From assembly GCA_016788315.1 (NCBI GenBank), contig JAEUSG010000385.1, positions 1 through 29,832 of the forward strand: DNA of 29,832 bases, read 5' to 3'. Position numbers and translations under genes: made by a program. Within the stretch, counting starts at the first letter, position 1. Each line of letters opens with the position of its first letter. Below the pieces are notes generated by a model. That model did no database searches. It worked only from the letters and a program-made list of their open reading frames with translations, and had not been told where the DNA came from. Shown here piece after piece: positions 1 to 29,832 of the stretch. This DNA is from Fibrobacterota bacterium (GTDB taxonomy: Bacteria > Fibrobacterota > OXYB2-FULL-49-7 > JAEUSG01).

Positions 1-490
1 TTTATCTGCAGGAATAACCTCTGGTGTTGATCTCTTACGCGGATTAGGCGCTCTAACAAAAATGGAGATCCTCAAAATCCCCGGTGTTTCCGGCGGCCTT
101 GACAATAATTATGAAGCACAGATTAACGGAGCTCTAGCCACTTTAAAAACAAATGATGCCGTAATTATTCATGTTGAATCACCGGATGAATCGGGCCATC
201 TTGGCCTGTTTAATGAGAAAGTAAAGGCTATCGAAGCTATAGACTCCATAATGGTTTCACGTGTAATTTCTTTTGCTGAAAAAAATGAGATCAGATTGCT
301 CGTTTTGCCCGATCATCCTACTCCGGTAAAAATTAAAACACATACGGCTGAGCCTGTCCCCTACTGTTTATGGGGAAAAGGGGTTAATCATAATGGATTT
401 AAGGTCTACTCTGAGAATGAAGCTTTGAAGTCCCCCAATTTCTATGAGAGGGGTCATGAGTTAATGTCGCGCGTAACACAGTTAAAATAA
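1..490 (+). CDS. apgM: 2,3-bisphosphoglycerate-independent phosphoglycerate mutase, archaeal type (alkaline-phosphatase superfamily). This is the 3' portion; the gene is truncated at the window start.
   Basis: The frame is open from nt 2 with no upstream stop, so the M at 62 is internal. C-terminal motifs typical of archaeal-type iPGM are present: HVESPDESGH, LPDHPTPV and THTAEPVPY. The stop is at 488-490. Confidence 0.6.
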   Translation, partial: LSAGITSGVDLLRGLGALTKMEILKIPGVSGGLDNNYEAQINGALATLKTNDAVIIHVESPDESGHLGLFNEKVKAIEAIDSIMVSRVISFAEKNEIRLLVLPDHPTPVKIKTHTAEPVPYCLWGKGVNHNGFKVYSENEALKSPNFYERGHELMSRVTQLK

Positions 491-527
491 ATTATCTTCT
501 TTTTTTACGTAATTAATGGAGGTTTGA

Positions 528-1472
528 ATGAAAAAGATTTTCGTCGTTGTTTTGGCCATCGTTTTTACATTTACAGGTTGCAGCAAACTTGATAGAGCAA
601 AAAGAGCTTACAAAAAAGGTGATTATCAGACTACTATTGAGCTTCTTTCCAAATATATTAAAACAAATGCTTCAAATACCGAAGCTCAAAAATACCTACT
701 CTACGCACAGGGAGGAATTCTTGCAGACAGTGCTGCCTCTCTCTTAAAAGCAAACCGTCACGAAGAGGCGCTCTCATTTGCCGATCGTGCAATCAAGATA
801 AACGAGCAAAACGAAGATGCCAGAATTCTTATTGATGAAGCTCTTAAAGGTATCATTACTAAAATTGAACGAGATCTTGTTCCTAACAAAACATGGAGCG
901 GTGTGCTTAACATGACATCTGAAGTTATGAAATACCGCGCAGATGATCCAAGAATGAATTTACTTTACGCTCAAGCCGTTTACGAACTTGAAAATCAGAA
1001 AATGAGCTGGAAATCTATTCTTGCTATTAAAAAAGCTACAACCATCGTTAAAGATAATGAGCTTTTGAATTCTTTGATGGCTAAACAGGCTGTTGAAGAA
1101 AAACCGTTTGTAACAGCTTTTAACGCGCTACAGCAGGCCTTTATCCAGAAGAACTACAAAGTTTGGCGCGGATATGCAAGTGCACAATATCTTAAAGAGT
1201 GCGAAACTGATGTTGCCCGCCTCAAAGAGCGCGGCGATCCAAATATTAAAAATGTTGAAGATTTCTTCAAGTCAATCTCAGGAGATGCAGAAAAATATGG
1301 CAGCCCTGAAGGTCCTTCAATTGTTTGTGTAGAGGTTCTCTCTCCTACCCGTGCTTTCGTCCATTTTTCATATAATACACTTCCAAAGAATTTAAAAATG
1401 GAAGCATTCCTTAATGGGGCATCTGTTAAGTTCGATCGTGAACAGGATAGTGAAATAAAAGGTAATTTGTAA
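528..1472 (+). CDS. Hypothetical lipoprotein with a helical, TPR-like N-terminal region.
   Basis: There is a GGAGG Shine-Dalgarno sequence 7 nt upstream. The N-terminus MKKIFVVVLAIVFTFTGCS is a signal peptide with a Cys lipobox. The ORF is 314 aa with coding-like composition and no family I can name. Confidence 0.55.
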   Translation: MKKIFVVVLAIVFTFTGCSKLDRAKRAYKKGDYQTTIELLSKYIKTNASNTEAQKYLLYAQGGILADSAASLLKANRHEEALSFADRAIKINEQNEDARILIDEALKGIITKIERDLVPNKTWSGVLNMTSEVMKYRADDPRMNLLYAQAVYELENQKMSWKSILAIKKATTIVKDNELLNSLMAKQAVEEKPFVTAFNALQQAFIQKNYKVWRGYASAQYLKECETDVARLKERGDPNIKNVEDFFKSISGDAEKYGSPEGPSIVCVEVLSPTRAFVHFSYNTLPKNLKMEAFLNGASVKFDREQDSEIKGNL

Positions 1473-1498
1473 ATTATATTCAAATAGTTATAACTTTT

Positions 1499-1536
1499 CG
1501 GCCCGGTGCTTTTAATAAAAGCATCGGGTTTTTTGT
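1499..1536 (+). terminator. Rho-independent terminator downstream of the lipoprotein gene.
   Basis: The hairpin cggcccggtgctttt/aaaagcatcggg has one G-U wobble and is followed by TTTTTTG. Confidence 0.45.
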
Positions 1537-1597
1537 TTGCACCAAGTAAGATAACTGACAAGTTAATGATTTCTACGCTCAGTGACCGGCGATTGGT

Positions 1598-2779
1598 TTA
1601 CTTCGTTCCCTCAAGAACAAGTGTCAGCTTTACTTCCTTACCCTTCCTTATTACCGAAAGAACAACATCATCGCCAGGAAGAAACTGATTGAATATTTCA
1701 GAAATTGAAACCTGATCTGTAATTTCGCTGTTATTTGCTTTTATGATAACGTCTCCTACCTCAAGACCCGCGCGCTCTCCAGGGCTTTTCTTTTCTATGG
1801 AATTGATAATAACCCCGCGTGTAGATTTAAGTCCAAGGCTTGCCGCAATATAAGGAGTAAGATTCTGTATAGATATTCCTGTGTAAAAAGATCTGATCTT
1901 TCCATATTGAAGAATCTCTTTTAGTGTCTTCATGGCACGGCTTGCAGGAATTGCAAATCCAAGACCTATATTTCCCTGCCCGCTTGGCGAAATGATAAAG
2001 GTATTGATTCCGATAAGCTCTCCTAAGCAATTAATGAGTGCTCCCCCGCTGTTGCCCGGATTTATTGCTGCATCGGTCTGGATCATATTCCTGTACTGGA
2101 TTCCGCTCTCTCGAGTGAATTCTCTTCCATACGCGCTGATAACACCTGTTGTGACCGTAGGTCTGTTGTCTTTTATAAGTGCGCCGAAAGGATTTCCTAT
2201 TGCAACAGCCCATTCACCAATGTAAAGAGAATCGTTTGGAACTATCTTTATTGCAGGAAGTCCATTTTCTTCGATCTTGATAATTGCGAGATCCGTATAT
2301 TCATCAGCGCCCATAAGTTTTGCTTTGTACTGTCTGCCATCTGCCAAATGAACTTCGATATCAGAAGCATTTTCAACTACATGAAAGTTTGTTACTATGT
2401 GACCTTTTTCTGAAAGAATAACACCGGATCCCATAGAACGGTATTCGTTAACTGTTGGAGGAAAAAACTGTCTGAAAAATGGGTCGTCAAAAAACTGGTT
2501 GTTTACAATTTTTCTTTGTGTAACACCTATGAAAACCACAGACATTGATGCCTTATTTATCGCCTTAACCATGCTATTATTACGGCGGATATCTGACGAT
2601 TCGCTGAAACCGAAGTCTACTTGCTTATCAAGTTTACCATCTTTTTCATCTTGAGAAGCGTACGCACTTTTATCGGATTGCGACGACATTGTTTCACGTT
2701 TATCAAACAGGTTGAGCGTGCTTACAAAGTATCCGGCAGCAAATGCTGCGACTACAAATAAAAGTGTTCTGATTTTCAT
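1598..2779 (-). CDS. HtrA/DegP (Do) family periplasmic serine endopeptidase with a C-terminal PDZ domain.
   Basis: Trypsin-like catalytic motifs are present: TNFHVV (His), DLAIIKI (Asp) and GNSGGALIN (Ser). There is an N-terminal TM/signal segment and a C-terminal PDZ-like region. The start overlaps the bactofilin stop as TAATG. Confidence 0.85.
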   Translation of the reverse strand: MKIRTLLFVVAAFAAGYFVSTLNLFDKRETMSSQSDKSAYASQDEKDGKLDKQVDFGFSESSDIRRNNSMVKAINKASMSVVFIGVTQRKIVNNQFFDDPFFRQFFPPTVNEYRSMGSGVILSEKGHIVTNFHVVENASDIEVHLADGRQYKAKLMGADEYTDLAIIKIEENGLPAIKIVPNDSLYIGEWAVAIGNPFGALIKDNRPTVTTGVISAYGREFTRESGIQYRNMIQTDAAINPGNSGGALINCLGELIGINTFIISPSGQGNIGLGFAIPASRAMKTLKEILQYGKIRSFYTGISIQNLTPYIAASLGLKSTRGVIINSIEKKSPGERAGLEVGDVIIKANNSEITDQVSISEIFNQFLPGDDVVLSVIRKGKEVKLTLVLEGTK

Positions 2780-3108
2780 TACTCTTTAACCATGCTGCAG
2801 TTTCCTTTAAAAACTGCACCCTCATTAAGAATGAGATCTTTTGTATGAATATCGCCTGTAACCTGTGCGCTTTCGTCAAGCTCTATTTTTTCTTTTGCAG
2901 AGAGTTTTCCGGATACACGACCAGCTATTTTTGCATTGATTACTTCTACGTCTGCGTCGAGATGACCCTCTTTTTCAAGAATGAGATCCCCGTCAACAAC
3001 CACCCGCCCCTTTAATGTTCCCTCAACTTTGATGTTATGGTTTGTTGTAAGAACTCCGTCAAAAACGGTTCCTGCTCCTATGACTGTTCCCAGTATTTTA
3101 CTCTGCAT
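2779..3108 (-). CDS. Bactofilin (CcmA-like polymer-forming cytoskeletal protein).
   Basis: The 109-aa product has the beta-helical bactofilin repeat pattern (VxGxVxxxG...) typical of DUF583 bactofilins. It lies 2 nt downstream of parB. Confidence 0.75.
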   Translation of the reverse strand: MQSKILGTVIGAGTVFDGVLTTNHNIKVEGTLKGRVVVDGDLILEKEGHLDADVEVINAKIAGRVSGKLSAKEKIELDESAQVTGDIHTKDLILNEGAVFKGNCSMVKE

Positions 3109-3110
3109 AA

Positions 3111-4040
3111 TTAATCCTCAACTTTTTCCGGCGAAACAAAAAAGTCAGTTATTCTGTTAAGATCCGCCGTATCGGTATAATGGATAACAAGTTTGCCTTT
3201 GTCTTTATTACTGTTTTGTATTTCTATTTTTGTTCCGAACAGTTTTGTAAGTCTGTCTATAAGCTCCATCATGTCAGGATCAATATCTATGCTCTCTTTT
3301 TTCTTATCGGAGGGAGCCTTTGATTCTGAAACAAGTTTTTCAACCTGACGCACATTGAGATCTTCTGTTATTATTTTGTTAAGAAGCTTTGTCTGTGCTG
3401 TTTCATCGCCGGAAGCAAGGAGCGCTCTGGCATGACCCGAAGAAATTTTCTTTTCGCGTAAAGCTGTTTTTACATCGTCCGGCAGCTTTAAAAGGCGTAA
3501 AGTATTTGAAACAAATGAACGGCTCTTTCCTGTGTCTTCTGCAAGTTTTTCGTGAGTATAGTTATACTGAGCAACAAGCTCCTGATATCCGAGCGCTATT
3601 TCATAATCGTTGAGATCGCTGCGCATCTGGTTTTCAACCAATGCCAGAATCTGCATTTCTCTGTCTGAAACCTTATCGCGGATTACTGCAGGAATATCCT
3701 GCATGTTGAGAGCGCGGACCGCACGGAGTCTGCGTTCACCTGAAACAAGTTCGTAGCGTCCTTTTGATTTCCTGACAATTACTGGCTCAAGAACACCATG
3801 TTTAGCGATAGAATCTTTAAGTTCCTTAAGATCTTCTTCGTTGAACTCTTCGCGAGGCTGATAGGGATTGGCTTCAATCTCTGAAACGGGAAGGGTGAAG
3901 TATCCGCCGGTTTCGCGTGAAACTGTCTGCGACTGCGGTGGGAGAGGGCTCCGCTCCGTTTCGTGCATTTCTACCGCTTCTTCGGAGATAAGGGCTTTAA
4001 GCCCCCTGTGTAGCGCTAATCTCTTCTTTTTGTCCGTCAT
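3111..4040 (-). CDS. parB: Chromosome partitioning protein ParB/Spo0J.
   Basis: The N-terminus has the KKKRLALHRGLKALIS arginine-patch-like motif. A ParB-box/HTH region is present (GYQELVAQYNYTHEKLAEDTGKSRSFVSNTLRLLKLP). Its start overlaps the parA 3' end. Confidence 0.9.
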   Translation of the reverse strand: MTDKKKRLALHRGLKALISEEAVEMHETERSPLPPQSQTVSRETGGYFTLPVSEIEANPYQPREEFNEEDLKELKDSIAKHGVLEPVIVRKSKGRYELVSGERRLRAVRALNMQDIPAVIRDKVSDREMQILALVENQMRSDLNDYEIALGYQELVAQYNYTHEKLAEDTGKSRSFVSNTLRLLKLPDDVKTALREKKISSGHARALLASGDETAQTKLLNKIITEDLNVRQVEKLVSESKAPSDKKKESIDIDPDMMELIDRLTKLFGTKIEIQNSNKDKGKLVIHYTDTADLNRITDFFVSPEKVED

Positions 4041-4836
4041 CTGTTGCTGTCCTGTTTCTGTTTATGATTTCTTCGGCAAGCTGGAAATAGTCCTCTGCGC
4101 CCGATGAGACAATATCATAGGCAAGTATGGGTTCGCCCATGCTTGGAGCTTCCGAAAGTTTTACGTTACGTCGAACCGGTGTTGTGAAAACCTTTTCTTT
4201 GAAATAGTCGCGCACATCTTGAGCCACCTGTTTTGACAGGTTAAGACGCGCATCGTACATTGTCAATAAAGCCCCTTCAATCTGGAGCTGACTGTTAACT
4301 GTTTTCTGAACCGTTCTTACAGTTGAAAGAAGTTCTGCCAACCCCTCAAGAGCGAAAAACTCGCACTGAATTGGAATAAGAACAGAATCTGCAGCAGCGA
4401 GAGCATTAAGCGTCAGCAGGGAGAGGGAGGGGGGACAGTCGATTATTATGAAATCAAATCTGTTTTTTATCTTCTCCAAAGCCTGTTTCAGCTTATACTC
4501 TCGGGCGATCATTTTAAAAAGCTCATACTCAGCGCTGACAAGGTCATTGTTTGAAGGTATGATGTTTATATATTCGTTGACATTTGTATAAGAAGGTTTA
4601 ACGATGATTTGGTTGATTGTATCTTCGTCAAGTTCTTCTGTCAGAATAAAGTCATACACAGACTTTTCAACAGCCCGTTTATTAAGACCCATGCCGGTAG
4701 TTGCGTTTCCCTGAGAATCCATATCGATCAGGAGAGTGCGCTGCTCCAGCACAGAAAGTGAGGCTGCAAGATTTACGGATGTAGTTGTTTTTCCTACTCC
4801 GCCCTTTTGATTTACAACGGCAATTACTTTTCCCAT
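3997..4836 (-). CDS. parA: Chromosome partitioning ATPase ParA/Soj.
   Basis: The deviant Walker A motif KGGVGKTTTSVNLA is present, and the length and architecture are ParA-like. Confidence 0.9.
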   Translation of the reverse strand: MGKVIAVVNQKGGVGKTTTSVNLAASLSVLEQRTLLIDMDSQGNATTGMGLNKRAVEKSVYDFILTEELDEDTINQIIVKPSYTNVNEYINIIPSNNDLVSAEYELFKMIAREYKLKQALEKIKNRFDFIIIDCPPSLSLLTLNALAAADSVLIPIQCEFFALEGLAELLSTVRTVQKTVNSQLQIEGALLTMYDARLNLSKQVAQDVRDYFKEKVFTTPVRRNVKLSEAPSMGEPILAYDIVSSGAEDYFQLAEEIINRNRTATDDGQKEEISATQGA

Positions 4837-4873
4837 AGTAGATTTCTAATATATGTTATAGGGTGATTTAATT

Positions 4874-5458
4874 TCAAGAAATAATAAAAGAGGAGAGTGT
4901 TCTTTTCTGACCATTATCCAAGTTATAAACATAGTTATCCACATTTTTAACTTTTACTTTATGTTTTTTTTCTATTTCTTCTATCTCATTATTTAACAAT
5001 GTGTTAAACGTTATAACCTGACCCTCTTTTTTGAGTAATGATAAAGCGCTTTCAACAAATTGAACGTTTTCCTTAAAAGCCCGGGAAATTACGATATCTG
5101 CGAACTTTGAGAACTCGCCCATCTCTTTCTCAACCCTAACATTATGGACCTTAAGATTCTTTATTCCGCACTTACGGCAGACATGGTCAAGAAAGATTGT
5201 TCTTTTCTCTCTAGATTCAAATGCGTGAAATTGGCAGTCAGGTTTAGCAATAGAAAGCGGTATAACAGGAAATCCGTTTCCGCTGCCGATATCTGCTACA
5301 ATAGATTTTCCTGATATTTTAGAGGCGGCGGCAAGTGAATCCTGCAAGTGGCGCTCTTTGAGAAATGGGATATCGTTTCGGGAAACAAGGTTAACCCTGC
5401 TATTCCATTTTATGATCTCTTCGATATATACTTCAAATAAGGATTCAGCCTCTGCCAT
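4874..5458 (-). CDS. rsmG: 16S rRNA (guanine527-N7)-methyltransferase RsmG (GidB).
   Basis: The product shows GidB family similarity, including a SAM-binding GSGNGFP motif. It lies in the conserved gidA-gidB-parA-parB order. Confidence 0.85.
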
Positions 5459-7298
5459 ATTTCACCATTATCATTAGTACCTGAATATCAGCAGGGGAGA
5501 TACCAGAAATTCTAGATGCCTGACCTAGTGTTGCAGGACGAATTTTTGTTAGTTTCTGCCTTGCTTCAAGAGAGAGATTGTGAACTGTGTTGTAATCTAT
5601 TTCAACCGGTATTTTAGCATTTTCCTGTTTTTCAAAATCTTCAGCCAATGCAATTTCTTTAAGAAGATAACCCTCATATTTTGTGAGGATCTCCATCCGC
5701 ATCCATTCCTCTTCAGAATAGGAAAACTCCTTTCCCAAAATTGGACGAAGGTCCTGATTTGTAATATCAGGTCTTTTTAATAGTGCAAAAGCCTTCACGC
5801 TCTCTTTGAGCTCTGAAAATCCTCTTTCCGCTAATAGAGGGTTTATCTTATCCATTGAAACCTTCTTATTCTTCAGACGCTCAACACCGGCATATATTCT
5901 CTCAATCTTTGCTGTTTGCTTTTCATAGAACCCTTTATCTATTAACCCAAGGTCATGACCTTTTTTCAGGAGCCTTTCATCAGCATTATCCTGCCTTAAT
6001 AAGAGCCTGAATTCTGCTCTGGAGGTAAACATTCTATATGGCTCTTCGGTCCCTTTTGTAACCAGGTCATCTATAAGTACACCGATATATGCCTCTGACC
6101 TTTTTAGTACTAACGGCTCCTTACCTAGTATTTTCAAACAGCAATTTATAGCAGCCATCAAACCCTGAGCAGCAGCCTCCTCATAACCGGAAGTACCATT
6201 TATCTGTCCGGCAAAATATAGGGAGGGAATAATCTTGGATTCAAGAGTTGCATTTAACTGAGTAGGGGGGAAGTAGTCATATTCAATAGCATACGCAGGG
6301 ACTGATATTTCACAGTTTTCAAGACCTGGAATTGTGCGGAGAAGTTTTTGCTGAAAATCTGCCGGGAAGCAGTTTGAAAAACCGTTAAGATAAATATCGG
6401 GTAGATTGTATCCTTCAGGCTCTATGAACAGCTGGTGAGACTCTTTATCAGCAAAATTTATAAGCTTTGTCTCAATTGATGGACAGTATCTAGGACCTGT
6501 AGATTTTATGATCCCGGAAGCCATAGGGGAGAGGGCAAAGTTTTCTCTAATGAGTTTATGAGTCTCTTCCGTAGTTCTGGTGATGTAGCAGGGGAGCTGT
6601 TTTCTGTTAATCTCTTCAGTTCTATAAGAGAAAGGAGATGGAGGAAAGTCCCCCTGCTGTTCTGAAAGTTTTGAACAATCTATAGAACTTTGTTTAATTC
6701 TCGCCGGAGTACCTGTTTTAAGCCTGGCAGTTCTAACTCCCTTTGAAACAATACTTTCTGTAAGTCCTGTACTGTTTTTTTCACCTATTCTACCCGCTGA
6801 AATCTGTTCATTACCAATGTGGATAAGTCCGTTCAAAAAAGTGCCGCAACAGAGAATAACCCCTTTTGCGCTGTATTCTGAGCCTTTTTCTGTTTTTACC
6901 CCTGTGCATAACCCGCTCTTTTCATATATCAAAGAATTTACAGAATCTTCAATTATTTCAATACCAGAAAGAGAAGAGGCATACTTTGAGGCCTCTATCA
7001 TATATTCATCTTTATCTATTTGAGCCCTCGGACCCCACACTGCAGGACCCTTACTTTTATTAAGCATTCTAAACTGAATACCTGTTTTATCTGTAAGAAT
7101 TGCCATAATTCCGCCAAGAGCATCTATTTCACGAACCATATGCCCTTTTGCCAGACCACCAATAGCAGGATTACAGGACATCTTAGAAATTGCACTTTTA
7201 TTATGAGTAATTAGTAGTCCGGAGAGAGAAAACTTTGAAACTATGGTAACCGCCTCTAAAGCTGCATGACCACCGCCTACTATAATGACATCAACCAT
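5445..7298 (-). CDS. mnmG: tRNA uridine-5-carboxymethylaminomethyl modification enzyme MnmG (GidA).
   Basis: The N-terminal FAD-binding motif [15 protein letters not shown] is present. The 617-aa product has GidA-family similarity throughout. Confidence 0.9.
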
Positions 7299-7309
7299 TT
7301 ACCGCCCAT

Positions 7310-7325
7310 TGTTTCACGTGAAACA
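7310..7325. promoter_or_regulatory. parS site (ParB-binding centromere). It is a perfect 16/16 match to the consensus TGTTTCACGTGAAACA.
   Basis: The sequence is tgtttcacgtgaaaca, a palindrome lying 12 nt upstream of the mnmG start codon. Confidence 0.8.
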
Positions 7326-7644
7326 TTCTATGTTTATGATCCTCTGTTATTTATCTGAAAAATACATTTTTTTGATATCTGTTATCGAGTGCTTAATTAT
7401 TGTTTTATCTGGCTTCGAGAGCCTCAGCCAGTTTTTTTCTTTTTGTCGGGCACTGAGCCTGTCGAAGTGCCGTTTTCCCAATATATACATCTGTTATCTC
7501 TAAGAAATCCTCTGGCTTCGACAAGCTCAGCCATCGGAGTAGTTATATTCTTTTTTACACTTTCTAGCACTTAAGGTCTCAAAGGGCCTGTTTCCTTATG
7601 CATATGCTGGCTTCGAGAGCCTCAGCCAACGGAAGAATTAAAAA

Positions 7645-7668
7645 GATCCATCTGTTATTTTTGTAAAA
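7645..7668 (+). repeat. 24-mer iteron-like motif, copy 1 (gatccatctgttatttttgtaaaa).
   Basis: This is a direct read. Related copies lie at 7754-7777, 7897-7920, 8038-8061, 8193-8216 and 8323-8346, with a degenerate copy at 7338-7362. Confidence 0.7.
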
Positions 7669-7692
7669 GATTGTTTTCTTCTCTCCCGTGCC

Positions 7693-7736
7693 CTGAGCGT
7701 AGCCGAAGGGCAATTTCTGGCTTCGGCTACGCTCAG
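7693..7736. repeat. Perfect 16-bp inverted repeat (stem-loop), built from two opposite-orientation copies of the 15-bp element.
   Basis: ctgagcgtagccgaag at 7693-7708 and cttcggctacgctcag at 7721-7736 are exact reverse complements, separated by a 12-nt spacer. Confidence 0.7.
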
Positions 7737-7753
7737 CCAGCGGGCATATTAAA

Positions 7754-7777
7754 GATCCATCTATTATTTCTGTAAAA
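7754..7777 (+). repeat. 24-mer motif, copy 2 (gatccatctattatttctgtaaaa).
   Basis: It matches copy 1 at 22 of 24 positions. Confidence 0.7.
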
Positions 7778-7896
7778 ACTTGTCTTTCTTTCGGGCCCTG
7801 AGGCTCTCGAAGAGCCAAATCCTCATTTTTTAGGATAGGTTTTAGTATCCCAAAATTTTTTATGCCTATTCTAGGGCTTCTTATGAGTTCAAAAAA

Positions 7897-7920
7897 GATC
7901 CCTCTGTTATTTTTGTAAAA
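7897..7920 (+). repeat. 24-mer motif, copy 3 (gatccctctgttatttttgtaaaa).
   Basis: It matches copy 1 at 23 of 24 positions. It is followed by a conserved tail, tattgcgtttttagcgtaatttcagc, shared with copy 6. Confidence 0.7.
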
Positions 7921-8037
7921 TATTGCGTTTTTAGCGTAATTTCAGCGTTTTATTATTTTAATATTTCTTCTTGTTCTTTTATTGATTTTCATTATTCCTT
8001 GCTGGCTTCGAGAACCTCAGCCAGCGGACAACATAAA

Positions 8038-8061
8038 TATCCATCTGTTATTCCTGTAAAA
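8038..8061 (+). repeat. 24-mer motif, copy 4 (tatccatctgttattcctgtaaaa).
   Basis: It matches copy 1 at 21 of 24 positions. Confidence 0.65.
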
Positions 8062-8192
8062 ACATGTCTTTCTCCCGGGCCCTGAGGTTCTCGAAGGGCC
8101 ATTTTCTGTTGGCTGAGCGTAGCCGAAACCAGTATTACTGGAAAAGATCTATTTGCTGGCTTCGAGAGCCTCAGACAGCTAAGAAGTAAAAA

Positions 8193-8216
8193 GATCCATC
8201 TGTTAATTTTGTAATA
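8193..8216 (+). repeat. 24-mer motif, copy 5 (gatccatctgttaattttgtaata).
   Basis: It matches copy 1 at 21 of 24 positions. Confidence 0.65.
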
Positions 8217-8322
8217 ATCAAAATTTGTCTTTCTTTAACTTTTATGAGCTCATTTTTCAAGATAGGTTTTGGTATCCCAAAACTTTTTAAGGCCATTCTA
8301 GGGCCTCTAATGAGGTCAAAAA

Positions 8323-8346
8323 GATCCATCTGTTATTTTTGTAAAA
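8323..8346 (+). repeat. 24-mer motif, copy 6 (gatccatctgttatttttgtaaaa).
   Basis: It is identical to copy 1. It is followed by the tail tattgcgtttttagcttaatttcagc, then parS site 2. Confidence 0.7.
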
Positions 8347-8389
8347 TATTGCGTTTTTAGCTTAATTTCAGCACTTTTTATTATCAATT

Positions 8390-8405
8390 TGTTTCACGTG
8401 AAACT
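8390..8405. promoter_or_regulatory. parS site 2, a 15/16 match (tgtttcacgtgaaact).
   Basis: It shares an identical 16-bp core (ttgtttcacgtgaaac) with site 1, which lies 1080 bp away. It sits between the repeat array and the DnaA-box cluster. Confidence 0.75.
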
Positions 8406-8479
8406 AAGCTTTGAACATCCACTGATTTAAGATCTTTATTTGTATTCAGTATGTATAAACTAAAAACATAAATAGAAAA

Positions 8480-8634
8480 GCATGTTAAAAATGTTGATAA
8501 GTACATAAATGTTGATAAATCAATATCTTGCAATATCTAAATATTGTTGATAACTTTGATTATAAATGTTTATATCTTTTTGATAAAGATTGGTTTATAA
8601 ACATTGTGGATAAGTTCAATAGTTATAAACAAGA
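8480..8634. promoter_or_regulatory. Putative oriC core: a DnaA-box cluster plus an AT-rich unwinding region.
   Basis: Five co-oriented DnaA-box-like 9-mers are present: TGTTGATAA at 8492-8500, 8510-8518 and 8545-8553; TTTTGATAA at 8578-8586; and the perfect E. coli-type TGTGGATAA at 8605-8613. They are interspersed with very AT-rich tracts (ttataaatgtttatatcttttt) and lie immediately beside dnaA. Confidence 0.55.
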
Positions 8635-9936
8635 TTATTGGTCGATTATCAACTTTGTAATGTTGAAAACATCATTACTTACTGTCTGATCTTTTTCTAT
8701 CAATTTTTCAATAGTTTGACATCCATGAATAATAGTACTGTGATCTTTCATAAATATCTTACCAATACTTTTTAATGTTGAATTAGTCATTTTCTTAGAA
8801 AGGTACATAGCCATCTGCCGAGGAATTACATTCTCTTTTTCGCGGCTTCCCTTAATAATCTTTTCTTTGGATGTCTTATAATATTGTGCAACTTTATCTA
8901 CTACCTCTTCCACGTATACCTTCTTCATACCGGAATCATTTTTAAAACTCAATATTTCTACAGCTTTTGTATAATCGACATCAACATTATACATAGAAGA
9001 ATATGCCAGAATTTTAATCAGGTATCCTTCCATTTCCCTAATATTACTTGAAGCATTCCTTGCAATGTACTCAATAACATCTTCAGATATATTCAACTGA
9101 TTTTTTGTAGCCTTCTTATGAAGTATTGCTACTTTGGTTTCAAAGTTTGGCGGTTGAATATCAACGGTTAACCCAGACTGAAATCTTGAAACAAGTCTAT
9201 CCTCAAGGCCATCAAGATCTTTTGGGATTTTATCACTTGTAATTACAATCTGTTTCTTGGAAAGAAAAAGGTCATTAAAAATGTGAAAAAAGACCTCTTG
9301 AGTTCCCTGTTTCCCCGAAAGGAATTGAATATCATCCATTAACAGAAGATCACAGTTTTTATAAAGAATACTGAATTCGTCGCTTTTTTTCTGTTCTATG
9401 AACTTTATGTATTCATCAACAAATTGAACAGAGCTGGTATAAACGACATTAGCCTTTTGATTTGAGGCTAAAACATGATTTCCTATAGCCTGCAAGAGAT
9501 GTGTTTTACCTAAACCGCTCTTTCCATATATAAAGAGGGGATTAAATTTGGTCGCGCCGGGTGTTCCTGCAACTGCAAAAGCAGCAGAATGGGCAAATTC
9601 ATTGTTTTTTCCTACAATAAAGCTGTCAAAATTGTAGTCTTTGTTGAGATTTGTTTTAAGCCTATTGTTTTTAAGTGTGTCAGCTATATTGAGATCAGAC
9701 TCAAATTTTACTACCAGGCTCTTTCCGGAGAGCTTTGCGACTGTTTCACATATGACATCGCTGAACTTATCTTCTAGGAAATGTGAATGAATTTCTCCTT
9801 TTGAGGTTAAAAGGACTATCTCAGAATTACTGATATCCTTAACTCTTAAAGGTTCAATCCAGGTTTTGTAGCTTTCTGCGGGAATCTGGCTGCTTATTTC
9901 AATAAGGCAGTTATTCCAAAAAGATTGTATATCCAT
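8635..9936 (-). CDS. dnaA: Chromosomal replication initiator DnaA.
   Basis: AAA+ Walker A (GKSGLGKTHLLQAIGN) and the C-terminal DnaA DNA-binding domain are present. The likely true start is the ATG at 9934-9936 (MDIQSFWNNC...), which has AGGAGA about 13 nt upstream. The ORF-track N-terminal extension to 10041 overlaps rpmH and is unlikely to be real. Confidence 0.9.
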   Translation of the reverse strand: MDIQSFWNNCLIEISSQIPAESYKTWIEPLRVKDISNSEIVLLTSKGEIHSHFLEDKFSDVICETVAKLSGKSLVVKFESDLNIADTLKNNRLKTNLNKDYNFDSFIVGKNNEFAHSAAFAVAGTPGATKFNPLFIYGKSGLGKTHLLQAIGNHVLASNQKANVVYTSSVQFVDEYIKFIEQKKSDEFSILYKNCDLLLMDDIQFLSGKQGTQEVFFHIFNDLFLSKKQIVITSDKIPKDLDGLEDRLVSRFQSGLTVDIQPPNFETKVAILHKKATKNQLNISEDVIEYIARNASSNIREMEGYLIKILAYSSMYNVDVDYTKAVEILSFKNDSGMKKVYVEEVVDKVAQYYKTSKEKIIKGSREKENVIPRQMAMYLSKKMTNSTLKSIGKIFMKDHSTIIHGCQTIEKLIEKDQTVSNDVFNITKLIIDQ

Positions 9937-10025
9937 AAGTTTAGTTTTATCTCCTAGGTTGAAAATAATTATTTTAGCAAACTCTCTAAGTACATATAAA
10001 AGAAGAAAAAGAAAGGGATTATTAA

Positions 10026-10175
10026 ATGCGTCAGCAGACACTCAACAGAACATCCAACAAGAAGCGGACAACAAAACACGGTTTCCGTAAGAGAATGAAA
10101 ACAAAGAACGGCAGAAAAGTTCTTGCTAACAGACGTAAAAAGGGACGTAAGAAGTTAACAGTTTCTGACGAATAA
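10026..10175 (+). CDS. rpmH: 50S ribosomal protein L34.
   Basis: I translated this by eye. The 49-aa product is [49 protein letters not shown], which matches the L34 family (KRTxxHGFRxRMxTKxGRxVLxxRRxKGRKxL). It is absent from the ORF track because it is under 60 aa. Confidence 0.85.
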
Positions 10176-10187
10176 TTCTTTAAAATT

Positions 10188-10481
10188 TTGAAGCCGACAT
10201 TTCTCGGGAAAAAATTTAGGGGAGAGCTCTTTGATTTTATTATCAGGATTGACAAACAAAAGTCGGTCCTTCAGCTGTTCTTTTCAATATCAAAGAAACA
10301 TTTTAATGCCGTAAAAAGGAACACCATTAAGCGAAGGATAAAAGAGTTTTACAGAACACAATATCCTTCGCTTACAGGTGAACTTCATTATTTTATTAGA
10401 AAGCCTTTTTCTCTTTCAAACAAAGAGATTCTTCGAAACGCAATGAATAAGTCATTAGAAAAGATCATAGAGATTAAATGA
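10188..10481 (+). CDS. rnpA: Ribonuclease P protein component RnpA.
   Basis: The RnpA signature AVKRNTIKRRIKE is present. It sits directly downstream of rpmH as in most bacteria. The start appears to be TTG and its exact position is uncertain. Confidence 0.7.
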   Translation: MKPTFLGKKFRGELFDFIIRIDKQKSVLQLFFSISKKHFNAVKRNTIKRRIKEFYRTQYPSLTGELHYFIRKPFSLSNKEILRNAMNKSLEKIIEIK

Positions 10482-10687
10482 GAAAAGTTCTTATTCTTCT
10501 ATTGAAATTTTACAAAATGGCAATTTCGCCATTCATCGGCAGGGCTTGCATATACGAACCGACATGCTCTGTTTACGCGATGGAGGCAATAAAAAAACAT
10601 GGTCCATTCAAAGGGTTATTGATGTCCGGCTACAGAATATTACGCTGCAATCCGTTCAGCAGAGGTGGTTTTGACCCGGTTGTTTAG
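10478..10687 (+). CDS. yidD: Membrane protein insertion efficiency factor YidD.
   Basis: A YidD/haemolytic-domain motif is present (SPFIGRACIYEPTCSVYAMEAIKKHGPFKG...CNPFSRGGFDPV). The start overlaps the rnpA stop as ATGA. Confidence 0.8.
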   Translation: MRKVLILLLKFYKMAISPFIGRACIYEPTCSVYAMEAIKKHGPFKGLLMSGYRILRCNPFSRGGFDPVV

Positions 10688-10723
10688 TTGTTTGTTAAGT
10701 TAATTATGCAGGAGTATTTATAA

Positions 10724-12508
10724 ATGTTTAATAAAAATTTCATAATAGCCTTTGCTCTGATTTTCGCCTCATTTGTTTTCTTCAACGGCGATTTCTGGAA
10801 TTATAAAATTCTTGGCAAAGAGAAGCCTGTACCGGCTTCCGCTGCTCCTGCTGCTGAAAAGTCTGTAAAAACACACACATCAGCTCCGGCGGAAATAAAA
10901 GAGACGACTGAGAACAAGTTAGCTCCTGTTGATTCTACCGTTCTATCTGTAGATTCATTGAAACAATTATCAAAAACAATTATCGTCAGCAATGGTCTTT
11001 ACACGGCAAGAATATCAACATATGGAGCTATTGCTACCGCCTGGTCTATTCCGGAGTATAAGGATTTTAAGGGCAAGACTTACAACCTCGTTTCAGATAC
11101 TGCTCTGGGTATTTTCAATCTTGAGATTGAAGGCGTCGATTTTGATAAAACTCTTTTTACAACAGATGCCCCTGATTCTCAATACATAACAACAGAAACA
11201 AGCATCTCATTTAAAACGGTCACGCTGGAAGGGAAAACTGTTGAGAAAGTATTTACATTCAGACCTAAAGCATATGATATAACAGTAAAACTTAGCAGTA
11301 CAGATAATATTAAAGGGAAATATCAGTTTGGATGGAAGGGTGGAATCAGAGAGAGTGAAAAAGATGTTGACACCAAACTAGCAGATCAATCTCTCACCTT
11401 TTACCTAGGCGGGGAAGAGGATGATGTTGACAGACCGGTTGAAAATGACGATACTGCAAAAGATGTAGAAGGGTTGCTTAAATGGGCATCTTTAAGATCA
11501 AAATATTTCAGTGGAACTTTTGTCCCAGATTCTGTTGGAGATTTTACAGTATATACGAGAAAGATTGCAAAAACTGAAGAGTCAGGGAATCCTTTAAATT
11601 TTTCATTAGTATATGAGGGCAGACTGGAACAGGGCAGTGCTCTTTATAAAGTAATTTTAATTCCTAGCAGACATTCAATTCTTACGTCATATAATATTCA
11701 GTTAGAAAAAATATTGTTTAAAGGGTATGCAGTATTCTTTAAGGCAGACATCTGGTTTCCAAAACTCTGCGGTCTTCTTTTAACTCTTCTAAATTATTTC
11801 TATGGATTAATTCCAAATTATGGAATTGCAATTCTCCTCCTTACTTTGCTTACGAAAATAGTTACGCTTCCGTTGACGATCAAAAGTACAAGATCGATGG
11901 CCCGAATGAAGCTGATGGCTCCGAAAATTAAGGTCATACAGGAAAAGCATAAAGGCGATCCGATGGCTCAGCAGCAGGCCATGATGAAGATGTACAAGGA
12001 TGAGGGGATCAGTCCACTTGGGGGAGCGGGTGGCTGTCTACCAATGATCCTTCAAATGCCTATTTTCATCGCATTGTTTGTTGCACTTCGAAAGGCGATA
12101 GAGCTTCGCGGCGCTGATTTTGCTTTTTGGATACATGACCTTTCAGCACCTGAGGTCCTTGTAGCTCTGCCATTCAGCATACCATTTTTCGGGGCTCATC
12201 TTTCACTGCTTAACATAATTATGGCTGTCAGTATGTTCTTTCAGAGTAAGCAGACAATGACCGGAAACGATCCGAACCAGAAGATGATGGTTTATTTCAT
12301 GCCTGTAATGATGTTCTTTATGTTCAATAACATGCCGGCAGGACTTCTCCTCTATTGGTCTTTAAGTAATATTTTGGGTATTGCTCAGAATTTTTTCATT
12401 AAATTCGATCCCGAAGAATTGAAAAAAGATACTGTTAAAAAGAAGAAAAGTCTTTGGGGCAAAAAGCCATCCTACAATGAAATTCTCAAAAGGATGGGTA
12501 AGAAATAA
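10724..12508 (+). CDS. yidC: Membrane protein insertase YidC.
   Basis: An N-terminal TM segment and a large periplasmic domain are present. The C-terminal YidC/Oxa1 core has conserved motifs (LLTKIVTLPLTIKSTRSMARMKLMAPKIKVIQEKHKGDP...MYKDEGISPLGG). An AGGAGT Shine-Dalgarno sequence lies upstream. Confidence 0.9.
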   Translation: MFNKNFIIAFALIFASFVFFNGDFWNYKILGKEKPVPASAAPAAEKSVKTHTSAPAEIKETTENKLAPVDSTVLSVDSLKQLSKTIIVSNGLYTARISTYGAIATAWSIPEYKDFKGKTYNLVSDTALGIFNLEIEGVDFDKTLFTTDAPDSQYITTETSISFKTVTLEGKTVEKVFTFRPKAYDITVKLSSTDNIKGKYQFGWKGGIRESEKDVDTKLADQSLTFYLGGEEDDVDRPVENDDTAKDVEGLLKWASLRSKYFSGTFVPDSVGDFTVYTRKIAKTEESGNPLNFSLVYEGRLEQGSALYKVILIPSRHSILTSYNIQLEKILFKGYAVFFKADIWFPKLCGLLLTLLNYFYGLIPNYGIAILLLTLLTKIVTLPLTIKSTRSMARMKLMAPKIKVIQEKHKGDPMAQQQAMMKMYKDEGISPLGGAGGCLPMILQMPIFIALFVALRKAIELRGADFAFWIHDLSAPEVLVALPFSIPFFGAHLSLLNIIMAVSMFFQSKQTMTGNDPNQKMMVYFMPVMMFFMFNNMPAGLLLYWSLSNILGIAQNFFIKFDPEELKKDTVKKKKSLWGKKPSYNEILKRMGKK

Positions 12509-12664
12509 AATATCTGTGAACAGTGTGTTGCTGATCACAGATTTAACTCGTAAGATTGCCGATACTTATTAGGTCTGTCTCAAGCAGAATTTGAAGATTT
12601 TTCCCTTTTAGTATATATATATGTATGGGGATAGGTTTTTACAGATAAGCTGGAGGGAGATTAG

Positions 12665-15600
12665 TTGAAAAAGTTAGGATTTCTTCTATTTTTTGCCGTT
12701 TTCTGCTATTCAGCAGATTCTACGCACGTATTCTGGAATAAATGTGTAACTAACGGCTATTCAGTTTCATCCAATCCAGGTCCAAATCTGCCTTCCGTTT
12801 CTGTGAAACATGAAGGAATGGTAGCAACAGGCTCATATGATGTTTCGGGGAACTTCGTTAATACAGAATTTAGTCTGGGTTCAGGCCATTATGATAACAG
12901 AGGTAAAAGTTCATTTGTCTGGTTTAAAGATCTCAACCATTTACAGGGAACAGTAACTACTGCAAAACTCAGAGGAGAATATAAAGACGGCTTTTCAGAT
13001 ACAGCATTATGCAGCAATGGCCCCATCTCTCTTCGGGTTGGTATTGTTGATTTTTCACAGAACCTGAATATGATGGGTGGTGAAAGCGGAGTGCCGGAAA
13101 ATGCGGTATGGCAGGATTATGATAATCGCCTGCAGTACGATATGTCCTATTCAAATGGTTTTACAGGACTAATGGCAGAAGACAGTGTAAACATCTCAGC
13201 GTTATCCGGACGGAGCGGCAGATTTATCCGCAGCGTTCTTGATAAACAGTTTTTTGAAATTGATGTTACAAAACAGATCAATTGGATTCTTTCACACACC
13301 GGTTCAAATAAGGGGGGATTCAGCGGTCAATATGCAATTGTATTGCTTTCACCGGTAGGTAAAGGTAGCACTGGCAGGGTAACTCTATACAGTACCGAAG
13401 ATGGCATTTTAGGACCATCTGAAGAGGGGAGTGATTCGGCGTGGACCTCTGATGGAAACACAATCCATCTAGTTGCATCAGGAAATCTCATTCCAGCTGC
13501 CCCGGATACCTTACCCGGGTTCATTTTTGACGTTTGGAACGATGCTGATTCAGCAGCAGTTACTGTAGGTTTAAACAATTTCAAAAAGACAGTAGATTCT
13601 ATCTTTGTTTACAGAGATAGTATATTAATTCATCAACAAAAAAATGAATTCTACCGCATATGGGATGTAAACACCTCTATTTACAAAAATGCTTTTTACA
13701 CTCTTGCCATAAAATATACTGACGCATCAACAGATACATTTTTCAAATATTATAGGGCATATATACCATCCTTTAACGGGTGGTTTAGAAATGACATTCG
13801 CAGAATAGTTATTGATTGGGGATTTTCAGGAGCAAGAACAGATAGTTATGAATTATTCAGAGACGGGGTTAAACTAGGATCTTTTCCAGATTCTGTTCGT
13901 TCATTTACTGATAACGGAGCGGATCCATATCAGGATCACAGATATAAAATGGTCTTTCATTTTGTAAACAATGGGAGAACGGATTCAATTTTTTACAACT
14001 ATCAGGCTGCCATGGCACCGGAACCGGAACTTTGGTGCGGAAACACCTCTCTTCTTCAGACAATGATGTCGGGTAAAGGGGTTGTATATAAACAGAGATA
14101 TAGCACACACCATCGAAATGTAACATCAGTTTCTCTTCCATTTACCATTCCATCCTTTGAGGGAGGAATTTACATAACAGGAAACATAGATTCTATCGGT
14201 TTTGATACTTTGGTTGCTATCGCAGCATACGATACCTGCAGTCATCTTCCCATTTATAAATCTGGACAGGACAATATTGTTTTTGCAGCACTCGATGATA
14301 TAAGCTGGCTTCGCGGTCCTACAATGTGGACCTGGTTTAATCATGCAAGTAAACTTCCATTTGTCAACTGGAATAATGTTCACAAACCAGTAAAGTTTTA
14401 TACGATTTATAGAGATGGAGTTTATGCAGGAACTCCATCGATAAATGATATGCAGTATGCGGATACAACGGCTGATATTTATACAGATCATAATTATCAG
14501 ATGATCATAACATATCAGGACTTTTCTACAGACACATTGAATGCATTATACTCAAGACAGACTCCTCCACAGCCCCAGCCATATTGCGGATCTCCATCTG
14601 TTGCCGGAAATGTTATTTCCACCAAGGGACTGCTATGCCGAATCGGTGGGGATTCACTGTTTCGCCAGGTAACAAATCCAGGGGTACCATTCCCTGCTCC
14701 GAAATCTCCAATGCATACATTGGTTGTGGGTAAAGTTGATTCCATTACGGATACGCTAGTAATTCTCGGGAAAGGGGATAGCTGCGGTTCGCTCTTTTTA
14801 TCAAACGGTAAAGCGGTTGCTGCAAAGTTAAATGAATATAATTACATCCGTGGAGTACAATTCTGGGCTTACTATGATAACTGGCCGAAAAAGGTTAGAG
14901 TTGACTGGACTGGGATAGGTAAATCTGTTAACTACTATGAAATACTCAGAAATTCGGTTAGAGTTGCAACATTTCCAGGCGTTAATGGAACAGGATGGAT
15001 TGACACAGCAGTAAGCCCATATGCGAATTACACGTACAGATTGCGCGTCTTTTTTATGGATTCGACAGCAGATAGCGCTGATGCAGATTATAAGGCAGTT
15101 GCGATTCCTCCTCCTGCTCCATTCTGCGGAACACGGACAGAAGCGCAGAATAGTGTCAATTCAAGAGGGATAACCTGTATTTCAAACCATGATTCACTTT
15201 TGCAGAATGTTTCAATTGCCGGACCTGTATTTCCTGCTCCGAAATCTCCTTCAAATTATTTGATACCTGGAAAAATAGGAACAGCTTCAGACACCTTTGT
15301 AATCCTTGGAAGTGGTGATTCATGCGGTAAGCTTCATTTTGCAAAAGATAGCAAACAGGCCGTAGCAAGGCTTAATGAATACAGCTATATCAGAGGGCCG
15401 ACATTGAATGTATGGTATCATGATGGGATGCAGGTTGTAAAGATTCAGTGGAATGGGATAGGAGGATCTGTTGATTATTTTGAACTTCTGCGCGATGGAC
15501 AGACAATAGTCAGCAATTATAACGGAACATGGAATTATGATGACTATTCAGCGGATGCATTTACAAATCACACATATCTTTTGCGCATATTTAAGAGCGG

Positions 15601-18600
15601 AGTTGCCATAGATTCCTTGACCGCTGGCTATATGGCTAAAAACCCTTATCAGAATCCTGTTGTGTGGTGCGGTTCACCAGGAATTCTGCAGGATACACTA
15701 TCAAGACATGGATCATCGCTTCGTGTACATTGGGATACGTTGCCCATACCTGTTTCAAGAGTGGATAATCCATTTTCAAACAGTAAATATCCTGGTGCAG
15801 TGCTGATGCTGGGTGAGTGGTTTGATAAGGAAAAGAATGTTACAGTAACAGATACAATGGTGGCAATGGGAATTAATGGAAAATGCGCAAGTTTGATAAT
15901 GAGTAAAACAAGTGCAGCATATTTTTGGAGGCTTAAAGACTGCTATATGCTTCAACCTCCCTATTTCTCAGCCTGGTGGCAGCAGGATTCCGGTTTTATA
16001 AGAGTTGAATGGGGAAATTTCAAGCGGCCGGTTGAAGGGTATGTTCTTTACAGGGATACAACGAGAATATATAGCGCTACCGGTACAAATGTCTGGCATT
16101 TCTTTGACAGATCCGGAGTAAAAGAAAATAATTATCAGTATAAGATTCTTGTAAACTACCAGGATTCGACCTCTGAATGGTTTTATGCCAACTACAGCAA
16201 TCAGGGAGGAAACACAGGAAAAGAGATGCCGCCGATCTACTGCGGTACAGATGCTATGCTAACGGCTGCTTTAGCAGGAAAAACGGTGCAGTTCATTGTG
16301 CCGTGGGATTCAGCAGCCAGACCTTTTACCAGAAGCAGCAACCCTTTTCTGCTGCAGGGAACTTCAAATGTTTGGGCTCTCTTAGGAAAAGAGGGCAGCA
16401 ATACGTATTCGGATACTTTTCTCGCTTTAGGCAAAATTGGAACGTGTTCGGATCCTCTTTTTTCTAAAGATATGAAGTCGGTTGTCTTTGCAAGAATTCA
16501 GGAATATCCATTCATCCGTGGACCTAGACTGATGTCATGGTTTTTCTACGACAGCAACTGTGTCTCACTTAACTGGGGCGGATTTCAGGGTACAGTAACT
16601 ACCGCTACACTTTTCAGGGATAATCAGTTTGTTAAATCATTTCCTGGAAGTTCTACATTCTATAATGATTATATGACTGATCCGTCGATAAAACATCTCT
16701 ATGTTCTTATAGTAAAGACAGGAACATCAACAGACACACTATACTCTAATTACAGTAAAGATGGGGACGGCGGCGGAAGTGGAGGAGGCCGTGATTTTAA
16801 TTTTGACGGTAAATGGGGATATGAAGGCTCATATACCTTTAACTTGATGAAAATGACAGGCAACAAGGCAGATTCCGGTAAAAGCGGATATGTTTACAGA
16901 TGGGGTATAAAGAAAGAATCCGTTATAATTGATTCTGTAACAAGACTCCTTCAGACGCCGGTAACGTTTAATGTTTCGTTCAGAAAAATTACTGATGCCT
17001 CTTTTATAAACCTGTTATCATTTTCTGTCAAAAAGGCAGACAGCTGTTATGGATACAATGTGAAGGATACAGTTTTCGGCATAGGAATATATCAGAAAAG
17101 AGTTATTGTTGTAGCTGGGGCAGAAATAGACACTATTTATAATTACTTTACATCAGGAGTAGCAGTTCCGGTCAGCTTAAACAATGTCATATCAATAAAC
17201 CTTTCAAAAATTGCGTCAGTTAATCTTGGAACAAAGAGTACGGCTTTTATAAGCAATTATTCAGAGGATGGAAAATTGCTTCCTGCACCATCCGGGAACA
17301 TGCTGACCTTCAGCCACACTGTGCCGAATGTTAATACTATTTACAAAACAATAAGCTATATAGCAGATGGTCTCCCGTTCGGTCTTATCCTTATGGCTAG
17401 CGGAACTCTTGAAGGGGGTCAGAAAACGCTTTCAGCAGGTCCTGCTAAAGAGGATGGATATGTAACCTTTGACGGGACAGTCAGAATGGAAATTGAAGGA
17501 GAAGGCATACCAAAGAGCGCTTCGGATATGCAGCAATCCGGCAGACAGGATAAAATTCTTTTCTCTTCACTGAGGATATATTCCGGTTCTATGATGGACA
17601 CAGTAAAGCTTCCTCTTGACTCAGGAAAGGTAACATTCAATTCCGGACCCGATCATGCAGGCAAGCGTATCAGTATAAAGGGTATTGATACACTCCTTGG
17701 TATTACAGTTGATGCGCCAGCCGGTCGTGTATTCCATATTGGTGCCTCTGATAAGAGTGTTGTTGGCATAACTAACGGAACGGAGAGTCGATACTATACA
17801 GTTGCTGCAGCGGTTATGGCAGGAGAAAAAACAATTAAACTGCCTGCGGCTGAATATAAGGGAATGCCCATTGCGCTTTATCAAATGGCGGGCATCACAA
17901 TAACAGGTGAAATACAGGGAGAGAAAAAGACTTTAATAGATGCTGATGGAAATGATGCCGGTATATGGCTCAAGGAGGTTGCATCAATAGGAATCAGAGG
18001 AGTATCAGTTCGTAAAGGGAATGTTTCGCTTTCTGCGAATACAGTAAGCGGTATTACATTTGCACAGTGCAGAGTAACAGGCTCGCTTAACGGAGTAGTA
18101 ATATTTGCTCCTGAAGGAGATTCTTTTTCAACACTCAGCCCTAAAACAAAAAATTGCACAATAGAAAACTGCGTTGCTGACAGTATTGCCGGATTTGCCT
18201 TTCTTATAGATAGACCTGTTGATTGCCGTATTGCTAATAATACGGTTGTATCGGCCGTATACGGAGCATATATGGGCCGTGGTGGCAATAGTCGAAAGGT
18301 TTCATTGCCTCTTACCGGTAATACAGCGTCAAATAATATATTCCGAAATTGCAAAGCCGGTTTTGTTCAAGGACTTGATAACAGCATGGACAACATAGGT
18401 TTTACTTATAACGCAAATATATTCCAAAGCTGTGACAGCGGAGCCTTTTCATCAAGTTATACTACTGATCCAGTTTTCCGCACAGTTAGACAGAGTGCTC
18501 CTGCCGGGTGCATTGAAATTGCTGCAAATGAAAATTCAATATCTGCATCTTTCCCGTATATACCCGTTATTGGCAGTTCAGTTCATGATAAAGGTCTTAG

Positions 18601-20230
18601 AACTTCAATGTCGCCTTTAACAGATTTTAGAGGAAGTCCTCGTGTATTGTCAAATTCTTTGGATATCGGTGCCTTTGAACTTTTCGATCTTAGAATGGGC
18701 TTCAATCTTCTAGCTAAAAGAGCGGCAGAAGGCTGTGCCTTTGTCCGGTACACTCTTACTGCACCCGATTCAGGATCCTTTACACAGGTGCAGATGGTTT
18801 TAAAGAAAGATGGTGCTGCTTTTACATCCGGAAAAACAATGCTGGAACAGATGAGTAACAGTACTGTTGTCACCTGGTATCCTCTTGTTCAAGGTTCCTA
18901 TCAATTTGATTTCTCTACAAGATATACATCAACAATGTTTGATACCACATTTACATTAAGCGATACTTTTTCAGTGCAGAACGATGCTTATGTTGTTAAA
19001 GGCGGCCTGTGGAACATGGTTGGTTATGCCGATGCATCGAATACAAAAGTAAAACAGGAGAGCGCAATATCCGCTCTCTCTGATTCCTCTCTTTACGTTT
19101 GGGATCAGACGACAACCTCATACTCCCTTCTTTCATCACAGCCAGATACTTTAGTGCACCGGGGCAGCAGCTATTGGAATATGCCAGATTCAGATGTGAC
19201 TATATCATGGGCACCTGAGGTTTACAGTGCACCGGACACATCCGATTTTATACTCAACCTTAAAGCCGGCTGGAATCTTGTAAGTTCTCCTTTTCCATTT
19301 GCCGTAGCAGTTCCAGGAAAGAAGTTCTGGCACTACGATAACATTTTGGCAGACTACAGAGGATACGATCTTCTGCGTCCCCTTGCCGGAAGCTGGATTC
19401 TTGCAGACAGCAACACTGCAATAACAGTCAAATACAAACCGGGATTCGGAGATACAGCTTTTGCAGCAAAGATTTCGGGAGTTCAGTACAGGAGTTCCTC
19501 CGATTGGTCTATTGCTTTGTTGGCAAATGTAGCTGGTAAAAATCTGGAAGGAAGAATTGCAGGTGTTTCATCTGAAGCAAAAGGATTGCTGGAACCTCTT
19601 CCTCCAATCGGTCCATCAGGTGTTTCTGTCTGGTTCCAGAACGGGAAAGCAGCTGGAGTAAATGCGAAGCTCTTTAAAGAATTGAAAAAGCCTGATAACG
19701 AAAACTATGAATGGATTTTTGTTGTAGAGCCTTCTGGAAGAAAAGGAGAGGTTACAATCAGCGGTGATGGAATAAAGGAACTGGAAGCATTCAAATACGT
19801 TTATGTGGGCAGTCCATCTACAGGCTTTACAGATATAAAGCAGGGTTCTCATACATTTAATTCCGATGGAAAAAGAACAGCTCTTGCACTTATAGTAACA
19901 AATGACAAAGGGATAATGGACAGATATACAGCGGACTTCTCTCTAGCTCAGAATACGCCCAACCCCTTTAACCCTATAACATCAATCTCTTTCTTTGTGC
20001 CGATGTCCTGGGATACAAAAGAGGGTTTCATTTCAAAGGAAAGAACGGTAGAGCTCTCTATTTATGATATAAGAGGAAAGAGAGTTGCTACTCTTTCGAG
20101 AGGTCAATTAGCCGGCGGGAAAATGTATACCGTCAACTACGATGCTAAAAACAGCCCTTCAGGAGTATATTTCTGCAAGCTCGTTTCCGGTAAATATGAA
20201 AGCACCAGAAAGATGCTTCTTGTAAGGTAA
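12665..20230 (+). CDS. Giant (~2521 aa) secreted modular protein with a T9SS C-terminal sorting domain. It has a signal peptide, a ~450-aa N-terminal region, five tandem ~180-aa modules (each a Cys-containing subdomain plus an FN3-like domain), a Gly linker, a right-handed parallel beta-helix (pectate-lyase-like) region and the CTD.
   Basis: It uses a TTG start with a strong GGAGGGAGA Shine-Dalgarno sequence 6-8 nt upstream. The signal peptide is MKKLGFLLFFAVFCYSADS. Tandem modules are marked by (W/Y/F)CG(S/T/N) plus IRGP plus W..G......Y.L.RDG motifs. PbH1-like repeats are present (NNTVVSAVYG..., NNIFRNCKAGF...). The C-terminus (NPFNPITSISF...ELSIYDIRGKRV...SGVYFCKL...TRKMLLVR) fits the T9SS type-A CTD pattern. 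Confidence 0.8.
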   Translation: MKKLGFLLFFAVFCYSADSTHVFWNKCVTNGYSVSSNPGPNLPSVSVKHEGMVATGSYDVSGNFVNTEFSLGSGHYDNRGKSSFVWFKDLNHLQGTVTTAKLRGEYKDGFSDTALCSNGPISLRVGIVDFSQNLNMMGGESGVPENAVWQDYDNRLQYDMSYSNGFTGLMAEDSVNISALSGRSGRFIRSVLDKQFFEIDVTKQINWILSHTGSNKGGFSGQYAIVLLSPVGKGSTGRVTLYSTEDGILGPSEEGSDSAWTSDGNTIHLVASGNLIPAAPDTLPGFIFDVWNDADSAAVTVGLNNFKKTVDSIFVYRDSILIHQQKNEFYRIWDVNTSIYKNAFYTLAIKYTDASTDTFFKYYRAYIPSFNGWFRNDIRRIVIDWGFSGARTDSYELFRDGVKLGSFPDSVRSFTDNGADPYQDHRYKMVFHFVNNGRTDSIFYNYQAAMAPEPELWCGNTSLLQTMMSGKGVVYKQRYSTHHRNVTSVSLPFTIPSFEGGIYITGNIDSIGFDTLVAIAAYDTCSHLPIYKSGQDNIVFAALDDISWLRGPTMWTWFNHASKLPFVNWNNVHKPVKFYTIYRDGVYAGTPSINDMQYADTTADIYTDHNYQMIITYQDFSTDTLNALYSRQTPPQPQPYCGSPSVAGNVISTKGLLCRIGGDSLFRQVTNPGVPFPAPKSPMHTLVVGKVDSITDTLVILGKGDSCGSLFLSNGKAVAAKLNEYNYIRGVQFWAYYDNWPKKVRVDWTGIGKSVNYYEILRNSVRVATFPGVNGTGWIDTAVSPYANYTYRLRVFFMDSTADSADADYKAVAIPPPAPFCGTRTEAQNSVNSRGITCISNHDSLLQNVSIAGPVFPAPKSPSNYLIPGKIGTASDTFVILGSGDSCGKLHFAKDSKQAVARLNEYSYIRGPTLNVWYHDGMQVVKIQWNGIGGSVDYFELLRDGQTIVSNYNGTWNYDDYSADAFTNHTYLLRIFKSGVAIDSLTAGYMAKNPYQNPVVWCGSPGILQDTLSRHGSSLRVHWDTLPIPVSRVDNPFSNSKYPGAVLMLGEWFDKEKNVTVTDTMVAMGINGKCASLIMSKTSAAYFWRLKDCYMLQPPYFSAWWQQDSGFIRVEWGNFKRPVEGYVLYRDTTRIYSATGTNVWHFFDRSGVKENNYQYKILVNYQDSTSEWFYANYSNQGGNTGKEMPPIYCGTDAMLTAALAGKTVQFIVPWDSAARPFTRSSNPFLLQGTSNVWALLGKEGSNTYSDTFLALGKIGTCSDPLFSKDMKSVVFARIQEYPFIRGPRLMSWFFYDSNCVSLNWGGFQGTVTTATLFRDNQFVKSFPGSSTFYNDYMTDPSIKHLYVLIVKTGTSTDTLYSNYSKDGDGGGSGGGRDFNFDGKWGYEGSYTFNLMKMTGNKADSGKSGYVYRWGIKKESVIIDSVTRLLQTPVTFNVSFRKITDASFINLLSFSVKKADSCYGYNVKDTVFGIGIYQKRVIVVAGAEIDTIYNYFTSGVAVPVSLNNVISINLSKIASVNLGTKSTAFISNYSEDGKLLPAPSGNMLTFSHTVPNVNTIYKTISYIADGLPFGLILMASGTLEGGQKTLSAGPAKEDGYVTFDGTVRMEIEGEGIPKSASDMQQSGRQDKILFSSLRIYSGSMMDTVKLPLDSGKVTFNSGPDHAGKRISIKGIDTLLGITVDAPAGRVFHIGASDKSVVGITNGTESRYYTVAAAVMAGEKTIKLPAAEYKGMPIALYQMAGITITGEIQGEKKTLIDADGNDAGIWLKEVASIGIRGVSVRKGNVSLSANTVSGITFAQCRVTGSLNGVVIFAPEGDSFSTLSPKTKNCTIENCVADSIAGFAFLIDRPVDCRIANNTVVSAVYGAYMGRGGNSRKVSLPLTGNTASNNIFRNCKAGFVQGLDNSMDNIGFTYNANIFQSCDSGAFSSSYTTDPVFRTVRQSAPAGCIEIAANENSISASFPYIPVIGSSVHDKGLRTSMSPLTDFRGSPRVLSNSLDIGAFELFDLRMGFNLLAKRAAEGCAFVRYTLTAPDSGSFTQVQMVLKKDGAAFTSGKTMLEQMSNSTVVTWYPLVQGSYQFDFSTRYTSTMFDTTFTLSDTFSVQNDAYVVKGGLWNMVGYADASNTKVKQESAISALSDSSLYVWDQTTTSYSLLSSQPDTLVHRGSSYWNMPDSDVTISWAPEVYSAPDTSDFILNLKAGWNLVSSPFPFAVAVPGKKFWHYDNILADYRGYDLLRPLAGSWILADSNTAITVKYKPGFGDTAFAAKISGVQYRSSSDWSIALLANVAGKNLEGRIAGVSSEAKGLLEPLPPIGPSGVSVWFQNGKAAGVNAKLFKELKKPDNENYEWIFVVEPSGRKGEVTISGDGIKELEAFKYVYVGSPSTGFTDIKQGSHTFNSDGKRTALALIVTNDKGIMDRYTADFSLAQNTPNPFNPITSISFFVPMSWDTKEGFISKERTVELSIYDIRGKRVATLSRGQLAGGKMYTVNYDAKNSPSGVYFCKLVSGKYESTRKMLLVR

Positions 20231-20233
20231 GTT

Positions 20234-20269
20234 GTTGCAAGGGGCGTTCGCGAACGACCCTTGCACAAC
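20234..20269. terminator. GC-rich hairpin between the convergent genes; a likely bidirectional terminator.
   Basis: gttgcaaggggcgttcgcgaacgacccttgcacaac is a near-perfect palindrome (caaggggcgttcg / cgaacgacccttg, one mismatch) centred on cgttcgcgaacg. It lies in the 49-bp gap between the stops at 20230 and 20280. No flanking U-tract is evident, so it may act as an intrinsic terminator or simply as an RNA-stability element. Confidence 0.5.
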
Positions 20270-20279
20270 GGAGGCGGTC

Positions 20280-23078
20280 TTATCTCACAGACAAAACTCT
20301 TGCTGTAACAGATTTATTTCCGGCAGTCAGTTTATAGAAGTAAACTCCAGCTGCGCTCTTTGTTCCATCCCATGAGAATGTGTGATATCCTGCCTTGAGA
20401 GATCCTGAAGTAATCTGCTTAATAATACGGCCACTCGGATCAACAACTGTGAGTGTTACCATTTCAGCCTGGGGAAGAGATACTCCTATACGGCACATTC
20501 CGTTAAATGGATTTGGAGAAACAGAAAGGGCTAGCTGACCCTTTACTAATAGATTTCTTGATGCTTTGGTGCTCATAGAGGGAACATTATCAAGAACGAA
20601 GTTCTTTTTAAAACGGTTTATCATTATGTTGCCTGGATCGGTAGCGTAGATATAATCATCAGTCGCATTGACACAAAAAGGGTATGCCATGTAGCACTTC
20701 CCTGCAGTATTTGCAGCTCCTGCCAATTCATCAGCAACATTTGCAATGTTTCCATAAGTACCGAATCTTGCAGTTCTGTTTCCTTCATTATCAATAACGG
20801 AAATTTTCTGGAAGGGGCCGTTTGGAACATAGAGCCTTCCCCATGCGTCCATGCCGAAAGAGGCGGTCATGCAGTCGCAAATTGACATTGTGCCTCCTCC
20901 AAGCTGACCAAGATCGACATCGTAGCTTTTATCCGGGCCTGTCGGCTTTGCAGTAAAGAGTTCGCCGTCAAGCGTTCCCTTTGCATTATAACGCTGAATT
21001 GATCCTGAGCTTTTCAGGAATGAGGGGTCGCTTGTAATTACAGAGGGTAGTCCGGTACCTGTGCTTTTAATAGGCTTTCCAACGTAAAGATTACCTTTTA
21101 AGTCAAAAGAGACTCCGCCGCCGCCGACTTTGATATCATCTATAAGAATGAGCCGTCTTATTGCTGACTGCGTGTCGCTGATCGGAAAATAGCGGACGGC
21201 AGTGGGAGTTAAGCCGATATATGGAAGTGCAGTCATCGTTACGAGGTGACCGTTGGGAGCGACAGCAATTCCAAAATCTGCAGTACCTACGCTCATTGTA
21301 CCGCGTACACAGTAGGAGTCGACCACTGTGTTTGAGCCGGTCCTGCTTAAAGGAGCAGGAGTGAGGTAATTACCGTTAAATGTAAATCTGTTTACGTTTC
21401 CTTCAAAAGGTCCCCGTACGCCTATTTGACGCAGAAAGAGATTTCGTCTTAATGGATCAACAGTAAGTTCATAGCCGTTCAGAGGCGCTTTTACTCCGGT
21501 TGCAGATAGTGTTGAGCATGGCACAAAGGATGGATTACTCCAGTCGGAAATTTTATGAACCTGTGTACCGGAGGAAACTACATAAGCTGTTTCTGTCTTA
21601 GGATCAACAGAGATTCGCTTGATAGTGGGTGTTCCTGTTTGAGAAAGTTTAGCGAAAGTTTTGTATTCAGTAAACAGAGATCCATTTTCCTTAAATAGTT
21701 TGATGCCGCCCATCCGATATGCAAACCAGATAATGGTTCCTTCCAAAGATTCTGTAACTGTCAAATAACTTCGATCATACCAGCCATTCTGTAGATAGCT
21801 TTGACCTCCACCAGCAGGAGCAATACTTGTCTTAATAGACAAAGCAGTATCAGTGCGCCAATTGGCTATTTTGTACAAAAAGAGTCCGATTGAAGAATGA
21901 CGGCCCGTTGCATAAACAGCACCTGTTTCCTTGTGATATGCTATATCATCAGGATAGGAGGCTTTAAAGTTTTTTATAAGCGTTCCATTTTTATCAATAA
22001 CCATAATTCTTCCGTGAAGGCGGTCGCATGCAAAGACATATCCTGAGTCATCTATTGCTGTGCCATGAATATAAGATTGATTGGCGGAGTTGCTGGCTTT
22101 AAGAGTATCAAGACTGAAAAAAACTGTAGGTGTACGTGTAGCAATGTCAACTTTAAAAATTCTGCCTTCACGGTAGAAGCCGGTATCTGTATTGTTAGAG
22201 AGGCCGCTCATAAGAAAATAGGAGCGATCGGGAGAACCGGTAAAAAATCTCGGCTGACTGAAATATCTGAAAGGGATTGTGCCGAGGGATTTTGAAGAAG
22301 CTACTGTAGCTTCGGAGCATGTTCCATCCTCATTTATTGTCCAGATGGTGTTCTGGTATTCATGCAGAAAACCAAGCTGACCGGCAGCAGGAGACATGAG
22401 AAACTGCGGACGGCATCCAAATACGCCCATCGGTGCATTAGACATTAAAGGTCCATAGAAATCCTTTGTTTTCGGAGAGTATTCATTCGTTGATACAAGA
22501 TTCAGCCCCCATCCGAGATAATTTGATGAAGGTTTGTCTCCGGGAATTGGAAAGATGGTTTTTAAATAACTGCCTGTTGCGCTGAATTGTCGGACAACAG
22601 TTGCGGCAACACTGTTGGGCAGATAACATAGAAAGATAGATCCGTCAGAACCTTTTGAAAATCCGTAAAAACTTGTTCCGGCAACATCATTTTGACCACT
22701 CCAGTGATAAGGGTCACCTCCGACTGCTTTGTCCAGGCTGACACTCATTCCGGCACGAACACGAACGGACATGTTTTCAGGAGAGGGAACAGGATTGCGA
22801 TAATCGTCCAGACCATCCCAGATAATTGTCTGCGATAGAGATGATGGTGTAAGCGGCAGGGGAGGATTGGCTCCTAGAACACCAGCTGCAAGGTGGCGGA
22901 CACAGCTGTTTGTTGCCTTATTGACAATAGATACTTCAACATCAGTATATTCACTTACTGTGAATTCAATCTTCCAGGTTGAACCGGCATCTTTTACAAA
23001 AGTTGGAGAGGTGGTGAATTGCAGAGAGAGGGCAAAAGCTGGAAGCAGTAAAAGAAATAAGGCAGGTATTTTTCTCAT
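20280..23078 (-). CDS. Secreted ~932-aa protein with an N-terminal Ig-like/FlgD-like beta-sandwich, a predicted beta-propeller region and a T9SS C-terminal sorting domain.
   Basis: The likely start is the ATG at 23076-23078 (MRKIPALFLLLLPAFALS signal peptide), with AAGGAG 7 nt upstream. The ORF-track start at 23123 adds 15 residues that are not signal-like. The C-terminus (LSVSPNPFNGMCRIGVSL...TLTVVDPSGRII...SWDGT...AGVYFYKL...ARVLSVR) fits the T9SS CTD. Confidence 0.75.
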   Translation of the reverse strand: MRKIPALFLLLLPAFALSLQFTTSPTFVKDAGSTWKIEFTVSEYTDVEVSIVNKATNSCVRHLAAGVLGANPPLPLTPSSLSQTIIWDGLDDYRNPVPSPENMSVRVRAGMSVSLDKAVGGDPYHWSGQNDVAGTSFYGFSKGSDGSIFLCYLPNSVAATVVRQFSATGSYLKTIFPIPGDKPSSNYLGWGLNLVSTNEYSPKTKDFYGPLMSNAPMGVFGCRPQFLMSPAAGQLGFLHEYQNTIWTINEDGTCSEATVASSKSLGTIPFRYFSQPRFFTGSPDRSYFLMSGLSNNTDTGFYREGRIFKVDIATRTPTVFFSLDTLKASNSANQSYIHGTAIDDSGYVFACDRLHGRIMVIDKNGTLIKNFKASYPDDIAYHKETGAVYATGRHSSIGLFLYKIANWRTDTALSIKTSIAPAGGGQSYLQNGWYDRSYLTVTESLEGTIIWFAYRMGGIKLFKENGSLFTEYKTFAKLSQTGTPTIKRISVDPKTETAYVVSSGTQVHKISDWSNPSFVPCSTLSATGVKAPLNGYELTVDPLRRNLFLRQIGVRGPFEGNVNRFTFNGNYLTPAPLSRTGSNTVVDSYCVRGTMSVGTADFGIAVAPNGHLVTMTALPYIGLTPTAVRYFPISDTQSAIRRLILIDDIKVGGGGVSFDLKGNLYVGKPIKSTGTGLPSVITSDPSFLKSSGSIQRYNAKGTLDGELFTAKPTGPDKSYDVDLGQLGGGTMSICDCMTASFGMDAWGRLYVPNGPFQKISVIDNEGNRTARFGTYGNIANVADELAGAANTAGKCYMAYPFCVNATDDYIYATDPGNIMINRFKKNFVLDNVPSMSTKASRNLLVKGQLALSVSPNPFNGMCRIGVSLPQAEMVTLTVVDPSGRIIKQITSGSLKAGYHTFSWDGTKSAAGVYFYKLTAGNKSVTARVLSVR

Positions 23079-23221
23079 AAAAACGCTCCTTGAAAGAATT
23101 GCCGGAAAAATCGTACAATACAACTGTTATATGATTTTAAGTTAAACTAAAAGAACTTAAAATTCCTGTAAAATACGAACCAAAACATGTAAGAAAAGTA
23201 CAAAATGGTTTTATCTATTAA

Positions 23222-24535
23222 TCAGAGAGTGCAGTACTCTGAAAACTCTATCCATTTTGCTCCGAGCTTAGATTCAGGTGTTGTTCCGAATGGATACTCA
23301 AATGAATAACCCTTATCCAGAACATCGTCAAGAATGGTCCAGGCTGTTTCAGTTTCTTCAGCTCCCACAAAAAGGGTACGATCTCCGGAAACGGCATCTA
23401 ACAGCAGTTTTTCATATGCGTCAGGCCACTCATGTTTAAAAGCATCGTGATAGCATAAATTCATAGCTGTGCTTTCAATGATCTCGTCAGATCCCGGTAC
23501 TCTTGTTGCAAGCCCAAGAATAATACCAGCTTGAGGCTGTATCTTTACAATGATAAAATTAGCAGGAAGATCTTTTTTTGATGCAAATGGTCCTTTGTTT
23601 ATTGGCCGGAATGTGATCCCTATATCTGTTCCTGATTTACTGCATCCCTTTGCAGCACGGATATAAACAGGGCACCCTTTAAATCGCGGATTGTTAATAG
23701 ACAATTCCAATTCGGCGTATGTTTCAGTAGTCGATCCAGATCGTATGCCGGGTTCATTTTTGTAGCCGCTGTATTGGCCGCATATGCATCTTTCAACTTT
23801 AAGAGATCTTAACAAATTGATTTTAGAAGCGCGGATAGTTTCAGCATTAAGATTTTCAGGCGGTTCCATCGCTGTAAGAGAAAGCATCTGAAATAGATGG
23901 TTCTGAACCATATCACGGATGATACCGGAATTATCAAAATAGGCTGCTCTTGATTCAACACCGAGAGTTTCAAGAGATGATATTTGTATGGAGTCAATTT
24001 CAGAGCTGTTCCAGATGTCAGAAAAGAGGGGATTTGCAAATCGTAAAGTGAGAAGGTTTCTGACAGCCTCTTTTGCCAGGTAATGATCTATTCTGAAAAT
24101 CTGTTCTTCAGGGAATTCCTTAACAAGGGCATCATTCAGCTCTCTTGCAGAGGCAGCATTAATACCGAAAGGTTTTTCGATGATTAGTATAGCCTCCTTC
24201 CCGAAACCTTCCGCCTTTATCTGCCGGGCGGTGGTTACGTAAGCGGAGGGAGGAAGAGCACAGAAAAAGATAATCCGGCTGAATGAACCTTTACATTTTA
24301 ATAATTCATGTAGGCCGTTAATACCTGCATGATAGGTTATATCAATAGGATAATCAGAGCTTAATTTTGCATGTCTCTTAAAGTCATCTGTTGTCATGAA
24401 ATTGCGGCCGGATGCAATTAATGTGCAGTCGGAAGGAAGCTGTTTATTATTGTACAGTTTTTTCAATCCAGGCAGAAGTTTACGCCGCGCTAAATCGCCG
24501 GTTGCCCCAAGAATTACTATGGCACATCGTTTCAT
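23222..24535 (-). CDS. zwf: Glucose-6-phosphate 1-dehydrogenase.
   Basis: The N-terminal NADP motif ILGATGDLARRKL and the G6PD signature RIDHYLAKE are present. It lies immediately downstream of pgl. Confidence 0.85.
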   Translation of the reverse strand: MKRCAIVILGATGDLARRKLLPGLKKLYNNKQLPSDCTLIASGRNFMTTDDFKRHAKLSSDYPIDITYHAGINGLHELLKCKGSFSRIIFFCALPPSAYVTTARQIKAEGFGKEAILIIEKPFGINAASARELNDALVKEFPEEQIFRIDHYLAKEAVRNLLTLRFANPLFSDIWNSSEIDSIQISSLETLGVESRAAYFDNSGIIRDMVQNHLFQMLSLTAMEPPENLNAETIRASKINLLRSLKVERCICGQYSGYKNEPGIRSGSTTETYAELELSINNPRFKGCPVYIRAAKGCSKSGTDIGITFRPINKGPFASKKDLPANFIIVKIQPQAGIILGLATRVPGSDEIIESTAMNLCYHDAFKHEWPDAYEKLLLDAVSGDRTLFVGAEETETAWTILDDVLDKGYSFEYPFGTTPESKLGAKWIEFSEYCTL

Positions 24536-24536
24536 G

Positions 24537-25172
24537 TTATATCAATCCCTTTTCAACTATGAATGTGGTAGATGAACGAGACACTAATATAGGTAAAAGA
24601 GGAGAGTCTCCCTTCGATTTAATGATAGAGGACAAAACATCTCTTTTGCTGTTTCCGGTAACAACCACAACCAATTCGCGTGCCGCTTTTAAAACACCCG
24701 GAGAGAGAGAAATTCTTTTATGAGGGTGATTGGGACTTGAAGTTTCAAGCGCTGAAGGGAAATCAGAATATCTTACATTAGGAAAAAGTGATGCAGTATG
24801 ACCATCTGTTCCTAGTCCCAAATAGATAACATCAAAGATAGGTTTTTCTGATCTGAAATCTTTTTCTAAAAGTTTCTGATAGTCACTTGCAGTCTGAGAG
24901 AAATGAGAAAGAGAGTTATCATCAGCAATTTTTTGCAGAAGCAGTTTGTTAAGTTTACCCCAGTTTGAATCAGGGTGTGTTATCGGAACTATTCGTTCAT
25001 CTGCTGGATAAAATTTCAGATTCAGATTTTTACATTTTGAAATCCACGATGGATAGATCTGCTCATATGTTGAACCCATTGACAGGGCAATACGCATATC
25101 AGCTTTAAGAAAAGAAGCTGCGGAATCTGCAATTGTTCGGATACTGCTCTGTTCAATTAAGTTTAAATTCAT
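24537..25172 (-). CDS. pgl: 6-phosphogluconolactonase.
   Basis: The product belongs to the NagB/RpiA/Pgl family and has the GLGTDGHTASLFP motif. It is adjacent to zwf, as in many pgl-zwf operons. Confidence 0.8.
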   Translation of the reverse strand: MNLNLIEQSSIRTIADSAASFLKADMRIALSMGSTYEQIYPSWISKCKNLNLKFYPADERIVPITHPDSNWGKLNKLLLQKIADDNSLSHFSQTASDYQKLLEKDFRSEKPIFDVIYLGLGTDGHTASLFPNVRYSDFPSALETSSPNHPHKRISLSPGVLKAARELVVVVTGNSKRDVLSSIIKSKGDSPLLPILVSRSSTTFIVEKGLI

Positions 25173-25177
25173 ACATC

Positions 25178-27265
25178 TTATTTGGTCGTCTTTTCAGGCA
25201 CCTCTGGTGTAAGTTTCATCCCTTTAGCCATCAGACTTGCAATGAAGGCTGACAAAGTATTTGACTGGCCTCCGGAAGCGTCGCTGCCCTGAACTAAAAC
25301 ATCAGGTGTTATCTTAATCTGTCCATTTGAGATCTGTTTCATTATTTCAATTATAGCCAGAGGACTTGCACCTACCGCCATAGCCTGTTTTGTATAGGCT
25401 TCAGCTGTTGCCTGACCGATAGCTCTAATCTTCTCACCTTCAGCACGTCCTACAGCTTCAACACCTGCAGCAACGCCTTCCTGTTCGTAGCGTGTAGCTA
25501 AACCTTTACCTTCAGCGAGAGTAATGGCCTGCTGTTTCTGCTGCGTCGCTATTTGTACATCAATTTCTGCTTTTACAAGGCTTGGCTGAAGATCGGCCTG
25601 GGCCTTTGTTTTTTCCATCTCCTTGCGGCGAACTTCTGCTTCTCGCTGTGAATCAAACATGGACATCTGCTGACTTGCAACAACCTTATTTGTGAGAGTC
25701 TGCATAAGCCGTTCAGGCAGCATTATCTGGCAGATCAGCACACTGACGCATTCAACATGATAACGGCGAAGTTCCTCAGTCGCATGCTCTTCCGCTTTTC
25801 GCTGTTCTTCGTAGCGATCCTGCATGAATTTCATAGCCTCGCTGGAAGATGCCTGATTGCGGAATGAGCTATCGATAAGCGGATGAATAACATGTTCTAT
25901 AAGATTATCAATAGTACCGATACGAGCCACCATATGGGGAGCCTGCTGAGGCAGAACGCGGATAATAACTTTTACTTCAACTGTCATTTCAAAACCATCT
26001 TTAGAGACAATAGAAAGAGGGTTGAAGACCCGAGGAAATTTTTCATCAGCTTTGCTTGATGCCCAATCAATAGTAATATTGGTAGTTGGGATTAAGTGAG
26101 GAGTGAATGCAAGTTTGTTAAGATAATATGTACCAGGGCCAACTACTTCACTCTGAATACCTCTGTAGCCTGAATCAACGACGTAACGTTCAACACCCTC
26201 TTTAAGACGTTCTTCAGAGGAAGAGCTTTTAGATTCATTAGGAGTTTTTGCCATTTCAGAGGGGTCTTTTCCTATATTTGATACGATTACAGAAACTTCA
26301 CCGCGCTGAACCATAACAACTTCATCAGTTGCGATATCAAACATTAATGGATTGATGTAATATGTACCGGGTTTTAAAAAGTCAAGTTGAGGACCGCGCT
26401 GACCGCCATTGGAAAGGAAACCGGAAGCATCCTGAAAATCCTTGTGACCCTGAATGGATGCGGCAACATATTCTGTGGGAGGAAGAGGTTTTCCGTCGCG
26501 AGCAGTTACTAGTCCAACCTTTTTTGTTTGAACAACAACAGCATCGCGGACATCAACTTTAAATAATTTAGTGTTCACTCGATATACACCAGGCAACATG
26601 ATGTCAATTTGTGGACCTTTTTGGCCACCTTTTTCAAGAAACGATTGACCATTCTGAAAATTGTTATGTGCATCGACCCTTTTGCCGAGAAGACGGCCTG
26701 ATTCAATGGGTTCACCGTCTGCTGCCATCACTATACCGATTTTGTTGCTTGGAATGCTTGTAGCTGCAACCTTTTCGACCTGAAACAGATATGGATTAAT
26801 TCTGTAAAGGCCTGGAGGCAGTACTTCAATCTGTGGCCCTTTTTCACCGTTGTTTGCTAAAAAGGATTCACCGTCCTGAAACAGATTATGGTTGGAAACA
26901 ACTTTTGCAAAAATTCTGCCTGCAGGTACAGGCACACCGTCCACAGAGTCAACAAGGCCGACTTCATTTTCACCGATTGTGATCATGCTGTGCTTCGTTA
27001 CGCTGAAAATATATGGTATAAGGAAATGAAGTCCCGGTCCAAGAATACGGGCCTGTATACCGACTTCGTTTCTCATGGCGACAACACGACCTTCCGGCAT
27101 GCTGGCGCCGAACCAGCGTCGTTCAAGTACTGCAATATCTGTTCCGCCGACAATAACGACTGAACGATAAATAGTATAGCCAAGAGCAATAATGAGGATA
27201 ATCAGGAGAACAAGATTGAAACTCAGGTGGGAGACTAGAGCCGTGAGAGAAGAGAGACTTTCCAT
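25178..27265 (-). CDS. SPFH/band-7 (flotillin/YqiK-like) membrane protein carrying four or five internal ~85-aa tandem repeats.
   Basis: An N-terminal TM segment (LVLLIILIIALGYTIY) is present. Repeats have the pattern H..FQ.G.sFL..GG..GPQ...L.PG.Y.iNP.lF.V and span about aa 50-420. They are followed by an SPFH core and a coiled-coil flotillin-like C-terminus rich in E, A and Q. Confidence 0.75.
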   Translation of the reverse strand: MESLSSLTALVSHLSFNLVLLIILIIALGYTIYRSVVIVGGTDIAVLERRWFGASMPEGRVVAMRNEVGIQARILGPGLHFLIPYIFSVTKHSMITIGENEVGLVDSVDGVPVPAGRIFAKVVSNHNLFQDGESFLANNGEKGPQIEVLPPGLYRINPYLFQVEKVAATSIPSNKIGIVMAADGEPIESGRLLGKRVDAHNNFQNGQSFLEKGGQKGPQIDIMLPGVYRVNTKLFKVDVRDAVVVQTKKVGLVTARDGKPLPPTEYVAASIQGHKDFQDASGFLSNGGQRGPQLDFLKPGTYYINPLMFDIATDEVVMVQRGEVSVIVSNIGKDPSEMAKTPNESKSSSSEERLKEGVERYVVDSGYRGIQSEVVGPGTYYLNKLAFTPHLIPTTNITIDWASSKADEKFPRVFNPLSIVSKDGFEMTVEVKVIIRVLPQQAPHMVARIGTIDNLIEHVIHPLIDSSFRNQASSSEAMKFMQDRYEEQRKAEEHATEELRRYHVECVSVLICQIMLPERLMQTLTNKVVASQQMSMFDSQREAEVRRKEMEKTKAQADLQPSLVKAEIDVQIATQQKQQAITLAEGKGLATRYEQEGVAAGVEAVGRAEGEKIRAIGQATAEAYTKQAMAVGASPLAIIEIMKQISNGQIKITPDVLVQGSDASGGQSNTLSAFIASLMAKGMKLTPEVPEKTTK

Positions 27266-27337
27266 ATCTTTAATCCTTATATTAATGTTTACTGATTATT
27301 AAAATATTTTGTCAACTAAAGGGAATACAATAGATAT

Positions 27338-27367
27338 TTGACAGGTAAATAAATCAGCTCTTATATT
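27338..27367 (+). promoter_or_regulatory. Candidate sigma-70-type promoter for the cupin gene.
   Basis: TTGACA lies at 27338-27343, followed by a 17-18 nt spacer and TTATAT/TATATT at 27361-27367. A GGAGA Shine-Dalgarno sequence precedes the ATG at 27399. A divergent TTGACA on the opposite strand (27310-27315) could serve the SPFH operon. Confidence 0.35.
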
Positions 27368-27398
27368 GAAATAACTGAATTAAATATGGAGATACTAA

Positions 27399-27749
27399 AT
27401 GATACGTAAAAAAACAGAAATGTTGTCTGAAATAAGAGAAAAAATGCGCGGCGGAACCGGCAGCGTAAAAATCACTCATATGATCAAACCGGAAGAATTT
27501 AAAGCACCCGTTCGCCTTTGCTCACGTCTGACTATAGAAGCTGGCAGCGGTATAGGCCTTCACGAACATGCAACAGAGGATGAAGTTTACGTTGTTGTTA
27601 AAGGGAGCGGACTTCTCGACGAAGGAAACGGTAAGGTTAAAGTTGAAACAGGCGACGCAATTCTTACAGGCAATGGAGCCCGCCATTCTATTGAGAATCC
27701 TGGCCCTGAAACATTGGAACTCTACGCATTTATTGCAACTTACCAATAA
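27399..27749 (+). CDS. Cupin-domain protein (cupin_2 conserved barrel).
   Basis: The 116-aa product has the two cupin motifs G.G...HEH...E.YVVVKG and GDAI.....ARHS..N.G. Confidence 0.7.
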   Translation: MIRKKTEMLSEIREKMRGGTGSVKITHMIKPEEFKAPVRLCSRLTIEAGSGIGLHEHATEDEVYVVVKGSGLLDEGNGKVKVETGDAILTGNGARHSIENPGPETLELYAFIATYQ

Positions 27750-27767
27750 TAAATTTCAGTAGGAATG

Positions 27768-29832
27768 TTATTCCGGAAGGCCTGTTCTGAAAGCATCAGC
27801 CTTCCATCCCTTACTCTGCATATATAGATACAGAGTACGCCGATCGATGTTAAGGGCTTTTGCAGCTTTGACAACAACACCATTATGCTGAAATAAAGCA
27901 TTCCTTATAATTTCTGGATCACTTTGTCTGACTTTGAATGGTGTTCTAGGTTTACGCACCTTTCCGCTTACATTTGCAGGAAAAGAGAGATGATCAGATT
28001 CAATTTTGTCACCATCTGCTAATGCGGCGGCATTTTGGACTACGCTGAACAATTCACGGATATTTCCCGGCCAGCTGTAATTGCACAGCCGATTCATCGC
28101 CTCTTTGGAAAAAGAGAAATGGGTTCCAATCTGCTCCAGAGTATGAAGGGCAAGCAGCGGAATATCCTCCTTTCTTTCGTTTAAAGAAGGAAGATTTAAT
28201 GTTATTGCACTTATTCTAAAGTAAAGATCCTCCCGAAAAGCCCCTTTTTTGATCAGCGCAGCAAGATCTGCATTTGTTGCAATAATTAGACGTACATCTG
28301 AAGTAACCGGTTTATCAGATCCGAGAGGGTGAAACGTTCCATCATTCAGAAAGCGCAAGAGATAACCTTGAGCCGAAAGGGGTATATTGGCAATTTCATC
28401 TAAGAACAGGGTTCCCCCTCTGGCCGATTCAACTAGACCCTGCCGGTCACGTTCTGCTCCTGTAAAGGCCCCTTTTTTATGTCCAAAAAGTTCGCTTAAC
28501 ATCAAAGACTCTGGAAGAGCTCCCAGATCCGCTTTTATGAAAACTCCTTTAGAACGAAGACTGCGCTGATGTATCCAGCGGGCTAAAACCTCTTTGCCGG
28601 TTCCCGTTGCTCCGTTTATCAGAATGGTAGATTGTGAAACGGCTGCTCTTTCCGCCTGGCTCTTAATCTTTTCCAGCAAAGGACTCTGACCAATTATCAG
28701 AGATTGTTCACGCGCTTTAATCTGCTGTTTGAGTTCTTCAGCCTCTTCCTCTTTTTTGCGTAATGATCGGGACAACAGCTGCGATCGCTTTTCCATCACA
28801 GTGATATCATGGAAGAGATATCCACTGACATGCTGATACCGATTAAGTGACAGCCCTTTTGTATAGAATGGAGAAAAGCTGTAATAGTTTTTTGCTTCGT
28901 GGACAGATTGACATATCGGCTGAATAACAGGCTGATGGCTGCTGACAGATTTTACCGATAACTCCATTTCAACCAATGTTGTTAATCCTGCTCTCGGATT
29001 AAGGCATAGAGTCATCCCTTTTGGGGAGTGAGGGAAATGAGGATCTTCAAAAGCGGTATAACGGCGGCCGTTTATATCAAATGCAACTACATTTCCCCGT
29101 TTTATTACTGTAAAGTCGATCTGTTTTTCAGATCCAAGATCCCAGACAGGGCCGCATGCAGCAAGAAAGCCTCTGCGTTTTATAACAGATCGCCGGCTCG
29201 TTCCTTCAAAGCCGAAAAAATATTCCTCCATCTGTTCGGAATGCAGAGTGATGAAAAAATCCTCGAGGGAACGGCTTTTTACAGTTATTCTTAAATCAAA
29301 ATCTTCTTTTTCTGTAAATATGGGATAATCCAAAGTATAAGGAGCATCTATTGAACTTGTATGTTTGAATCCTTTTAAATTCTGACCGCTTAGAAGTTGA
29401 CCGGGTAAAGGAAGCTTGGATATTTGATCATTTTGCCATAATGAAGGGCTGCGATCAAATAGGTCTGTCGCTTTCCTGTGCAGCCACTCTGTATTAGGGC
29501 CATTTTTACAATATAGGGAGATAAATGGGCTGTTATATCCGAGAATGGTATCACTTTCACGATCAAATAACAGAAGAAATGTTTGCTCAACAGTTTCCAA
29601 ATCGGGAAATAGGTTGTTCATTGTTATATGACCCAAATACTGCCCAGGGTTTATTTCCCGTGTGTACAACATTGAAAGGGGTAATGAAGTGACCACTCGG
29701 TTTTCCCGAAAGGCCATTTCCGGAGCCGGGAGTTGCGGGAAAACTTGAAGAATTCCCTCCGTTCCTTTTGCCGGGACAAAAGCATATAACTCTAAAAGTG
29801 CCCGCTGCTGTTTGAGTGATGCGGCGAGTGAT
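27768..29832 (-). CDS. Sigma-54-dependent transcriptional activator (bEBP) with an uncharacterised N-terminal sensory region, an AAA+ sigma-54 interaction domain and a C-terminal Fis-type HTH. Its 5' end is possibly truncated by the window edge.
   Basis: Walker A (GATGTGKEVLA), the GAFTGA motif (ELFGHKKGAFTGA), Walker B/arginine-finger regions and a C-terminal HTH (VVKAAKALNIDRRTLYLYMQ) are present. The first in-frame ATG is at 29715-29717 (MAFRENR...). My hand translation shows the reading frame stays open upstream to nt 29832 with no stop. Confidence 0.85.
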   Translation of the reverse strand, partial: SLAASLKQQRALLELYAFVPAKGTEGILQVFPQLPAPEMAFRENRVVTSLPLSMLYTREINPGQYLGHITMNNLFPDLETVEQTFLLLFDRESDTILGYNSPFISLYCKNGPNTEWLHRKATDLFDRSPSLWQNDQISKLPLPGQLLSGQNLKGFKHTSSIDAPYTLDYPIFTEKEDFDLRITVKSRSLEDFFITLHSEQMEEYFFGFEGTSRRSVIKRRGFLAACGPVWDLGSEKQIDFTVIKRGNVVAFDINGRRYTAFEDPHFPHSPKGMTLCLNPRAGLTTLVEMELSVKSVSSHQPVIQPICQSVHEAKNYYSFSPFYTKGLSLNRYQHVSGYLFHDITVMEKRSQLLSRSLRKKEEEAEELKQQIKAREQSLIIGQSPLLEKIKSQAERAAVSQSTILINGATGTGKEVLARWIHQRSLRSKGVFIKADLGALPESLMLSELFGHKKGAFTGAERDRQGLVESARGGTLFLDEIANIPLSAQGYLLRFLNDGTFHPLGSDKPVTSDVRLIIATNADLAALIKKGAFREDLYFRISAITLNLPSLNERKEDIPLLALHTLEQIGTHFSFSKEAMNRLCNYSWPGNIRELFSVVQNAAALADGDKIESDHLSFPANVSGKVRKPRTPFKVRQSDPEIIRNALFQHNGVVVKAAKALNIDRRTLYLYMQSKGWKADAFRTGLPE

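Follow-up and report, generated by a model that had tools for sequence, protein, structure and literature searches.

Bactofilins next to parAB and next to M23 peptidases

Operons that join a bactofilin gene to parAB are already published, for Myxococcus and for Bdellovibrio. In Myxococcus xanthus, parA, parB, bacM and MXAN_7474 are co-transcribed, and both BacM and MXAN_7474 are described as dispensable for segregation (Koch 2011, as cited in PMC3899335). BacM acts in cell shape (PMC3899335, PMC5703909), and its N-terminal extension is processed, as the title of Koch 2011 states. Deletion of bacM leaves the localisation of ParA and ParB unchanged (Lin 2017, PMC5703909). The M. xanthus bactofilins that scaffold ParABS are BacNOP, which are encoded with padC at a separate locus and need the ParB-like adaptor PadC and a long BacP tail (PMC5703909). 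In Bdellovibrio bacteriovorus, parA3 (bd3906), parB (bd3905) and the bactofilin gene bd3904 are co-transcribed, as determined by RT-PCR (map in PMC10547168).

A second, functionally defined context for bactofilins is the BacA–LmdC module of Hyphomonas neptunium and Rhodospirillum rubrum, with CcmA–Csd1 of H. pylori and LbbD of L. biflexa as further examples (PMC10945521). Here, the M23 peptidase LmdC is the morphogenetic partner of the bactofilin, which binds to the cytoplasmic tail of LmdC (PMC10945521). The survey of bactofilin–M23 pairs in the same work (Pohl, PMC10945521) includes a pair from Fibrobacter succinogenes S85 and lists none for Myxococcus. Below, we describe a Fibrobacterota locus in which a bactofilin gene lies between parB and a gene for an HtrA-family protease.

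Organization of the locus

The window (the whole stretch of DNA that was analysed, 29,832 nt) contains the following genes, junctions and putative transcript end:

5445..7298, minus strand: mnmG (gidA), first gene of the origin-proximal cluster (Pfam GIDA, E=2.6e-149)
4874..5458, minus strand: rsmG (gidB), overlapping the end of mnmG by 14 nt (Pfam GidB, E=7e-39)
3997..4836, minus strand: parA, Walker-type partition ATPase (Pfam AAA_31, E=3e-67, and CbiA)
3111..4040, minus strand: parB, chromosomal centromere-binding protein (Pfam ParB_N, HTH_ParB and ParB_C)
3106..3113, minus strand: parB/bactofilin junction (TAA at 3113-3111, 2-nt spacer at 3110-3109, ATG at 3108-3106)
2779..3108, minus strand: bactofilin, 109 aa (Pfam PF04519, E=1.2e-25)
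2777..2781, minus strand: TAATG stop/start overlap of bactofilin and HtrA (TAA at 2781-2779, ATG at 2779-2777, the A at 2779 in common)
1598..2779, minus strand: HtrA-family serine protease, 393 aa (Pfam Trypsin_2 and PDZ_2)
1500..1530, strand not given: 14-bp hairpin from the terminator scan, between the convergent HtrA and TPR lipoprotein genes

The genes from mnmG to HtrA are arranged head-to-tail and tightly packed on the minus strand, and mnmG takes the same position in the related loci L001, L004 and L047. The 3′ end of parA overlaps the start of parB by 44 nt (as it does in L008), and a GAGGA Shine-Dalgarno-like motif is found 6 nt 5′ of the bactofilin ATG, within the final codons of parB. 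A terminator scan from parA through the end of the HtrA gene gave no terminator-like hairpin. The first one, at 1500-1530, lies 68 nt beyond the HtrA stop and, despite having no clean T-run on the minus strand, is the probable end of the transcription unit. A promoter scan remained at background (18 sites found versus 19 expected), and an Rfam search of the window returned no matches. Judged from this packing, the bactofilin and HtrA genes are most likely transcribed together with parAB, and the spacing and the overlap make translational coupling probable at each of the two junctions. The first-pass annotation had read the region in the same way, as one translationally coupled operon, with gene identities and junctions that agree with ours once read on the minus strand; the 109-aa protein also matches the bactofilin (DUF583) profile, PF04519, which that annotation had set as a check. 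As spacers and overlaps this short are ordinary in bacterial operons, the arrangement is real without being statistically remarkable on its own.

The encoded proteins

ParB has the features of a chromosomal ParB, i.e. a ParB_N (CTPase) domain, an HTH, a C-terminal dimerisation domain and candidate parS sites nearby. It scores 178 bits against NCBIfam parB_part (cutoff 58), and its translation contains a GERRLRA motif and an N-terminal LHRGLKALI peptide. ParA shares 87-91% identity with its counterparts in L001 and L008. A parS motif search returned 5 matches at ≤3 mismatches, where 0.15 were expected, among them:

7310..7325, strand not given: perfect parS, TGTTTCACGTGAAACA, 12 nt upstream of the mnmG start
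8390..8405, strand not given: parS with one mismatch, in the dnaA-mnmG spacer
3909..3924, strand not given: weak parS-like palindrome with 3 mismatches inside parB, of uncertain significance

With a perfect and a near-perfect parS this close, a functional ParABS system is likely here. The 29.8-kb window holds no PadC-like second ParB-fold gene, since tblastn gave one ParB match only.

The bactofilin matches PF04519 (DUF583) with 90 bits (cutoff 27.9), covering profile positions 1-97 of 98 with residues 8-104, and also matches the solved bactofilins 6RIA and 2N3D. It is a minimal protein consisting of the beta-helix core, preceded by a 7-residue N-terminus (MQSKILG) and followed by no C-terminal tail. 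The membrane-targeting consensus MFSKKKK, which is typical of bactofilins though not universal, is absent; MQSKILG has a Gln in place of Phe2 and a single Lys. An exact-sequence look-up of the protein returned no record, while a homologue search recovered P0001-P0009, among which the cluster representative P0001 is 100% identical.

The HtrA protein has a 4-residue cytoplasmic N-terminus, one membrane helix, a protease domain (Trypsin_2, E=1e-32) and one PDZ domain (PDZ_2, E=9e-13, residues 301-387). Its closest solved relatives are DegQ, AlgW, DegP and DegS. The motifs TNFHVV, TDLAII and GNSGG align to the Protease DO chain 4YNN, the best-matching solved chain; the two share the His and Asp motifs, and the serine motif GNSGG is matched with GNAGG of 4YNN. 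It thus combines the features of the HtrA/DegP family (MEROPS S1C): a trypsin-fold domain, the His-Asp-Ser triad motifs and a C-terminal PDZ. It does not belong to the DegP/DegQ subtype, as it has one PDZ rather than two and scores far under the NCBIfam DegP and DegQ cutoffs. The architecture of N-terminal anchor, protease domain and single PDZ fits DegS/AlgW, and the protein aligns over its full length to AlgW (7CO2, E=3e-66). However, it differs from DegS/AlgW-type proteases in that it stays under the equivalog cutoffs of the NCBIfam models for DegS (246 bits, cutoff 423), DegQ, DegP and HhoA, and in having no anti-sigma or sigma-E genes nearby.

Gene order in related loci

Related loci were labelled by tblastn rather than by ORF calls, which missed the bactofilin in several of them; the metagenome scan for relatives used a narrower bactofilin alignment (A2), and a contig scan with the ParB protein alone yielded only an irrelevant partial match (L007). 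The adjacency noticed in the first-pass annotation is no peculiarity of one genome, as the order parB–bactofilin–HtrA recurs in four other lineages, L052, L008, L051 and L001-3 (bactofilin identity 69-92%, ParA 87-91%). As in Myxococcus and Bdellovibrio, the bactofilin gene lies directly 3′ of parB on the same strand in the window and in these loci.

Gene order tracks sequence distance from the window locus. At 51-58% bactofilin identity and 63-75% ParA identity, seven Fibrobacterota-type lineages (L048, L047, L010, L009, L004, L049/50 and L015) have the order parB–M23–bactofilin–HtrA. Further away, at 35-44% bactofilin identity (28% in L043), parB–M23–bactofilin occurs without HtrA in Fibrobacter-like loci (L011, L014, L016, L018/19, L023, L028 and L043) and the Marinimicrobia loci L044-46. 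Fibrobacter succinogenes S85 probably has this order as well, judging from L018-type loci and its entry in the Pohl survey. In the Marinimicrobia, the M23–bactofilin pair sits between parB and the atp operon. The order gid–parAB–atp is an old one, known from the origin regions of E. coli and Pseudomonas, and the place of the bactofilin beside parB can therefore be inherited synteny. The genes 3′ of the bactofilin vary, and include the atp operon, a metallophosphatase, a sigma-54 activator and divergent genes.

Downstream, the bactofilin–HtrA adjacency is kept in about 12 lineages and persists where the M23 gene was lost. The junction is a 1- or 4-nt overlap in L001, L004, L008 and L015 and a gap of 8-14 nt in L009, L048 and L049. 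In L049/50, HtrA identity drops to 32%, which may point to replacement rather than co-evolution.

Probable loss of an LmdC-type peptidase gene from the locus

The M23 proteins of the relatives consist of a ~28-residue tail, a membrane helix, a coiled coil and an M23 domain with invariant HxxxD and HxH motifs. In NCBIfam they match best to the helical-shape peptidase Pgp3, though below the curated cutoff of that model. They share with LmdC an architecture in which a tail in the cytoplasm is joined by a single membrane helix to an intact catalytic domain, so the bactofilins of the relatives are encoded beside their presumptive partner much as in the BacA–LmdC module; the relatives differ from this module in that the cluster is embedded in a parAB operon and extended by HtrA. 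Such a bitopic M23 gene adjoins the bactofilin gene in L004, L009, L015, L047-L050, L011, L014, L018 and L044, and stays with it even where parAB is absent (L005/6 and L032-39).

The window differs from both its relatives and the BacA–LmdC module in that no M23 gene is present anywhere in its 29.8 kb. Both the sister clade and every outgroup carry the gene, so its absence at this locus is most simply a derived loss. By parsimony, we infer that the direct parB–bactofilin junction arose by secondary deletion of the M23 gene. An M23 profile search for a relocated LmdC of the window clade led, in all three contexts inspected, to the parB–M23–bactofilin–HtrA order again. Together with the shortened N-terminus, the loss of the LmdC gene from the locus means that the window bactofilin may not work as a classical membrane-bound BacA. 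A possible origin of its MQSK start by fusion with the start of lmdC (MKSK/MKKK) was considered and dropped, as the DNA junctions are too short and too diverged.

Centromere anchor or envelope scaffold

The first-pass annotation had proposed that the hard-wired parB–bactofilin pair ties the centromere to a bactofilin polymer, citing the ParABS-scaffolding bactofilins of Myxococcus. That precedent holds for BacNOP, which are encoded elsewhere in the genome, and fails for the parAB-adjacent BacM, whose deletion affects neither ParA nor ParB localisation (PMC5703909). According to this explanation, the polymer would tether ParB–parS (or ParA) and position the origin as BacNOP–PadC does in Myxococcus, and the gene pair would be fixed for that reason. 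The tight junction, the likely functional ParABS with its nearby parS sites, the recurrence of a bactofilin 3′ of parAB in many lineages of two phyla and a similar link speculated on by the Bdellovibrio authors all speak for it, as do the loss of the M23 partner from the clade's locus and the absence of a canonical membrane-targeting N-terminus. We nevertheless consider it quite improbable. The ancestral order places the M23 gene between parB and the bactofilin, and that gene intervenes in every relative outside the immediate clade. The neighbour that the bactofilin subfamily keeps when parAB is absent is the M23 gene, a known morphogenetic pairing (PMC10945521). Among parAB-adjacent bactofilins, only BacM has been tested for a role in segregation, and it has no action on ParABS. 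The resemblance to BacNOP–PadC is limited to the co-occurrence of a bactofilin and ParABS in one organism, whereas the window has no PadC-like gene and its bactofilin has no BacP-type terminal tails for docking partners. A physical link between centromere and bactofilin thus finds no support, and the comparison of loci explains why gene adjacency to parB predicts a ParB–bactofilin interaction poorly.

The parAB/M23/bactofilin/HtrA cluster of the relatives makes an envelope role more likely than centromere anchoring, and we put the probability that the locus is a remnant of this cluster with such a role at roughly 60%. In this reading, the origin-proximal mnmG–rsmG–parA–parB string would have been extended by two cell-envelope genes. 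The ancestral order in this part of the FCB (Fibrobacteres–Chlorobi–Bacteroidetes) superphylum would be parA–parB–lmdC–bacA, where lmdC encodes a putative LmdC-type membrane-anchored M23 peptidoglycan endopeptidase and bacA its predicted bactofilin scaffold. A Fibrobacterota sub-lineage would then have gained a membrane-anchored, single-PDZ HtrA downstream, and the window clade would later have lost the M23 gene from the locus, leaving parB and the bactofilin 2 nt apart. The bactofilin most likely still forms a scaffold of the BacA/BacM/CcmA type, close to the membrane and with a role in morphogenesis or the envelope, rather than a ParB–parS anchor, and the most likely task of HtrA is proteolysis or quality control of envelope proteins in the periplasm. 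As a counterpoint, the parAB–M23–bactofilin linkage holds down to ~28-35% bactofilin identity and across two phyla, a persistence that selection for co-expression with segregation genes, and not inertia alone, could explain.

Among the closest published arrangements is M. xanthus parA–parB–bacM, where the bactofilin gene also lies directly 3′ of parAB and is followed by a gene for an envelope protein. That protein is a lipoprotein (MXAN_7474) and not a protease like the HtrA of the window; in addition, BacM has a processed N-terminal extension (Koch 2011, title), and in relatives of the window parB and the bactofilin are separated by an M23 gene. In Bdellovibrio, parB likewise adjoins the bactofilin gene, with no HtrA or M23 neighbour reported.

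The HtrA partner

The first-pass annotation called the HtrA partner unexpected, and fairly so: conserved bactofilin–HtrA coupling appears to be undescribed, and we found no published functional link between the two, though the pairing is widely kept. Periplasmic PDZ proteases control cell-wall hydrolases in other bacteria (Prc–NlpI/MepS and CtpA–LbcA). With these as precedent, bactofilin and HtrA might form a functional unit of their own, in which the bactofilin, directly or via a membrane adaptor, localises HtrA to envelope sites, where it may control peptidoglycan hydrolases such as LmdC, the linkage to parAB being incidental. The adjacency in about 12 lineages, with its short overlaps and gaps, and its survival after the M23 loss are consistent with such a unit, and so is a parallel order in another clade, where a PpiD-like chaperone follows M23–bactofilin. 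It is nonetheless unlikely in our view. The cytoplasmic N-terminus of HtrA comprises 2-5 residues in all orthologues, leaving a cytoplasmic polymer no evident point of attachment, and with only ~4 such residues direct contact with the bactofilin is hard to picture; the possible HtrA replacement in L049/50 and the silence of the literature also count against it.

At the other extreme, the bactofilin and HtrA genes may have no functional relation, and simply ride on a strong, constitutively needed parAB transcript in an order kept by conservation of the origin region. The varying gene content after the bactofilin would fit this, as would the dispensability of MXAN_7474 and BacM for segregation (PMC3899335). 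Yet the M23–bactofilin pairing is functionally validated elsewhere (PMC10945521), and the bactofilin/HtrA stop/start overlaps are kept over 51-100% identity, more than drift usually preserves, which makes this explanation improbable.

More speculatively, the bactofilin of the sub-clade, with the LmdC gene gone from the locus, its N-terminal tail lost and its gene wedged between those for ParB and a membrane-anchored HtrA, might have been repurposed as a cytoplasmic scaffold that docks ParB–parS or marks the envelope site of HtrA. In a broader version, the five-gene parA–parB–lmdC–bacA–htrA operon kept across Fibrobacterota would be a functional unit and couple origin segregation to localised cell-wall remodelling. 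We regard either version as a long shot.

If the envelope reading is true, the locus is an ordinary extension of a parAB operon that by itself adds little. What the comparison does define is a conserved Fibrobacterota cluster, parAB–lmdC–bacA–htrA, together with a natural 'experiment' in the form of a clade that has no lmdC at the locus and kept bacA–htrA. This clade offers a testable handle on the role of a bactofilin without its M23 partner, and on a periplasmic PDZ protease as part of the bactofilin morphogenetic machinery.

HtrA is not the only envelope protein encoded after a bactofilin in these loci. In a separate clade with the M23–bactofilin pair, the next gene encodes a membrane-anchored SurA_N/PpiD-like chaperone, a second periplasmic quality-control partner.

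Gene string and junctions

Every gene of the region studied (1598-4040) lies on the minus strand, and Pfam agrees with the first-pass annotation on the identity of each gene in the string:

7298-5445, minus strand: mnmG (GIDA)
5458-4874, minus strand: rsmG (GidB)
4836-3997, minus strand: parA (AAA_31/CbiA)
4040-3111, minus strand: parB (ParB_N, HTH_ParB and ParB_C)
3108-2779, minus strand: bactofilin, 109 aa (PF04519)
2779-1598, minus strand: HtrA, 393 aa (Trypsin_2 and one PDZ)

Both junctions claimed earlier were found exactly as described. Read from the sequence, the parB TAA stop (3113-3111) is followed by a 2-nt spacer and the bactofilin ATG at 3108, with a GAGGA motif 6 nt upstream of this ATG, while the bactofilin TAA (2781-2779) and the HtrA ATG (2779-2777) share one base in a TAATG. 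The first terminator-like hairpin (1500-1530) is located 68 nt past the HtrA stop. Bactofilin and HtrA probably share a transcript with parAB, with translational coupling probable at both junctions. The parA/parB overlap is 44 nt (3997-4040) in the window and identical in the homologous locus L008; other relatives have an 11-20-nt overlap or a 6-nt gap, and the C-terminal extension of ParA is weakly conserved among relatives.

Replication-origin region

The window also contains dnaA, yidC and two parS sites, and therefore reads as a replication-origin region:

7310-7325, strand not given: parS, perfect consensus, 12 nt upstream of the mnmG start codon
8390-8405, strand not given: parS, one mismatch, in the dnaA-mnmG spacer

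Given the position of the perfect site, ParB would load within the promoter region that serves mnmG-rsmG-parAB. An AT-rich stretch (GC 0.27-0.32, 8001-9000) shortly past the dnaA stop (8635) is probably oriC; four DnaA-box-like 9-mers (one perfect TTATCCACA, three TTATCAACA) occur, especially at 8492-8613, with the mismatched parS nearby. The dnaA-mnmG spacer (~1.3 kb, 7299-8634) gave no convincing ORF and no Rfam match.

The bactofilin and its probably lost neighbor

In the HMM comparison proposed by the first-pass annotation, the 109-aa protein matches PF04519 (E=1.2e-25, 97 of 98 profile positions covered), and it also matches the solved Thermus and Caulobacter bactofilins. The protein is little more than a bare beta-helix core. 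In the window clade (the window and its closest loci with a direct parB-bactofilin junction), the N-terminus is shortened to MQSKILG, without Phe2 of the published bactofilin membrane-targeting motif MFSKKKK, in which this residue is critical. Most likely, the bactofilin still serves envelope or shape functions on the cytoplasmic side of the membrane.

Three routes led to the homologous loci: bactofilin homologues were looked up exactly, a bactofilin alignment was used to scan metagenomes, and M23-peptidase homologues were looked up as well; neighboring genes were labelled by tblastn. Gene layout tracks sequence distance from the window.

Gene order at homologous loci in relatives (handles beginning with L), with percent identity
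(a) L052, L008, L051, L001-3: bactofilin 69-92%, ParA 87-91%; parB-bactofilin-HtrA, like the window
(b) L048, L047, L010, L009, L004, L049/50, L015: bactofilin 51-58%; parA-parB-M23 peptidase-bactofilin-HtrA
(c) L011, L014, L016, L018/19, L023, L028, L043: bactofilin 28-44%; parA-parB-M23-bactofilin, without HtrA
(c) Marinimicrobia L044-46: bactofilin 35%; parA-parB-M23-bactofilin-atp operon
(d) L005/6, L032-39: bactofilin 34-43%; M23-bactofilin without parAB

The parB-bactofilin-HtrA adjacency, whose conservation had been put forward as a check, thus recurs throughout group (a). Group (b) loci usually carry dnaA-mnmG-rsmG ahead of parA. Pohl et al. list a Fibrobacter succinogenes S85 pair with the same gene sizes as the L018 group. 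Since the M23 gene is present in the sister group and all outgroups of the window clade, its absence there would be derived, and the direct parB-bactofilin junction is most simply read as a deletion or relocation of this gene.

In Candidatus Marinimicrobia L044-L046, where it comes after parA-parB, and in L005/L006, where it comes after IMP dehydrogenase, the M23-bactofilin pair is immediately followed by atpI and the F1Fo ATP synthase operon. In gamma-proteobacteria, atp directly adjoins parAB.

The relatives' M23 proteins consist of a ~28-residue cytoplasmic tail, one membrane helix, a coiled-coil stretch and an M23 domain with invariant metal ligands (HxxxD and HxH); their top NCBIfam match is the helical-shape peptidase Pgp3, under that model's curated cutoff. 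LmdC, a membrane-anchored M23 peptidoglycan endopeptidase, has the same architecture. Its cytoplasmic tail binds the bactofilin BacA, the bactofilin-M23 pair controls local peptidoglycan remodelling, and such gene pairs have been reported in 226 species (PMC10945521). Because the relatives' M23 partner shares this architecture, the bactofilin subfamily would by descent be of the morphogenetic BacA-LmdC type.

Why the bactofilin adjoins parB

The same kind of arrangement has been described in Myxococcus xanthus, where bacM and a lipoprotein gene share a transcript with parA and parB and segregation does not depend on BacM (PMC3899335), and in Bdellovibrio bacteriovorus, with co-transcribed parA3-parB-bd3904 (bactofilin) (PMC7186360). 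Lin et al. likewise placed bacM directly downstream of parAB and found ParA and ParB localisation unchanged upon its deletion; the ParABS scaffold is instead formed by BacNOP and the adaptor PadC, encoded at another site (PMC5703909). The arrangement is therefore already known in kind, and what is new is the conserved HtrA extension and the probable derived loss of lmdC from the locus. BacM, as the single tested precedent, speaks against reading a ParB-bactofilin interaction from adjacency.

The position of the bactofilin is best accounted for by an ancient gene order of the origin region that was passed down, favored because the Marinimicrobia M23-bactofilin pair sits between parB and the atp operon. 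From the gene pair, the first-pass annotation had proposed a coupling of the centromere to a bactofilin polymer; operon membership and conservation hold up, but the coupling is not supported, in view of the ancestral M23 gene in between and the BacM precedent. A change of bactofilin function within the window clade would keep the coupling idea alive, and could draw on the parAB-M23-bactofilin linkage across two phyla, the departure of the M23 gene and the altered N-terminus, but we consider it improbable.

The HtrA protease

Besides the parB-bactofilin adjacency, the locus has a second linkage, between bactofilin and HtrA. The protease and PDZ parts of the last protein in the string align to structures of DegQ, AlgW, DegP and DegS, with the His, Asp and Ser motifs in register (GNSGG here versus GNAGG in the best-matching solved chain, 4YNN). 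With four N-terminal residues in the cytoplasm and a single hydrophobic helix, it is an HtrA-family protease of the single-PDZ, membrane-anchored architecture common to DegS and AlgW; it scores under every NCBIfam equivalog cutoff.

This partner had been flagged as unexpected, and it is the least expected element of the locus: the literature searched gave no functional bactofilin-HtrA connection, yet the adjacency is kept in ~12 lineages and outlasts loss of the M23 gene. The junction is a 1- or 4-nt overlap in L001, L004, L008 and L015, and a gap of 8-14 nt in L009, L048 and L049. In L049/L050, the HtrA gene after bactofilin (7228-8379) has 32% identity to the window HtrA, against 52% for bactofilin and 63% for ParA; a paralogue may have taken over this position. 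There, psd and a CDP-alcohol phosphatidyltransferase gene come after HtrA.

The most likely site of HtrA action is the periplasm, and control of envelope proteins, for example of the M23 hydrolase, would be a plausible role. With next to no residues in the cytoplasm, HtrA is unlikely to touch the cytoplasmic bactofilin polymer directly.

In a separate M23-bactofilin clade without parAB, the gene after bactofilin encodes a membrane-anchored SurA_N_3 (PpiD-like) periplasmic chaperone (L034, 6351-7010; L036-L039). It begins 17 nt past bactofilin in L034 and L037-L039, and the called ORFs overlap in L036. It parallels the bactofilin-HtrA link, as another instance in which a periplasmic quality-control gene follows M23-bactofilin.

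Other genes in the window

Two further ORFs encode proteins with a C-terminal type IX secretion sorting domain (Por_Secre_tail). The larger product (2521 aa) has no Pfam match outside this domain.

12665-20230, plus strand: ORF of 2521 aa
20280-23123, minus strand: ORF of 947 aa

Follow-up and report, generated by a model that had tools for sequence, protein, structure and literature searches.

Two copies of the chromosomal centromere sequence parS flank a 1064-bp non-coding repeat array beside the probable replication origin of an uncultured Fibrobacterota lineage. At a probability of roughly 0.8, and judging from sequence comparison, we read them as a genuine chromosomal parS pair that arose when one ancestral site was duplicated around accumulated repeat DNA. 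These candidate centromere sites belong to a known kind, and the locus is a local variant of ordinary bacterial biology.

The stretch of DNA analysed (the window) is a contig of 29,832 nt. Around the sites its order is dnaA, a cluster of DnaA boxes, parS, the 1064-bp array, parS and the genes mnmG-rsmG-parA-parB-bactofilin-htrA, with the following features.

3111..4040, minus strand: parB, canonical chromosomal type, with ParB_N (GERRLRA), HTH_ParB and ParB_C
3909..3924, no strand assigned: weak parS-like site within the 5' part of parB, GGTTTCGCGTGAAACT, matching at 13/14 core positions and with 3 mismatches overall
3997..4836, minus strand: parA, Soj-type Walker ATPase (Pfam AAA_31, CbiA, ParA)
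4874..5458, minus strand: rsmG (Pfam)
5445..7298, minus strand: mnmG (gidA; Pfam GIDA, 2.6e-149), heading the string mnmG-rsmG-parA-parB-bactofilin-htrA
7310..7325, no strand assigned: parS copy 1 (mnmG-proximal), TGTTTCACGTGAAACA, 16/16 against the consensus
7326..8389, plus strand: non-coding repeat array of 1064 bp between both parS copies
8390..8405, no strand assigned: parS copy 2 (oriC/dnaA-proximal), TGTTTCACGTGAAACT, 15/16 against the consensus
8406..8634, minus strand: candidate oriC core, a 229-bp AT-rich segment with four same-orientation DnaA boxes
8635..10041, minus strand: dnaA (Pfam Bac_DnaA, DnaA_N, Bac_DnaA_C), with the open reading frame extending up to a GTG at 10041

Two parS sites between dnaA and mnmG

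The initial annotation had placed a perfect parS site at 7310-7325 and a 15/16 match at 8390-8405, and a rescan against the universal parS consensus (tGTTNCACGTGAAACa) recovered both at the same coordinates with 0 and 1 mismatches, respectively. The lone mismatch of copy 2 is the outermost base, and its 14-nt core is perfect. The identical 16-bp core that had been reported 1080 bp apart was located as the 16-mer TTGTTTCACGTGAAAC at 7309-7324 and 8389-8404, 1080 bp from start to start. When the whole 29.8-kb contig was scanned at up to 2 mismatches, the sites at 7310 and 8390 were the only matches, in agreement with the earlier statement that these are the only two good parS sites in 30 kb. Allowing up to 3 mismatches raised the count in the window to five matches (0.15 expected), a number reached by 0 of 100 shuffles; the additional 3-mismatch sites lie at 2690, 3909 and 19564. 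Copy 1 was also correctly assigned to the 5' leader of mnmG, with 11 nt between the site and the mnmG ATG (7298, minus strand); 229 nt separate copy 2 from the dnaA stop codon.

The candidate origin and the parABS genes

Four DnaA boxes (TTATCMACA; 8492, 8510, 8545 and 8605) fall within 122 bp (8492-8613) between the dnaA stop codon and parS copy 2, compared to 0.87 boxes expected by chance in the entire window; the same scan found none in the array (7326-8389) and none upstream of dnaA. The cumulative GC skew reaches its minimum at ~9-10 kb, and GC content across 8001-9000 is 0.31. The segment 8406..8634 is homologous to the dnaA-to-parS spacers of the related loci L081, L083 and L002, with 70-78% identity. 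From these sequence features, the AT-rich DnaA-box DNA after dnaA is likely oriC. The idea that the array forms an extended DnaA-binding part of oriC was dropped because the array contains no DnaA boxes. The deposited DnaA protein (P0001; 100% identical) is 433 aa long, which would place the dnaA start at ~9936.

ParB carries a helix-turn-helix, an N-terminal CTP-binding GxxRxxA box (GERRLRA) and a C-terminal dimerisation domain, and its best relatives in the PDB are 4UMK, 6SDK, 1VZ0 and 6T1F (E-values of 1e-42 to 1e-45). The open reading frames from mnmG to htrA are tightly packed, with overlaps or gaps of at most 37 nt, and mnmG-rsmG-parA-parB-bactofilin-htrA is a probable operon. A sigma-70 consensus scan of the minus strand near 7300-7450 gave no mnmG promoter inside or beside parS copy 1, and inspection by hand near this copy gave weak matches only. 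The Pfam gene assignments, the DnaA boxes, the GC skew and the presence of parS in the same slot in relatives bear out the initial proposal of canonical parS sites beside oriC and parAB.

The parS slot in related genomes

A parS site occupies the orthologous position in 12/12 related loci that cover it (L001, L002, L003, L081, L083, L084/L085, L086, L087, L088, L143, L144 and L145). Seven of the relatives span dnaA to mnmG with a single perfect or near-perfect site (L002, L003, L086, L088, L143, L144 and L145), located 190-251 nt past the dnaA stop codon and 0-19 nt ahead of the mnmG start codon; parS in L087 falls within the same two ranges, and L001 and L081 have parS downstream of dnaA. Across the relatives, the distances from parS to the mnmG start are 0, 3, 5, 8, 9, 11, 11, 15 and 19 nt. 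In L002, the palindrome has at its centre a GTG that is the sole canonical in-frame start of mnmG. In L004 (Chitinispirillia), dnaA and mnmG are 9 kb apart, and parS is still found ~60 nt upstream of mnmG. Sites away from mnmG occur at 4461 in L088 and at 2682 in L004, and the count is 1-2 parS sites each in the 29.8-kb contig and in the flanks of relatives (up to 21 kb scanned); further sites, or the primary ones, may lie elsewhere in the genome. The single parS of the relatives adjoins the dnaA side as well as the start of mnmG, and the two flanks in the window are therefore ancestral. Judged by these loci, the very compact dnaA-oriC-parS-mnmG-rsmG-parAB module is deeply conserved.

A DnaA tree grouped the window with L081 and L001, and in each of them additional non-coding DNA follows the dnaA-side parS, whereas the sister lineage and outgroups have a single parS. 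The closest comparison is L083 (DnaA 96% identical), which reads dnaA, boxes, parS, a 592-bp array built of the same elements as the window array, a degenerate parS, 11 nt and the mnmG ATG. The two arrays have homologous ends and different interiors, with 9 B cores (described below) in the window versus 4 in L083. The mnmG-side copy of L083 reads ACTTTCACTTGAAACA; if this is not a sequencing error, one copy can decay and the second copy may be redundant. L084/L085 begin inside a different array with a 190-197-bp period, and a perfect parS, 11 nt ahead of mnmG, closes this array. Arrays are present in every sampled member of the window's clade, as parS followed by non-coding repeats on the dnaA side and as array followed by parS on the mnmG side in the nearest relatives, and their sequences are largely unrelated and cannot be aligned among lineages. 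Since both parS copies are perfect or near-perfect while the DNA between them is unalignable, this sequence pattern implies purifying selection on both sites.

A further duplication was found in the distant relative L087, where two parS copies are separated by 64 bp of unrelated DNA (an 80-bp duplication) and the closest relatives, L003 and L086, have one; by its phylogenetic placement this is an independent event. No similarity was seen between the flanks beside the parS copies in the window or L087; a larger tandem block of parS and flank could have diverged. In the window, the duplication lacks both extended flanking homology and terminal inverted repeats.

Composition of the array

The array contains 9 copies of a YMTCTGTTAT core in one orientation, six of them as a 29-41-nt element (the B element, AAAAAGATCCATCTGTTATTTTTGTAAAA), together with ~11 GC-rich hairpin modules, represented by CTGGCTTCGAGAGCCTCAGCCAG and, as the inverted or partner form, GCCCTGAGGCTCTCGAAGGGC. 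The inverted pairs give strong single-strand folds (z of -4 to -6). Tandem Repeats Finder reported no regular tandem array in 7200-8700, which indicates a mosaic as opposed to a fixed-period satellite. The longest open reading frame in 7299-8634 is 79 aa, and the translations are spurious peptides of the 'LSLSK/ERSRS' type. No inverted repeat relates the two array ends, ATTGATAATAAAAAG... and ...CATAAACATAGAAT, to one another, and a repeat search found no terminal pair.

The 22-mer of the hairpin is present in 54 unrelated metagenome stretches with GC contents from 32% to 68%, mostly in intergenic positions, and the match of the array to these other genomes is limited to the 24-40-nt hairpin. 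Among the sequences compared, the B element occurs in the window and L083 only, which makes it lineage-specific; on the plus strand, its TATTTTTG looks similar to a -7 box of the Bacteroidetes type. No further copies of the palindrome were found in the remaining 28.5 kb of the contig, and a BLAST search of the array unit against plasmids gave no match. Rfam in E-value mode over 7000-10800 returned only a spurious snoRNA match (E 0.96), and in gathering mode over 16 loci with the hairpin or related arrays it returned only 5S rRNA. The T-loop-like appearance of GGCTTCGAGAGCC was considered as a tRNA remnant, but it is none that ARAGORN recognises, and the program found no tRNA in the array. A literature search on the hairpin loop sequence found no paper.

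Origin of the duplicated site

We propose that the ancestral layout was dnaA, ~200-250 bp of AT-rich DnaA-box DNA, one parS and the mnmG start codon, and that this single parS was duplicated in the clade containing this contig. The DNA between the copies would have grown from cosmopolitan small hairpin repeats and the local B element, amplified in place, while one copy would have stayed beside oriC and the other in the mnmG leader. The initial annotation had singled out as unusual that the two sites precisely delimit the array. The bracketing is real, but it is probably not a designed bracket: each copy would have kept its ancestral neighbour, oriC or the mnmG leader, and the sites 'delimit' the array for that reason.

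The ParB whose gene lies 3 kb away would be loaded at both sites. After nucleating there, ParB dimers would form closed, CTP-dependent clamps that slide outwards, and a single partition complex would extend over oriC, the array and the operon's 5' end. This complex would be segregated by ParA, and SMC could be loaded onto it. With 0-19 nt between parS and the mnmG start in all relatives, bound ParB may also lower transcription of the operon to which parA and parB belong, a form of autoregulation. The deep conservation of the parS and start-codon juxtaposition makes an influence of ParB on mnmG-rsmG-parAB expression plausible.

The exactness of the repeat also invites the explanation that the 1064 bp are an integrated or transposed element that targeted parS, with the 16-17-nt copies being a target-site duplication or attL/attR cores. 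The direct repeat is confined to parS itself (GTTTCACGTGAAACAA) and the adjacent flanks are dissimilar, L087 supplies a second independent case next to single-site relatives, and the hairpin modules recur in many unrelated genomes, as would be expected of mobile or REP-like DNA. If two functional parS sites were under selection, however, just the 16-mer would likewise stay conserved, and the similarity shared with other genomes extends over the hairpin only. The array encodes no transposase or recombinase and its neighbours are dnaA and mnmG, although an enzyme encoded elsewhere in the genome could act in trans; its ends lack terminal inverted repeats, and the arrays of sister lineages are made up of different repeats. 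The homologous ends and differing unit numbers of the window and L083 arrays fit in-place amplification better than one discrete element, and we regard an insertion as an unlikely source of the pair. An assembly artefact or chance match at the second copy is exceedingly improbable. The source is a metagenome-assembled genome, repeat-rich regions are prone to mis-assembly, and the contigs of relatives break inside such arrays; against this, none of the 100 shuffles matched even the observed number of weak sites, a 16-nt repeat is too short for a mis-join, and L083, an independent contig from another sample, has the same order of dnaA, parS, array, (parS) and mnmG.

The palindrome could instead serve the mnmG operon in the first place, in its operator or leader, be it as a CACGTG site of the repressor or E-box type or as an mRNA hairpin where translation starts; the parS match would then be secondary and the dnaA-side copy a by-product. 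The tightly conserved distance to the mnmG start, the persistence of the site in L004 despite the separation of mnmG from dnaA, and the L002 start codon at the palindrome centre would agree with such a role. On the other hand, all 16 positions fit the universal parS consensus, including those outside CACGTG; L088 and L004 have extra parS sites away from mnmG; the dnaA-side copy is near-perfect in the window, L081 and L001 with no adjoining start codon; and the hairpin at parS is weak (-3.5 kcal/mol, z of -1.6). The two roles are also compatible, as ParB itself could be the operator-binding protein, and we find a primarily regulatory palindrome highly improbable. A further reading is that parS at the oriC/mnmG junction is a recurrent target of insertion or duplication and that the parS-bracketed, fast-evolving hairpin array is a maintained centromere feature of this clade. 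If so, the array might, for instance, offer ParB clamps a non-coding platform that links origin and operon, and would be a small bacterial analogue of a repeat-based regional centromere and not junk; we consider this decidedly doubtful. Two independent duplications of exactly parS, the retention of both copies as perfect sites while the arrays turned over completely, and the arrays in every sampled clade member are the observations that bear on it.

Comparison with known systems

The E. coli oriC adjoins the 5' end of gidA (mnmG), and transcription there leaves the origin. The window's origin similarly abuts the 5' end of mnmG/gidA, but unlike in E. coli it has dnaA across the origin and parS interposed; E. 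coli is not known to have a ParABS system. REP-IHF-REP 'RIP/RIB' mosaics of E. coli are clusters of extragenic palindromes of the REP/BIME type. The array resembles these in its 20-25-nt GC-rich imperfect palindromes of alternating orientation, with an AT-rich conserved element between them, in being non-coding, and in belonging to a palindrome family that is also intergenic in many other genomes. It differs from REP/BIME in having no second locus within the contig, in conserving the hairpin loop (TTCGAG-NN-CCTCA) while the stem varies, and in lacking a RAYT gene and a GTAG-type head.

As in the chromosomal ParABS systems of Bacillus subtilis, Caulobacter crescentus, Pseudomonas aeruginosa and Helicobacter pylori (Spo0J/ParB), the window has the identical 16-bp palindrome in an origin-proximal position and encodes ParA and ParB (with HTH and CTP-binding motif) in cis, and the duplicated parS and array locus is not a new kind of system. 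It departs from those systems in three respects: parS is much tighter to the origin, ~230 bp from dnaA and directly after the DnaA boxes; parS lies in the translation-start region of mnmG across the whole clade; and in the window's lineage parS is doubled around a repeat array. The sites are few and clustered, like the four parS of P. aeruginosa that lie closest to oriC; in that species the ParB complex overlaps oriC, and a single site is enough (PMC4368675, PMC10419367).

The placement of parS directly upstream of the first gene of the operon resembles parS3/parS4 of P. aeruginosa, where ParB represses beside these sites, upstream of PA0011/PA0013 (PMC7022226), and the autoregulation by plasmid ParB/KorB (PMC7022226, PMC5521831). 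By analogy, ParB binding could give negative feedback, since the mnmG operon includes parA and parB. In B. subtilis, Spo0J/ParB has little or no effect on parS-adjacent genes (PMC7022226), which makes the regulatory step the weakest link in the proposal.

The analysis locates a candidate centromere and a probable oriC for this lineage. With parS in the start region of the parAB operon, ParB autoregulation and the coupling of origin and segregation become directly testable in the phylum. The duplicated parS and expanding array also offer a natural experiment on the number of parS sites needed and the oriC-parS spacing that is tolerated.

A parS-like site within parB

The weak site at 3909..3924 encodes VSRET on the minus strand within parB. 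At the equivalent position, the parB genes of L002 (CGTTTCCCGTGAAACA) and L144 (TGTTTCACGTGAAATC) carry a 2-mismatch site.

Genes and predicted origin of the window

From its sequence, the locus reads as a standard origin-proximal parS/ParB centromere that would require no new mechanism. Against that standard arrangement, it differs in three clade-specific features: a very tight oriC-parS-mnmG fusion, a duplication of the site, and turnover of the hairpin array between the two copies. The genes concerned are as follows.

Genes around the parS sites (the minus-strand genes as assigned by Pfam)
1598-2779, minus strand, HtrA-type protease (htrA)
2779-3108, minus strand, bactofilin
3111-4040, minus strand, parB
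3997-4836, minus strand, parA
4874-5458, minus strand, rsmG
5445-7298, minus strand, mnmG
8635-10041, minus strand, dnaA
10188-10481, plus strand, rnpA
10724-12508, plus strand, yidC

The genes from mnmG to htrA overlap or are spaced by no more than 37 nt and are therefore likely to form a single operon. ParB carries the GERRLRA CTP-binding motif, and its nearest solved structures are the H. pylori ParB-parS complex, B. subtilis Spo0J, Thermus Spo0J and Caulobacter ParB (E 1e-42 to 1e-45). Four DnaA boxes (TTATCMACA) lie in one orientation at 8492-8613, inside the 229 bp separating the dnaA stop codon from the nearer parS; a scan of the array and of the DNA upstream of dnaA for such boxes found none. 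As the cumulative GC skew also reaches its minimum at ~9-10 kb, oriC is probably 8406-8634, immediately adjoining this parS. Further along, two very large proteins are encoded at 12665-20230 (plus strand, 2521 aa) and 20280-23123 (minus strand, 947 aa), in which a C-terminal Por_Secre_tail domain (type IX secretion sorting) is the sole Pfam match, the remainder being without one.

Two parS sites bracket the array

The search for parS covered the 29.8-kb window, which is a complete contig, and the loci of its relatives. The mnmG-proximal copy 1 (7310-7325, TGTTTCACGTGAAACA) has 0 mismatches to the parS consensus and the oriC-proximal copy 2 (8390-8405, TGTTTCACGTGAAACT) has one, at the outermost base; they share the 16-mer TTGTTTCACGTGAAAC, 1080 bp apart from start to start. 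Positions, numbers of matching bases and spacing are as the initial annotation had claimed. Its claim that these are the only two good sites in the window also held, as a consensus scan returned nothing else at ≤2 mismatches; allowing three mismatches raised the total to five, where shuffles predicted 0.15. The proposed placement near oriC and parAB was borne out by the DnaA-box cluster adjoining copy 2 and by the ParA and ParB genes in cis. The copies do bracket the array, and copy 1 does lie in the mnmG leader, with a gap of 11 nt to the ATG.

A parS-like site is also found within the 5′ part of parB (3909-3924; AGTTTCACGCGAAACC on the coding strand, encoding VSRE(T)), and the related loci L002 (14987-15002) and L144 (5311-5326) have one there with 2 mismatches each. 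It might serve ParB as a third, weak site, and is reminiscent of B. subtilis spo0J, which contains an internal parS encoding VPRET.

parS is positionally conserved between dnaA and mnmG

Among relatives collected via DnaA and MnmG, the gene order dnaA-mnmG-rsmG-parA-parB-(M23 peptidase)-bactofilin-htrA is kept. A parS that is perfect or nearly so occupies the equivalent position in the relatives' contigs that span dnaA to mnmG.

Position of parS in related loci (DnaA identity to the window; distance past the dnaA stop; distance ahead of the mnmG start)
L002: 76%; 221 nt; sole in-frame canonical start lies inside parS
L003: 60%; 231 nt; 5 nt
L086: 63%; 243 nt; 9 nt
L088: 58%; 190 nt; 15 nt
L143: partial DnaA, no identity figure; 221 nt; 19 nt
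L144: 62%; 198 nt; 3 nt
L145: 58%; 251 nt; 0 nt

In a Chitinispirillia MAG (L004), mnmG is 9 kb from dnaA and yet has a perfect parS ~60 nt upstream of it. In the window, copy 2 is 229 nt from dnaA and copy 1 is 11 nt from mnmG, each at the ancestral distance, which argues that both flanks are ancestral and that the 1064 bp between the copies are the derived part.

The sole canonical in-frame start of L002 mnmG is a GTG at the centre of the parS palindrome. Overlapping or touching arrangements of this kind (L002 11629-11700; L145 9985-10003, with the ATG directly after parS; L144 1947-1968, 3 nt) would imply leaderless or very short-leader mRNAs that start in or before the ParB site. The parA-parB-(M23 peptidase)-bactofilin-htrA order is common to the clade, including the window, L088, L144 and L145. 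In Myxococcus xanthus bacM likewise lies directly 3′ of parAB, but its role is in cell shape and not in segregation (PMC5703909).

Probable history of the duplication

In a neighbour-joining tree of DnaA the window clusters with L081 and L001, whose DnaA is 85% and 82% identical, respectively. In both, the dnaA-side parS is followed not by mnmG but by non-coding, repeat-containing DNA, where the contigs end. The mnmG side is represented by L084 and L085, whose MnmG is closer to that of the window (75% identical) than is that of L002 (66%); these dnaA-side and mnmG-side contigs are not linkable to the same genomes. L084 (1-610) and L085 (1-314) begin inside a different tandem array, whose units measure 190-197 bp and number at least three. 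Its hairpins include GGTAGTCTCGGTACAATTTCAGGTAAACCTGAAATCACTCGACTACC, and it stops at a perfect parS 11 nt ahead of mnmG. Both sides are joined in L083, a contig of another sample with a 96% identical DnaA and a noisy assembly rich in frameshifts, which reads dnaA, DnaA boxes, AGTTTCACGTGAAACC, 592 bp with the window's array elements, ACTTTCACTTGAAACA, 11 nt and the mnmG ATG.

A single parS is present in the sister lineage (L002 and L082) and in all outgroups except the distant relative L087, where TGTTTCATGTGAAACA is followed at a distance of 80 bp by a second, perfect copy (3934-4029), the 64 bp in between being unrelated DNA. The nearest relatives of L087, L003 and L086, have one parS each, and its duplication appears independent of that in the window's clade. 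The most parsimonious history starts from one parS and includes at least two duplication events. The parS copies in the clade of the window are perfect or near-perfect while the DNA between them is unalignable among lineages, which argues for purifying selection on the sites themselves. Chitinispirillia MAGs also have two perfect parS each (L004 1128-1143 and 2682-2697; L005 222-237 and 1077-1092), 0.85-1.55 kb apart, with protein-coding ORFs and not an array between them.

Content and nature of the array

The array (7326-8389) is non-coding; its longest ORF has 79 aa, with low-complexity peptides of the kind given by translated palindromes. A search of the array for tRNAs found none, and an Rfam search of it gave no match. 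It is built of two kinds of element.

Repeat elements of the array
YMTCTGTTAT cores, plus strand: 7341, 7376, 7488, 7649, 7758, 7901, 8042, 8197, 8327
Hairpin modules, plus strand: 7409-7431, 7512-7534, 7607-7629, 7717-7739, 8002-8024, 8156-8178
Hairpin partners: 7448-7471, 7690-7711, 7795-7816, 8079-8100, 8110-8132

The nine cores share one orientation, and six of them lie inside a 29-41-nt AT-rich element, AAAAAGATCCATCTGTTATTTTTGTAAAA, known only from the window and L083. A row of protein-binding sites is one possible role of these elements, a row of small transcription units another. The ~11 GC-rich hairpin modules (CTGGCTTCGAGAGCCTCAGCCAG, with inverted partners such as GCCCTGAGGCTCTCGAAGGGC) pair mutually and fold much better than shuffles (z -4 to -6). 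The six long elements are spaced 109-155 bp apart, with GATC in five; the AT-rich element includes TATTTTTG, akin to a -7 promoter box of the Bacteroidetes type, after which come a CU-rich stretch, a hairpin and a T-run.

The exact 22-mer CTGGCTTCGAGARCCTCAGCCA of the hairpin was found in 54 stretches of unrelated JGI metagenome contigs with GC contents from 32% to 68%, often in several copies per contig with local tandem variants, and mostly outside long ORFs. The likeness spans 24-40 nt only, the 13-nt loop (TTCGAG-NN-CCTCA) being conserved among these differing genomes and the stem variable and compensating. The hairpin has no Rfam family and no plasmid match, and a literature search did not find its sequence.

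A widespread palindrome combined with a local element suggests a REP/BIME-like mosaic as the best description of the array, which was apparently amplified in place. The arrays of the window and L083 have homologous ends and differ in unit number (9 against 4). Were the array instead a discrete mobile element, the two parS copies could be its target-site duplication; this is less likely, since neither a transposase or recombinase within the array nor terminal inverted repeats at its ends were found. Beyond the mosaic description, a reading in which parS is a recurrent hotspot for insertion or duplication, and the centromere keeps the array between its parS copies as a maintained component, seems improbable.

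Proposed mechanism and regulation

The observed basis for a mechanism consists of two parS sites with canonical sequences, a ParA and a ParB of canonical type, the adjacent DnaA-box cluster and deep positional conservation. By analogy with characterized ParABS systems, ParB would nucleate at both parS copies, close as a CTP-dependent clamp and slide, so that the resulting partition complex would span oriC and the array together with the 5′ end of mnmG; ParA would then move this complex, on which SMC could load (PMC7022226, PMC8494293). A single parS is probably enough, because P. aeruginosa needs only one of its four sites near oriC (PMC4368675) and the mnmG-side copy of L083 appears degenerate.

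The distance of parS to the mnmG start codon is conserved more tightly than its distance to dnaA. Given this spacing and the ParA and ParB encoded by the operon, negative feedback could plausibly act through ParB bound to the operon's leader. In B. subtilis, ParB has no local effect next to parS, and in P. aeruginosa repression is seen beside parS3 and parS4 (PMC7022226, PMC5521831).

Follow-up and report, generated by a model that had tools for sequence, protein, structure and literature searches.

Between mnmG and the putative oriC of a Fibrobacterota genome sits a block of short repeats bracketed by two parS sites. We think it probable that this array is a lineage-specific, GC-rich mosaic of hairpin repeats that accumulated in a dispensable spacer between the two parS sites beside oriC, and that it is no conserved part of the origin or the segregation machinery. 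We read the block as fast-evolving repeat DNA, most likely selfish and foreign to the origin itself. Its hairpins belong to a multi-copy, intergenic family dispersed across many bacterial phyla. A highly conserved single-domain GIY-YIG gene of ~100 amino acids, flanked by the hairpins, is physically linked to the family.

Our window, the whole 29.8 kb stretch of DNA that was analyzed, lies on a contig that is part of a metagenome-assembled genome (MAG). The parS sequence is the 16-bp palindrome TGTTNCACGTGAAACA. Two sites lie near oriC, with parA and parB nearby at 3111-4836, and the window holds no copies beyond those at 7310 and 8390. The first-pass annotation of this DNA had called both bracketing sites canonical; the one at 7310 is exact, whereas that at 8390 carries one mismatch. 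The GC-skew minimum of the window falls near 9-10 kb. As the annotation had it, the block between mnmG and the DnaA-box cluster is without coding capacity: no ORF exceeds 79 aa, and those present are read-throughs of the repeats. One candidate gene, a 38-aa ORF covering the C-module (8244-8360), was rejected, its frame being disrupted in the sister copy and the differences between copies being non-synonymous. Rfam searches with the window and 18 related loci, run with gathering thresholds and again with E as high as 10, returned nothing relevant, and a search for tRNA and tmRNA genes found none. The parts of the array and its surroundings are collected in Table 1.

Table 1. Features of the array and its flanks (window coordinates).
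Feature	Position	Strand	Basis or remark
mnmG	5445-7298	-	flank of array
parS-1 (TGTTTCACGTGAAACA)	7310..7325	.	exact match; 12 nt upstream of mnmG start codon
Degenerate 24-mer copy 0 (GATCCTCTGTTATTTATCTG...)	7338..7372	+	family D7, 72-75% identity to other copies
ATCTGTTAT relic	7377..7385	+	direct sequence reading
Y1 hairpin CTGGCTTCGAGAGCCTCAGCCAG	7409..7431	.	DNA fold -5.9 kcal/mol; followed by T-run 7432-7446
Z1 hairpin, core CCTGT	7447..7472	.	doublet with Y1 without 24-mer (unit 0)
24-mer relic (CATCTGTTAT)	7480..7508	+	family D3
Y2 hairpin, core complementary to CTTGT	7512..7534	.	pairs with Z1 at 93% (inverted repeat I10)
Y3 hairpin	7607..7629	.	opens unit 1
24-mer copy 1	7640..7669	+	repeat family and motif scan
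Z2 hairpin, 16-nt CGTAGC core	7688..7713	.	stem partner of Y4 (I4)
Y4 hairpin, CGTAGC core	7717..7740	.	opens unit 2
24-mer copy 2	7749..7778	+	repeat family and motif scan
Z3 hairpin, GCTCT core	7793..7816	.	complementary to Y3 across nested unit (I1)
C-module copy 1 (CTCAT...ATGAG)	7822..7890	+	family D9, 86% identity; weak fold, z -1.2
24-mer copy 3 and tail (ATTGCGTTTTTAGCG...)	7892..7962	+	family D10, 87% identity
Y5 hairpin, core complementary to GTTCT	8002..8024	.	opens unit 3; DNA fold -8.2 kcal/mol
24-mer copy 4	8033..8062	+	repeat family and motif scan
Z4 hairpin, GTTCT core	8077..8100	.	core 100% complementary to Y5 core (I7); fold -34 kcal/mol
Z5, inverted Y-type hairpin, CGTAGC core	8110..8132	.	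96% complementary to Y4 (I2)
Partial 24-mer (AAAAGATCTATTTG)	8142..8155	+	family D6
Y6 hairpin	8156..8178	.	opens truncated unit 4
24-mer copy 5	8188..8217	+	repeat family and motif scan
C-module copy 2	8249..8317	+	family D9; fold z -3.5, both strands; orthologous to L002
24-mer copy 6 and tail	8318..8388	+	adjoins parS-2; colinear with L002
parS-2 (TGTTTCACGTGAAACT)	8390..8405	.	1 mismatch; oriC-adjacent conservation in L001, L002, L004
DnaA-box cluster, putative oriC	8492..8613	-	four boxes (8492, 8510, 8545, 8605), <=1 mismatch each; context, outside array
dnaA	8635-9936	-	flank on oriC side

The hairpin pattern CTGAG-N5-6-CGAA occurs 11 times, always within 7414-8174, against 0.44 expected by chance, and there are no further Y or Z copies in the remaining 28 kb of the window or in about 60 kb from relatives. 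The first-pass count of 11 copies of a 15-mer therefore stands, but only 4 of the 11 carry the exact CTTCGAGAGCCTCAG; the others are core variants of the GTTCT, CCTGT/CTTGT and 16-nt CGTAGC types. What had been described as one element in forward and reverse orientation we recast as two classes of hairpin, read on the plus strand as CTGG-CTTCG-core-CTCAG-CCAG (Y) and GGGCC-CTGAG-core-CGAAG-GGCC (Z), which together with the 24-mer make up a recurring Y-24mer-Z unit with a consensus length of ~108 nt and heterogeneous content. Complementary cores are nested within one another and form very stable long hairpins: Z2 and Y4 make a perfect 16-bp stem (I4; -40.7 kcal/mol, z -6.4). The duplication of ~140 bp, put at about 85% identity by the annotation, is confirmed at 86-87% (7822-7962 versus 8249-8388; families D9 and D10).

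The 24-mer GATCCATCTGTTATTTTTGTAAAA has six copies with no more than three mismatches (7645, 7754, 7897, 8038, 8193 and 8323), none being expected by chance. All are on the plus strand. Co-orientation, one half of the original claim of seven co-oriented copies, thus holds, and the count becomes six good copies plus two to three degenerate ones; 7338-7372 and 8142-8155 hold degenerate copies, 7377-7385 and 7488-7497 relics. Start-to-start distances are irregular and run from 109 to 155 nt, in agreement with the 109-154 bp reported before.

Scanning genomes with CTGGCTTCG-N5-6-CTCAGCCAG took the hairpins far beyond this lineage, with at least 120 loci recovered where roughly 35 chance matches would be expected for the whole collection. 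The loci listed come from Cyanobacteria, Chloroflexota, Gamma- and Alphaproteobacteria, Bacteroidota, Chlorobiota, Calditrichota, Desulfobotulus and a Fibrobacteres MAG. Among the matches listed, single MAGs contribute up to 10 contigs, and the complete chromosome of Altericista has sites at 2.26 and 5.33 Mb. The 825 kb of sequence in the 120 listed loci hold 286 copies of the motif, and for most of these an inverted partner with a complementary core lies at a distance of 13-60 nt. In the loci listed the closing stem is self-complementary yet variable in sequence, which is covariation. Four loci (L069, L094, L067 and L124) are further mosaic or tandem arrays of Y/Z hairpins. Solitary doublets gave no clear signal of target-site duplication, and an ATAACA spacer motif was not enriched across phyla. 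A 16-base form of the pattern, run against viral sequences, was set aside because its 48 single matches are at chance level. Searching the literature for hairpin DNA motifs and peptide artefacts turned up no paper, broader searches on GIY-YIG genes and repeats brought up chiefly work on fungal mitogenomes, and the family is absent from Rfam. Of the interpretations first offered, it is the nest of miniature palindromic elements that the evidence supports.

Co-oriented units with very stable hairpins could also encode small RNAs in tandem, or give the mnmG mRNA a structured leader; the 24-mer would then be a promoter or operator. The T-run after Y1 would suit such an arrangement, as would the fact that dnaA, the array and mnmG share a strand, so that read-through transcripts would carry the hairpins. 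The signals are at chance level, however, with four sigma-70-like promoters against 5.0 expected, none of them within the 24-mers, and two terminator-like sites against 1.1. The blank Rfam search and the heterogeneity of the units count against this reading too, and the units differ from known tandem small-RNA arrays on the same grounds. G-T and A-C mismatches are about equally frequent in paired cores, which gives no clear strand preference. We also rejected the 24-mer as a promoter of Bacteroidota type: its TAnnTTTG element stands upstream of no gene in the window, and those genes carry TTGACA/TATAAT-type signals. Small-RNA promoter/terminator units, one of the first-pass proposals, we therefore consider improbable.

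The genes around the hairpin loci are diverse save for one recurrent family, a GIY-YIG gene whose distance to the hairpins is 0-36 nt. When 2125 ORFs of the 120 listed loci were clustered all against all, it was the only recurrent immediate neighbor, and a small single-domain GIY-YIG gene flanked by hairpins is found at L132, L134, L145 and L165. A sample of 120 GIY-YIG homologues, drawn independently of the hairpins, shows the same association. Among its 95 proteins of at least 110 aa, 85 end in a tail that contains GFDSAQP, the translation of the Y motif, and 91 show a read-through of Y or Z; the 102-aa homologues have hairpin flanks at the DNA level (L182, L184, L186). Nuclease proteins that are 80-94% identical occur in different phyla. 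The family matches only PF01541 in Pfam and nothing in NCBIfam, its nearest solved structures being the UPF0213 proteins 1ZG2 and 1YWL. In two phyla the nuclease gene and its hairpins, a possible cassette, are inserted between hsdM and hsdS.

So tight a link to a nuclease family raises the question of whether the array's repeats serve a single-strand-specific nuclease as clustered, functional targets and modulate recombination or DNA uptake around the origin, as Neisseria NTS clusters might. Ssn/NTS repeats do concentrate near certain genes and influence transformation (PMC11893778). Yet tblastn finds no GIY-YIG gene in the window, the published SRM motif is unmatched, and the composition of the array turns over fast between close relatives. 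A functional target cluster is in our judgment quite unlikely.

That turnover is seen when the same spacer is followed through relatives, and the syntenic mnmG-dnaA comparison went against an origin-specific array. In L005 and L007, whose DnaA is 61-63% identical, the spacer is only ~250 nt long and holds no array and one parS, placed where parS-1 sits in the window. In L002, at 96% DnaA identity, the order mnmG, parS, array, parS, oriC, dnaA is the same but the array has been recomposed: both arrays share their ends and a single Z-Y doublet, and differ in the middle. L001 and L004 (82-85%) are without the 24-mer, which has no occurrence beyond chance in relatives at 61-85% DnaA identity. In L006 two parS sites also bracket an insert, of unrelated content, with no Rfam match and no informative ORF; bracketing by two parS sites could thus be a property of the site, not of the repeats.

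An array of repeats in a contig from a MAG invites suspicion that it is a collapsed or chimeric product of assembly, all the more as the contigs of L001, L003 and L004 stop at this region or shortly past it, as assemblers often do at repeats. But L002 was assembled independently, from another sample, and has the same overall architecture, and the window runs on into conserved genes at both flanks. We give an artefact hardly any credence.

The more serious challenge to a selfish mosaic comes from the 24-mers. They could form an accessory origin or segregation array, with the hairpins as passengers, serving as sites for a nucleoid protein, a ParB-cooperating or a replication-control protein, or as extra AT-rich unwinding elements. 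The 24-mers all point the same way and keep to the parS-bracketed spacer beside the DnaA boxes, and L002 retains the 24-mer despite altered sequence between its copies. The core CATCTGTTATTTT resembles the E. coli 13-mer consensus, GATCTnTTnTTTT, and the stretch GATCCATCTGTTA resembles the IHF consensus WATCARnnnnTTR. The 24-mer was also seen in no other collection or context scanned, viral and metagenome scans giving only single chance matches within unrelated genes; this absence is weak evidence because the metagenome collection evidently lacks the lineage, L002 itself not being returned. Against such a role, the 24-mer is missing from the more distant relatives, two of which manage with the short spacer, and L002 is too close for retention to signal constraint. 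Derivation of the 24-mer from the native oriC flank, E. coli 13-mer-like, was tried and rejected: 383 of 500 shuffles score as high, which is not significant, and ATCTNTTNTTTT occurs only three times against 0.56 expected.

Iterons, and the E. coli oriC 13-mers with SeqA GATC clusters, are like the array in being co-oriented direct repeats by an origin, each with a GATC. Iterons are direct repeats of 17-22 bp in helical phase, spaced ~11-22 nt apart and conserved with the origin, however, and the 24-mers stand at irregular intervals several times as long; nor are the array's repeats conserved in relatives, being absent at 61-63% and recomposed at 96% DnaA identity, and on these counts the iteron-like or ParB-cooperating array first suggested has no support. 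The analogy with GATC sequestration is weak as well, GATC occurring 119 times in the window against 108-132 expected, with no excess beyond its place in the repeat itself. An accessory array of this kind seems to us unlikely. The origin-specific reading fails for the hairpins because many genomes carry them at numerous unrelated intergenic sites and because relatives have no array or a recomposed one. For the 24-mer, which as far as its sequence has been traced appears in this lineage only, the idea is unsupported rather than refuted, and this module could be specific to the locus and functional.

How, then, might a selfish hairpin mosaic have come to sit here? Its building block is a doublet of ~100 nt, consisting of a Y hairpin, a spacer and an inverted Z hairpin. 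The Y and Z cores are complementary, and therefore a doublet can form a pair of small hairpins or, alternatively, a single long one (~-40 kcal/mol). By analogy with Ssn/SRM and RAYT/REP, the GIY-YIG nuclease would recognize the hairpins in single-stranded DNA and so drive their spread or maintenance. Doublets with the local 24-mer in their spacer may then have multiplied through insertion and unequal recombination between repeats, the outcome being four to five head-to-tail units and the 140-bp duplication. Several observations count against this account: the rest of the window and the sequence from relatives hold no more Y/Z copies, the window has no GIY-YIG gene, solitary doublets show no target-site duplication, and in L006 the insert between two parS sites is of another kind. 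Local effects, namely extrudable hairpins by oriC and ~1.1 kb separating two ParB loading sites, are likely incidental.

A bolder proposal, which we offer as possible though doubtful, is that Y/Z doublets and the UPF0213-like GIY-YIG gene of ~100 aa make up a second, hitherto undescribed cross-phylum nuclease/hairpin system. Judged from sequence, it would be a mobile cassette distinct from Ssn/SRM, with another motif and possibly another GIY-YIG subfamily, and the palindromic parS by oriC could be its preferred landing site in this lineage. Such a landing site would explain why parS is duplicated on either side of the insert, and ParB loading or origin topology could change as a result. Should the nuclease prove to be, like SsnA, a site-specific single-strand DNase, the Ssn/SRM principle would gain a new motif and many more phyla. 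For this window, meanwhile, the tempting but unsupported idea of a new origin/segregation array is removed, and the oriC-mnmG spacer becomes a tolerated sink for repeat DNA. The hairpin family would also account for common spurious ORF tails in annotation (GFDSAQP..., RSLSGVEGN...).

Mosaics of short palindromes are familiar from other bacteria. REP, BIME and REPIN elements, associated with RAYT transposases in E. coli and Pseudomonas, are imperfect palindromes of alternating orientation with conserved linkers that build intergenic mosaics. Y/Z hairpins, with copies counted across genomes, are likewise short, imperfect, multi-copy intergenic palindromes in mosaics of alternating orientation; like REPINs, their inverted doublets form a single long hairpin, and like REP/BIME they turn over rapidly between relatives. 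The GTAG/CGTC foot tag of REP is found at 0 of 11 hairpins, GTAG appearing only inside the CGTAGC core variant, and where REP elements have a Y1 (HUH) transposase gene, the recurrent neighbor in the ORF clustering of the 120 listed loci is a GIY-YIG gene. As a rule REP sequences are lineage-specific, whereas the Y/Z sequence is the same across phyla. In Neisseria, NIME are units of 50-150 bp flanked by dRS3 repeats. Like them, our array is a non-coding mosaic of ~100-150 bp units between short inverted hairpin repeats (PMC11893778); the dRS3 pattern ATTCCC-N8-GGGAAT has no match in the window, and phylum and sequence family are both different. Integron attC/CALIN sites, imperfect palindromes bounded by R''/R' cores (RYYYAAC / GTTRRRY), were also considered and rejected: the array has no GTTRRRY on either strand, where shuffles average 2.8, and the window has no integrase.

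Among published systems, the Ssn nuclease and its SRM repeats come nearest to the Y/Z family; REP/BIME and the NIME mosaics of Neisseria are parallels in a wider sense. Ssn nucleases and the Ssn-related motifs (SRM/NTS) were described by Chenal et al. (2025, Nat Commun; PMC11893778), who themselves draw the comparison to RAYT/REP/BIME. Both systems have a small single-domain GIY-YIG gene with hairpin-forming repeats on one or both sides, and in both the repeats are multi-copy, mostly intergenic, clustered and cross-phylum, and appear to co-vary with the nuclease. A regular expression for SRM that we built from the Methods of that paper (HGTCWY-N0-2-YYVSBRH-N0-5-WNVSBRG-N0-2-RNCYNB) recognized the NTS control, but matched nowhere in the window and, in the 120 listed loci, nowhere within 60 nt of a Y/Z hairpin. 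Y/Z hairpins differ in their conserved interior of 15-16 nt (CTGAG...CGAAG) and in their doublets with complementary cores, and their nuclease, of which the window itself has no gene, differs in having UPF0213 proteins as its nearest solved structures. The Y/Z hairpins are therefore not the SRM repeats already described, but repeats of like kind.

The repeat array between mnmG and dnaA is likely, in our judgement, to be a mosaic, specific to this lineage, of hairpin repeats that are associated with a nuclease; it would occupy a dispensable spacer. Relatives do not conserve it, its hairpin family is dispersed over phyla, and that family is linked to a GIY-YIG gene. We propose that the GIY-YIG nuclease would act on the hairpins and that the array would have grown through insertion and unequal recombination.

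The window, 29.8 kb, comprises one whole contig from a 'Fibrobacteres bacterium' MAG. The DnaA encoded there is P0001 (433 aa, start at 9936); the mechanical ORF, 8635-10041 with a GTG start, gives 468 aa. The DnaA boxes, together with the switch in sign of the GC skew near 9-10 kb of the window, define a putative oriC, the ~230 nt from dnaA to the parS site at 8390. That site has one mismatch, its partner at 7310 is exact, and there are no others in the window; the first-pass annotation was right that two parS sites bracket the array. It was also right to see no credible coding capacity there, the longest ORFs in the block being at most 79 aa and all repeat read-through. A 38-aa ORF (MSSFFKIGFGIPKLFKAILGPLMRSKRSICYFCKILRF, 8244-8360) covers 24-mer copy 6 and copy 2 of the C-module, part of a duplicated composite. 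It is probably not a gene, because the reading frame is broken in the other copy and the two copies differ by non-synonymous changes. Elsewhere in the window, the sole recognisable domain of two very large proteins (2,521 aa, 12665-20230; 947 aa, 20280-23123) is a type IX secretion sorting domain (Por_Secre_tail) at the C terminus, in keeping with a member of the Fibrobacteres-Chlorobi-Bacteroidetes group.

Features of the window and GIY-YIG genes at hairpin loci elsewhere
Feature	Coordinates	Strand	Remark
parB, parA, rsmG, mnmG (in that order)	mnmG end at 7298	-	
Non-coding stretch between mnmG and dnaA			1,336 nt
Fifth Y-Z doublet	7406-7472		without 24-mer
Four DnaA boxes	8492-8613		each at most 1 mismatch
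dnaA	8635-9936	-	
rpmH/rnpA/yidC	beyond dnaA	+	
GIY-YIG gene	L132:6700-7700		~100 aa, flanked by Y/Z
GIY-YIG gene	L134:600-1600		~100 aa, flanked by Y/Z
GIY-YIG gene	L145:900-1950		~100 aa, flanked by Y/Z
GIY-YIG gene	L165:650-1700		~100 aa, flanked by Y/Z
GIY-YIG gene	L182:1250-1810		~100 aa, flanked by Y/Z
GIY-YIG gene	L186:1250-2150		~100 aa, flanked by Y/Z

The hairpins fall into two classes, reading on the + strand CTGG-CTTCG-core'-CTCAG-CCAG (Y) and GGGCC-CTGAG-core-CGAAG-GGCC (Z). CTGAG-N5-6-CGAA occurs 11 times in the window against 0.44 expected, always within 7414-8174, matching the 11 copies of a 15-bp element counted earlier. As DNA, single hairpins can fold alone at -3 to -8 kcal/mol. 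The cores of matched Y and Z hairpins are complementary (CGTAGC, 7693/7721; GTTCT, 8006/8082), and complementary GCTCT cores (7611/7798) enclose another Y/Z pair, so that a doublet can also fold as one long hairpin. The segment 7670-7750 reaches -40.7 kcal/mol (z -6.4), and 7996-8105 gives -34 to -41 kcal/mol. Segment alignment resolves a ~108-nt unit of Y, CGGAnAA, 24-mer, TTGTCTTTCT and Z, in four copies, the fourth truncated. The composite (C-module, 24-mer, tail) has two interspersed copies; the ~140-bp duplication, first put at about 85% identity, comes out at 86-87%. The copy adjoining parS-2, the site at 8390, is orthologous to L002, the same locus in a relative.

The least explained component is the 24-mer, GATCCATCTGTTATTTTTGTAAAA. 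Its co-orientation, noted from the outset, is borne out by six copies at no more than 3 mismatches (0 expected), every one on the + strand; degenerate copies and relics exist besides. It sits inside Y-Z doublets and also in the composite adjoining parS-2. Viral and metagenome scans and the relatives compared place it only in the window and L002, and Y-Z spacers of other phyla do not generally carry it. Promoter searches of the window recognised none in it, and its similarity to the native origin flank is not significant. The simplest reading is of local sequence trapped between hairpins and multiplied together with them. A binding function is nevertheless conceivable. As leads only, its core CATCTGTTATTTT (7650-7661, 8328-8339) resembles the E. 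coli oriC 13-mer consensus, GATCTnTTnTTTT, and GATCCATCTGTTA resembles the IHF consensus. The pattern ATCTNTTNTTTT occurs three times in the window against 0.56 expected.

L002 (DnaA 96% identical; another sample, noisy assembly) shares the layout of mnmG, parS, array, parS, oriC and dnaA. It aligns with the window only at both ends and over one Z-Y doublet, its middle being made of other hairpin modules. Between its 24-mers (1670-1920) lie GCTAATCTCGATA...GATTAGC, twice, and AAGGACGTCGG...CCGGACGTCCTT, both absent from the window. L001 (85%) and L004 (82%) keep the oriC-adjacent parS; the 24-mer was not found above chance in either, on contigs ending 375-556 nt past parS. For L001, L003 and L004 alike, the contig stops at or close to the dnaA-mnmG spacer. 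Past its parS, L001 (6310-6609) carries repeats of a different kind, the palindrome GGGCAATTCATGAATTGCCC then TTTACGAAAAAAGG, twice, plus GGCTGACC repeats. L005 and L007 (61-63%) have a dnaA-mnmG gap of only ~250 nt, with one parS immediately before mnmG. In L006 (63%; 11560-12200) two parS sites between the genes surround a ~610-nt insert, unrelated in sequence and about 50% GC, that gave no Rfam match or informative ORF. Since relatives lack the array or have it in another composition, it does not belong to the conserved parts of the origin. Insertions are tolerated at this site, which perhaps attracts them.

Scanning one genome per species for CTGGCTTCG-N5-6-CTCAGCCAG (18 specified bases) gave at least 120 loci. 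Some 35 chance matches are expected over the entire genome collection, extrapolating from a viral scan; a handful of the listed loci are such matches, within genes of high-GC genomes, and ~100 have the extended consensus cGCTGGCTTCGAC..GCTCAGCCAGCg. The loci listed come from Cyanobacteria, Chloroflexota, Gamma- and Alphaproteobacteria, Bacteroidota, Chlorobiota, Calditrichota, Balneolia, Gemmatimonas, Desulfobotulus and another Fibrobacteres MAG (L123), with up to 10 hairpin-bearing contigs from one MAG; on the complete Altericista chromosome, two sites lie 3 Mb from each other. The 120 loci listed hold 286 motif copies. The majority are doublets: an inverted partner lies 13-60 nt off, its core matches at 0 or 1 mismatch, and its closing stem is self-complementary, with a sequence that differs by lineage (GACA/TGTC, TCCC/GGGA, TTCC/GGAA, GTGG/CCAC, others). 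Core classes are few: among the loci listed, Bacteroidota and Desulfobotulus account for most of the window's GCTCT/GTTCT class and Cyanobacteria for most of its CGTAGC class. The same hairpins build mosaic or tandem arrays, with no origin nearby, in Desulfobotulus, Pseudomarimonas, a Chlorobiota MAG and a Cyclobacteriaceae MAG. The Desulfobotulus array (L069:1540-2130) has ~14 tandem copies at a 44-nt period; in Pseudomarimonas (L094:1900-2790) tandem 24-nt Z hairpins alternate with a Y hairpin in 182-251-nt units. No Rfam family covers these hairpins in the window or related loci, and literature searches found no paper with the motifs or their translated artefacts.

When the 2,125 ORFs from the 120 loci listed were clustered, the neighbours proved diverse save for one family, a small GIY-YIG protein (PF01541) encoded 0-36 nt from the hairpins. 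Its gene has hairpins on both sides in a cyanobacterium, a cyanobacterial MAG, a Gemmatimonas MAG and a proteobacterial MAG. A hairpin-independent search from the protein returned 5,126 proteins at E <=1e-10, the best 120 being 79-100% identical across Geobacter, Methylomonas, Sulfuricella, Halomicronema and others; the protein's identity range is the same with Cyanobacteria and Gemmatimonas included. Its core is ~100 aa long, but 95 of these 120 reach 110 aa or more. The tails of those 95 contain translated Y in frame (..GFDSAQP..) in 85, translated Z (..RSLSGVEGN..) in 67, and one or the other in 91: many database entries are longer only through ORF read-through into hairpins. Homologues ending at 102 aa are also hairpin-flanked at the DNA level. 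The nearest solved structures are UPF0213 proteins. No GIY-YIG gene of this family was found in the window. In two phyla the gene and its hairpins form a cassette between hsdM and hsdS of type I restriction (L165:880-1560; L145:900-1950), and in L165 a ~38-nt duplicate of the 3' end of hsdM (gagattcaggcggggatgaaagagcttgagg), with a few mismatches, flanks it on either side.

The closest published system is Ssn/SRM, in which small single-domain GIY-YIG proteins (cd10448) cut single-stranded DNA beside hairpin repeats, NTS/SRM, that flank the Ssn gene and occur clustered in hundreds of copies; its authors note a likeness to RAYT/REP/BIME (PMC11893778). The published SRM motif matches nowhere in the window and nowhere close to a Y/Z hairpin, so membership fails on the one feature compared directly. 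REP-type tags (GTAG/CGTC) and dRS3 and attC cores are likewise absent. Set beside Ssn/SRM, REP, dRS3 and attC, the array would, by analogy, work like a BIME, NIME or SRM cluster, built from a separate Y/Z sequence family that is new relative to the sources searched.

Follow-up and report, generated by a model that had tools for sequence, protein, structure and literature searches.

Does the AT-rich interval that follows dnaA in an uncultured Fibrobacterota bacterium contain its replication origin, and, if so, what kind of origin is it? To our knowledge, no Fibrobacterota replication origin has been experimentally characterized, and neither this origin nor its box variant was found described in literature searches that covered TTATCAACA and related boxes, Fibrobacter oriC and the DnaA contact residues. 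The DNA analyzed here, hereafter the window, is the whole 29.8-kb contig of a metagenome-assembled genome (MAG), and the box and skew scans of this genome covered that contig. A first-pass annotation had proposed that a cluster of co-oriented DnaA boxes downstream of dnaA (8480-8634) is the origin. Based on the analyses reported below, positions 8390-8634 are predicted to be a monopartite oriC immediately downstream of dnaA, with a probability of roughly 0.8.

Gene order around dnaA

The dnaA gene (8635-9936, minus strand, 433 amino acids, with an ATG start at 9936) was assigned through TIGR00362 (E 2.9e-140), and its product was 100% identical to the NCBI DnaA entry labeled 'MAG: Fibrobacteres bacterium' (P0001). 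Classic origin-proximal genes were found on both flanks, in the order rpmH-rnpA-yidD-yidC / dnaA - spacer - mnmG-rsmG-parA-parB, and dnaA reads towards the box cluster in the spacer. The cluster lies directly past the 3' end of dnaA, as originally described, with dnaA ending at 8635 and the boxes beginning beside its stop codon, and the gene annotation confirmed that dnaN does not come after dnaA. The description of the cluster as next to mnmG held only in part. The mnmG gene (gidA; 5445-7298, minus strand; TIGR00136, E 5.8e-244), which reads away from the predicted origin, is indeed the next gene, but 1,064 bp of repeats (7326-8389) with a parS site at each end intervene, a separation of about 1.1 kb.

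On the other side of dnaA, the divergent spacer shared with rpmH (9937-10025) is only 89 bp long and contained zero DnaA boxes even when one mismatch was allowed, in agreement with the earlier claim that it is short and boxless. The window thus lacks the second box cluster upstream of dnaA that is seen in B. subtilis and H. pylori, and the predicted origin is called monopartite for this reason. Rfam searches of the window and four relatives at gathering thresholds gave no hit to a known RNA within either the spacer or the repeat array, and nor did a permissive Rfam scan of 7250-8700. A tRNA scan found none, and the counts from a promoter and terminator scan of 7200-10250 were no better than those of shuffled sequences.

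The DnaA-box array

The five 9-mers reported initially were all present at their plus-strand positions, over a span of 122 bp. Read on the plus strand, these are TGTTGATAA at 8492-8500, 8510-8518 and 8545-8553, TTTTGATAA at 8578-8586 and TGTGGATAA at 8605-8613; relative to TTATNCACA, TGTTGATAA has one mismatch and TTTTGATAA has two. The interval 8480-8634 is 78.7% AT, close to the estimate of about 80% given before. Four further boxes had been overlooked: one at 8567-8575, a weak one at 8483-8491, and two inverted ones at 8595-8603 and 8623-8631. The five boxes first reported do all lie on the minus strand, but the array is not wholly co-oriented because the two inverted boxes, both TTATAAACA, face the opposite way on the plus strand. 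The total is seven to nine DnaA boxes, the majority oriented like dnaA.

Beginning at the dnaA stop codon, box A (TTATAAACA, 8623-8631, plus strand) lies 3 bp past the stop, is inverted with respect to the main array, and has a counterpart, TTATRAACA, that is placed and oriented identically in L006, L007, L001 and L002. Box B (TTATCCACA, 8605-8613, minus strand) is the sole E. coli-type (C6) box of the array, as the claim of a single perfect box of this type had it; the orthologous sites read TTATTAACA, TTATAAACA, ATATAAACA and TTACTAACA. The second inverted box, B2 (TTATAAACA, 8595-8603, plus strand), corresponds to TAATAAACA at an equivalent offset in both L001 and L002. In four relatives, the offset of box C (TTATCAAAA, 8578-8586, minus strand) is occupied by TTATCAAAA, TTATCAAGA or TTATAAAGA, and box D (ATATAAACA, 8567-8575, minus strand) has orthologous sites reading TTATCAACA, TTATGAACA or ATATAAACA. 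A 2-bp gap between boxes D and C results in 11-bp phasing, and the boxes at 8578, 8567 and 8545 are spaced 11 and 22 bp apart. Box E (TTATCAACA, 8545-8553, minus strand) is retained as TTNTNAACA in L001, L002, L003, L006 and L007, and box F (TTATCAACA, 8510-8518, minus strand) is conserved only in L006 and L007. The outermost strong box, G (TTATCAACA, 8492-8500, minus strand), faces the candidate unwinding element and is the most widely conserved position, with TTATTAACA, ATATGAACA, ATATCAACA, TTATGAACA and TTATCATCA in L006, L007, L001, L002 and L003, respectively; L009 carries TTATTAACA at a similar, unaligned offset. Weak box G2 (TTTTTAACA, 8483-8491, minus strand) abuts box G on the side of the unwinding element, and weaker boxes on this side of box G could also be read in L006, L002 and L001.

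Box-like words can build up by chance in an AT-rich intergenic or terminator region and have no function. The spacer is 78% AT, a composition in which motifs like TTATNAACA are easier to match by chance, and the contig-wide count of TTATNCACA at up to one mismatch was not significant (40 vs 32 expected). Local shuffles, which control for AT content, tell against this explanation: 8400-8634 contains seven matches to TTATNCACA at up to one mismatch vs 0.51 expected, and 0 of 5000 shuffles of the same AT-rich stretch reached seven. The word TGTKGATAA was found six times in the window vs 0.66 expected, and six of the ten exact TTATN[A/C]ACA sites of the whole 29.8-kb contig fall in 8492-8631. No terminator-like hairpin was found downstream of dnaA in the promoter and terminator scan. 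Box scanning, a check suggested in the first-pass annotation, places the cluster beyond chance, as judged by the local shuffles, and makes it the single top-ranking box cluster within the contig. In L002, L003 and L007, too, the spacer ranks first among box clusters; the most distant relatives (L008, L009 and L010) have few exact boxes, and their spacers do not rank at the top.

Conservation among related genomes

The comparison set consisted of ten related genomes whose DnaA proteins are 56-89% identical to that of the window; scans of public genome and metagenome contigs contributed six loci. All ten relatives retain the order rpmH / dnaA - AT-rich spacer - parS - mnmG-rsmG-parA-parB, down to 56% DnaA identity. 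When gapped 9-mers were counted in nine orthologous spacers without a prior motif, TTATNAACA ranked first (18 sense and 8 antisense occurrences) and its one-mismatch variants ranked next. In an alignment of five genomes, identity was 77% in box columns vs 47% in non-box columns (P < 0.0002 by random block placement), and box position 5 was 36% identical vs 82% for the other eight positions. A drifting position 5 with a better conserved remainder is the pattern of variation that would be expected of DnaA boxes. Together, the local shuffles and the box-column conservation, in which position 5 alone is free, effectively refute the chance explanation, to which we give next to no weight. A box cluster beyond chance, orthologous boxes whose degenerate position varies, a top-ranking motif recovered de novo and linkage with conserved origin-proximal genes are the marks by which this region was recognized as a predicted oriC.

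The candidate unwinding element

About 77 bp of box-free, AT-rich sequence between box G/G2 and parS (8406-8482) form the candidate DNA-unwinding element (DUE). The tract 8405-8490 had been put forward for this role, and that proposal was partly upheld. At 76.7% AT, it belongs to the least stable part of the contig, whose least stable 60- and 100-bp duplex windows coincide with the predicted origin region, but it is neither more AT-rich nor less stable than the box region. Because stability does not separate the two, the DUE assignment rests on position, not thermodynamics. Judged by E. coli R1 and by the B. subtilis basal unwinding system model (PMC8287927), the candidate appears to flank the outermost boxes on the expected side: with the DUE 5', the outermost box reads TGTNGATAA, as does R1 in its sequence and DUE-side orientation. 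No 13-mer repeats were found in the candidate DUE (the best 13-mer pair matches at 9/13 positions, P = 0.97), and folding of both of its strands gave z-scores near 0, with no secondary structure.

A DnaA-trio-like run of seven NAN triplets (AAC TAA AAA CAT AAA TAG AAA; 8458-8478, plus strand) lies within the candidate DUE, 13 bp from box G. The rule for a basal unwinding system calls for a DnaA box accompanied, on the appropriate strand and side, by three or more NAN triplets no farther than 16 bp away, and the modal spacer between box and trios is 13 bp (PMC8287927). Relative to local shuffles the run has P = 0.025, by a criterion that is weak in A-rich DNA. A comparable run of seven triplets is present in L002 (P = 0.04); none was found in L001 or L003, and those in L006, L007 and L009 were not significant. 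The boxes beside the run are in tandem, TTATCAACA (8492) and then TTTTTAACA (8483), with the distal one nearer the consensus. The tandem counterpart in L006 is TTATTAACA-tt-TTATTCACC, and the second boxes of L002 and L001 are weaker.

parS sites and the intervening repeat array

Two predicted parS sites, the nearer of which had been overlooked, accompany the cluster. The origin-side copy (TGTTTCACGTGAAACT, 8390-8405) has one mismatch to TGTTNCACGTGAAACA, the B. subtilis parS consensus, and a perfect GTTTCACGTGAAAC core. The mnmG-side copy (TGTTTCACGTGAAACA, 7310-7325) is a perfect match to the 16-bp palindrome, lies 12 bp upstream of the mnmG start codon and, as repeat D12, is identical over 16 bp to the copy at 8389-8404. 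A one-mismatch core was also found at 3909-3924, inside parB. The partners of parS are encoded 3.5 kb from the predicted origin by parA (3997-4836) and parB (3111-4040), both on the minus strand (3111-4836 together). In the window and the ten related genomes, eleven in total, a perfect GTTTCACGTGAAAC core lies 191-252 bp past the dnaA stop, and in all eleven parS is less than 100 bp from the last DnaA box and bounds the candidate DUE. The perfect palindrome and the nearby parA-parB genes resemble the origin-proximal parS/ParABS centromeres of other bacteria. Elsewhere, however, parS sites are usually scattered across kilobases around oriC, whereas here parS is built into the origin spacer at a fixed place in eleven genomes and is duplicated around an insertion in two lineages.

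The sequence between the two copies is a non-coding repeat array of 1.06 kb (7326-8389) that separates the predicted origin from mnmG. Its components are a 130-bp duplication, ten small GC hairpins whose loop is CTGAG-N5/6-CGAAG, and GATCCATCTGTTATTTTTGTAAAA, which recurs six times in one orientation. Two repeat units folded on both strands gave z-scores near 0 and no evidence of structured RNA, and a protein-database search with a spurious ORF spanning the array, aimed at further copies of the repeats, returned no matches. One idea is that TATTTTTG, a motif of the array, might be a -7 promoter element of the Bacteroidetes type. L002, L003, L009 and L010 lack the array, which therefore cannot be essential; their spacers measure only 190-250 bp, and mnmG is directly adjacent. 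In the window and in L008, parS copies lie on both sides of the intervening array or insertion, and parS may be favored for insertions that are accompanied by its duplication.

A second place with DnaA boxes was found at the 3' end of rsmG, upstream of parA, where TTATAAACA and TTATCCACA are separated by a 3-bp gap (4923-4943, plus strand). A box pair occurs at the same place in L002, L003, L009 and L010, and the pair is retained in these five genomes although neither the orientation of the boxes nor the amino acids encoded there stay the same. This retention, and the parS sites flanking the array in the window and L008, would suit a bipartite or extended origin in which 8390-8634 is one module and a second DnaA module, either the rsmG pair or the repeat array, is needed, similar to the split origins of B. 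subtilis or H. pylori. The array is, however, missing from the four relatives named above, the boxless spacer upstream of dnaA departs from the B. subtilis layout, and the rsmG pair is 2.5-3.6 kb distant, with one of its boxes (TGTTTATAA) coinciding with a conserved V-Y-K/N codon run. We consider a bipartite origin quite improbable.

GC skew and the regulatory alternative

The GC-skew check proposed for the contig was partly favorable to an origin at the cluster. On this 29.8-kb contig, the raw cumulative GC skew reaches its minimum at 9525, a position within dnaA that is some 0.9 kb away from the cluster. With gene strand factored out, the replication term is about +0.035 (all positions) or +0.06 (third codon positions), and the corrected skew changes sign between the two sides of 8.5-10 kb, a weak signal of low resolution. 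Genes on the same strand in L012 gave -0.024 on the left vs +0.017 on the right, L013 gave no skew signal, and the skew in L011, L012 and L013 is too weak to be decisive.

A skew too weak to locate the origin leaves room for a reading of the cluster as a DnaA-binding regulatory or titration site, with the true origin elsewhere in the genome. Such a site could be a datA/DARS-like reservoir, or an operator for dnaA read-through or for the mnmG-rsmG-parAB promoter. The window covers one 29.8-kb contig of the genome, and a second box cluster could lie elsewhere, for example near dnaN. The mnmG start codon of the relatives is about 10-25 bp from parS, so that the mnmG promoter must overlap the spacer, and the conserved rsmG pair upstream of parA shows that this lineage also employs DnaA boxes away from the main cluster, where they plausibly have a regulatory role. 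Against this reading, at least seven boxes with an adjacent box-free AT tract on the correct side, an abutting parS and flanking dnaA/rpmH/mnmG/parAB, over ten genomes, are a signature of origins rather than of titration sites; the skew that exists changes sign at the cluster; and no other cluster was found in the 29.8 kb or in the 21-kb loci of the relatives. A purely regulatory site is therefore regarded as unlikely, and the prediction of an oriC at 8390-8634 is preferred.

Comparison with characterized origins

The first-pass annotation had likened the locus to the E. coli gidA-oriC-mioC arrangement. This comparison holds insofar as mnmG flanks the DUE side and is transcribed away from it, and the outermost box is oriented like R1. 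It fails in other respects: dnaA rather than mioC is on the other flank, GATC is not enriched (1 in 235 bp; 4.3 vs 4.0 per kb for the contig), 13-mer repeats are lacking, and mnmG of this genome is 1.1 kb off, behind the repeat array. In E. coli, moreover, dnaA is unlinked to oriC and lies about 40 kb away.

The half of the B. subtilis origin downstream of dnaA is a closer analog. Its basal unwinding system was reportedly described by Richardson in 2016. In both cases the unwinding module, a candidate in the window, is directly downstream of dnaA, which is read towards it, and terminal tandem boxes, with the better box distal and the weaker one proximal to the DUE, are followed by a run of NAN triplets at the modal 13-bp spacer and an AT-rich tract beyond. 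In contrast to B. subtilis, dnaA has no box cluster on its upstream side, mnmG rather than dnaN comes next downstream, the consensus carries A rather than C at box position 6, some relatives lack the trio run, and the candidate DUE is bounded directly by parS. In B. subtilis, the incC module consists of boxes 6/7, DnaA-trios and an AT-rich DUE in the dnaA-dnaN spacer, and forms the basal unwinding system (Pelliciari 2021, PMC8287927).

By the E. coli and B. subtilis paradigms, ATP-DnaA would fill the boxes through its domain IV, and the DnaA oligomer would extend from the outermost boxes into the AT-rich stretch. There the AAA+ domains would capture one strand, with the NAN triplets at 8458-8478 as candidate DnaA-trios, and the opening of the duplex would permit helicase loading. 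ParB would load at the parS adjoining the unwinding site, so that the newly replicated origin would be the first DNA passed to ParAB. Transcription of mnmG would run away from the DUE side, like that of gidA in E. coli. In this genome, the predicted origin and mnmG have come to be separated by the 1.06-kb repeat array, which has a parS copy at either end.

Box consensus and DnaA recognition

As counted in the nine orthologous spacers, the box consensus of this lineage is TTATNAACA, which has A at position 6, where C is otherwise nearly universal. In E. coli DnaA, proline P423 contacts the base, and the corresponding position is a lysine, within LK.IG...DHST, in 98 of the 120 closest homologs. 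The A6 shift may follow from this lysine in place of P423. A Fidelibacterota genome with the same residues has TGTTGATAA boxes beside dnaA, and a Bacilli genome with proline at this position has C6 boxes. The T435S substitution was also considered as a sufficient cause of the A6 box and was rejected, since a Bacilli DnaA with DHST uses C6 boxes.

Discussion

The predicted oriC is an ordinary kind of element in a little-studied lineage, a tidy extension of the standard model that does not overturn current understanding. We put forward only tentatively, as a possibility that we hold to be somewhat doubtful, the joint reading in which a shifted TTATNAACA box is recognized by the DnaA of this lineage, and possibly of the wider FCB group, and in which parS is integral to the origin and prone to insertion. 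If parS is integral to the origin, ParB loading would be physically and directly coupled to origin firing. The conserved dnaA-boxes-DUE-parS-mnmG cassette would be a compact setting in which to study ParB loading alongside DnaA unwinding, within 100 bp.

There are also practical consequences. Origin-prediction tools that search for TTATCCACA would under-score a TTATNAACA consensus, and estimates of growth rate from the peak-to-trough ratio of metagenome coverage need the position of the origin. The P423K DnaA variant provides a testable hypothesis on how box specificity drifts. For the Fibrobacterota, the locus offers a well-delimited candidate origin of 245 bp.

The predicted replication origin and its DnaA boxes

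The 1,336 non-coding bases between mnmG and dnaA were judged, with a probability of roughly 0.8, to hold the replication origin or part of it. Genes in the window were assigned with NCBIfam profiles. The minus strand carries parB (3111-4040), parA (3997-4836), rsmG (4874-5458), mnmG (5445-7298) and dnaA (8635-9936; TIGR00362, E 3e-140), and the plus strand carries rpmH (10026-10175) together with rnpA, yidD and yidC. No dnaN was found in the 29,832-bp contig. A bactofilin, an HtrA-like protease and two T9SS sorting-domain proteins are also encoded. The latter are very large predicted products (12665-20230, 2,521 aa; 20280-23123, 947 aa) in which the C-terminal sorting domain is the only recognisable part, and this fits an organism of the FCB group.

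The first-pass annotation had placed five co-oriented DnaA boxes in DNA of about 80% AT downstream of dnaA. All five were recovered (TGTTGATAA at 8492, 8510 and 8545, TTTTGATAA at 8578 and TGTGGATAA at 8605, the last being the sole E. coli-type box of the array), and the interval is 78.7% AT. Four further sites had been overlooked: ATATAAACA at 8567-8575 in the orientation of the main array, a weak TTTTTAACA at 8483-8491 that abuts the outermost box, and two copies of TTATAAACA at 8595 and 8623. The two TTATAAACA copies are inverted, so that co-orientation holds for the five boxes first reported but not for the whole array. Boxes 8578, 8567 and 8545 are phased by 11 and 22 bp. Within 8400-8634, seven matches to TTATNCACA were counted at no more than one mismatch, against 0.51 in shuffles of the same stretch, and none of 5000 shuffles attained seven; AT-richness does not account for the cluster. 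When the contig was scanned for boxes, as had been proposed, six of the 10 exact TTATN[A/C]ACA sites fell in the cluster, with at most two in any 250-bp window elsewhere. The 89-bp dnaA-rpmH spacer contains no site even at one mismatch, as first noted. Two exact boxes with C at position 6 (C6) lie inside mnmG in the dnaA orientation, 85 bp apart (TTATCCACA and TTATGCACA, 6818-6826 and 6903-6911). They are probably due to chance, because a TTATCMACA scan found no match in mnmG of the related loci L002 and L003.

Conservation of the boxes in related genomes

Ten related loci with DnaA identities of 56-89% (L006, L007, L001, L002, L008, L003/L011, L009/L012, L010 and L013) were found by DnaA scans and exact-sequence look-ups. 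The order yidC-yidD-rnpA-rpmH / dnaA, mnmG, rsmG, parA, parB is kept wherever the contig is long enough, and the dnaA-mnmG spacer of L002, L003, L009 and L010 measures 190-250 bp at 73-87% AT. An unbiased count of every gapped 9-mer (XXXXNXXXX) across nine spacers was topped by TTATNAACA, with 18 dnaA-sense and 8 antisense copies in seven of the nine spacers, followed by TTTTNAACA and ATATNAACA. In this lineage, therefore, position 6 of the box is A instead of C (A6).

Five closer genomes share boxes at offsets of 3/6, 21/24, 48/51, 59/62, 81/84, 116-119 and 133-136 from the dnaA stop. In their alignment, mean pairwise identity was 77% for box columns and 47% for non-box columns; within the boxes, position 5 (N in the consensus) reached 36% and the remaining eight positions 82%. 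Nine 9-bp blocks placed at random never attained the box-column identity (P < 0.0002). This pattern is the one that selection on DnaA boxes would predict, and it is the strongest single argument for functional sites. Conservation extends furthest for the outermost box (8492), which is still recognisable in L003 (DnaA 61% identity); in L009 (58%), TTATTAACA occupies a similar offset.

The change at position 6 was considered together with DnaA domain IV (8635-8970). Six E. coli DnaA residues contact bases: R399, P423, D433, H434, T435 and H439 (PMC7561715). Alignment to 1J1V gave R, K, D, H, S and H in the window protein, that is, P423 to K and T435 to S, and one residue is missing ahead of DH. 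Among the 120 closest homologues, 98 carry the same K/S pair, Fidelibacterota/Marinimicrobia included, and this pair is a possible basis of the A6-type box. Upstream of dnaA, a K/S genome from Fidelibacterota has two TGTTGATAA and one TGTTGATAG; the boxes of a P/S genome from Bacilli read TTTTCCACA/TTATCCACA, and T435S was set aside as a sufficient cause on that account. The comparison points to P423K, rather than T435S, as the change that may correlate with the A6 box; this is a lead drawn from three genomes and not a result.

parS and the arrangement of the spacer

Sites for parS mark origin-proximal DNA in most bacteria. Two copies of TGTTTCACGTGAAACA, which we take to be the canonical ParB-binding palindrome, lie at 7310-7325 (perfect) and 8390-8405 (one mismatch), where 0.15 would be expected by chance; they are absent from the first-pass annotation. 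The window and 10 of 10 related genomes have a perfect 14-bp parS core 191-252 bp past the dnaA stop. The architecture is therefore dnaA stop, boxes, a box-free AT-rich stretch of about 55-90 bp, parS and mnmG, and parS would here form part of the origin spacer itself. In L002 and L003 it lies about 10-25 bp from the mnmG start codon. In the window, mnmG is the next gene, as first described, but is not physically adjacent: a 1,064-bp non-coding array (7326-8389), flanked by two parS copies (16 bp identical), separates it from the origin. Inside parB (3909-3924 in the window; 10886 in L002) and inside parA (L010, 8303) there is a weaker parS-like sequence whose 14-bp core has one mismatch; that in parB recalls the parS within spo0J of B. 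subtilis.

The array contains six co-oriented copies of GATCCATCTGTTATTTTTGTAAAA spaced 109-155 bp apart, ten small GC hairpins (CTGAG-N5/6-CGAAG loop, in either orientation, with covariation in some stems) and a duplicated segment of 130 bp (7822-7962 versus 8249-8388), none of which occurs elsewhere in the contig. It gave no Rfam match and no folding signal, and no homologous protein was found for the ORF that spans it. In L006, the closest relative, two weak copies of the core lie 144 bp from each other in the same place, and L008 has an unrelated 600-bp insert between two parS copies (5548-5563 and 6174-6189). Sequence gain is evidently frequent at the site beside parS. Since parS is duplicated around unrelated inserted segments in two separate lineages, parS or the adjoining site is suggested to be a preferred place of insertion, with duplication of the target. 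Directly past parS, a block of 60-76 bp (TTGACA...GAAGCGTTTTAAG...) is 77-83% conserved in L001 (2517-2590), L006 (1565-1640) and L007 (5542-5620), contigs that end within a few hundred bases; it is not recognisable in the window.

A further conserved DnaA-box pair was observed in the 3' end of rsmG (window 4923-4943; same place in L002, L003, L009 and L010), 57-110 bp ahead of the stop codon of that gene and on the upstream side of parA. Its perfect box switches orientation between lineages and overlies VDN versus IHN/INS/INI; the box stays while orientation and encoded residues differ, which points to selection acting on the DNA itself. The second box (TGTTTATAA) falls on a conserved V-Y-K/N codon run. 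The pair possibly serves DnaA control of parAB.

The candidate unwinding element

The AT-rich tract had been proposed as the DNA-unwinding element (DUE). It lies on the side expected from the orientation of the boxes, but the duplex at 8405-8490 is not weaker than that of the box region; the least stable duplexes of the contig start at 8486 (100-bp window) and 8531 (60-bp window). No 13-mer repeats were found in 8405-8490 (best pair 9/13, P = 0.97), and folding gave nothing notable. The assignment follows from geometry: on the plus strand the boxes read TGTTGATAA, with the box-free AT tract on their 5' side. In E. coli the 13-mers lie 5' of R1, TGTGGATAA. The polarity from boxes to DUE is that of E. 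coli and of the B. subtilis basal unwinding system (BUS; PMC8287927). The BUS rule asks for three or more NAN triplets no farther than 16 bp from a box; the modal spacer is 13 bp and comprises a weaker box and a gap of about 4 bp (PMC8287927). Seven such triplets (AAC TAA AAA CAT AAA TAG AAA) occupy 8458-8478, followed by AGCA, a weak TGTTAAAAA and TGTTGATAA (P = 0.025 against local shuffles). The run is comparable in L002 (P = 0.04), not significant in L006, L007 and L009, and absent under this rule from L001 and L003. Because of this variation, 8458-8478 is graded as compatible with DnaA-trios, not as established, and the exact DUE as assigned has about an even chance of being correct.

GC skew

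Cumulative GC skew, the check first suggested, is consistent with an origin here but weak and of kilobase resolution. The raw minimum falls at 9525, within dnaA, but position along the contig and gene strand are confounded. Plus-strand skew was therefore read by gene strand. Left of the origin it was +0.022 over all positions and -0.124 at third codon positions for plus-strand genes, and -0.067 and +0.029 for minus-strand genes; to the right, the values were +0.073 and -0.013, and +0.021 and +0.161, respectively. The replication-associated component is about 0.035 (all positions) or 0.06 (third codon positions), its sign switching somewhere between the two sides. Same-strand genes of L012 gave -0.024 left and +0.017 right, and L013 gave no skew signal. 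Skew is unable to separate the site downstream of dnaA from the spacer between dnaA and rpmH; that distinction comes from the box and conservation data.

Comparison with known origins

The likeness to the E. coli gidA-oriC-mioC arrangement extends only to the mnmG flank and the box-to-DUE polarity. Neither mioC nor 13-mers were found at the locus, and GATC is not enriched (one site in 235 bp, at the contig average). The locus more resembles the dnaA-downstream (incC/BUS) module of B. subtilis and, unlike B. subtilis, has no cluster upstream of dnaA; it is therefore monopartite. By analogy with both organisms, ATP-DnaA would fill the boxes, and an oligomer starting at the terminal pair (8492/8483) would extend into 8406-8482, capturing one strand for helicase loading. 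ParB loading at 8390-8405 would make the centromere the first DNA replicated. mnmG would be transcribed away from the DUE, and the sole gene head-on to the rightward fork would be dnaA, as in B. subtilis.

The literature searched contained no description of the A6 box variant or of a Fibrobacterota origin. A selected DnaA-box array, a box-free AT tract on the predicted side, an abutting parS and conserved origin-proximal genes are all present. For this uncultured lineage the locus provides a predicted oriC of standard type, with two mildly unusual traits, the A6 box consensus and a built-in parS.

What the first reader, a model, noticed from the sequence alone, without database searches (positions are those of the whole stretch)
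12665..20230. A 7.5-kb gene encodes a giant modular T9SS cargo protein directly downstream of yidC
A single TTG-initiated ORF, with a strong GGAGGGAGA Shine-Dalgarno sequence, encodes ~2521 aa. It has a signal peptide and a ~450-aa N-terminal region. It has five tandem ~180-aa modules beginning at about nt 14034, 14585, 15125, 15667 and 16238. A Gly-rich linker (GDGGGSGGG) lies at about 16760-16790. A right-handed parallel beta-helix region of the kind seen in pectate lyases, adhesins and phage tailspikes follows, with a further beta-rich region behind it. It ends in a T9SS type-A C-terminal sorting domain. Such proteins are typically surface-attached adhesins or polysaccharide-active enzymes. 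Its size, repetitive module architecture and location right beside the core origin cluster are notable. The diverged but still recognisable nucleotide repeats could mediate module gain or loss; for example cctgctccgaaatctcc occurs at about 14690 and 15232.
Basis: partly seen in the sequence, partly recalled or inferred. Interest (0 to 1): 0.6.

Follow-up and report, generated by a model that had tools for sequence, protein, structure and literature searches.

The report
Giant modular T9SS surface protein
This is a real 2,521-residue gene from an uncultured Fibrobacterota bacterium encoding a huge secreted surface protein (sugar-binding-like head, long repetitive stalk, beta-helix base, type IX secretion tail), an ordinary kind of protein from a rare family that contains one undescribed domain.

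Summary
A single uninterrupted TTG-initiated ORF (12665-20230, +) encodes 2,521 aa, and its T9SS type-A C-terminal domain passes the curated cut-offs of both PF18962 and TIGR04183. Collinear homologues rule out a frameshift or fusion artefact.

The anatomy can be refined:
- a signal peptide;
- a ~265-aa beta-sandwich head whose best fold matches are the DNRLRE/CBM96 carbohydrate-binding modules (fold level only);
- a stalk of 7 divergent FN3 domains interleaved with 5 copies of a ~100-aa two-cysteine domain that has no Pfam, PDB-sequence or fold assignment;
- a Gly-rich linker;
- a ~1,150-aa C-terminal unit of conserved length, containing a short right-handed beta-helix, a choice-of-anchor-Q cap, a pre-CTD segment shared with other T9SS cargo, and the CTD.

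Only about five representative proteins among 1.84 billion share the two-domain module. Stalk length (1 to at least 7 modules) and head type vary between them.

The position next to yidC is not conserved. The modules are only ~50 % identical at nucleotide level, so present-day recombination between them is unlikely.

Most likely function: a C-terminally anchored, T9SS-delivered surface fibril that binds, and possibly cleaves, glycans. It is a new member of a known kind and of modest interest.

The parts
12652..12660 (+). Shine-Dalgarno-like GGAGGGAGA, 4 nt upstream of the TTG start
   Evidence: Read directly from the sequence.
12665..20230 (+). Whole gene: 2521 codons plus stop, TTG start. NCBI protein MBL8027080.1, 'right-handed parallel beta-helix repeat-containing protein', Fibrobacterota MAG.
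12665..12715 (+). Sec signal peptide (MKKLGFLLFFAVFCYS|A, aa 1 to ~16/17). No lipobox.
   Evidence: Sequence inspection. In homologues the mature part begins 2-4 residues before the conserved HVFW motif. Inferred; no dedicated predictor was run.
12716..13519 (+). N-terminal 'head': ~265-aa beta-sandwich (aa ~18-285) with a DNRLRE/CBM96-like fold, pI 5.0
13520..13762 (+). FN3-like unit 1 (aa 286-366)
   Evidence: Local HMM, 25.7 bits.
13766..14011 (+). FN3-like unit 2 (aa 368-449)
14012..14317 (+). Cys-domain 1 (aa 450-551)
14318..14560 (+). FN3-like unit 3 (aa 552-632)
14561..14854 (+). Cys-domain 2 (aa 633-730). Contains the 17-mer at 14693-14709, which encodes PAPKSP.
14855..15100 (+). FN3-like unit 4 (aa 731-812)
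15101..15397 (+). Cys-domain 3 (aa 813-911). Contains the 17-mer at 15233-15249.
15398..15640 (+). FN3-like unit 5 (aa 912-992)
15641..15955 (+). Cys-domain 4 (aa 993-1097)
15959..16204 (+). FN3-like unit 6 (aa 1099-1180). Weak PF18370 RGI_lyase beta-sheet hit here.
16214..16522 (+). Cys-domain 5 (aa 1184-1286)
16523..16762 (+). FN3-like unit 7 (aa 1287-1366)
16763..16789 (+). Gly-rich linker GDGGGSGGG (aa 1367-1375). A Gly/Asn-rich linker sits at the same place in all family members.
16790..17779 (+). First part of the conserved C-terminal unit (aa 1376 to ~1705). Family-specific, no assignment.
   Evidence: Alignment A3. No Pfam or PDB hit.
17780..18694 (+). Right-handed parallel beta-helix (aa ~1706-1965) with a choice-of-anchor-Q cap (aa 1970-2006)
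   Evidence: NosD E 0.008 at aa 1758-1928. NF041518 25.2 bits against cut-off 25. PF13229 above cut-off in P0015, P0017 and P0066 at the aligned position. Asn ladders NNT and NNIF are invariant.
18695..19162 (+). Post-helix segment (aa ~2011-2166). Family-specific, unassigned.
   Evidence: Alignment A3.
19163..19939 (+). Pre-CTD segment (aa ~2167-2425), shared with otherwise unrelated T9SS cargo
   Evidence: 27 % identity, E 2e-27, to the L003 1415-aa LamG/BACON/FlgD_ig protein. Partial-range matches in L006-L008, L041 and L052.
19940..20227 (+). T9SS type-A C-terminal sorting domain (aa ~2426-2521), pI 9.8
   Evidence: PF18962 28.8 bits against 27 at aa 2432-2517. TIGR04183 25.5 bits against 23. 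pI.

Best explanation
The gene encodes a ~275-kDa cell-surface fibril delivered by the type IX secretion system.

Proposed pathway. Steps 1-3 are inferred from the established T9SS type-A pathway and were not shown here.
(1) The N-terminal signal peptide takes the precursor across the inner membrane through Sec.
(2) It folds in the periplasm. The two invariant cysteines of each of the five Cys-domains probably form a disulfide.
(3) The basic C-terminal type-A CTD is recognised by the T9SS translocon. It is then cleaved by the PorU-type sortase, and the new C-terminus is linked to anionic LPS.

Because the anchor is C-terminal, the conserved ~1,150-aa unit (beta-helix plus flanking domains) sits nearest the outer membrane. 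The 12-domain FN3/Cys-domain array acts as a stalk. On a textbook estimate of 3-4 nm per Ig-like domain, it would be tens of nm long. The DNRLRE/CBM96-like beta-sandwich is then presented at the distal tip as the ligand-binding head, most likely for a glycan.

Across the family the base is conserved, while stalk length and head type are swapped. That is the design logic of a reach-and-bind adhesin or glycan-capture protein. Whether the beta-helix base is also catalytic (a lyase or hydrolase) is unresolved.
For: Shown:
- An intact ORF with a unique start.
- CTD HMMs above their curated cut-offs and a basic CTD, pI 9.8.
- An adjacent convergent 947-aa gene that also carries FlgD_ig and a Por_Secre_tail match just under the cut-off (26.4 bits against 27).
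- The head has 12 homologues, most of them just 'head + T9SS CTD'. It is therefore an autonomous surface-displayed module.
- The family comparison shows a C-unit of 1146-1171 aa in all members at 32-75 % identity. Cys-domain copy number runs from 1 (P0066) through 3 (P0016, P0017) and 5 (this protein) to at least 7 (P0014). Heads are mosaic and non-homologous.
- All three other full-length members have a signal peptide and a CTD.

From the literature:
- The multidomain alginate lyase Dp0100 combines CBM96 with six FN3 modules (PMC9971899).
- Fibrobacter is proposed to anchor its surface enzymes through T9SS CTDs (PMC6851124).
Against: - No T9SS machinery gene lies in the 29.8-kb window, and the rest of the genome could not be examined.
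- The CTD scores clear their cut-offs by only ~2 bits.
- The head's CBM96 similarity is fold-level only, at 8-10 % identity. The DNRLRE HMM hits 1 of 13 family members at E 0.084.
- The head is acidic (pI 5.0). CBM96 binds polyanions through a Lys/Arg groove, so the ligand is unknown and could even be non-glycan. The same fold also occurs in TGF-beta prodomains and BamH.
- The conserved part of the family is the beta-helix base, not the head. That would also fit an enzyme whose catalytic domain is the base.
- Disulfides, CTD cleavage, anchoring and stalk geometry are all inferred.
- Type-A cargo can also be released rather than anchored.
Confidence: 0.55

Rival explanations
1. It is a surface-anchored or secreted polysaccharide-degrading enzyme. 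In this reading the conserved beta-helix in the C-terminal unit is the catalytic domain (a pectate/alginate-type lyase or a GH28/GH55-like hydrolase). The CBM96-like head and the FN3 array serve as substrate-targeting and spacer modules, as in multimodular CAZymes.
For: - Beta_helix, NosD and choice-of-anchor-Q assignments.
- The beta-helix base is the most conserved part of the family, with invariant Asn ladders and invariant D464, D534, D549 and K380 in A3 numbering.
- CBM96-type modules and FN3 arrays occur in polysaccharide lyases (PMC9971899).
- Weak hits to the RGI-lyase beta-sheet domain, and the top module hit is the FN3 domain of pectate lyase Pel3.
- Fibrobacter exports glycanases through T9SS.
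Against: - No hit to any catalytic CAZyme family in Pfam or NCBIfam.
- No sequence relative in the PDB. The profile search gave only 8wm1 at E 0.008.
- The head lies ~1,400 residues and 12 domains away from the helix, which is unusual for a CBM that serves a catalytic domain.
- Heads are swapped for unrelated domains in the relatives.
- No CAZyme or polysaccharide-utilisation genes lie next to it, either here or in L002.
- No catalytic signature could be recognised without a structure of this part.
Confidence: 0.3
2. It is a structural cell-surface component, either an S-layer-like coat or a gliding-motility adhesin of the SprB/RemA type. In this reading the repeats form a filament and the protein has no specific glycan ligand.
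For: - Size, repetitive stalk and T9SS CTD.
- DNRLRE domains were first described in archaeal S-layer and disaggregatase proteins (PMC9971899).
Against: - SprB-type adhesins use type-B CTDs, whereas this is type A.
- No sequence similarity to SprB, RemA or S-layer families was reported by Pfam or NCBIfam.
- To my knowledge gliding machinery has not been described in Fibrobacterota.
- The family is very rare, with ~5 representatives. That is unlike a core envelope component.
Confidence: 0.1
3. The long ORF is an assembly or frameshift artefact that fuses several genes, or it is a decaying pseudogene.
For: - It comes from a metagenome-assembled contig seen only once.
- Internal repeats are a classic source of mis-assembly.
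Against: - There is no stop in 2,521 codons.
- The repeats are only ~50 % identical at nucleotide level, so they cannot mislead an assembler.
- P0015 is collinear at 69 % identity over 1,957 aa. Three full-length homologues have the same order, signal peptide then head, stalk, linker, C-unit and CTD.
- Composition is uniform across the gene.
Confidence: 0.02

Closest known systems
T9SS type-A cargo proteins (Por_Secre_tail, TIGR04183/PF18962), e.g. P. gingivalis gingipains and Fibrobacter succinogenes surface glycanases with the BTD/Fpm-1 CTD
   Same: N-terminal Sec signal plus a basic ~90-aa C-terminal beta-sandwich sorting domain that passes both HMM cut-offs. The source is a Fibrobacterota organism. 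Another CTD protein lies next door.
   Different: The passenger has no recognisable catalytic domain. It is far larger than typical cargo. The CTD carries a ~15-aa insertion between its first strands, and some relatives also match FlgD_ig.
CBM96 / DNRLRE domain (7vbo, alginate-binding TM6-N4 of Dp0100; 8wab, chondroitin-sulfate-binding CBM)
   Different: Only 8-10 % identity, and the NF033679 HMM is not met. The head is ~265 aa against ~180 aa. It is acidic (pI 5.0) and has its own invariant motifs (VLDKQFFEIDVT, PWT.DGNT.H) in place of the Lys/Arg groove. The ligand is unknown.
Giant repetitive surface adhesins with distal ligand-binding domains (T9SS SprB/RemA of Flavobacterium; T1SS RTX adhesins such as MpIBP/SiiE), cited from general knowledge
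   Same: Same design logic: a membrane-proximal anchor, a long array of Ig/FN3-like extender domains and a lectin-like distal module.
   Different: No sequence homology was detected. SprB uses a type-B CTD. RTX adhesins use T1SS and are anchored at the N-terminus. Here the extender alternates FN3 with a novel Cys-domain.
Right-handed parallel beta-helix proteins (PF13229 Beta_helix / NosD / CASH; pectate-lyase fold) with a choice-of-anchor-Q cap (NF041518)
   Same: Typical start motif (YYTV.EAV.AGE..I.L..Y.G...GITITG...T.IDG), Asn ladders and a C-terminal DF.G.PR...DIGA.E cap. The HMMs pass in homologues.
   Different: It is short, at about 260-300 aa. It has no match to any characterised lyase or hydrolase family and none to PHROGs tailspikes. 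It is embedded in a conserved 1,150-aa unit whose other parts are unassigned.

Membership tests
T9SS type-A cargo (Por_Secre_tail) | C-terminal ~70-100-aa sorting domain matching TIGR04183 / PF18962 above the curated cut-off, at the extreme C-terminus | tested here: met
   PF18962 28.8 bits against 27 (aa 2432-2517). TIGR04183 25.5 bits against 23 (aa 2456-2518). The protein ends at aa 2521.
T9SS type-A cargo (Por_Secre_tail) | N-terminal Sec signal peptide | tested here: met
   MKKLGFLLFFAVFCYS|A has an n-region, an h-region and small residues at -3 and -1. The homologues are conserved only from the mature start. This was judged by inspection, not with a predictor.
T9SS type-A cargo (Por_Secre_tail) | Host genome encodes T9SS machinery (SprA/Sov, PorK/L/M/N, PorU, PorV) | not testable with these tools
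   Only the 29.8-kb contig is available, and none of its genes is a T9SS component. The genome-collection scan did not recover this MAG. Indirect support: a neighbouring second CTD protein and published T9SS use in Fibrobacter.
T9SS type-A cargo (Por_Secre_tail) | CTD cleaved and passenger attached to A-LPS or released | not testable with these tools
   Needs proteomics or biochemistry.
CBM96 / DNRLRE domain (NF033679) | Beta-sandwich fold superposable on 7vbo/8wab | tested here: met
CBM96 / DNRLRE domain (NF033679) | Sequence match to the DNRLRE_dom HMM | tested here: not met
   No hit for this protein at E <= 1. One of 13 family members hits at E 0.084.
CBM96 / DNRLRE domain (NF033679) | Basic (Lys/Arg) binding groove and binding of an acidic polysaccharide | tested here: inconclusive
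   The head is acidic overall (pI 5.0). Its invariant residues are D, E, N, T, H and W rather than K or R. The groove was not mapped on the model and binding cannot be tested here.
Fibronectin type III (PF00041) | Seven-strand beta-sandwich of FN3 topology | tested here: met
Fibronectin type III (PF00041) | Sequence match to the PF00041 HMM | tested here: not met
   No fn3 hit at E <= 1 in this protein. The module profile does hit proteins whose repeats are PF00041, so homology is supported transitively.
Right-handed parallel beta-helix (PF13229 / pectin-lyase fold) | Match to the Beta_helix or related HMM | tested here: inconclusive
   In this protein there is only NosD at E 0.008, below its cut-off, and TIGR03804 at E 0.62. 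PF13229 is above its cut-off at the aligned position in the orthologue P0015 (27.7 bits), P0017 (30.4) and P0066 (40.4).
Right-handed parallel beta-helix (PF13229 / pectin-lyase fold) | Predicted or solved beta-helix structure | not tested
Polysaccharide lyase / GH28-type enzyme | Match to a catalytic family model, or a recognisable catalytic residue constellation | tested here: not met
   No catalytic family in Pfam or NCBIfam. The PDB profile search was negative apart from 8wm1 at E 0.008. dbCAN was not available and the residue geometry was not assessable.
Choice-of-anchor Q domain (NF041518) | HMM match above cut-off directly after a beta-helix | tested here: met
   25.2 bits against cut-off 25, aa 1970-2006. 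The motif DF.G.PR...DIGA.E is invariant in the family.

The most novel reading that the evidence does not exclude
The ~100-aa two-cysteine domain (invariant C...DT...C) always alternates with FN3 units. Among the proteins examined it occurs only in this family. It may be a new ligand-binding or rigidifying domain class. The conserved 1,150-aa C-terminal unit may be a new family of surface glycan-active machinery: a beta-helix enzyme, or an anchor platform specific to T9SS in Fibrobacterota-like phyla. Together they would define a previously undescribed type of 'variable head / variable stalk / conserved base' T9SS surface fibril.
Probability: 0.25. Interest if true: 0.5.

Novelty: new member of a known kind. 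Interest (0 to 1): 0.3.

Why it matters
Giant T9SS cargo proteins determine how FCB-group bacteria attach to and process particulate substrates. This one gives a clean example of modular design: a conserved membrane-proximal base, an extensible FN3/Cys-domain stalk and interchangeable heads. It comes from an uncultured Fibrobacterota lineage.

It also flags three uncharacterised sequence families that could be added to the domain databases:
- a CBM96-like head that also exists as small stand-alone T9SS proteins;
- the Cys-domain;
- a pre-CTD segment shared among T9SS cargo.

No established idea changes, and its position beside the replication-origin gene cluster appears incidental.

Tried and rejected
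- Whole-protein word-index search found only the protein itself. For a giant query the candidate list fills with chance word matches.
- The same tool on aa 1372-2431 found nothing, not even the parent protein. I treat that as a tool artefact, because the exhaustive profile search later found homologues covering this region.
- phmmer of both halves against PDB sequences gave no hits. The C-unit profile against the PDB gave only 8wm1 at E 0.008, a generic beta-helix stretch.
- The Cys-domain profile against the PDB hit only the designed propeller 'Scone'. That score sums three identical 7-bit repeats, each with an individual E of ~41, so I rejected it as chance. Pfam found nothing for 18 Cys-domain copies.
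- The genome-contig scan returned only a CTD-level hit in a Cloacimonadota MAG. An exact-protein contig look-up found no record. The rest of the source genome, and hence its T9SS genes, could therefore not be examined.
- The metagenome scan was dominated by CTD-only matches. Only L002 carries the full C-unit.
- PHROGs gave no hit, so the phage-tailspike origin is rejected.
- The promoter and terminator scans around the gene were uninformative: counts equalled the shuffle expectation and no terminator was found at either end.
- Tandem Repeats Finder found no nucleotide-level tandem repeat.
- A lipoprotein reading was rejected, because there is no lipobox before Cys14.
- A functional link to yidC or oriC was rejected, because the context is not conserved in L002.
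Full report
OBSERVATION

The window carries one uninterrupted ORF at 12665-20230 on the + strand: TTG start, 2,521 codons. GGAGGGAGA sits at 12652-12660. An in-frame TAG directly precedes the TTG. The next possible start (Met52) would remove a hydrophobic signal peptide and the motif THVFW, which is conserved in a dozen homologues. The TTG is therefore the only credible start.

The public record for this exact protein is MBL8027080.1, 'MAG: right-handed parallel beta-helix repeat-containing protein [Fibrobacteres/Fibrobacterota bacterium]'. Its contig is 29,832 nt long, so the contig is the window itself.

CONTEXT

The gene lies at the edge of a classical origin cluster:
- parB, parA, gidB and gidA on the minus strand;
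- a 1.3-kb AT-rich repeat-filled gap;
- dnaA on the minus strand;
- rpmH, rnpA, yidD and yidC on the plus strand;
- then the giant gene.

Downstream and convergent is a 947-aa protein that also carries a FlgD_ig match and a Por_Secre_tail match just under the cut-off. Next come zwf, pgl, an SPFH protein, a cupin and a sigma-54 activator. None of these is a T9SS component or a CAZyme.

The only family member for which I could recover DNA context is L002, which encodes P0066. It sits between a radical-SAM (SPL-like) gene and a PLP-dependent decarboxylase, with no yidC nearby. The position beside yidC is therefore not a property of the family, and I regard it as incidental. The promoter and terminator scans were uninformative.

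ANATOMY

(i) Signal peptide, aa 1 to ~16 (by inspection).

(iv) Gly linker GDGGGSGGG, 16763-16789.

(v) C-terminal unit, aa 1376-2521. It is 1,146-1,171 aa long in all five aligned family members, at 32-75 % identity. It contains:
- an unassigned ~330-aa segment;
- a short right-handed beta-helix with the typical start motif and Asn ladders, where NosD is sub-threshold in this protein but PF13229 is above its cut-off in P0015, P0017 and P0066;
- a choice-of-anchor-Q cap, 25.2 bits against a cut-off of 25;
- an unassigned ~155-aa segment;
- a ~260-aa pre-CTD segment that is 27 % identical (E 2e-27) to the equivalent part of an otherwise unrelated LamG/BACON T9SS cargo protein;
- the type-A CTD, with PF18962 at 28.8 against 27 and TIGR04183 at 25.5 against 23 and a pI of 9.8.

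PHROGs gives nothing, so there is no support for a phage tailspike origin.

FAMILY

An exhaustive HMMER search with the module profile over 1.84 billion representatives found 3,760 hits. Only five match the complete two-domain module: P0014, P0015, P0016, P0017 and P0066. A broader 18-copy Cys-domain profile finds that domain in no other of the 150 listed proteins.

P0015 is an N-terminally truncated orthologue, 69 % identical and collinear over 1,957 aa. P0016, P0017 and P0066 are full-length, each with a signal peptide and a CTD, and are ~30 % identical over the stalk-to-CTD part.

Domain counts:

| Protein | FN3 units | Cys-domains | Note |
|---|---|---|---|
| P0066 | 2 | 1 | full-length |
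| P0016 | 6 | 3 | full-length |
| P0017 | 7 | 3 | full-length |
| this protein | 7 | 5 | full-length |
| P0015 | at least 5 | at least 4 | N-terminally truncated |
| P0014 | at least 14 | at least 7 | fragment |

The heads are mosaic. None of the relatives has the CBM96-like head. P0016 and P0066, P0016 and P0017, and P0017 and P0066 each share a different head segment. The family therefore has a conserved base, a stalk of variable length and interchangeable heads. These collinear homologues also dispose of the frameshift or fusion-artefact hypothesis.

REPEAT DYNAMICS

It is simply the codons for a conserved PAPKSP. The modules are ~50 % identical at nucleotide level, and the longest shared run is 9-17 nt. 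Tandem Repeats Finder finds nothing. From general knowledge of RecA minimal processing segments (about 25 nt or more), homologous recombination between modules is not expected now. The P0015 orthologue aligns one-to-one with modules 2-5, so the duplications are old. Copy-number variation in the family shows that gain and loss has occurred over evolutionary time.

MECHANISM

Inferred steps: Sec export, periplasmic folding, CTD-dependent passage through the T9SS, CTD removal and C-terminal attachment to anionic LPS. This pathway is established for type-A cargo and has been proposed for Fibrobacter surface enzymes (PMC6851124).

Because the anchor is C-terminal, the conserved beta-helix unit is membrane-proximal. 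The 12-domain array is then a spacer and the CBM96-like sandwich is the distal tip. Together with head swapping and the variable stalk length, this points to a reach-and-bind adhesin or glycan-capture fibril (confidence ~0.55).

The main rival is an enzyme whose catalytic domain is the beta-helix (confidence ~0.3). In its favour, the base is the most conserved part of the family, and CBM96-plus-FN3 architectures occur in lyases. Against it, no catalytic family or signature was detectable. The head is also separated from the helix by ~1,400 residues. The two readings are not mutually exclusive.

A structural or gliding-adhesin role (~0.1) and an artefact (~0.02) are less likely.

VERDICT

The protein is a new member of a well-known kind, the giant modular T9SS surface cargo. 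It belongs to a very small family and carries at least one undescribed domain. Interest is modest, at 0.3.

The most novel reading the evidence does not exclude is that the Cys-domain and the conserved C-unit define a new class of T9SS surface fibril or glycan-active machinery. I give that a probability of ~0.25 and an interest of ~0.5 if true.

Noticed in passing
window 7299-8634: The 1.3-kb AT-rich gap between gidA and dnaA (both on the minus strand) is packed with iterated repeats. A ~41-nt unit (AAAAAGATCCATCTGTTATTTTTGTAAAA...) occurs 6 times at 109-155-nt spacing. A 22-nt element, CTGGCTTCGAGAGCCTCAGCCA, occurs 5 times directly and also in inverted copies. There are duplicated 71-86-nt blocks as well. 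Four DnaA-box-like TTATC[CA]ACA sites cluster at 8492-8613, and the cumulative GC skew turns nearby. This is probably oriC with iteron-like or REP-like elements. There is no Rfam hit.
   Followed up: partly
window 20280-23123 (-): A 947-aa protein, convergent with the giant gene across a 49-bp gap, also ends in a T9SS-type CTD (FlgD_ig 38.4 bits; Por_Secre_tail 26.4 bits, just under the cut-off of 27). The remaining ~860 aa have no family assignment. The exact sequence from the TTG start is not in the protein collection.
   Followed up: partly
L083/L084 3352-11122 and L082 8771-16198: The small stand-alone 'CBM96-like head + CTD' proteins sit in runs of several consecutive T9SS-CTD genes. In Candidatus Raymondbacteria the run lies downstream of a sulfatase and an AraC regulator. 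An unannotated ~380-aa gene lies immediately upstream in both contexts.
   Followed up: no
window 19163-19939; L003 9870-10976: The ~260-aa pre-CTD segment is shared by otherwise unrelated T9SS cargo (LamG/BACON protein in L003; partial matches in L006-L008, L041 and L052). It contains a motif twice: 'GWN[LM][VI].SP..F ... Y.WD ... G..YW'. It has no Pfam family and may be a conserved CTD-proximal module in FCB-group candidate phyla.
   Followed up: partly
window 10026-10687: Two small genes below the 80-aa ORF filter complete the canonical cluster: rpmH (L34, 10026-10175) and yidD (10478-10687). The yidD ORF overlaps the end of rnpA by 4 nt. Both were identified by reading the translations, not by an HMM.
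   Followed up: no
tool behaviour: The word-index homology search with aa 1372-2431 failed to return even the identical parent protein that the same database holds. Negatives from that tool on this protein should not be trusted.
   Followed up: yes
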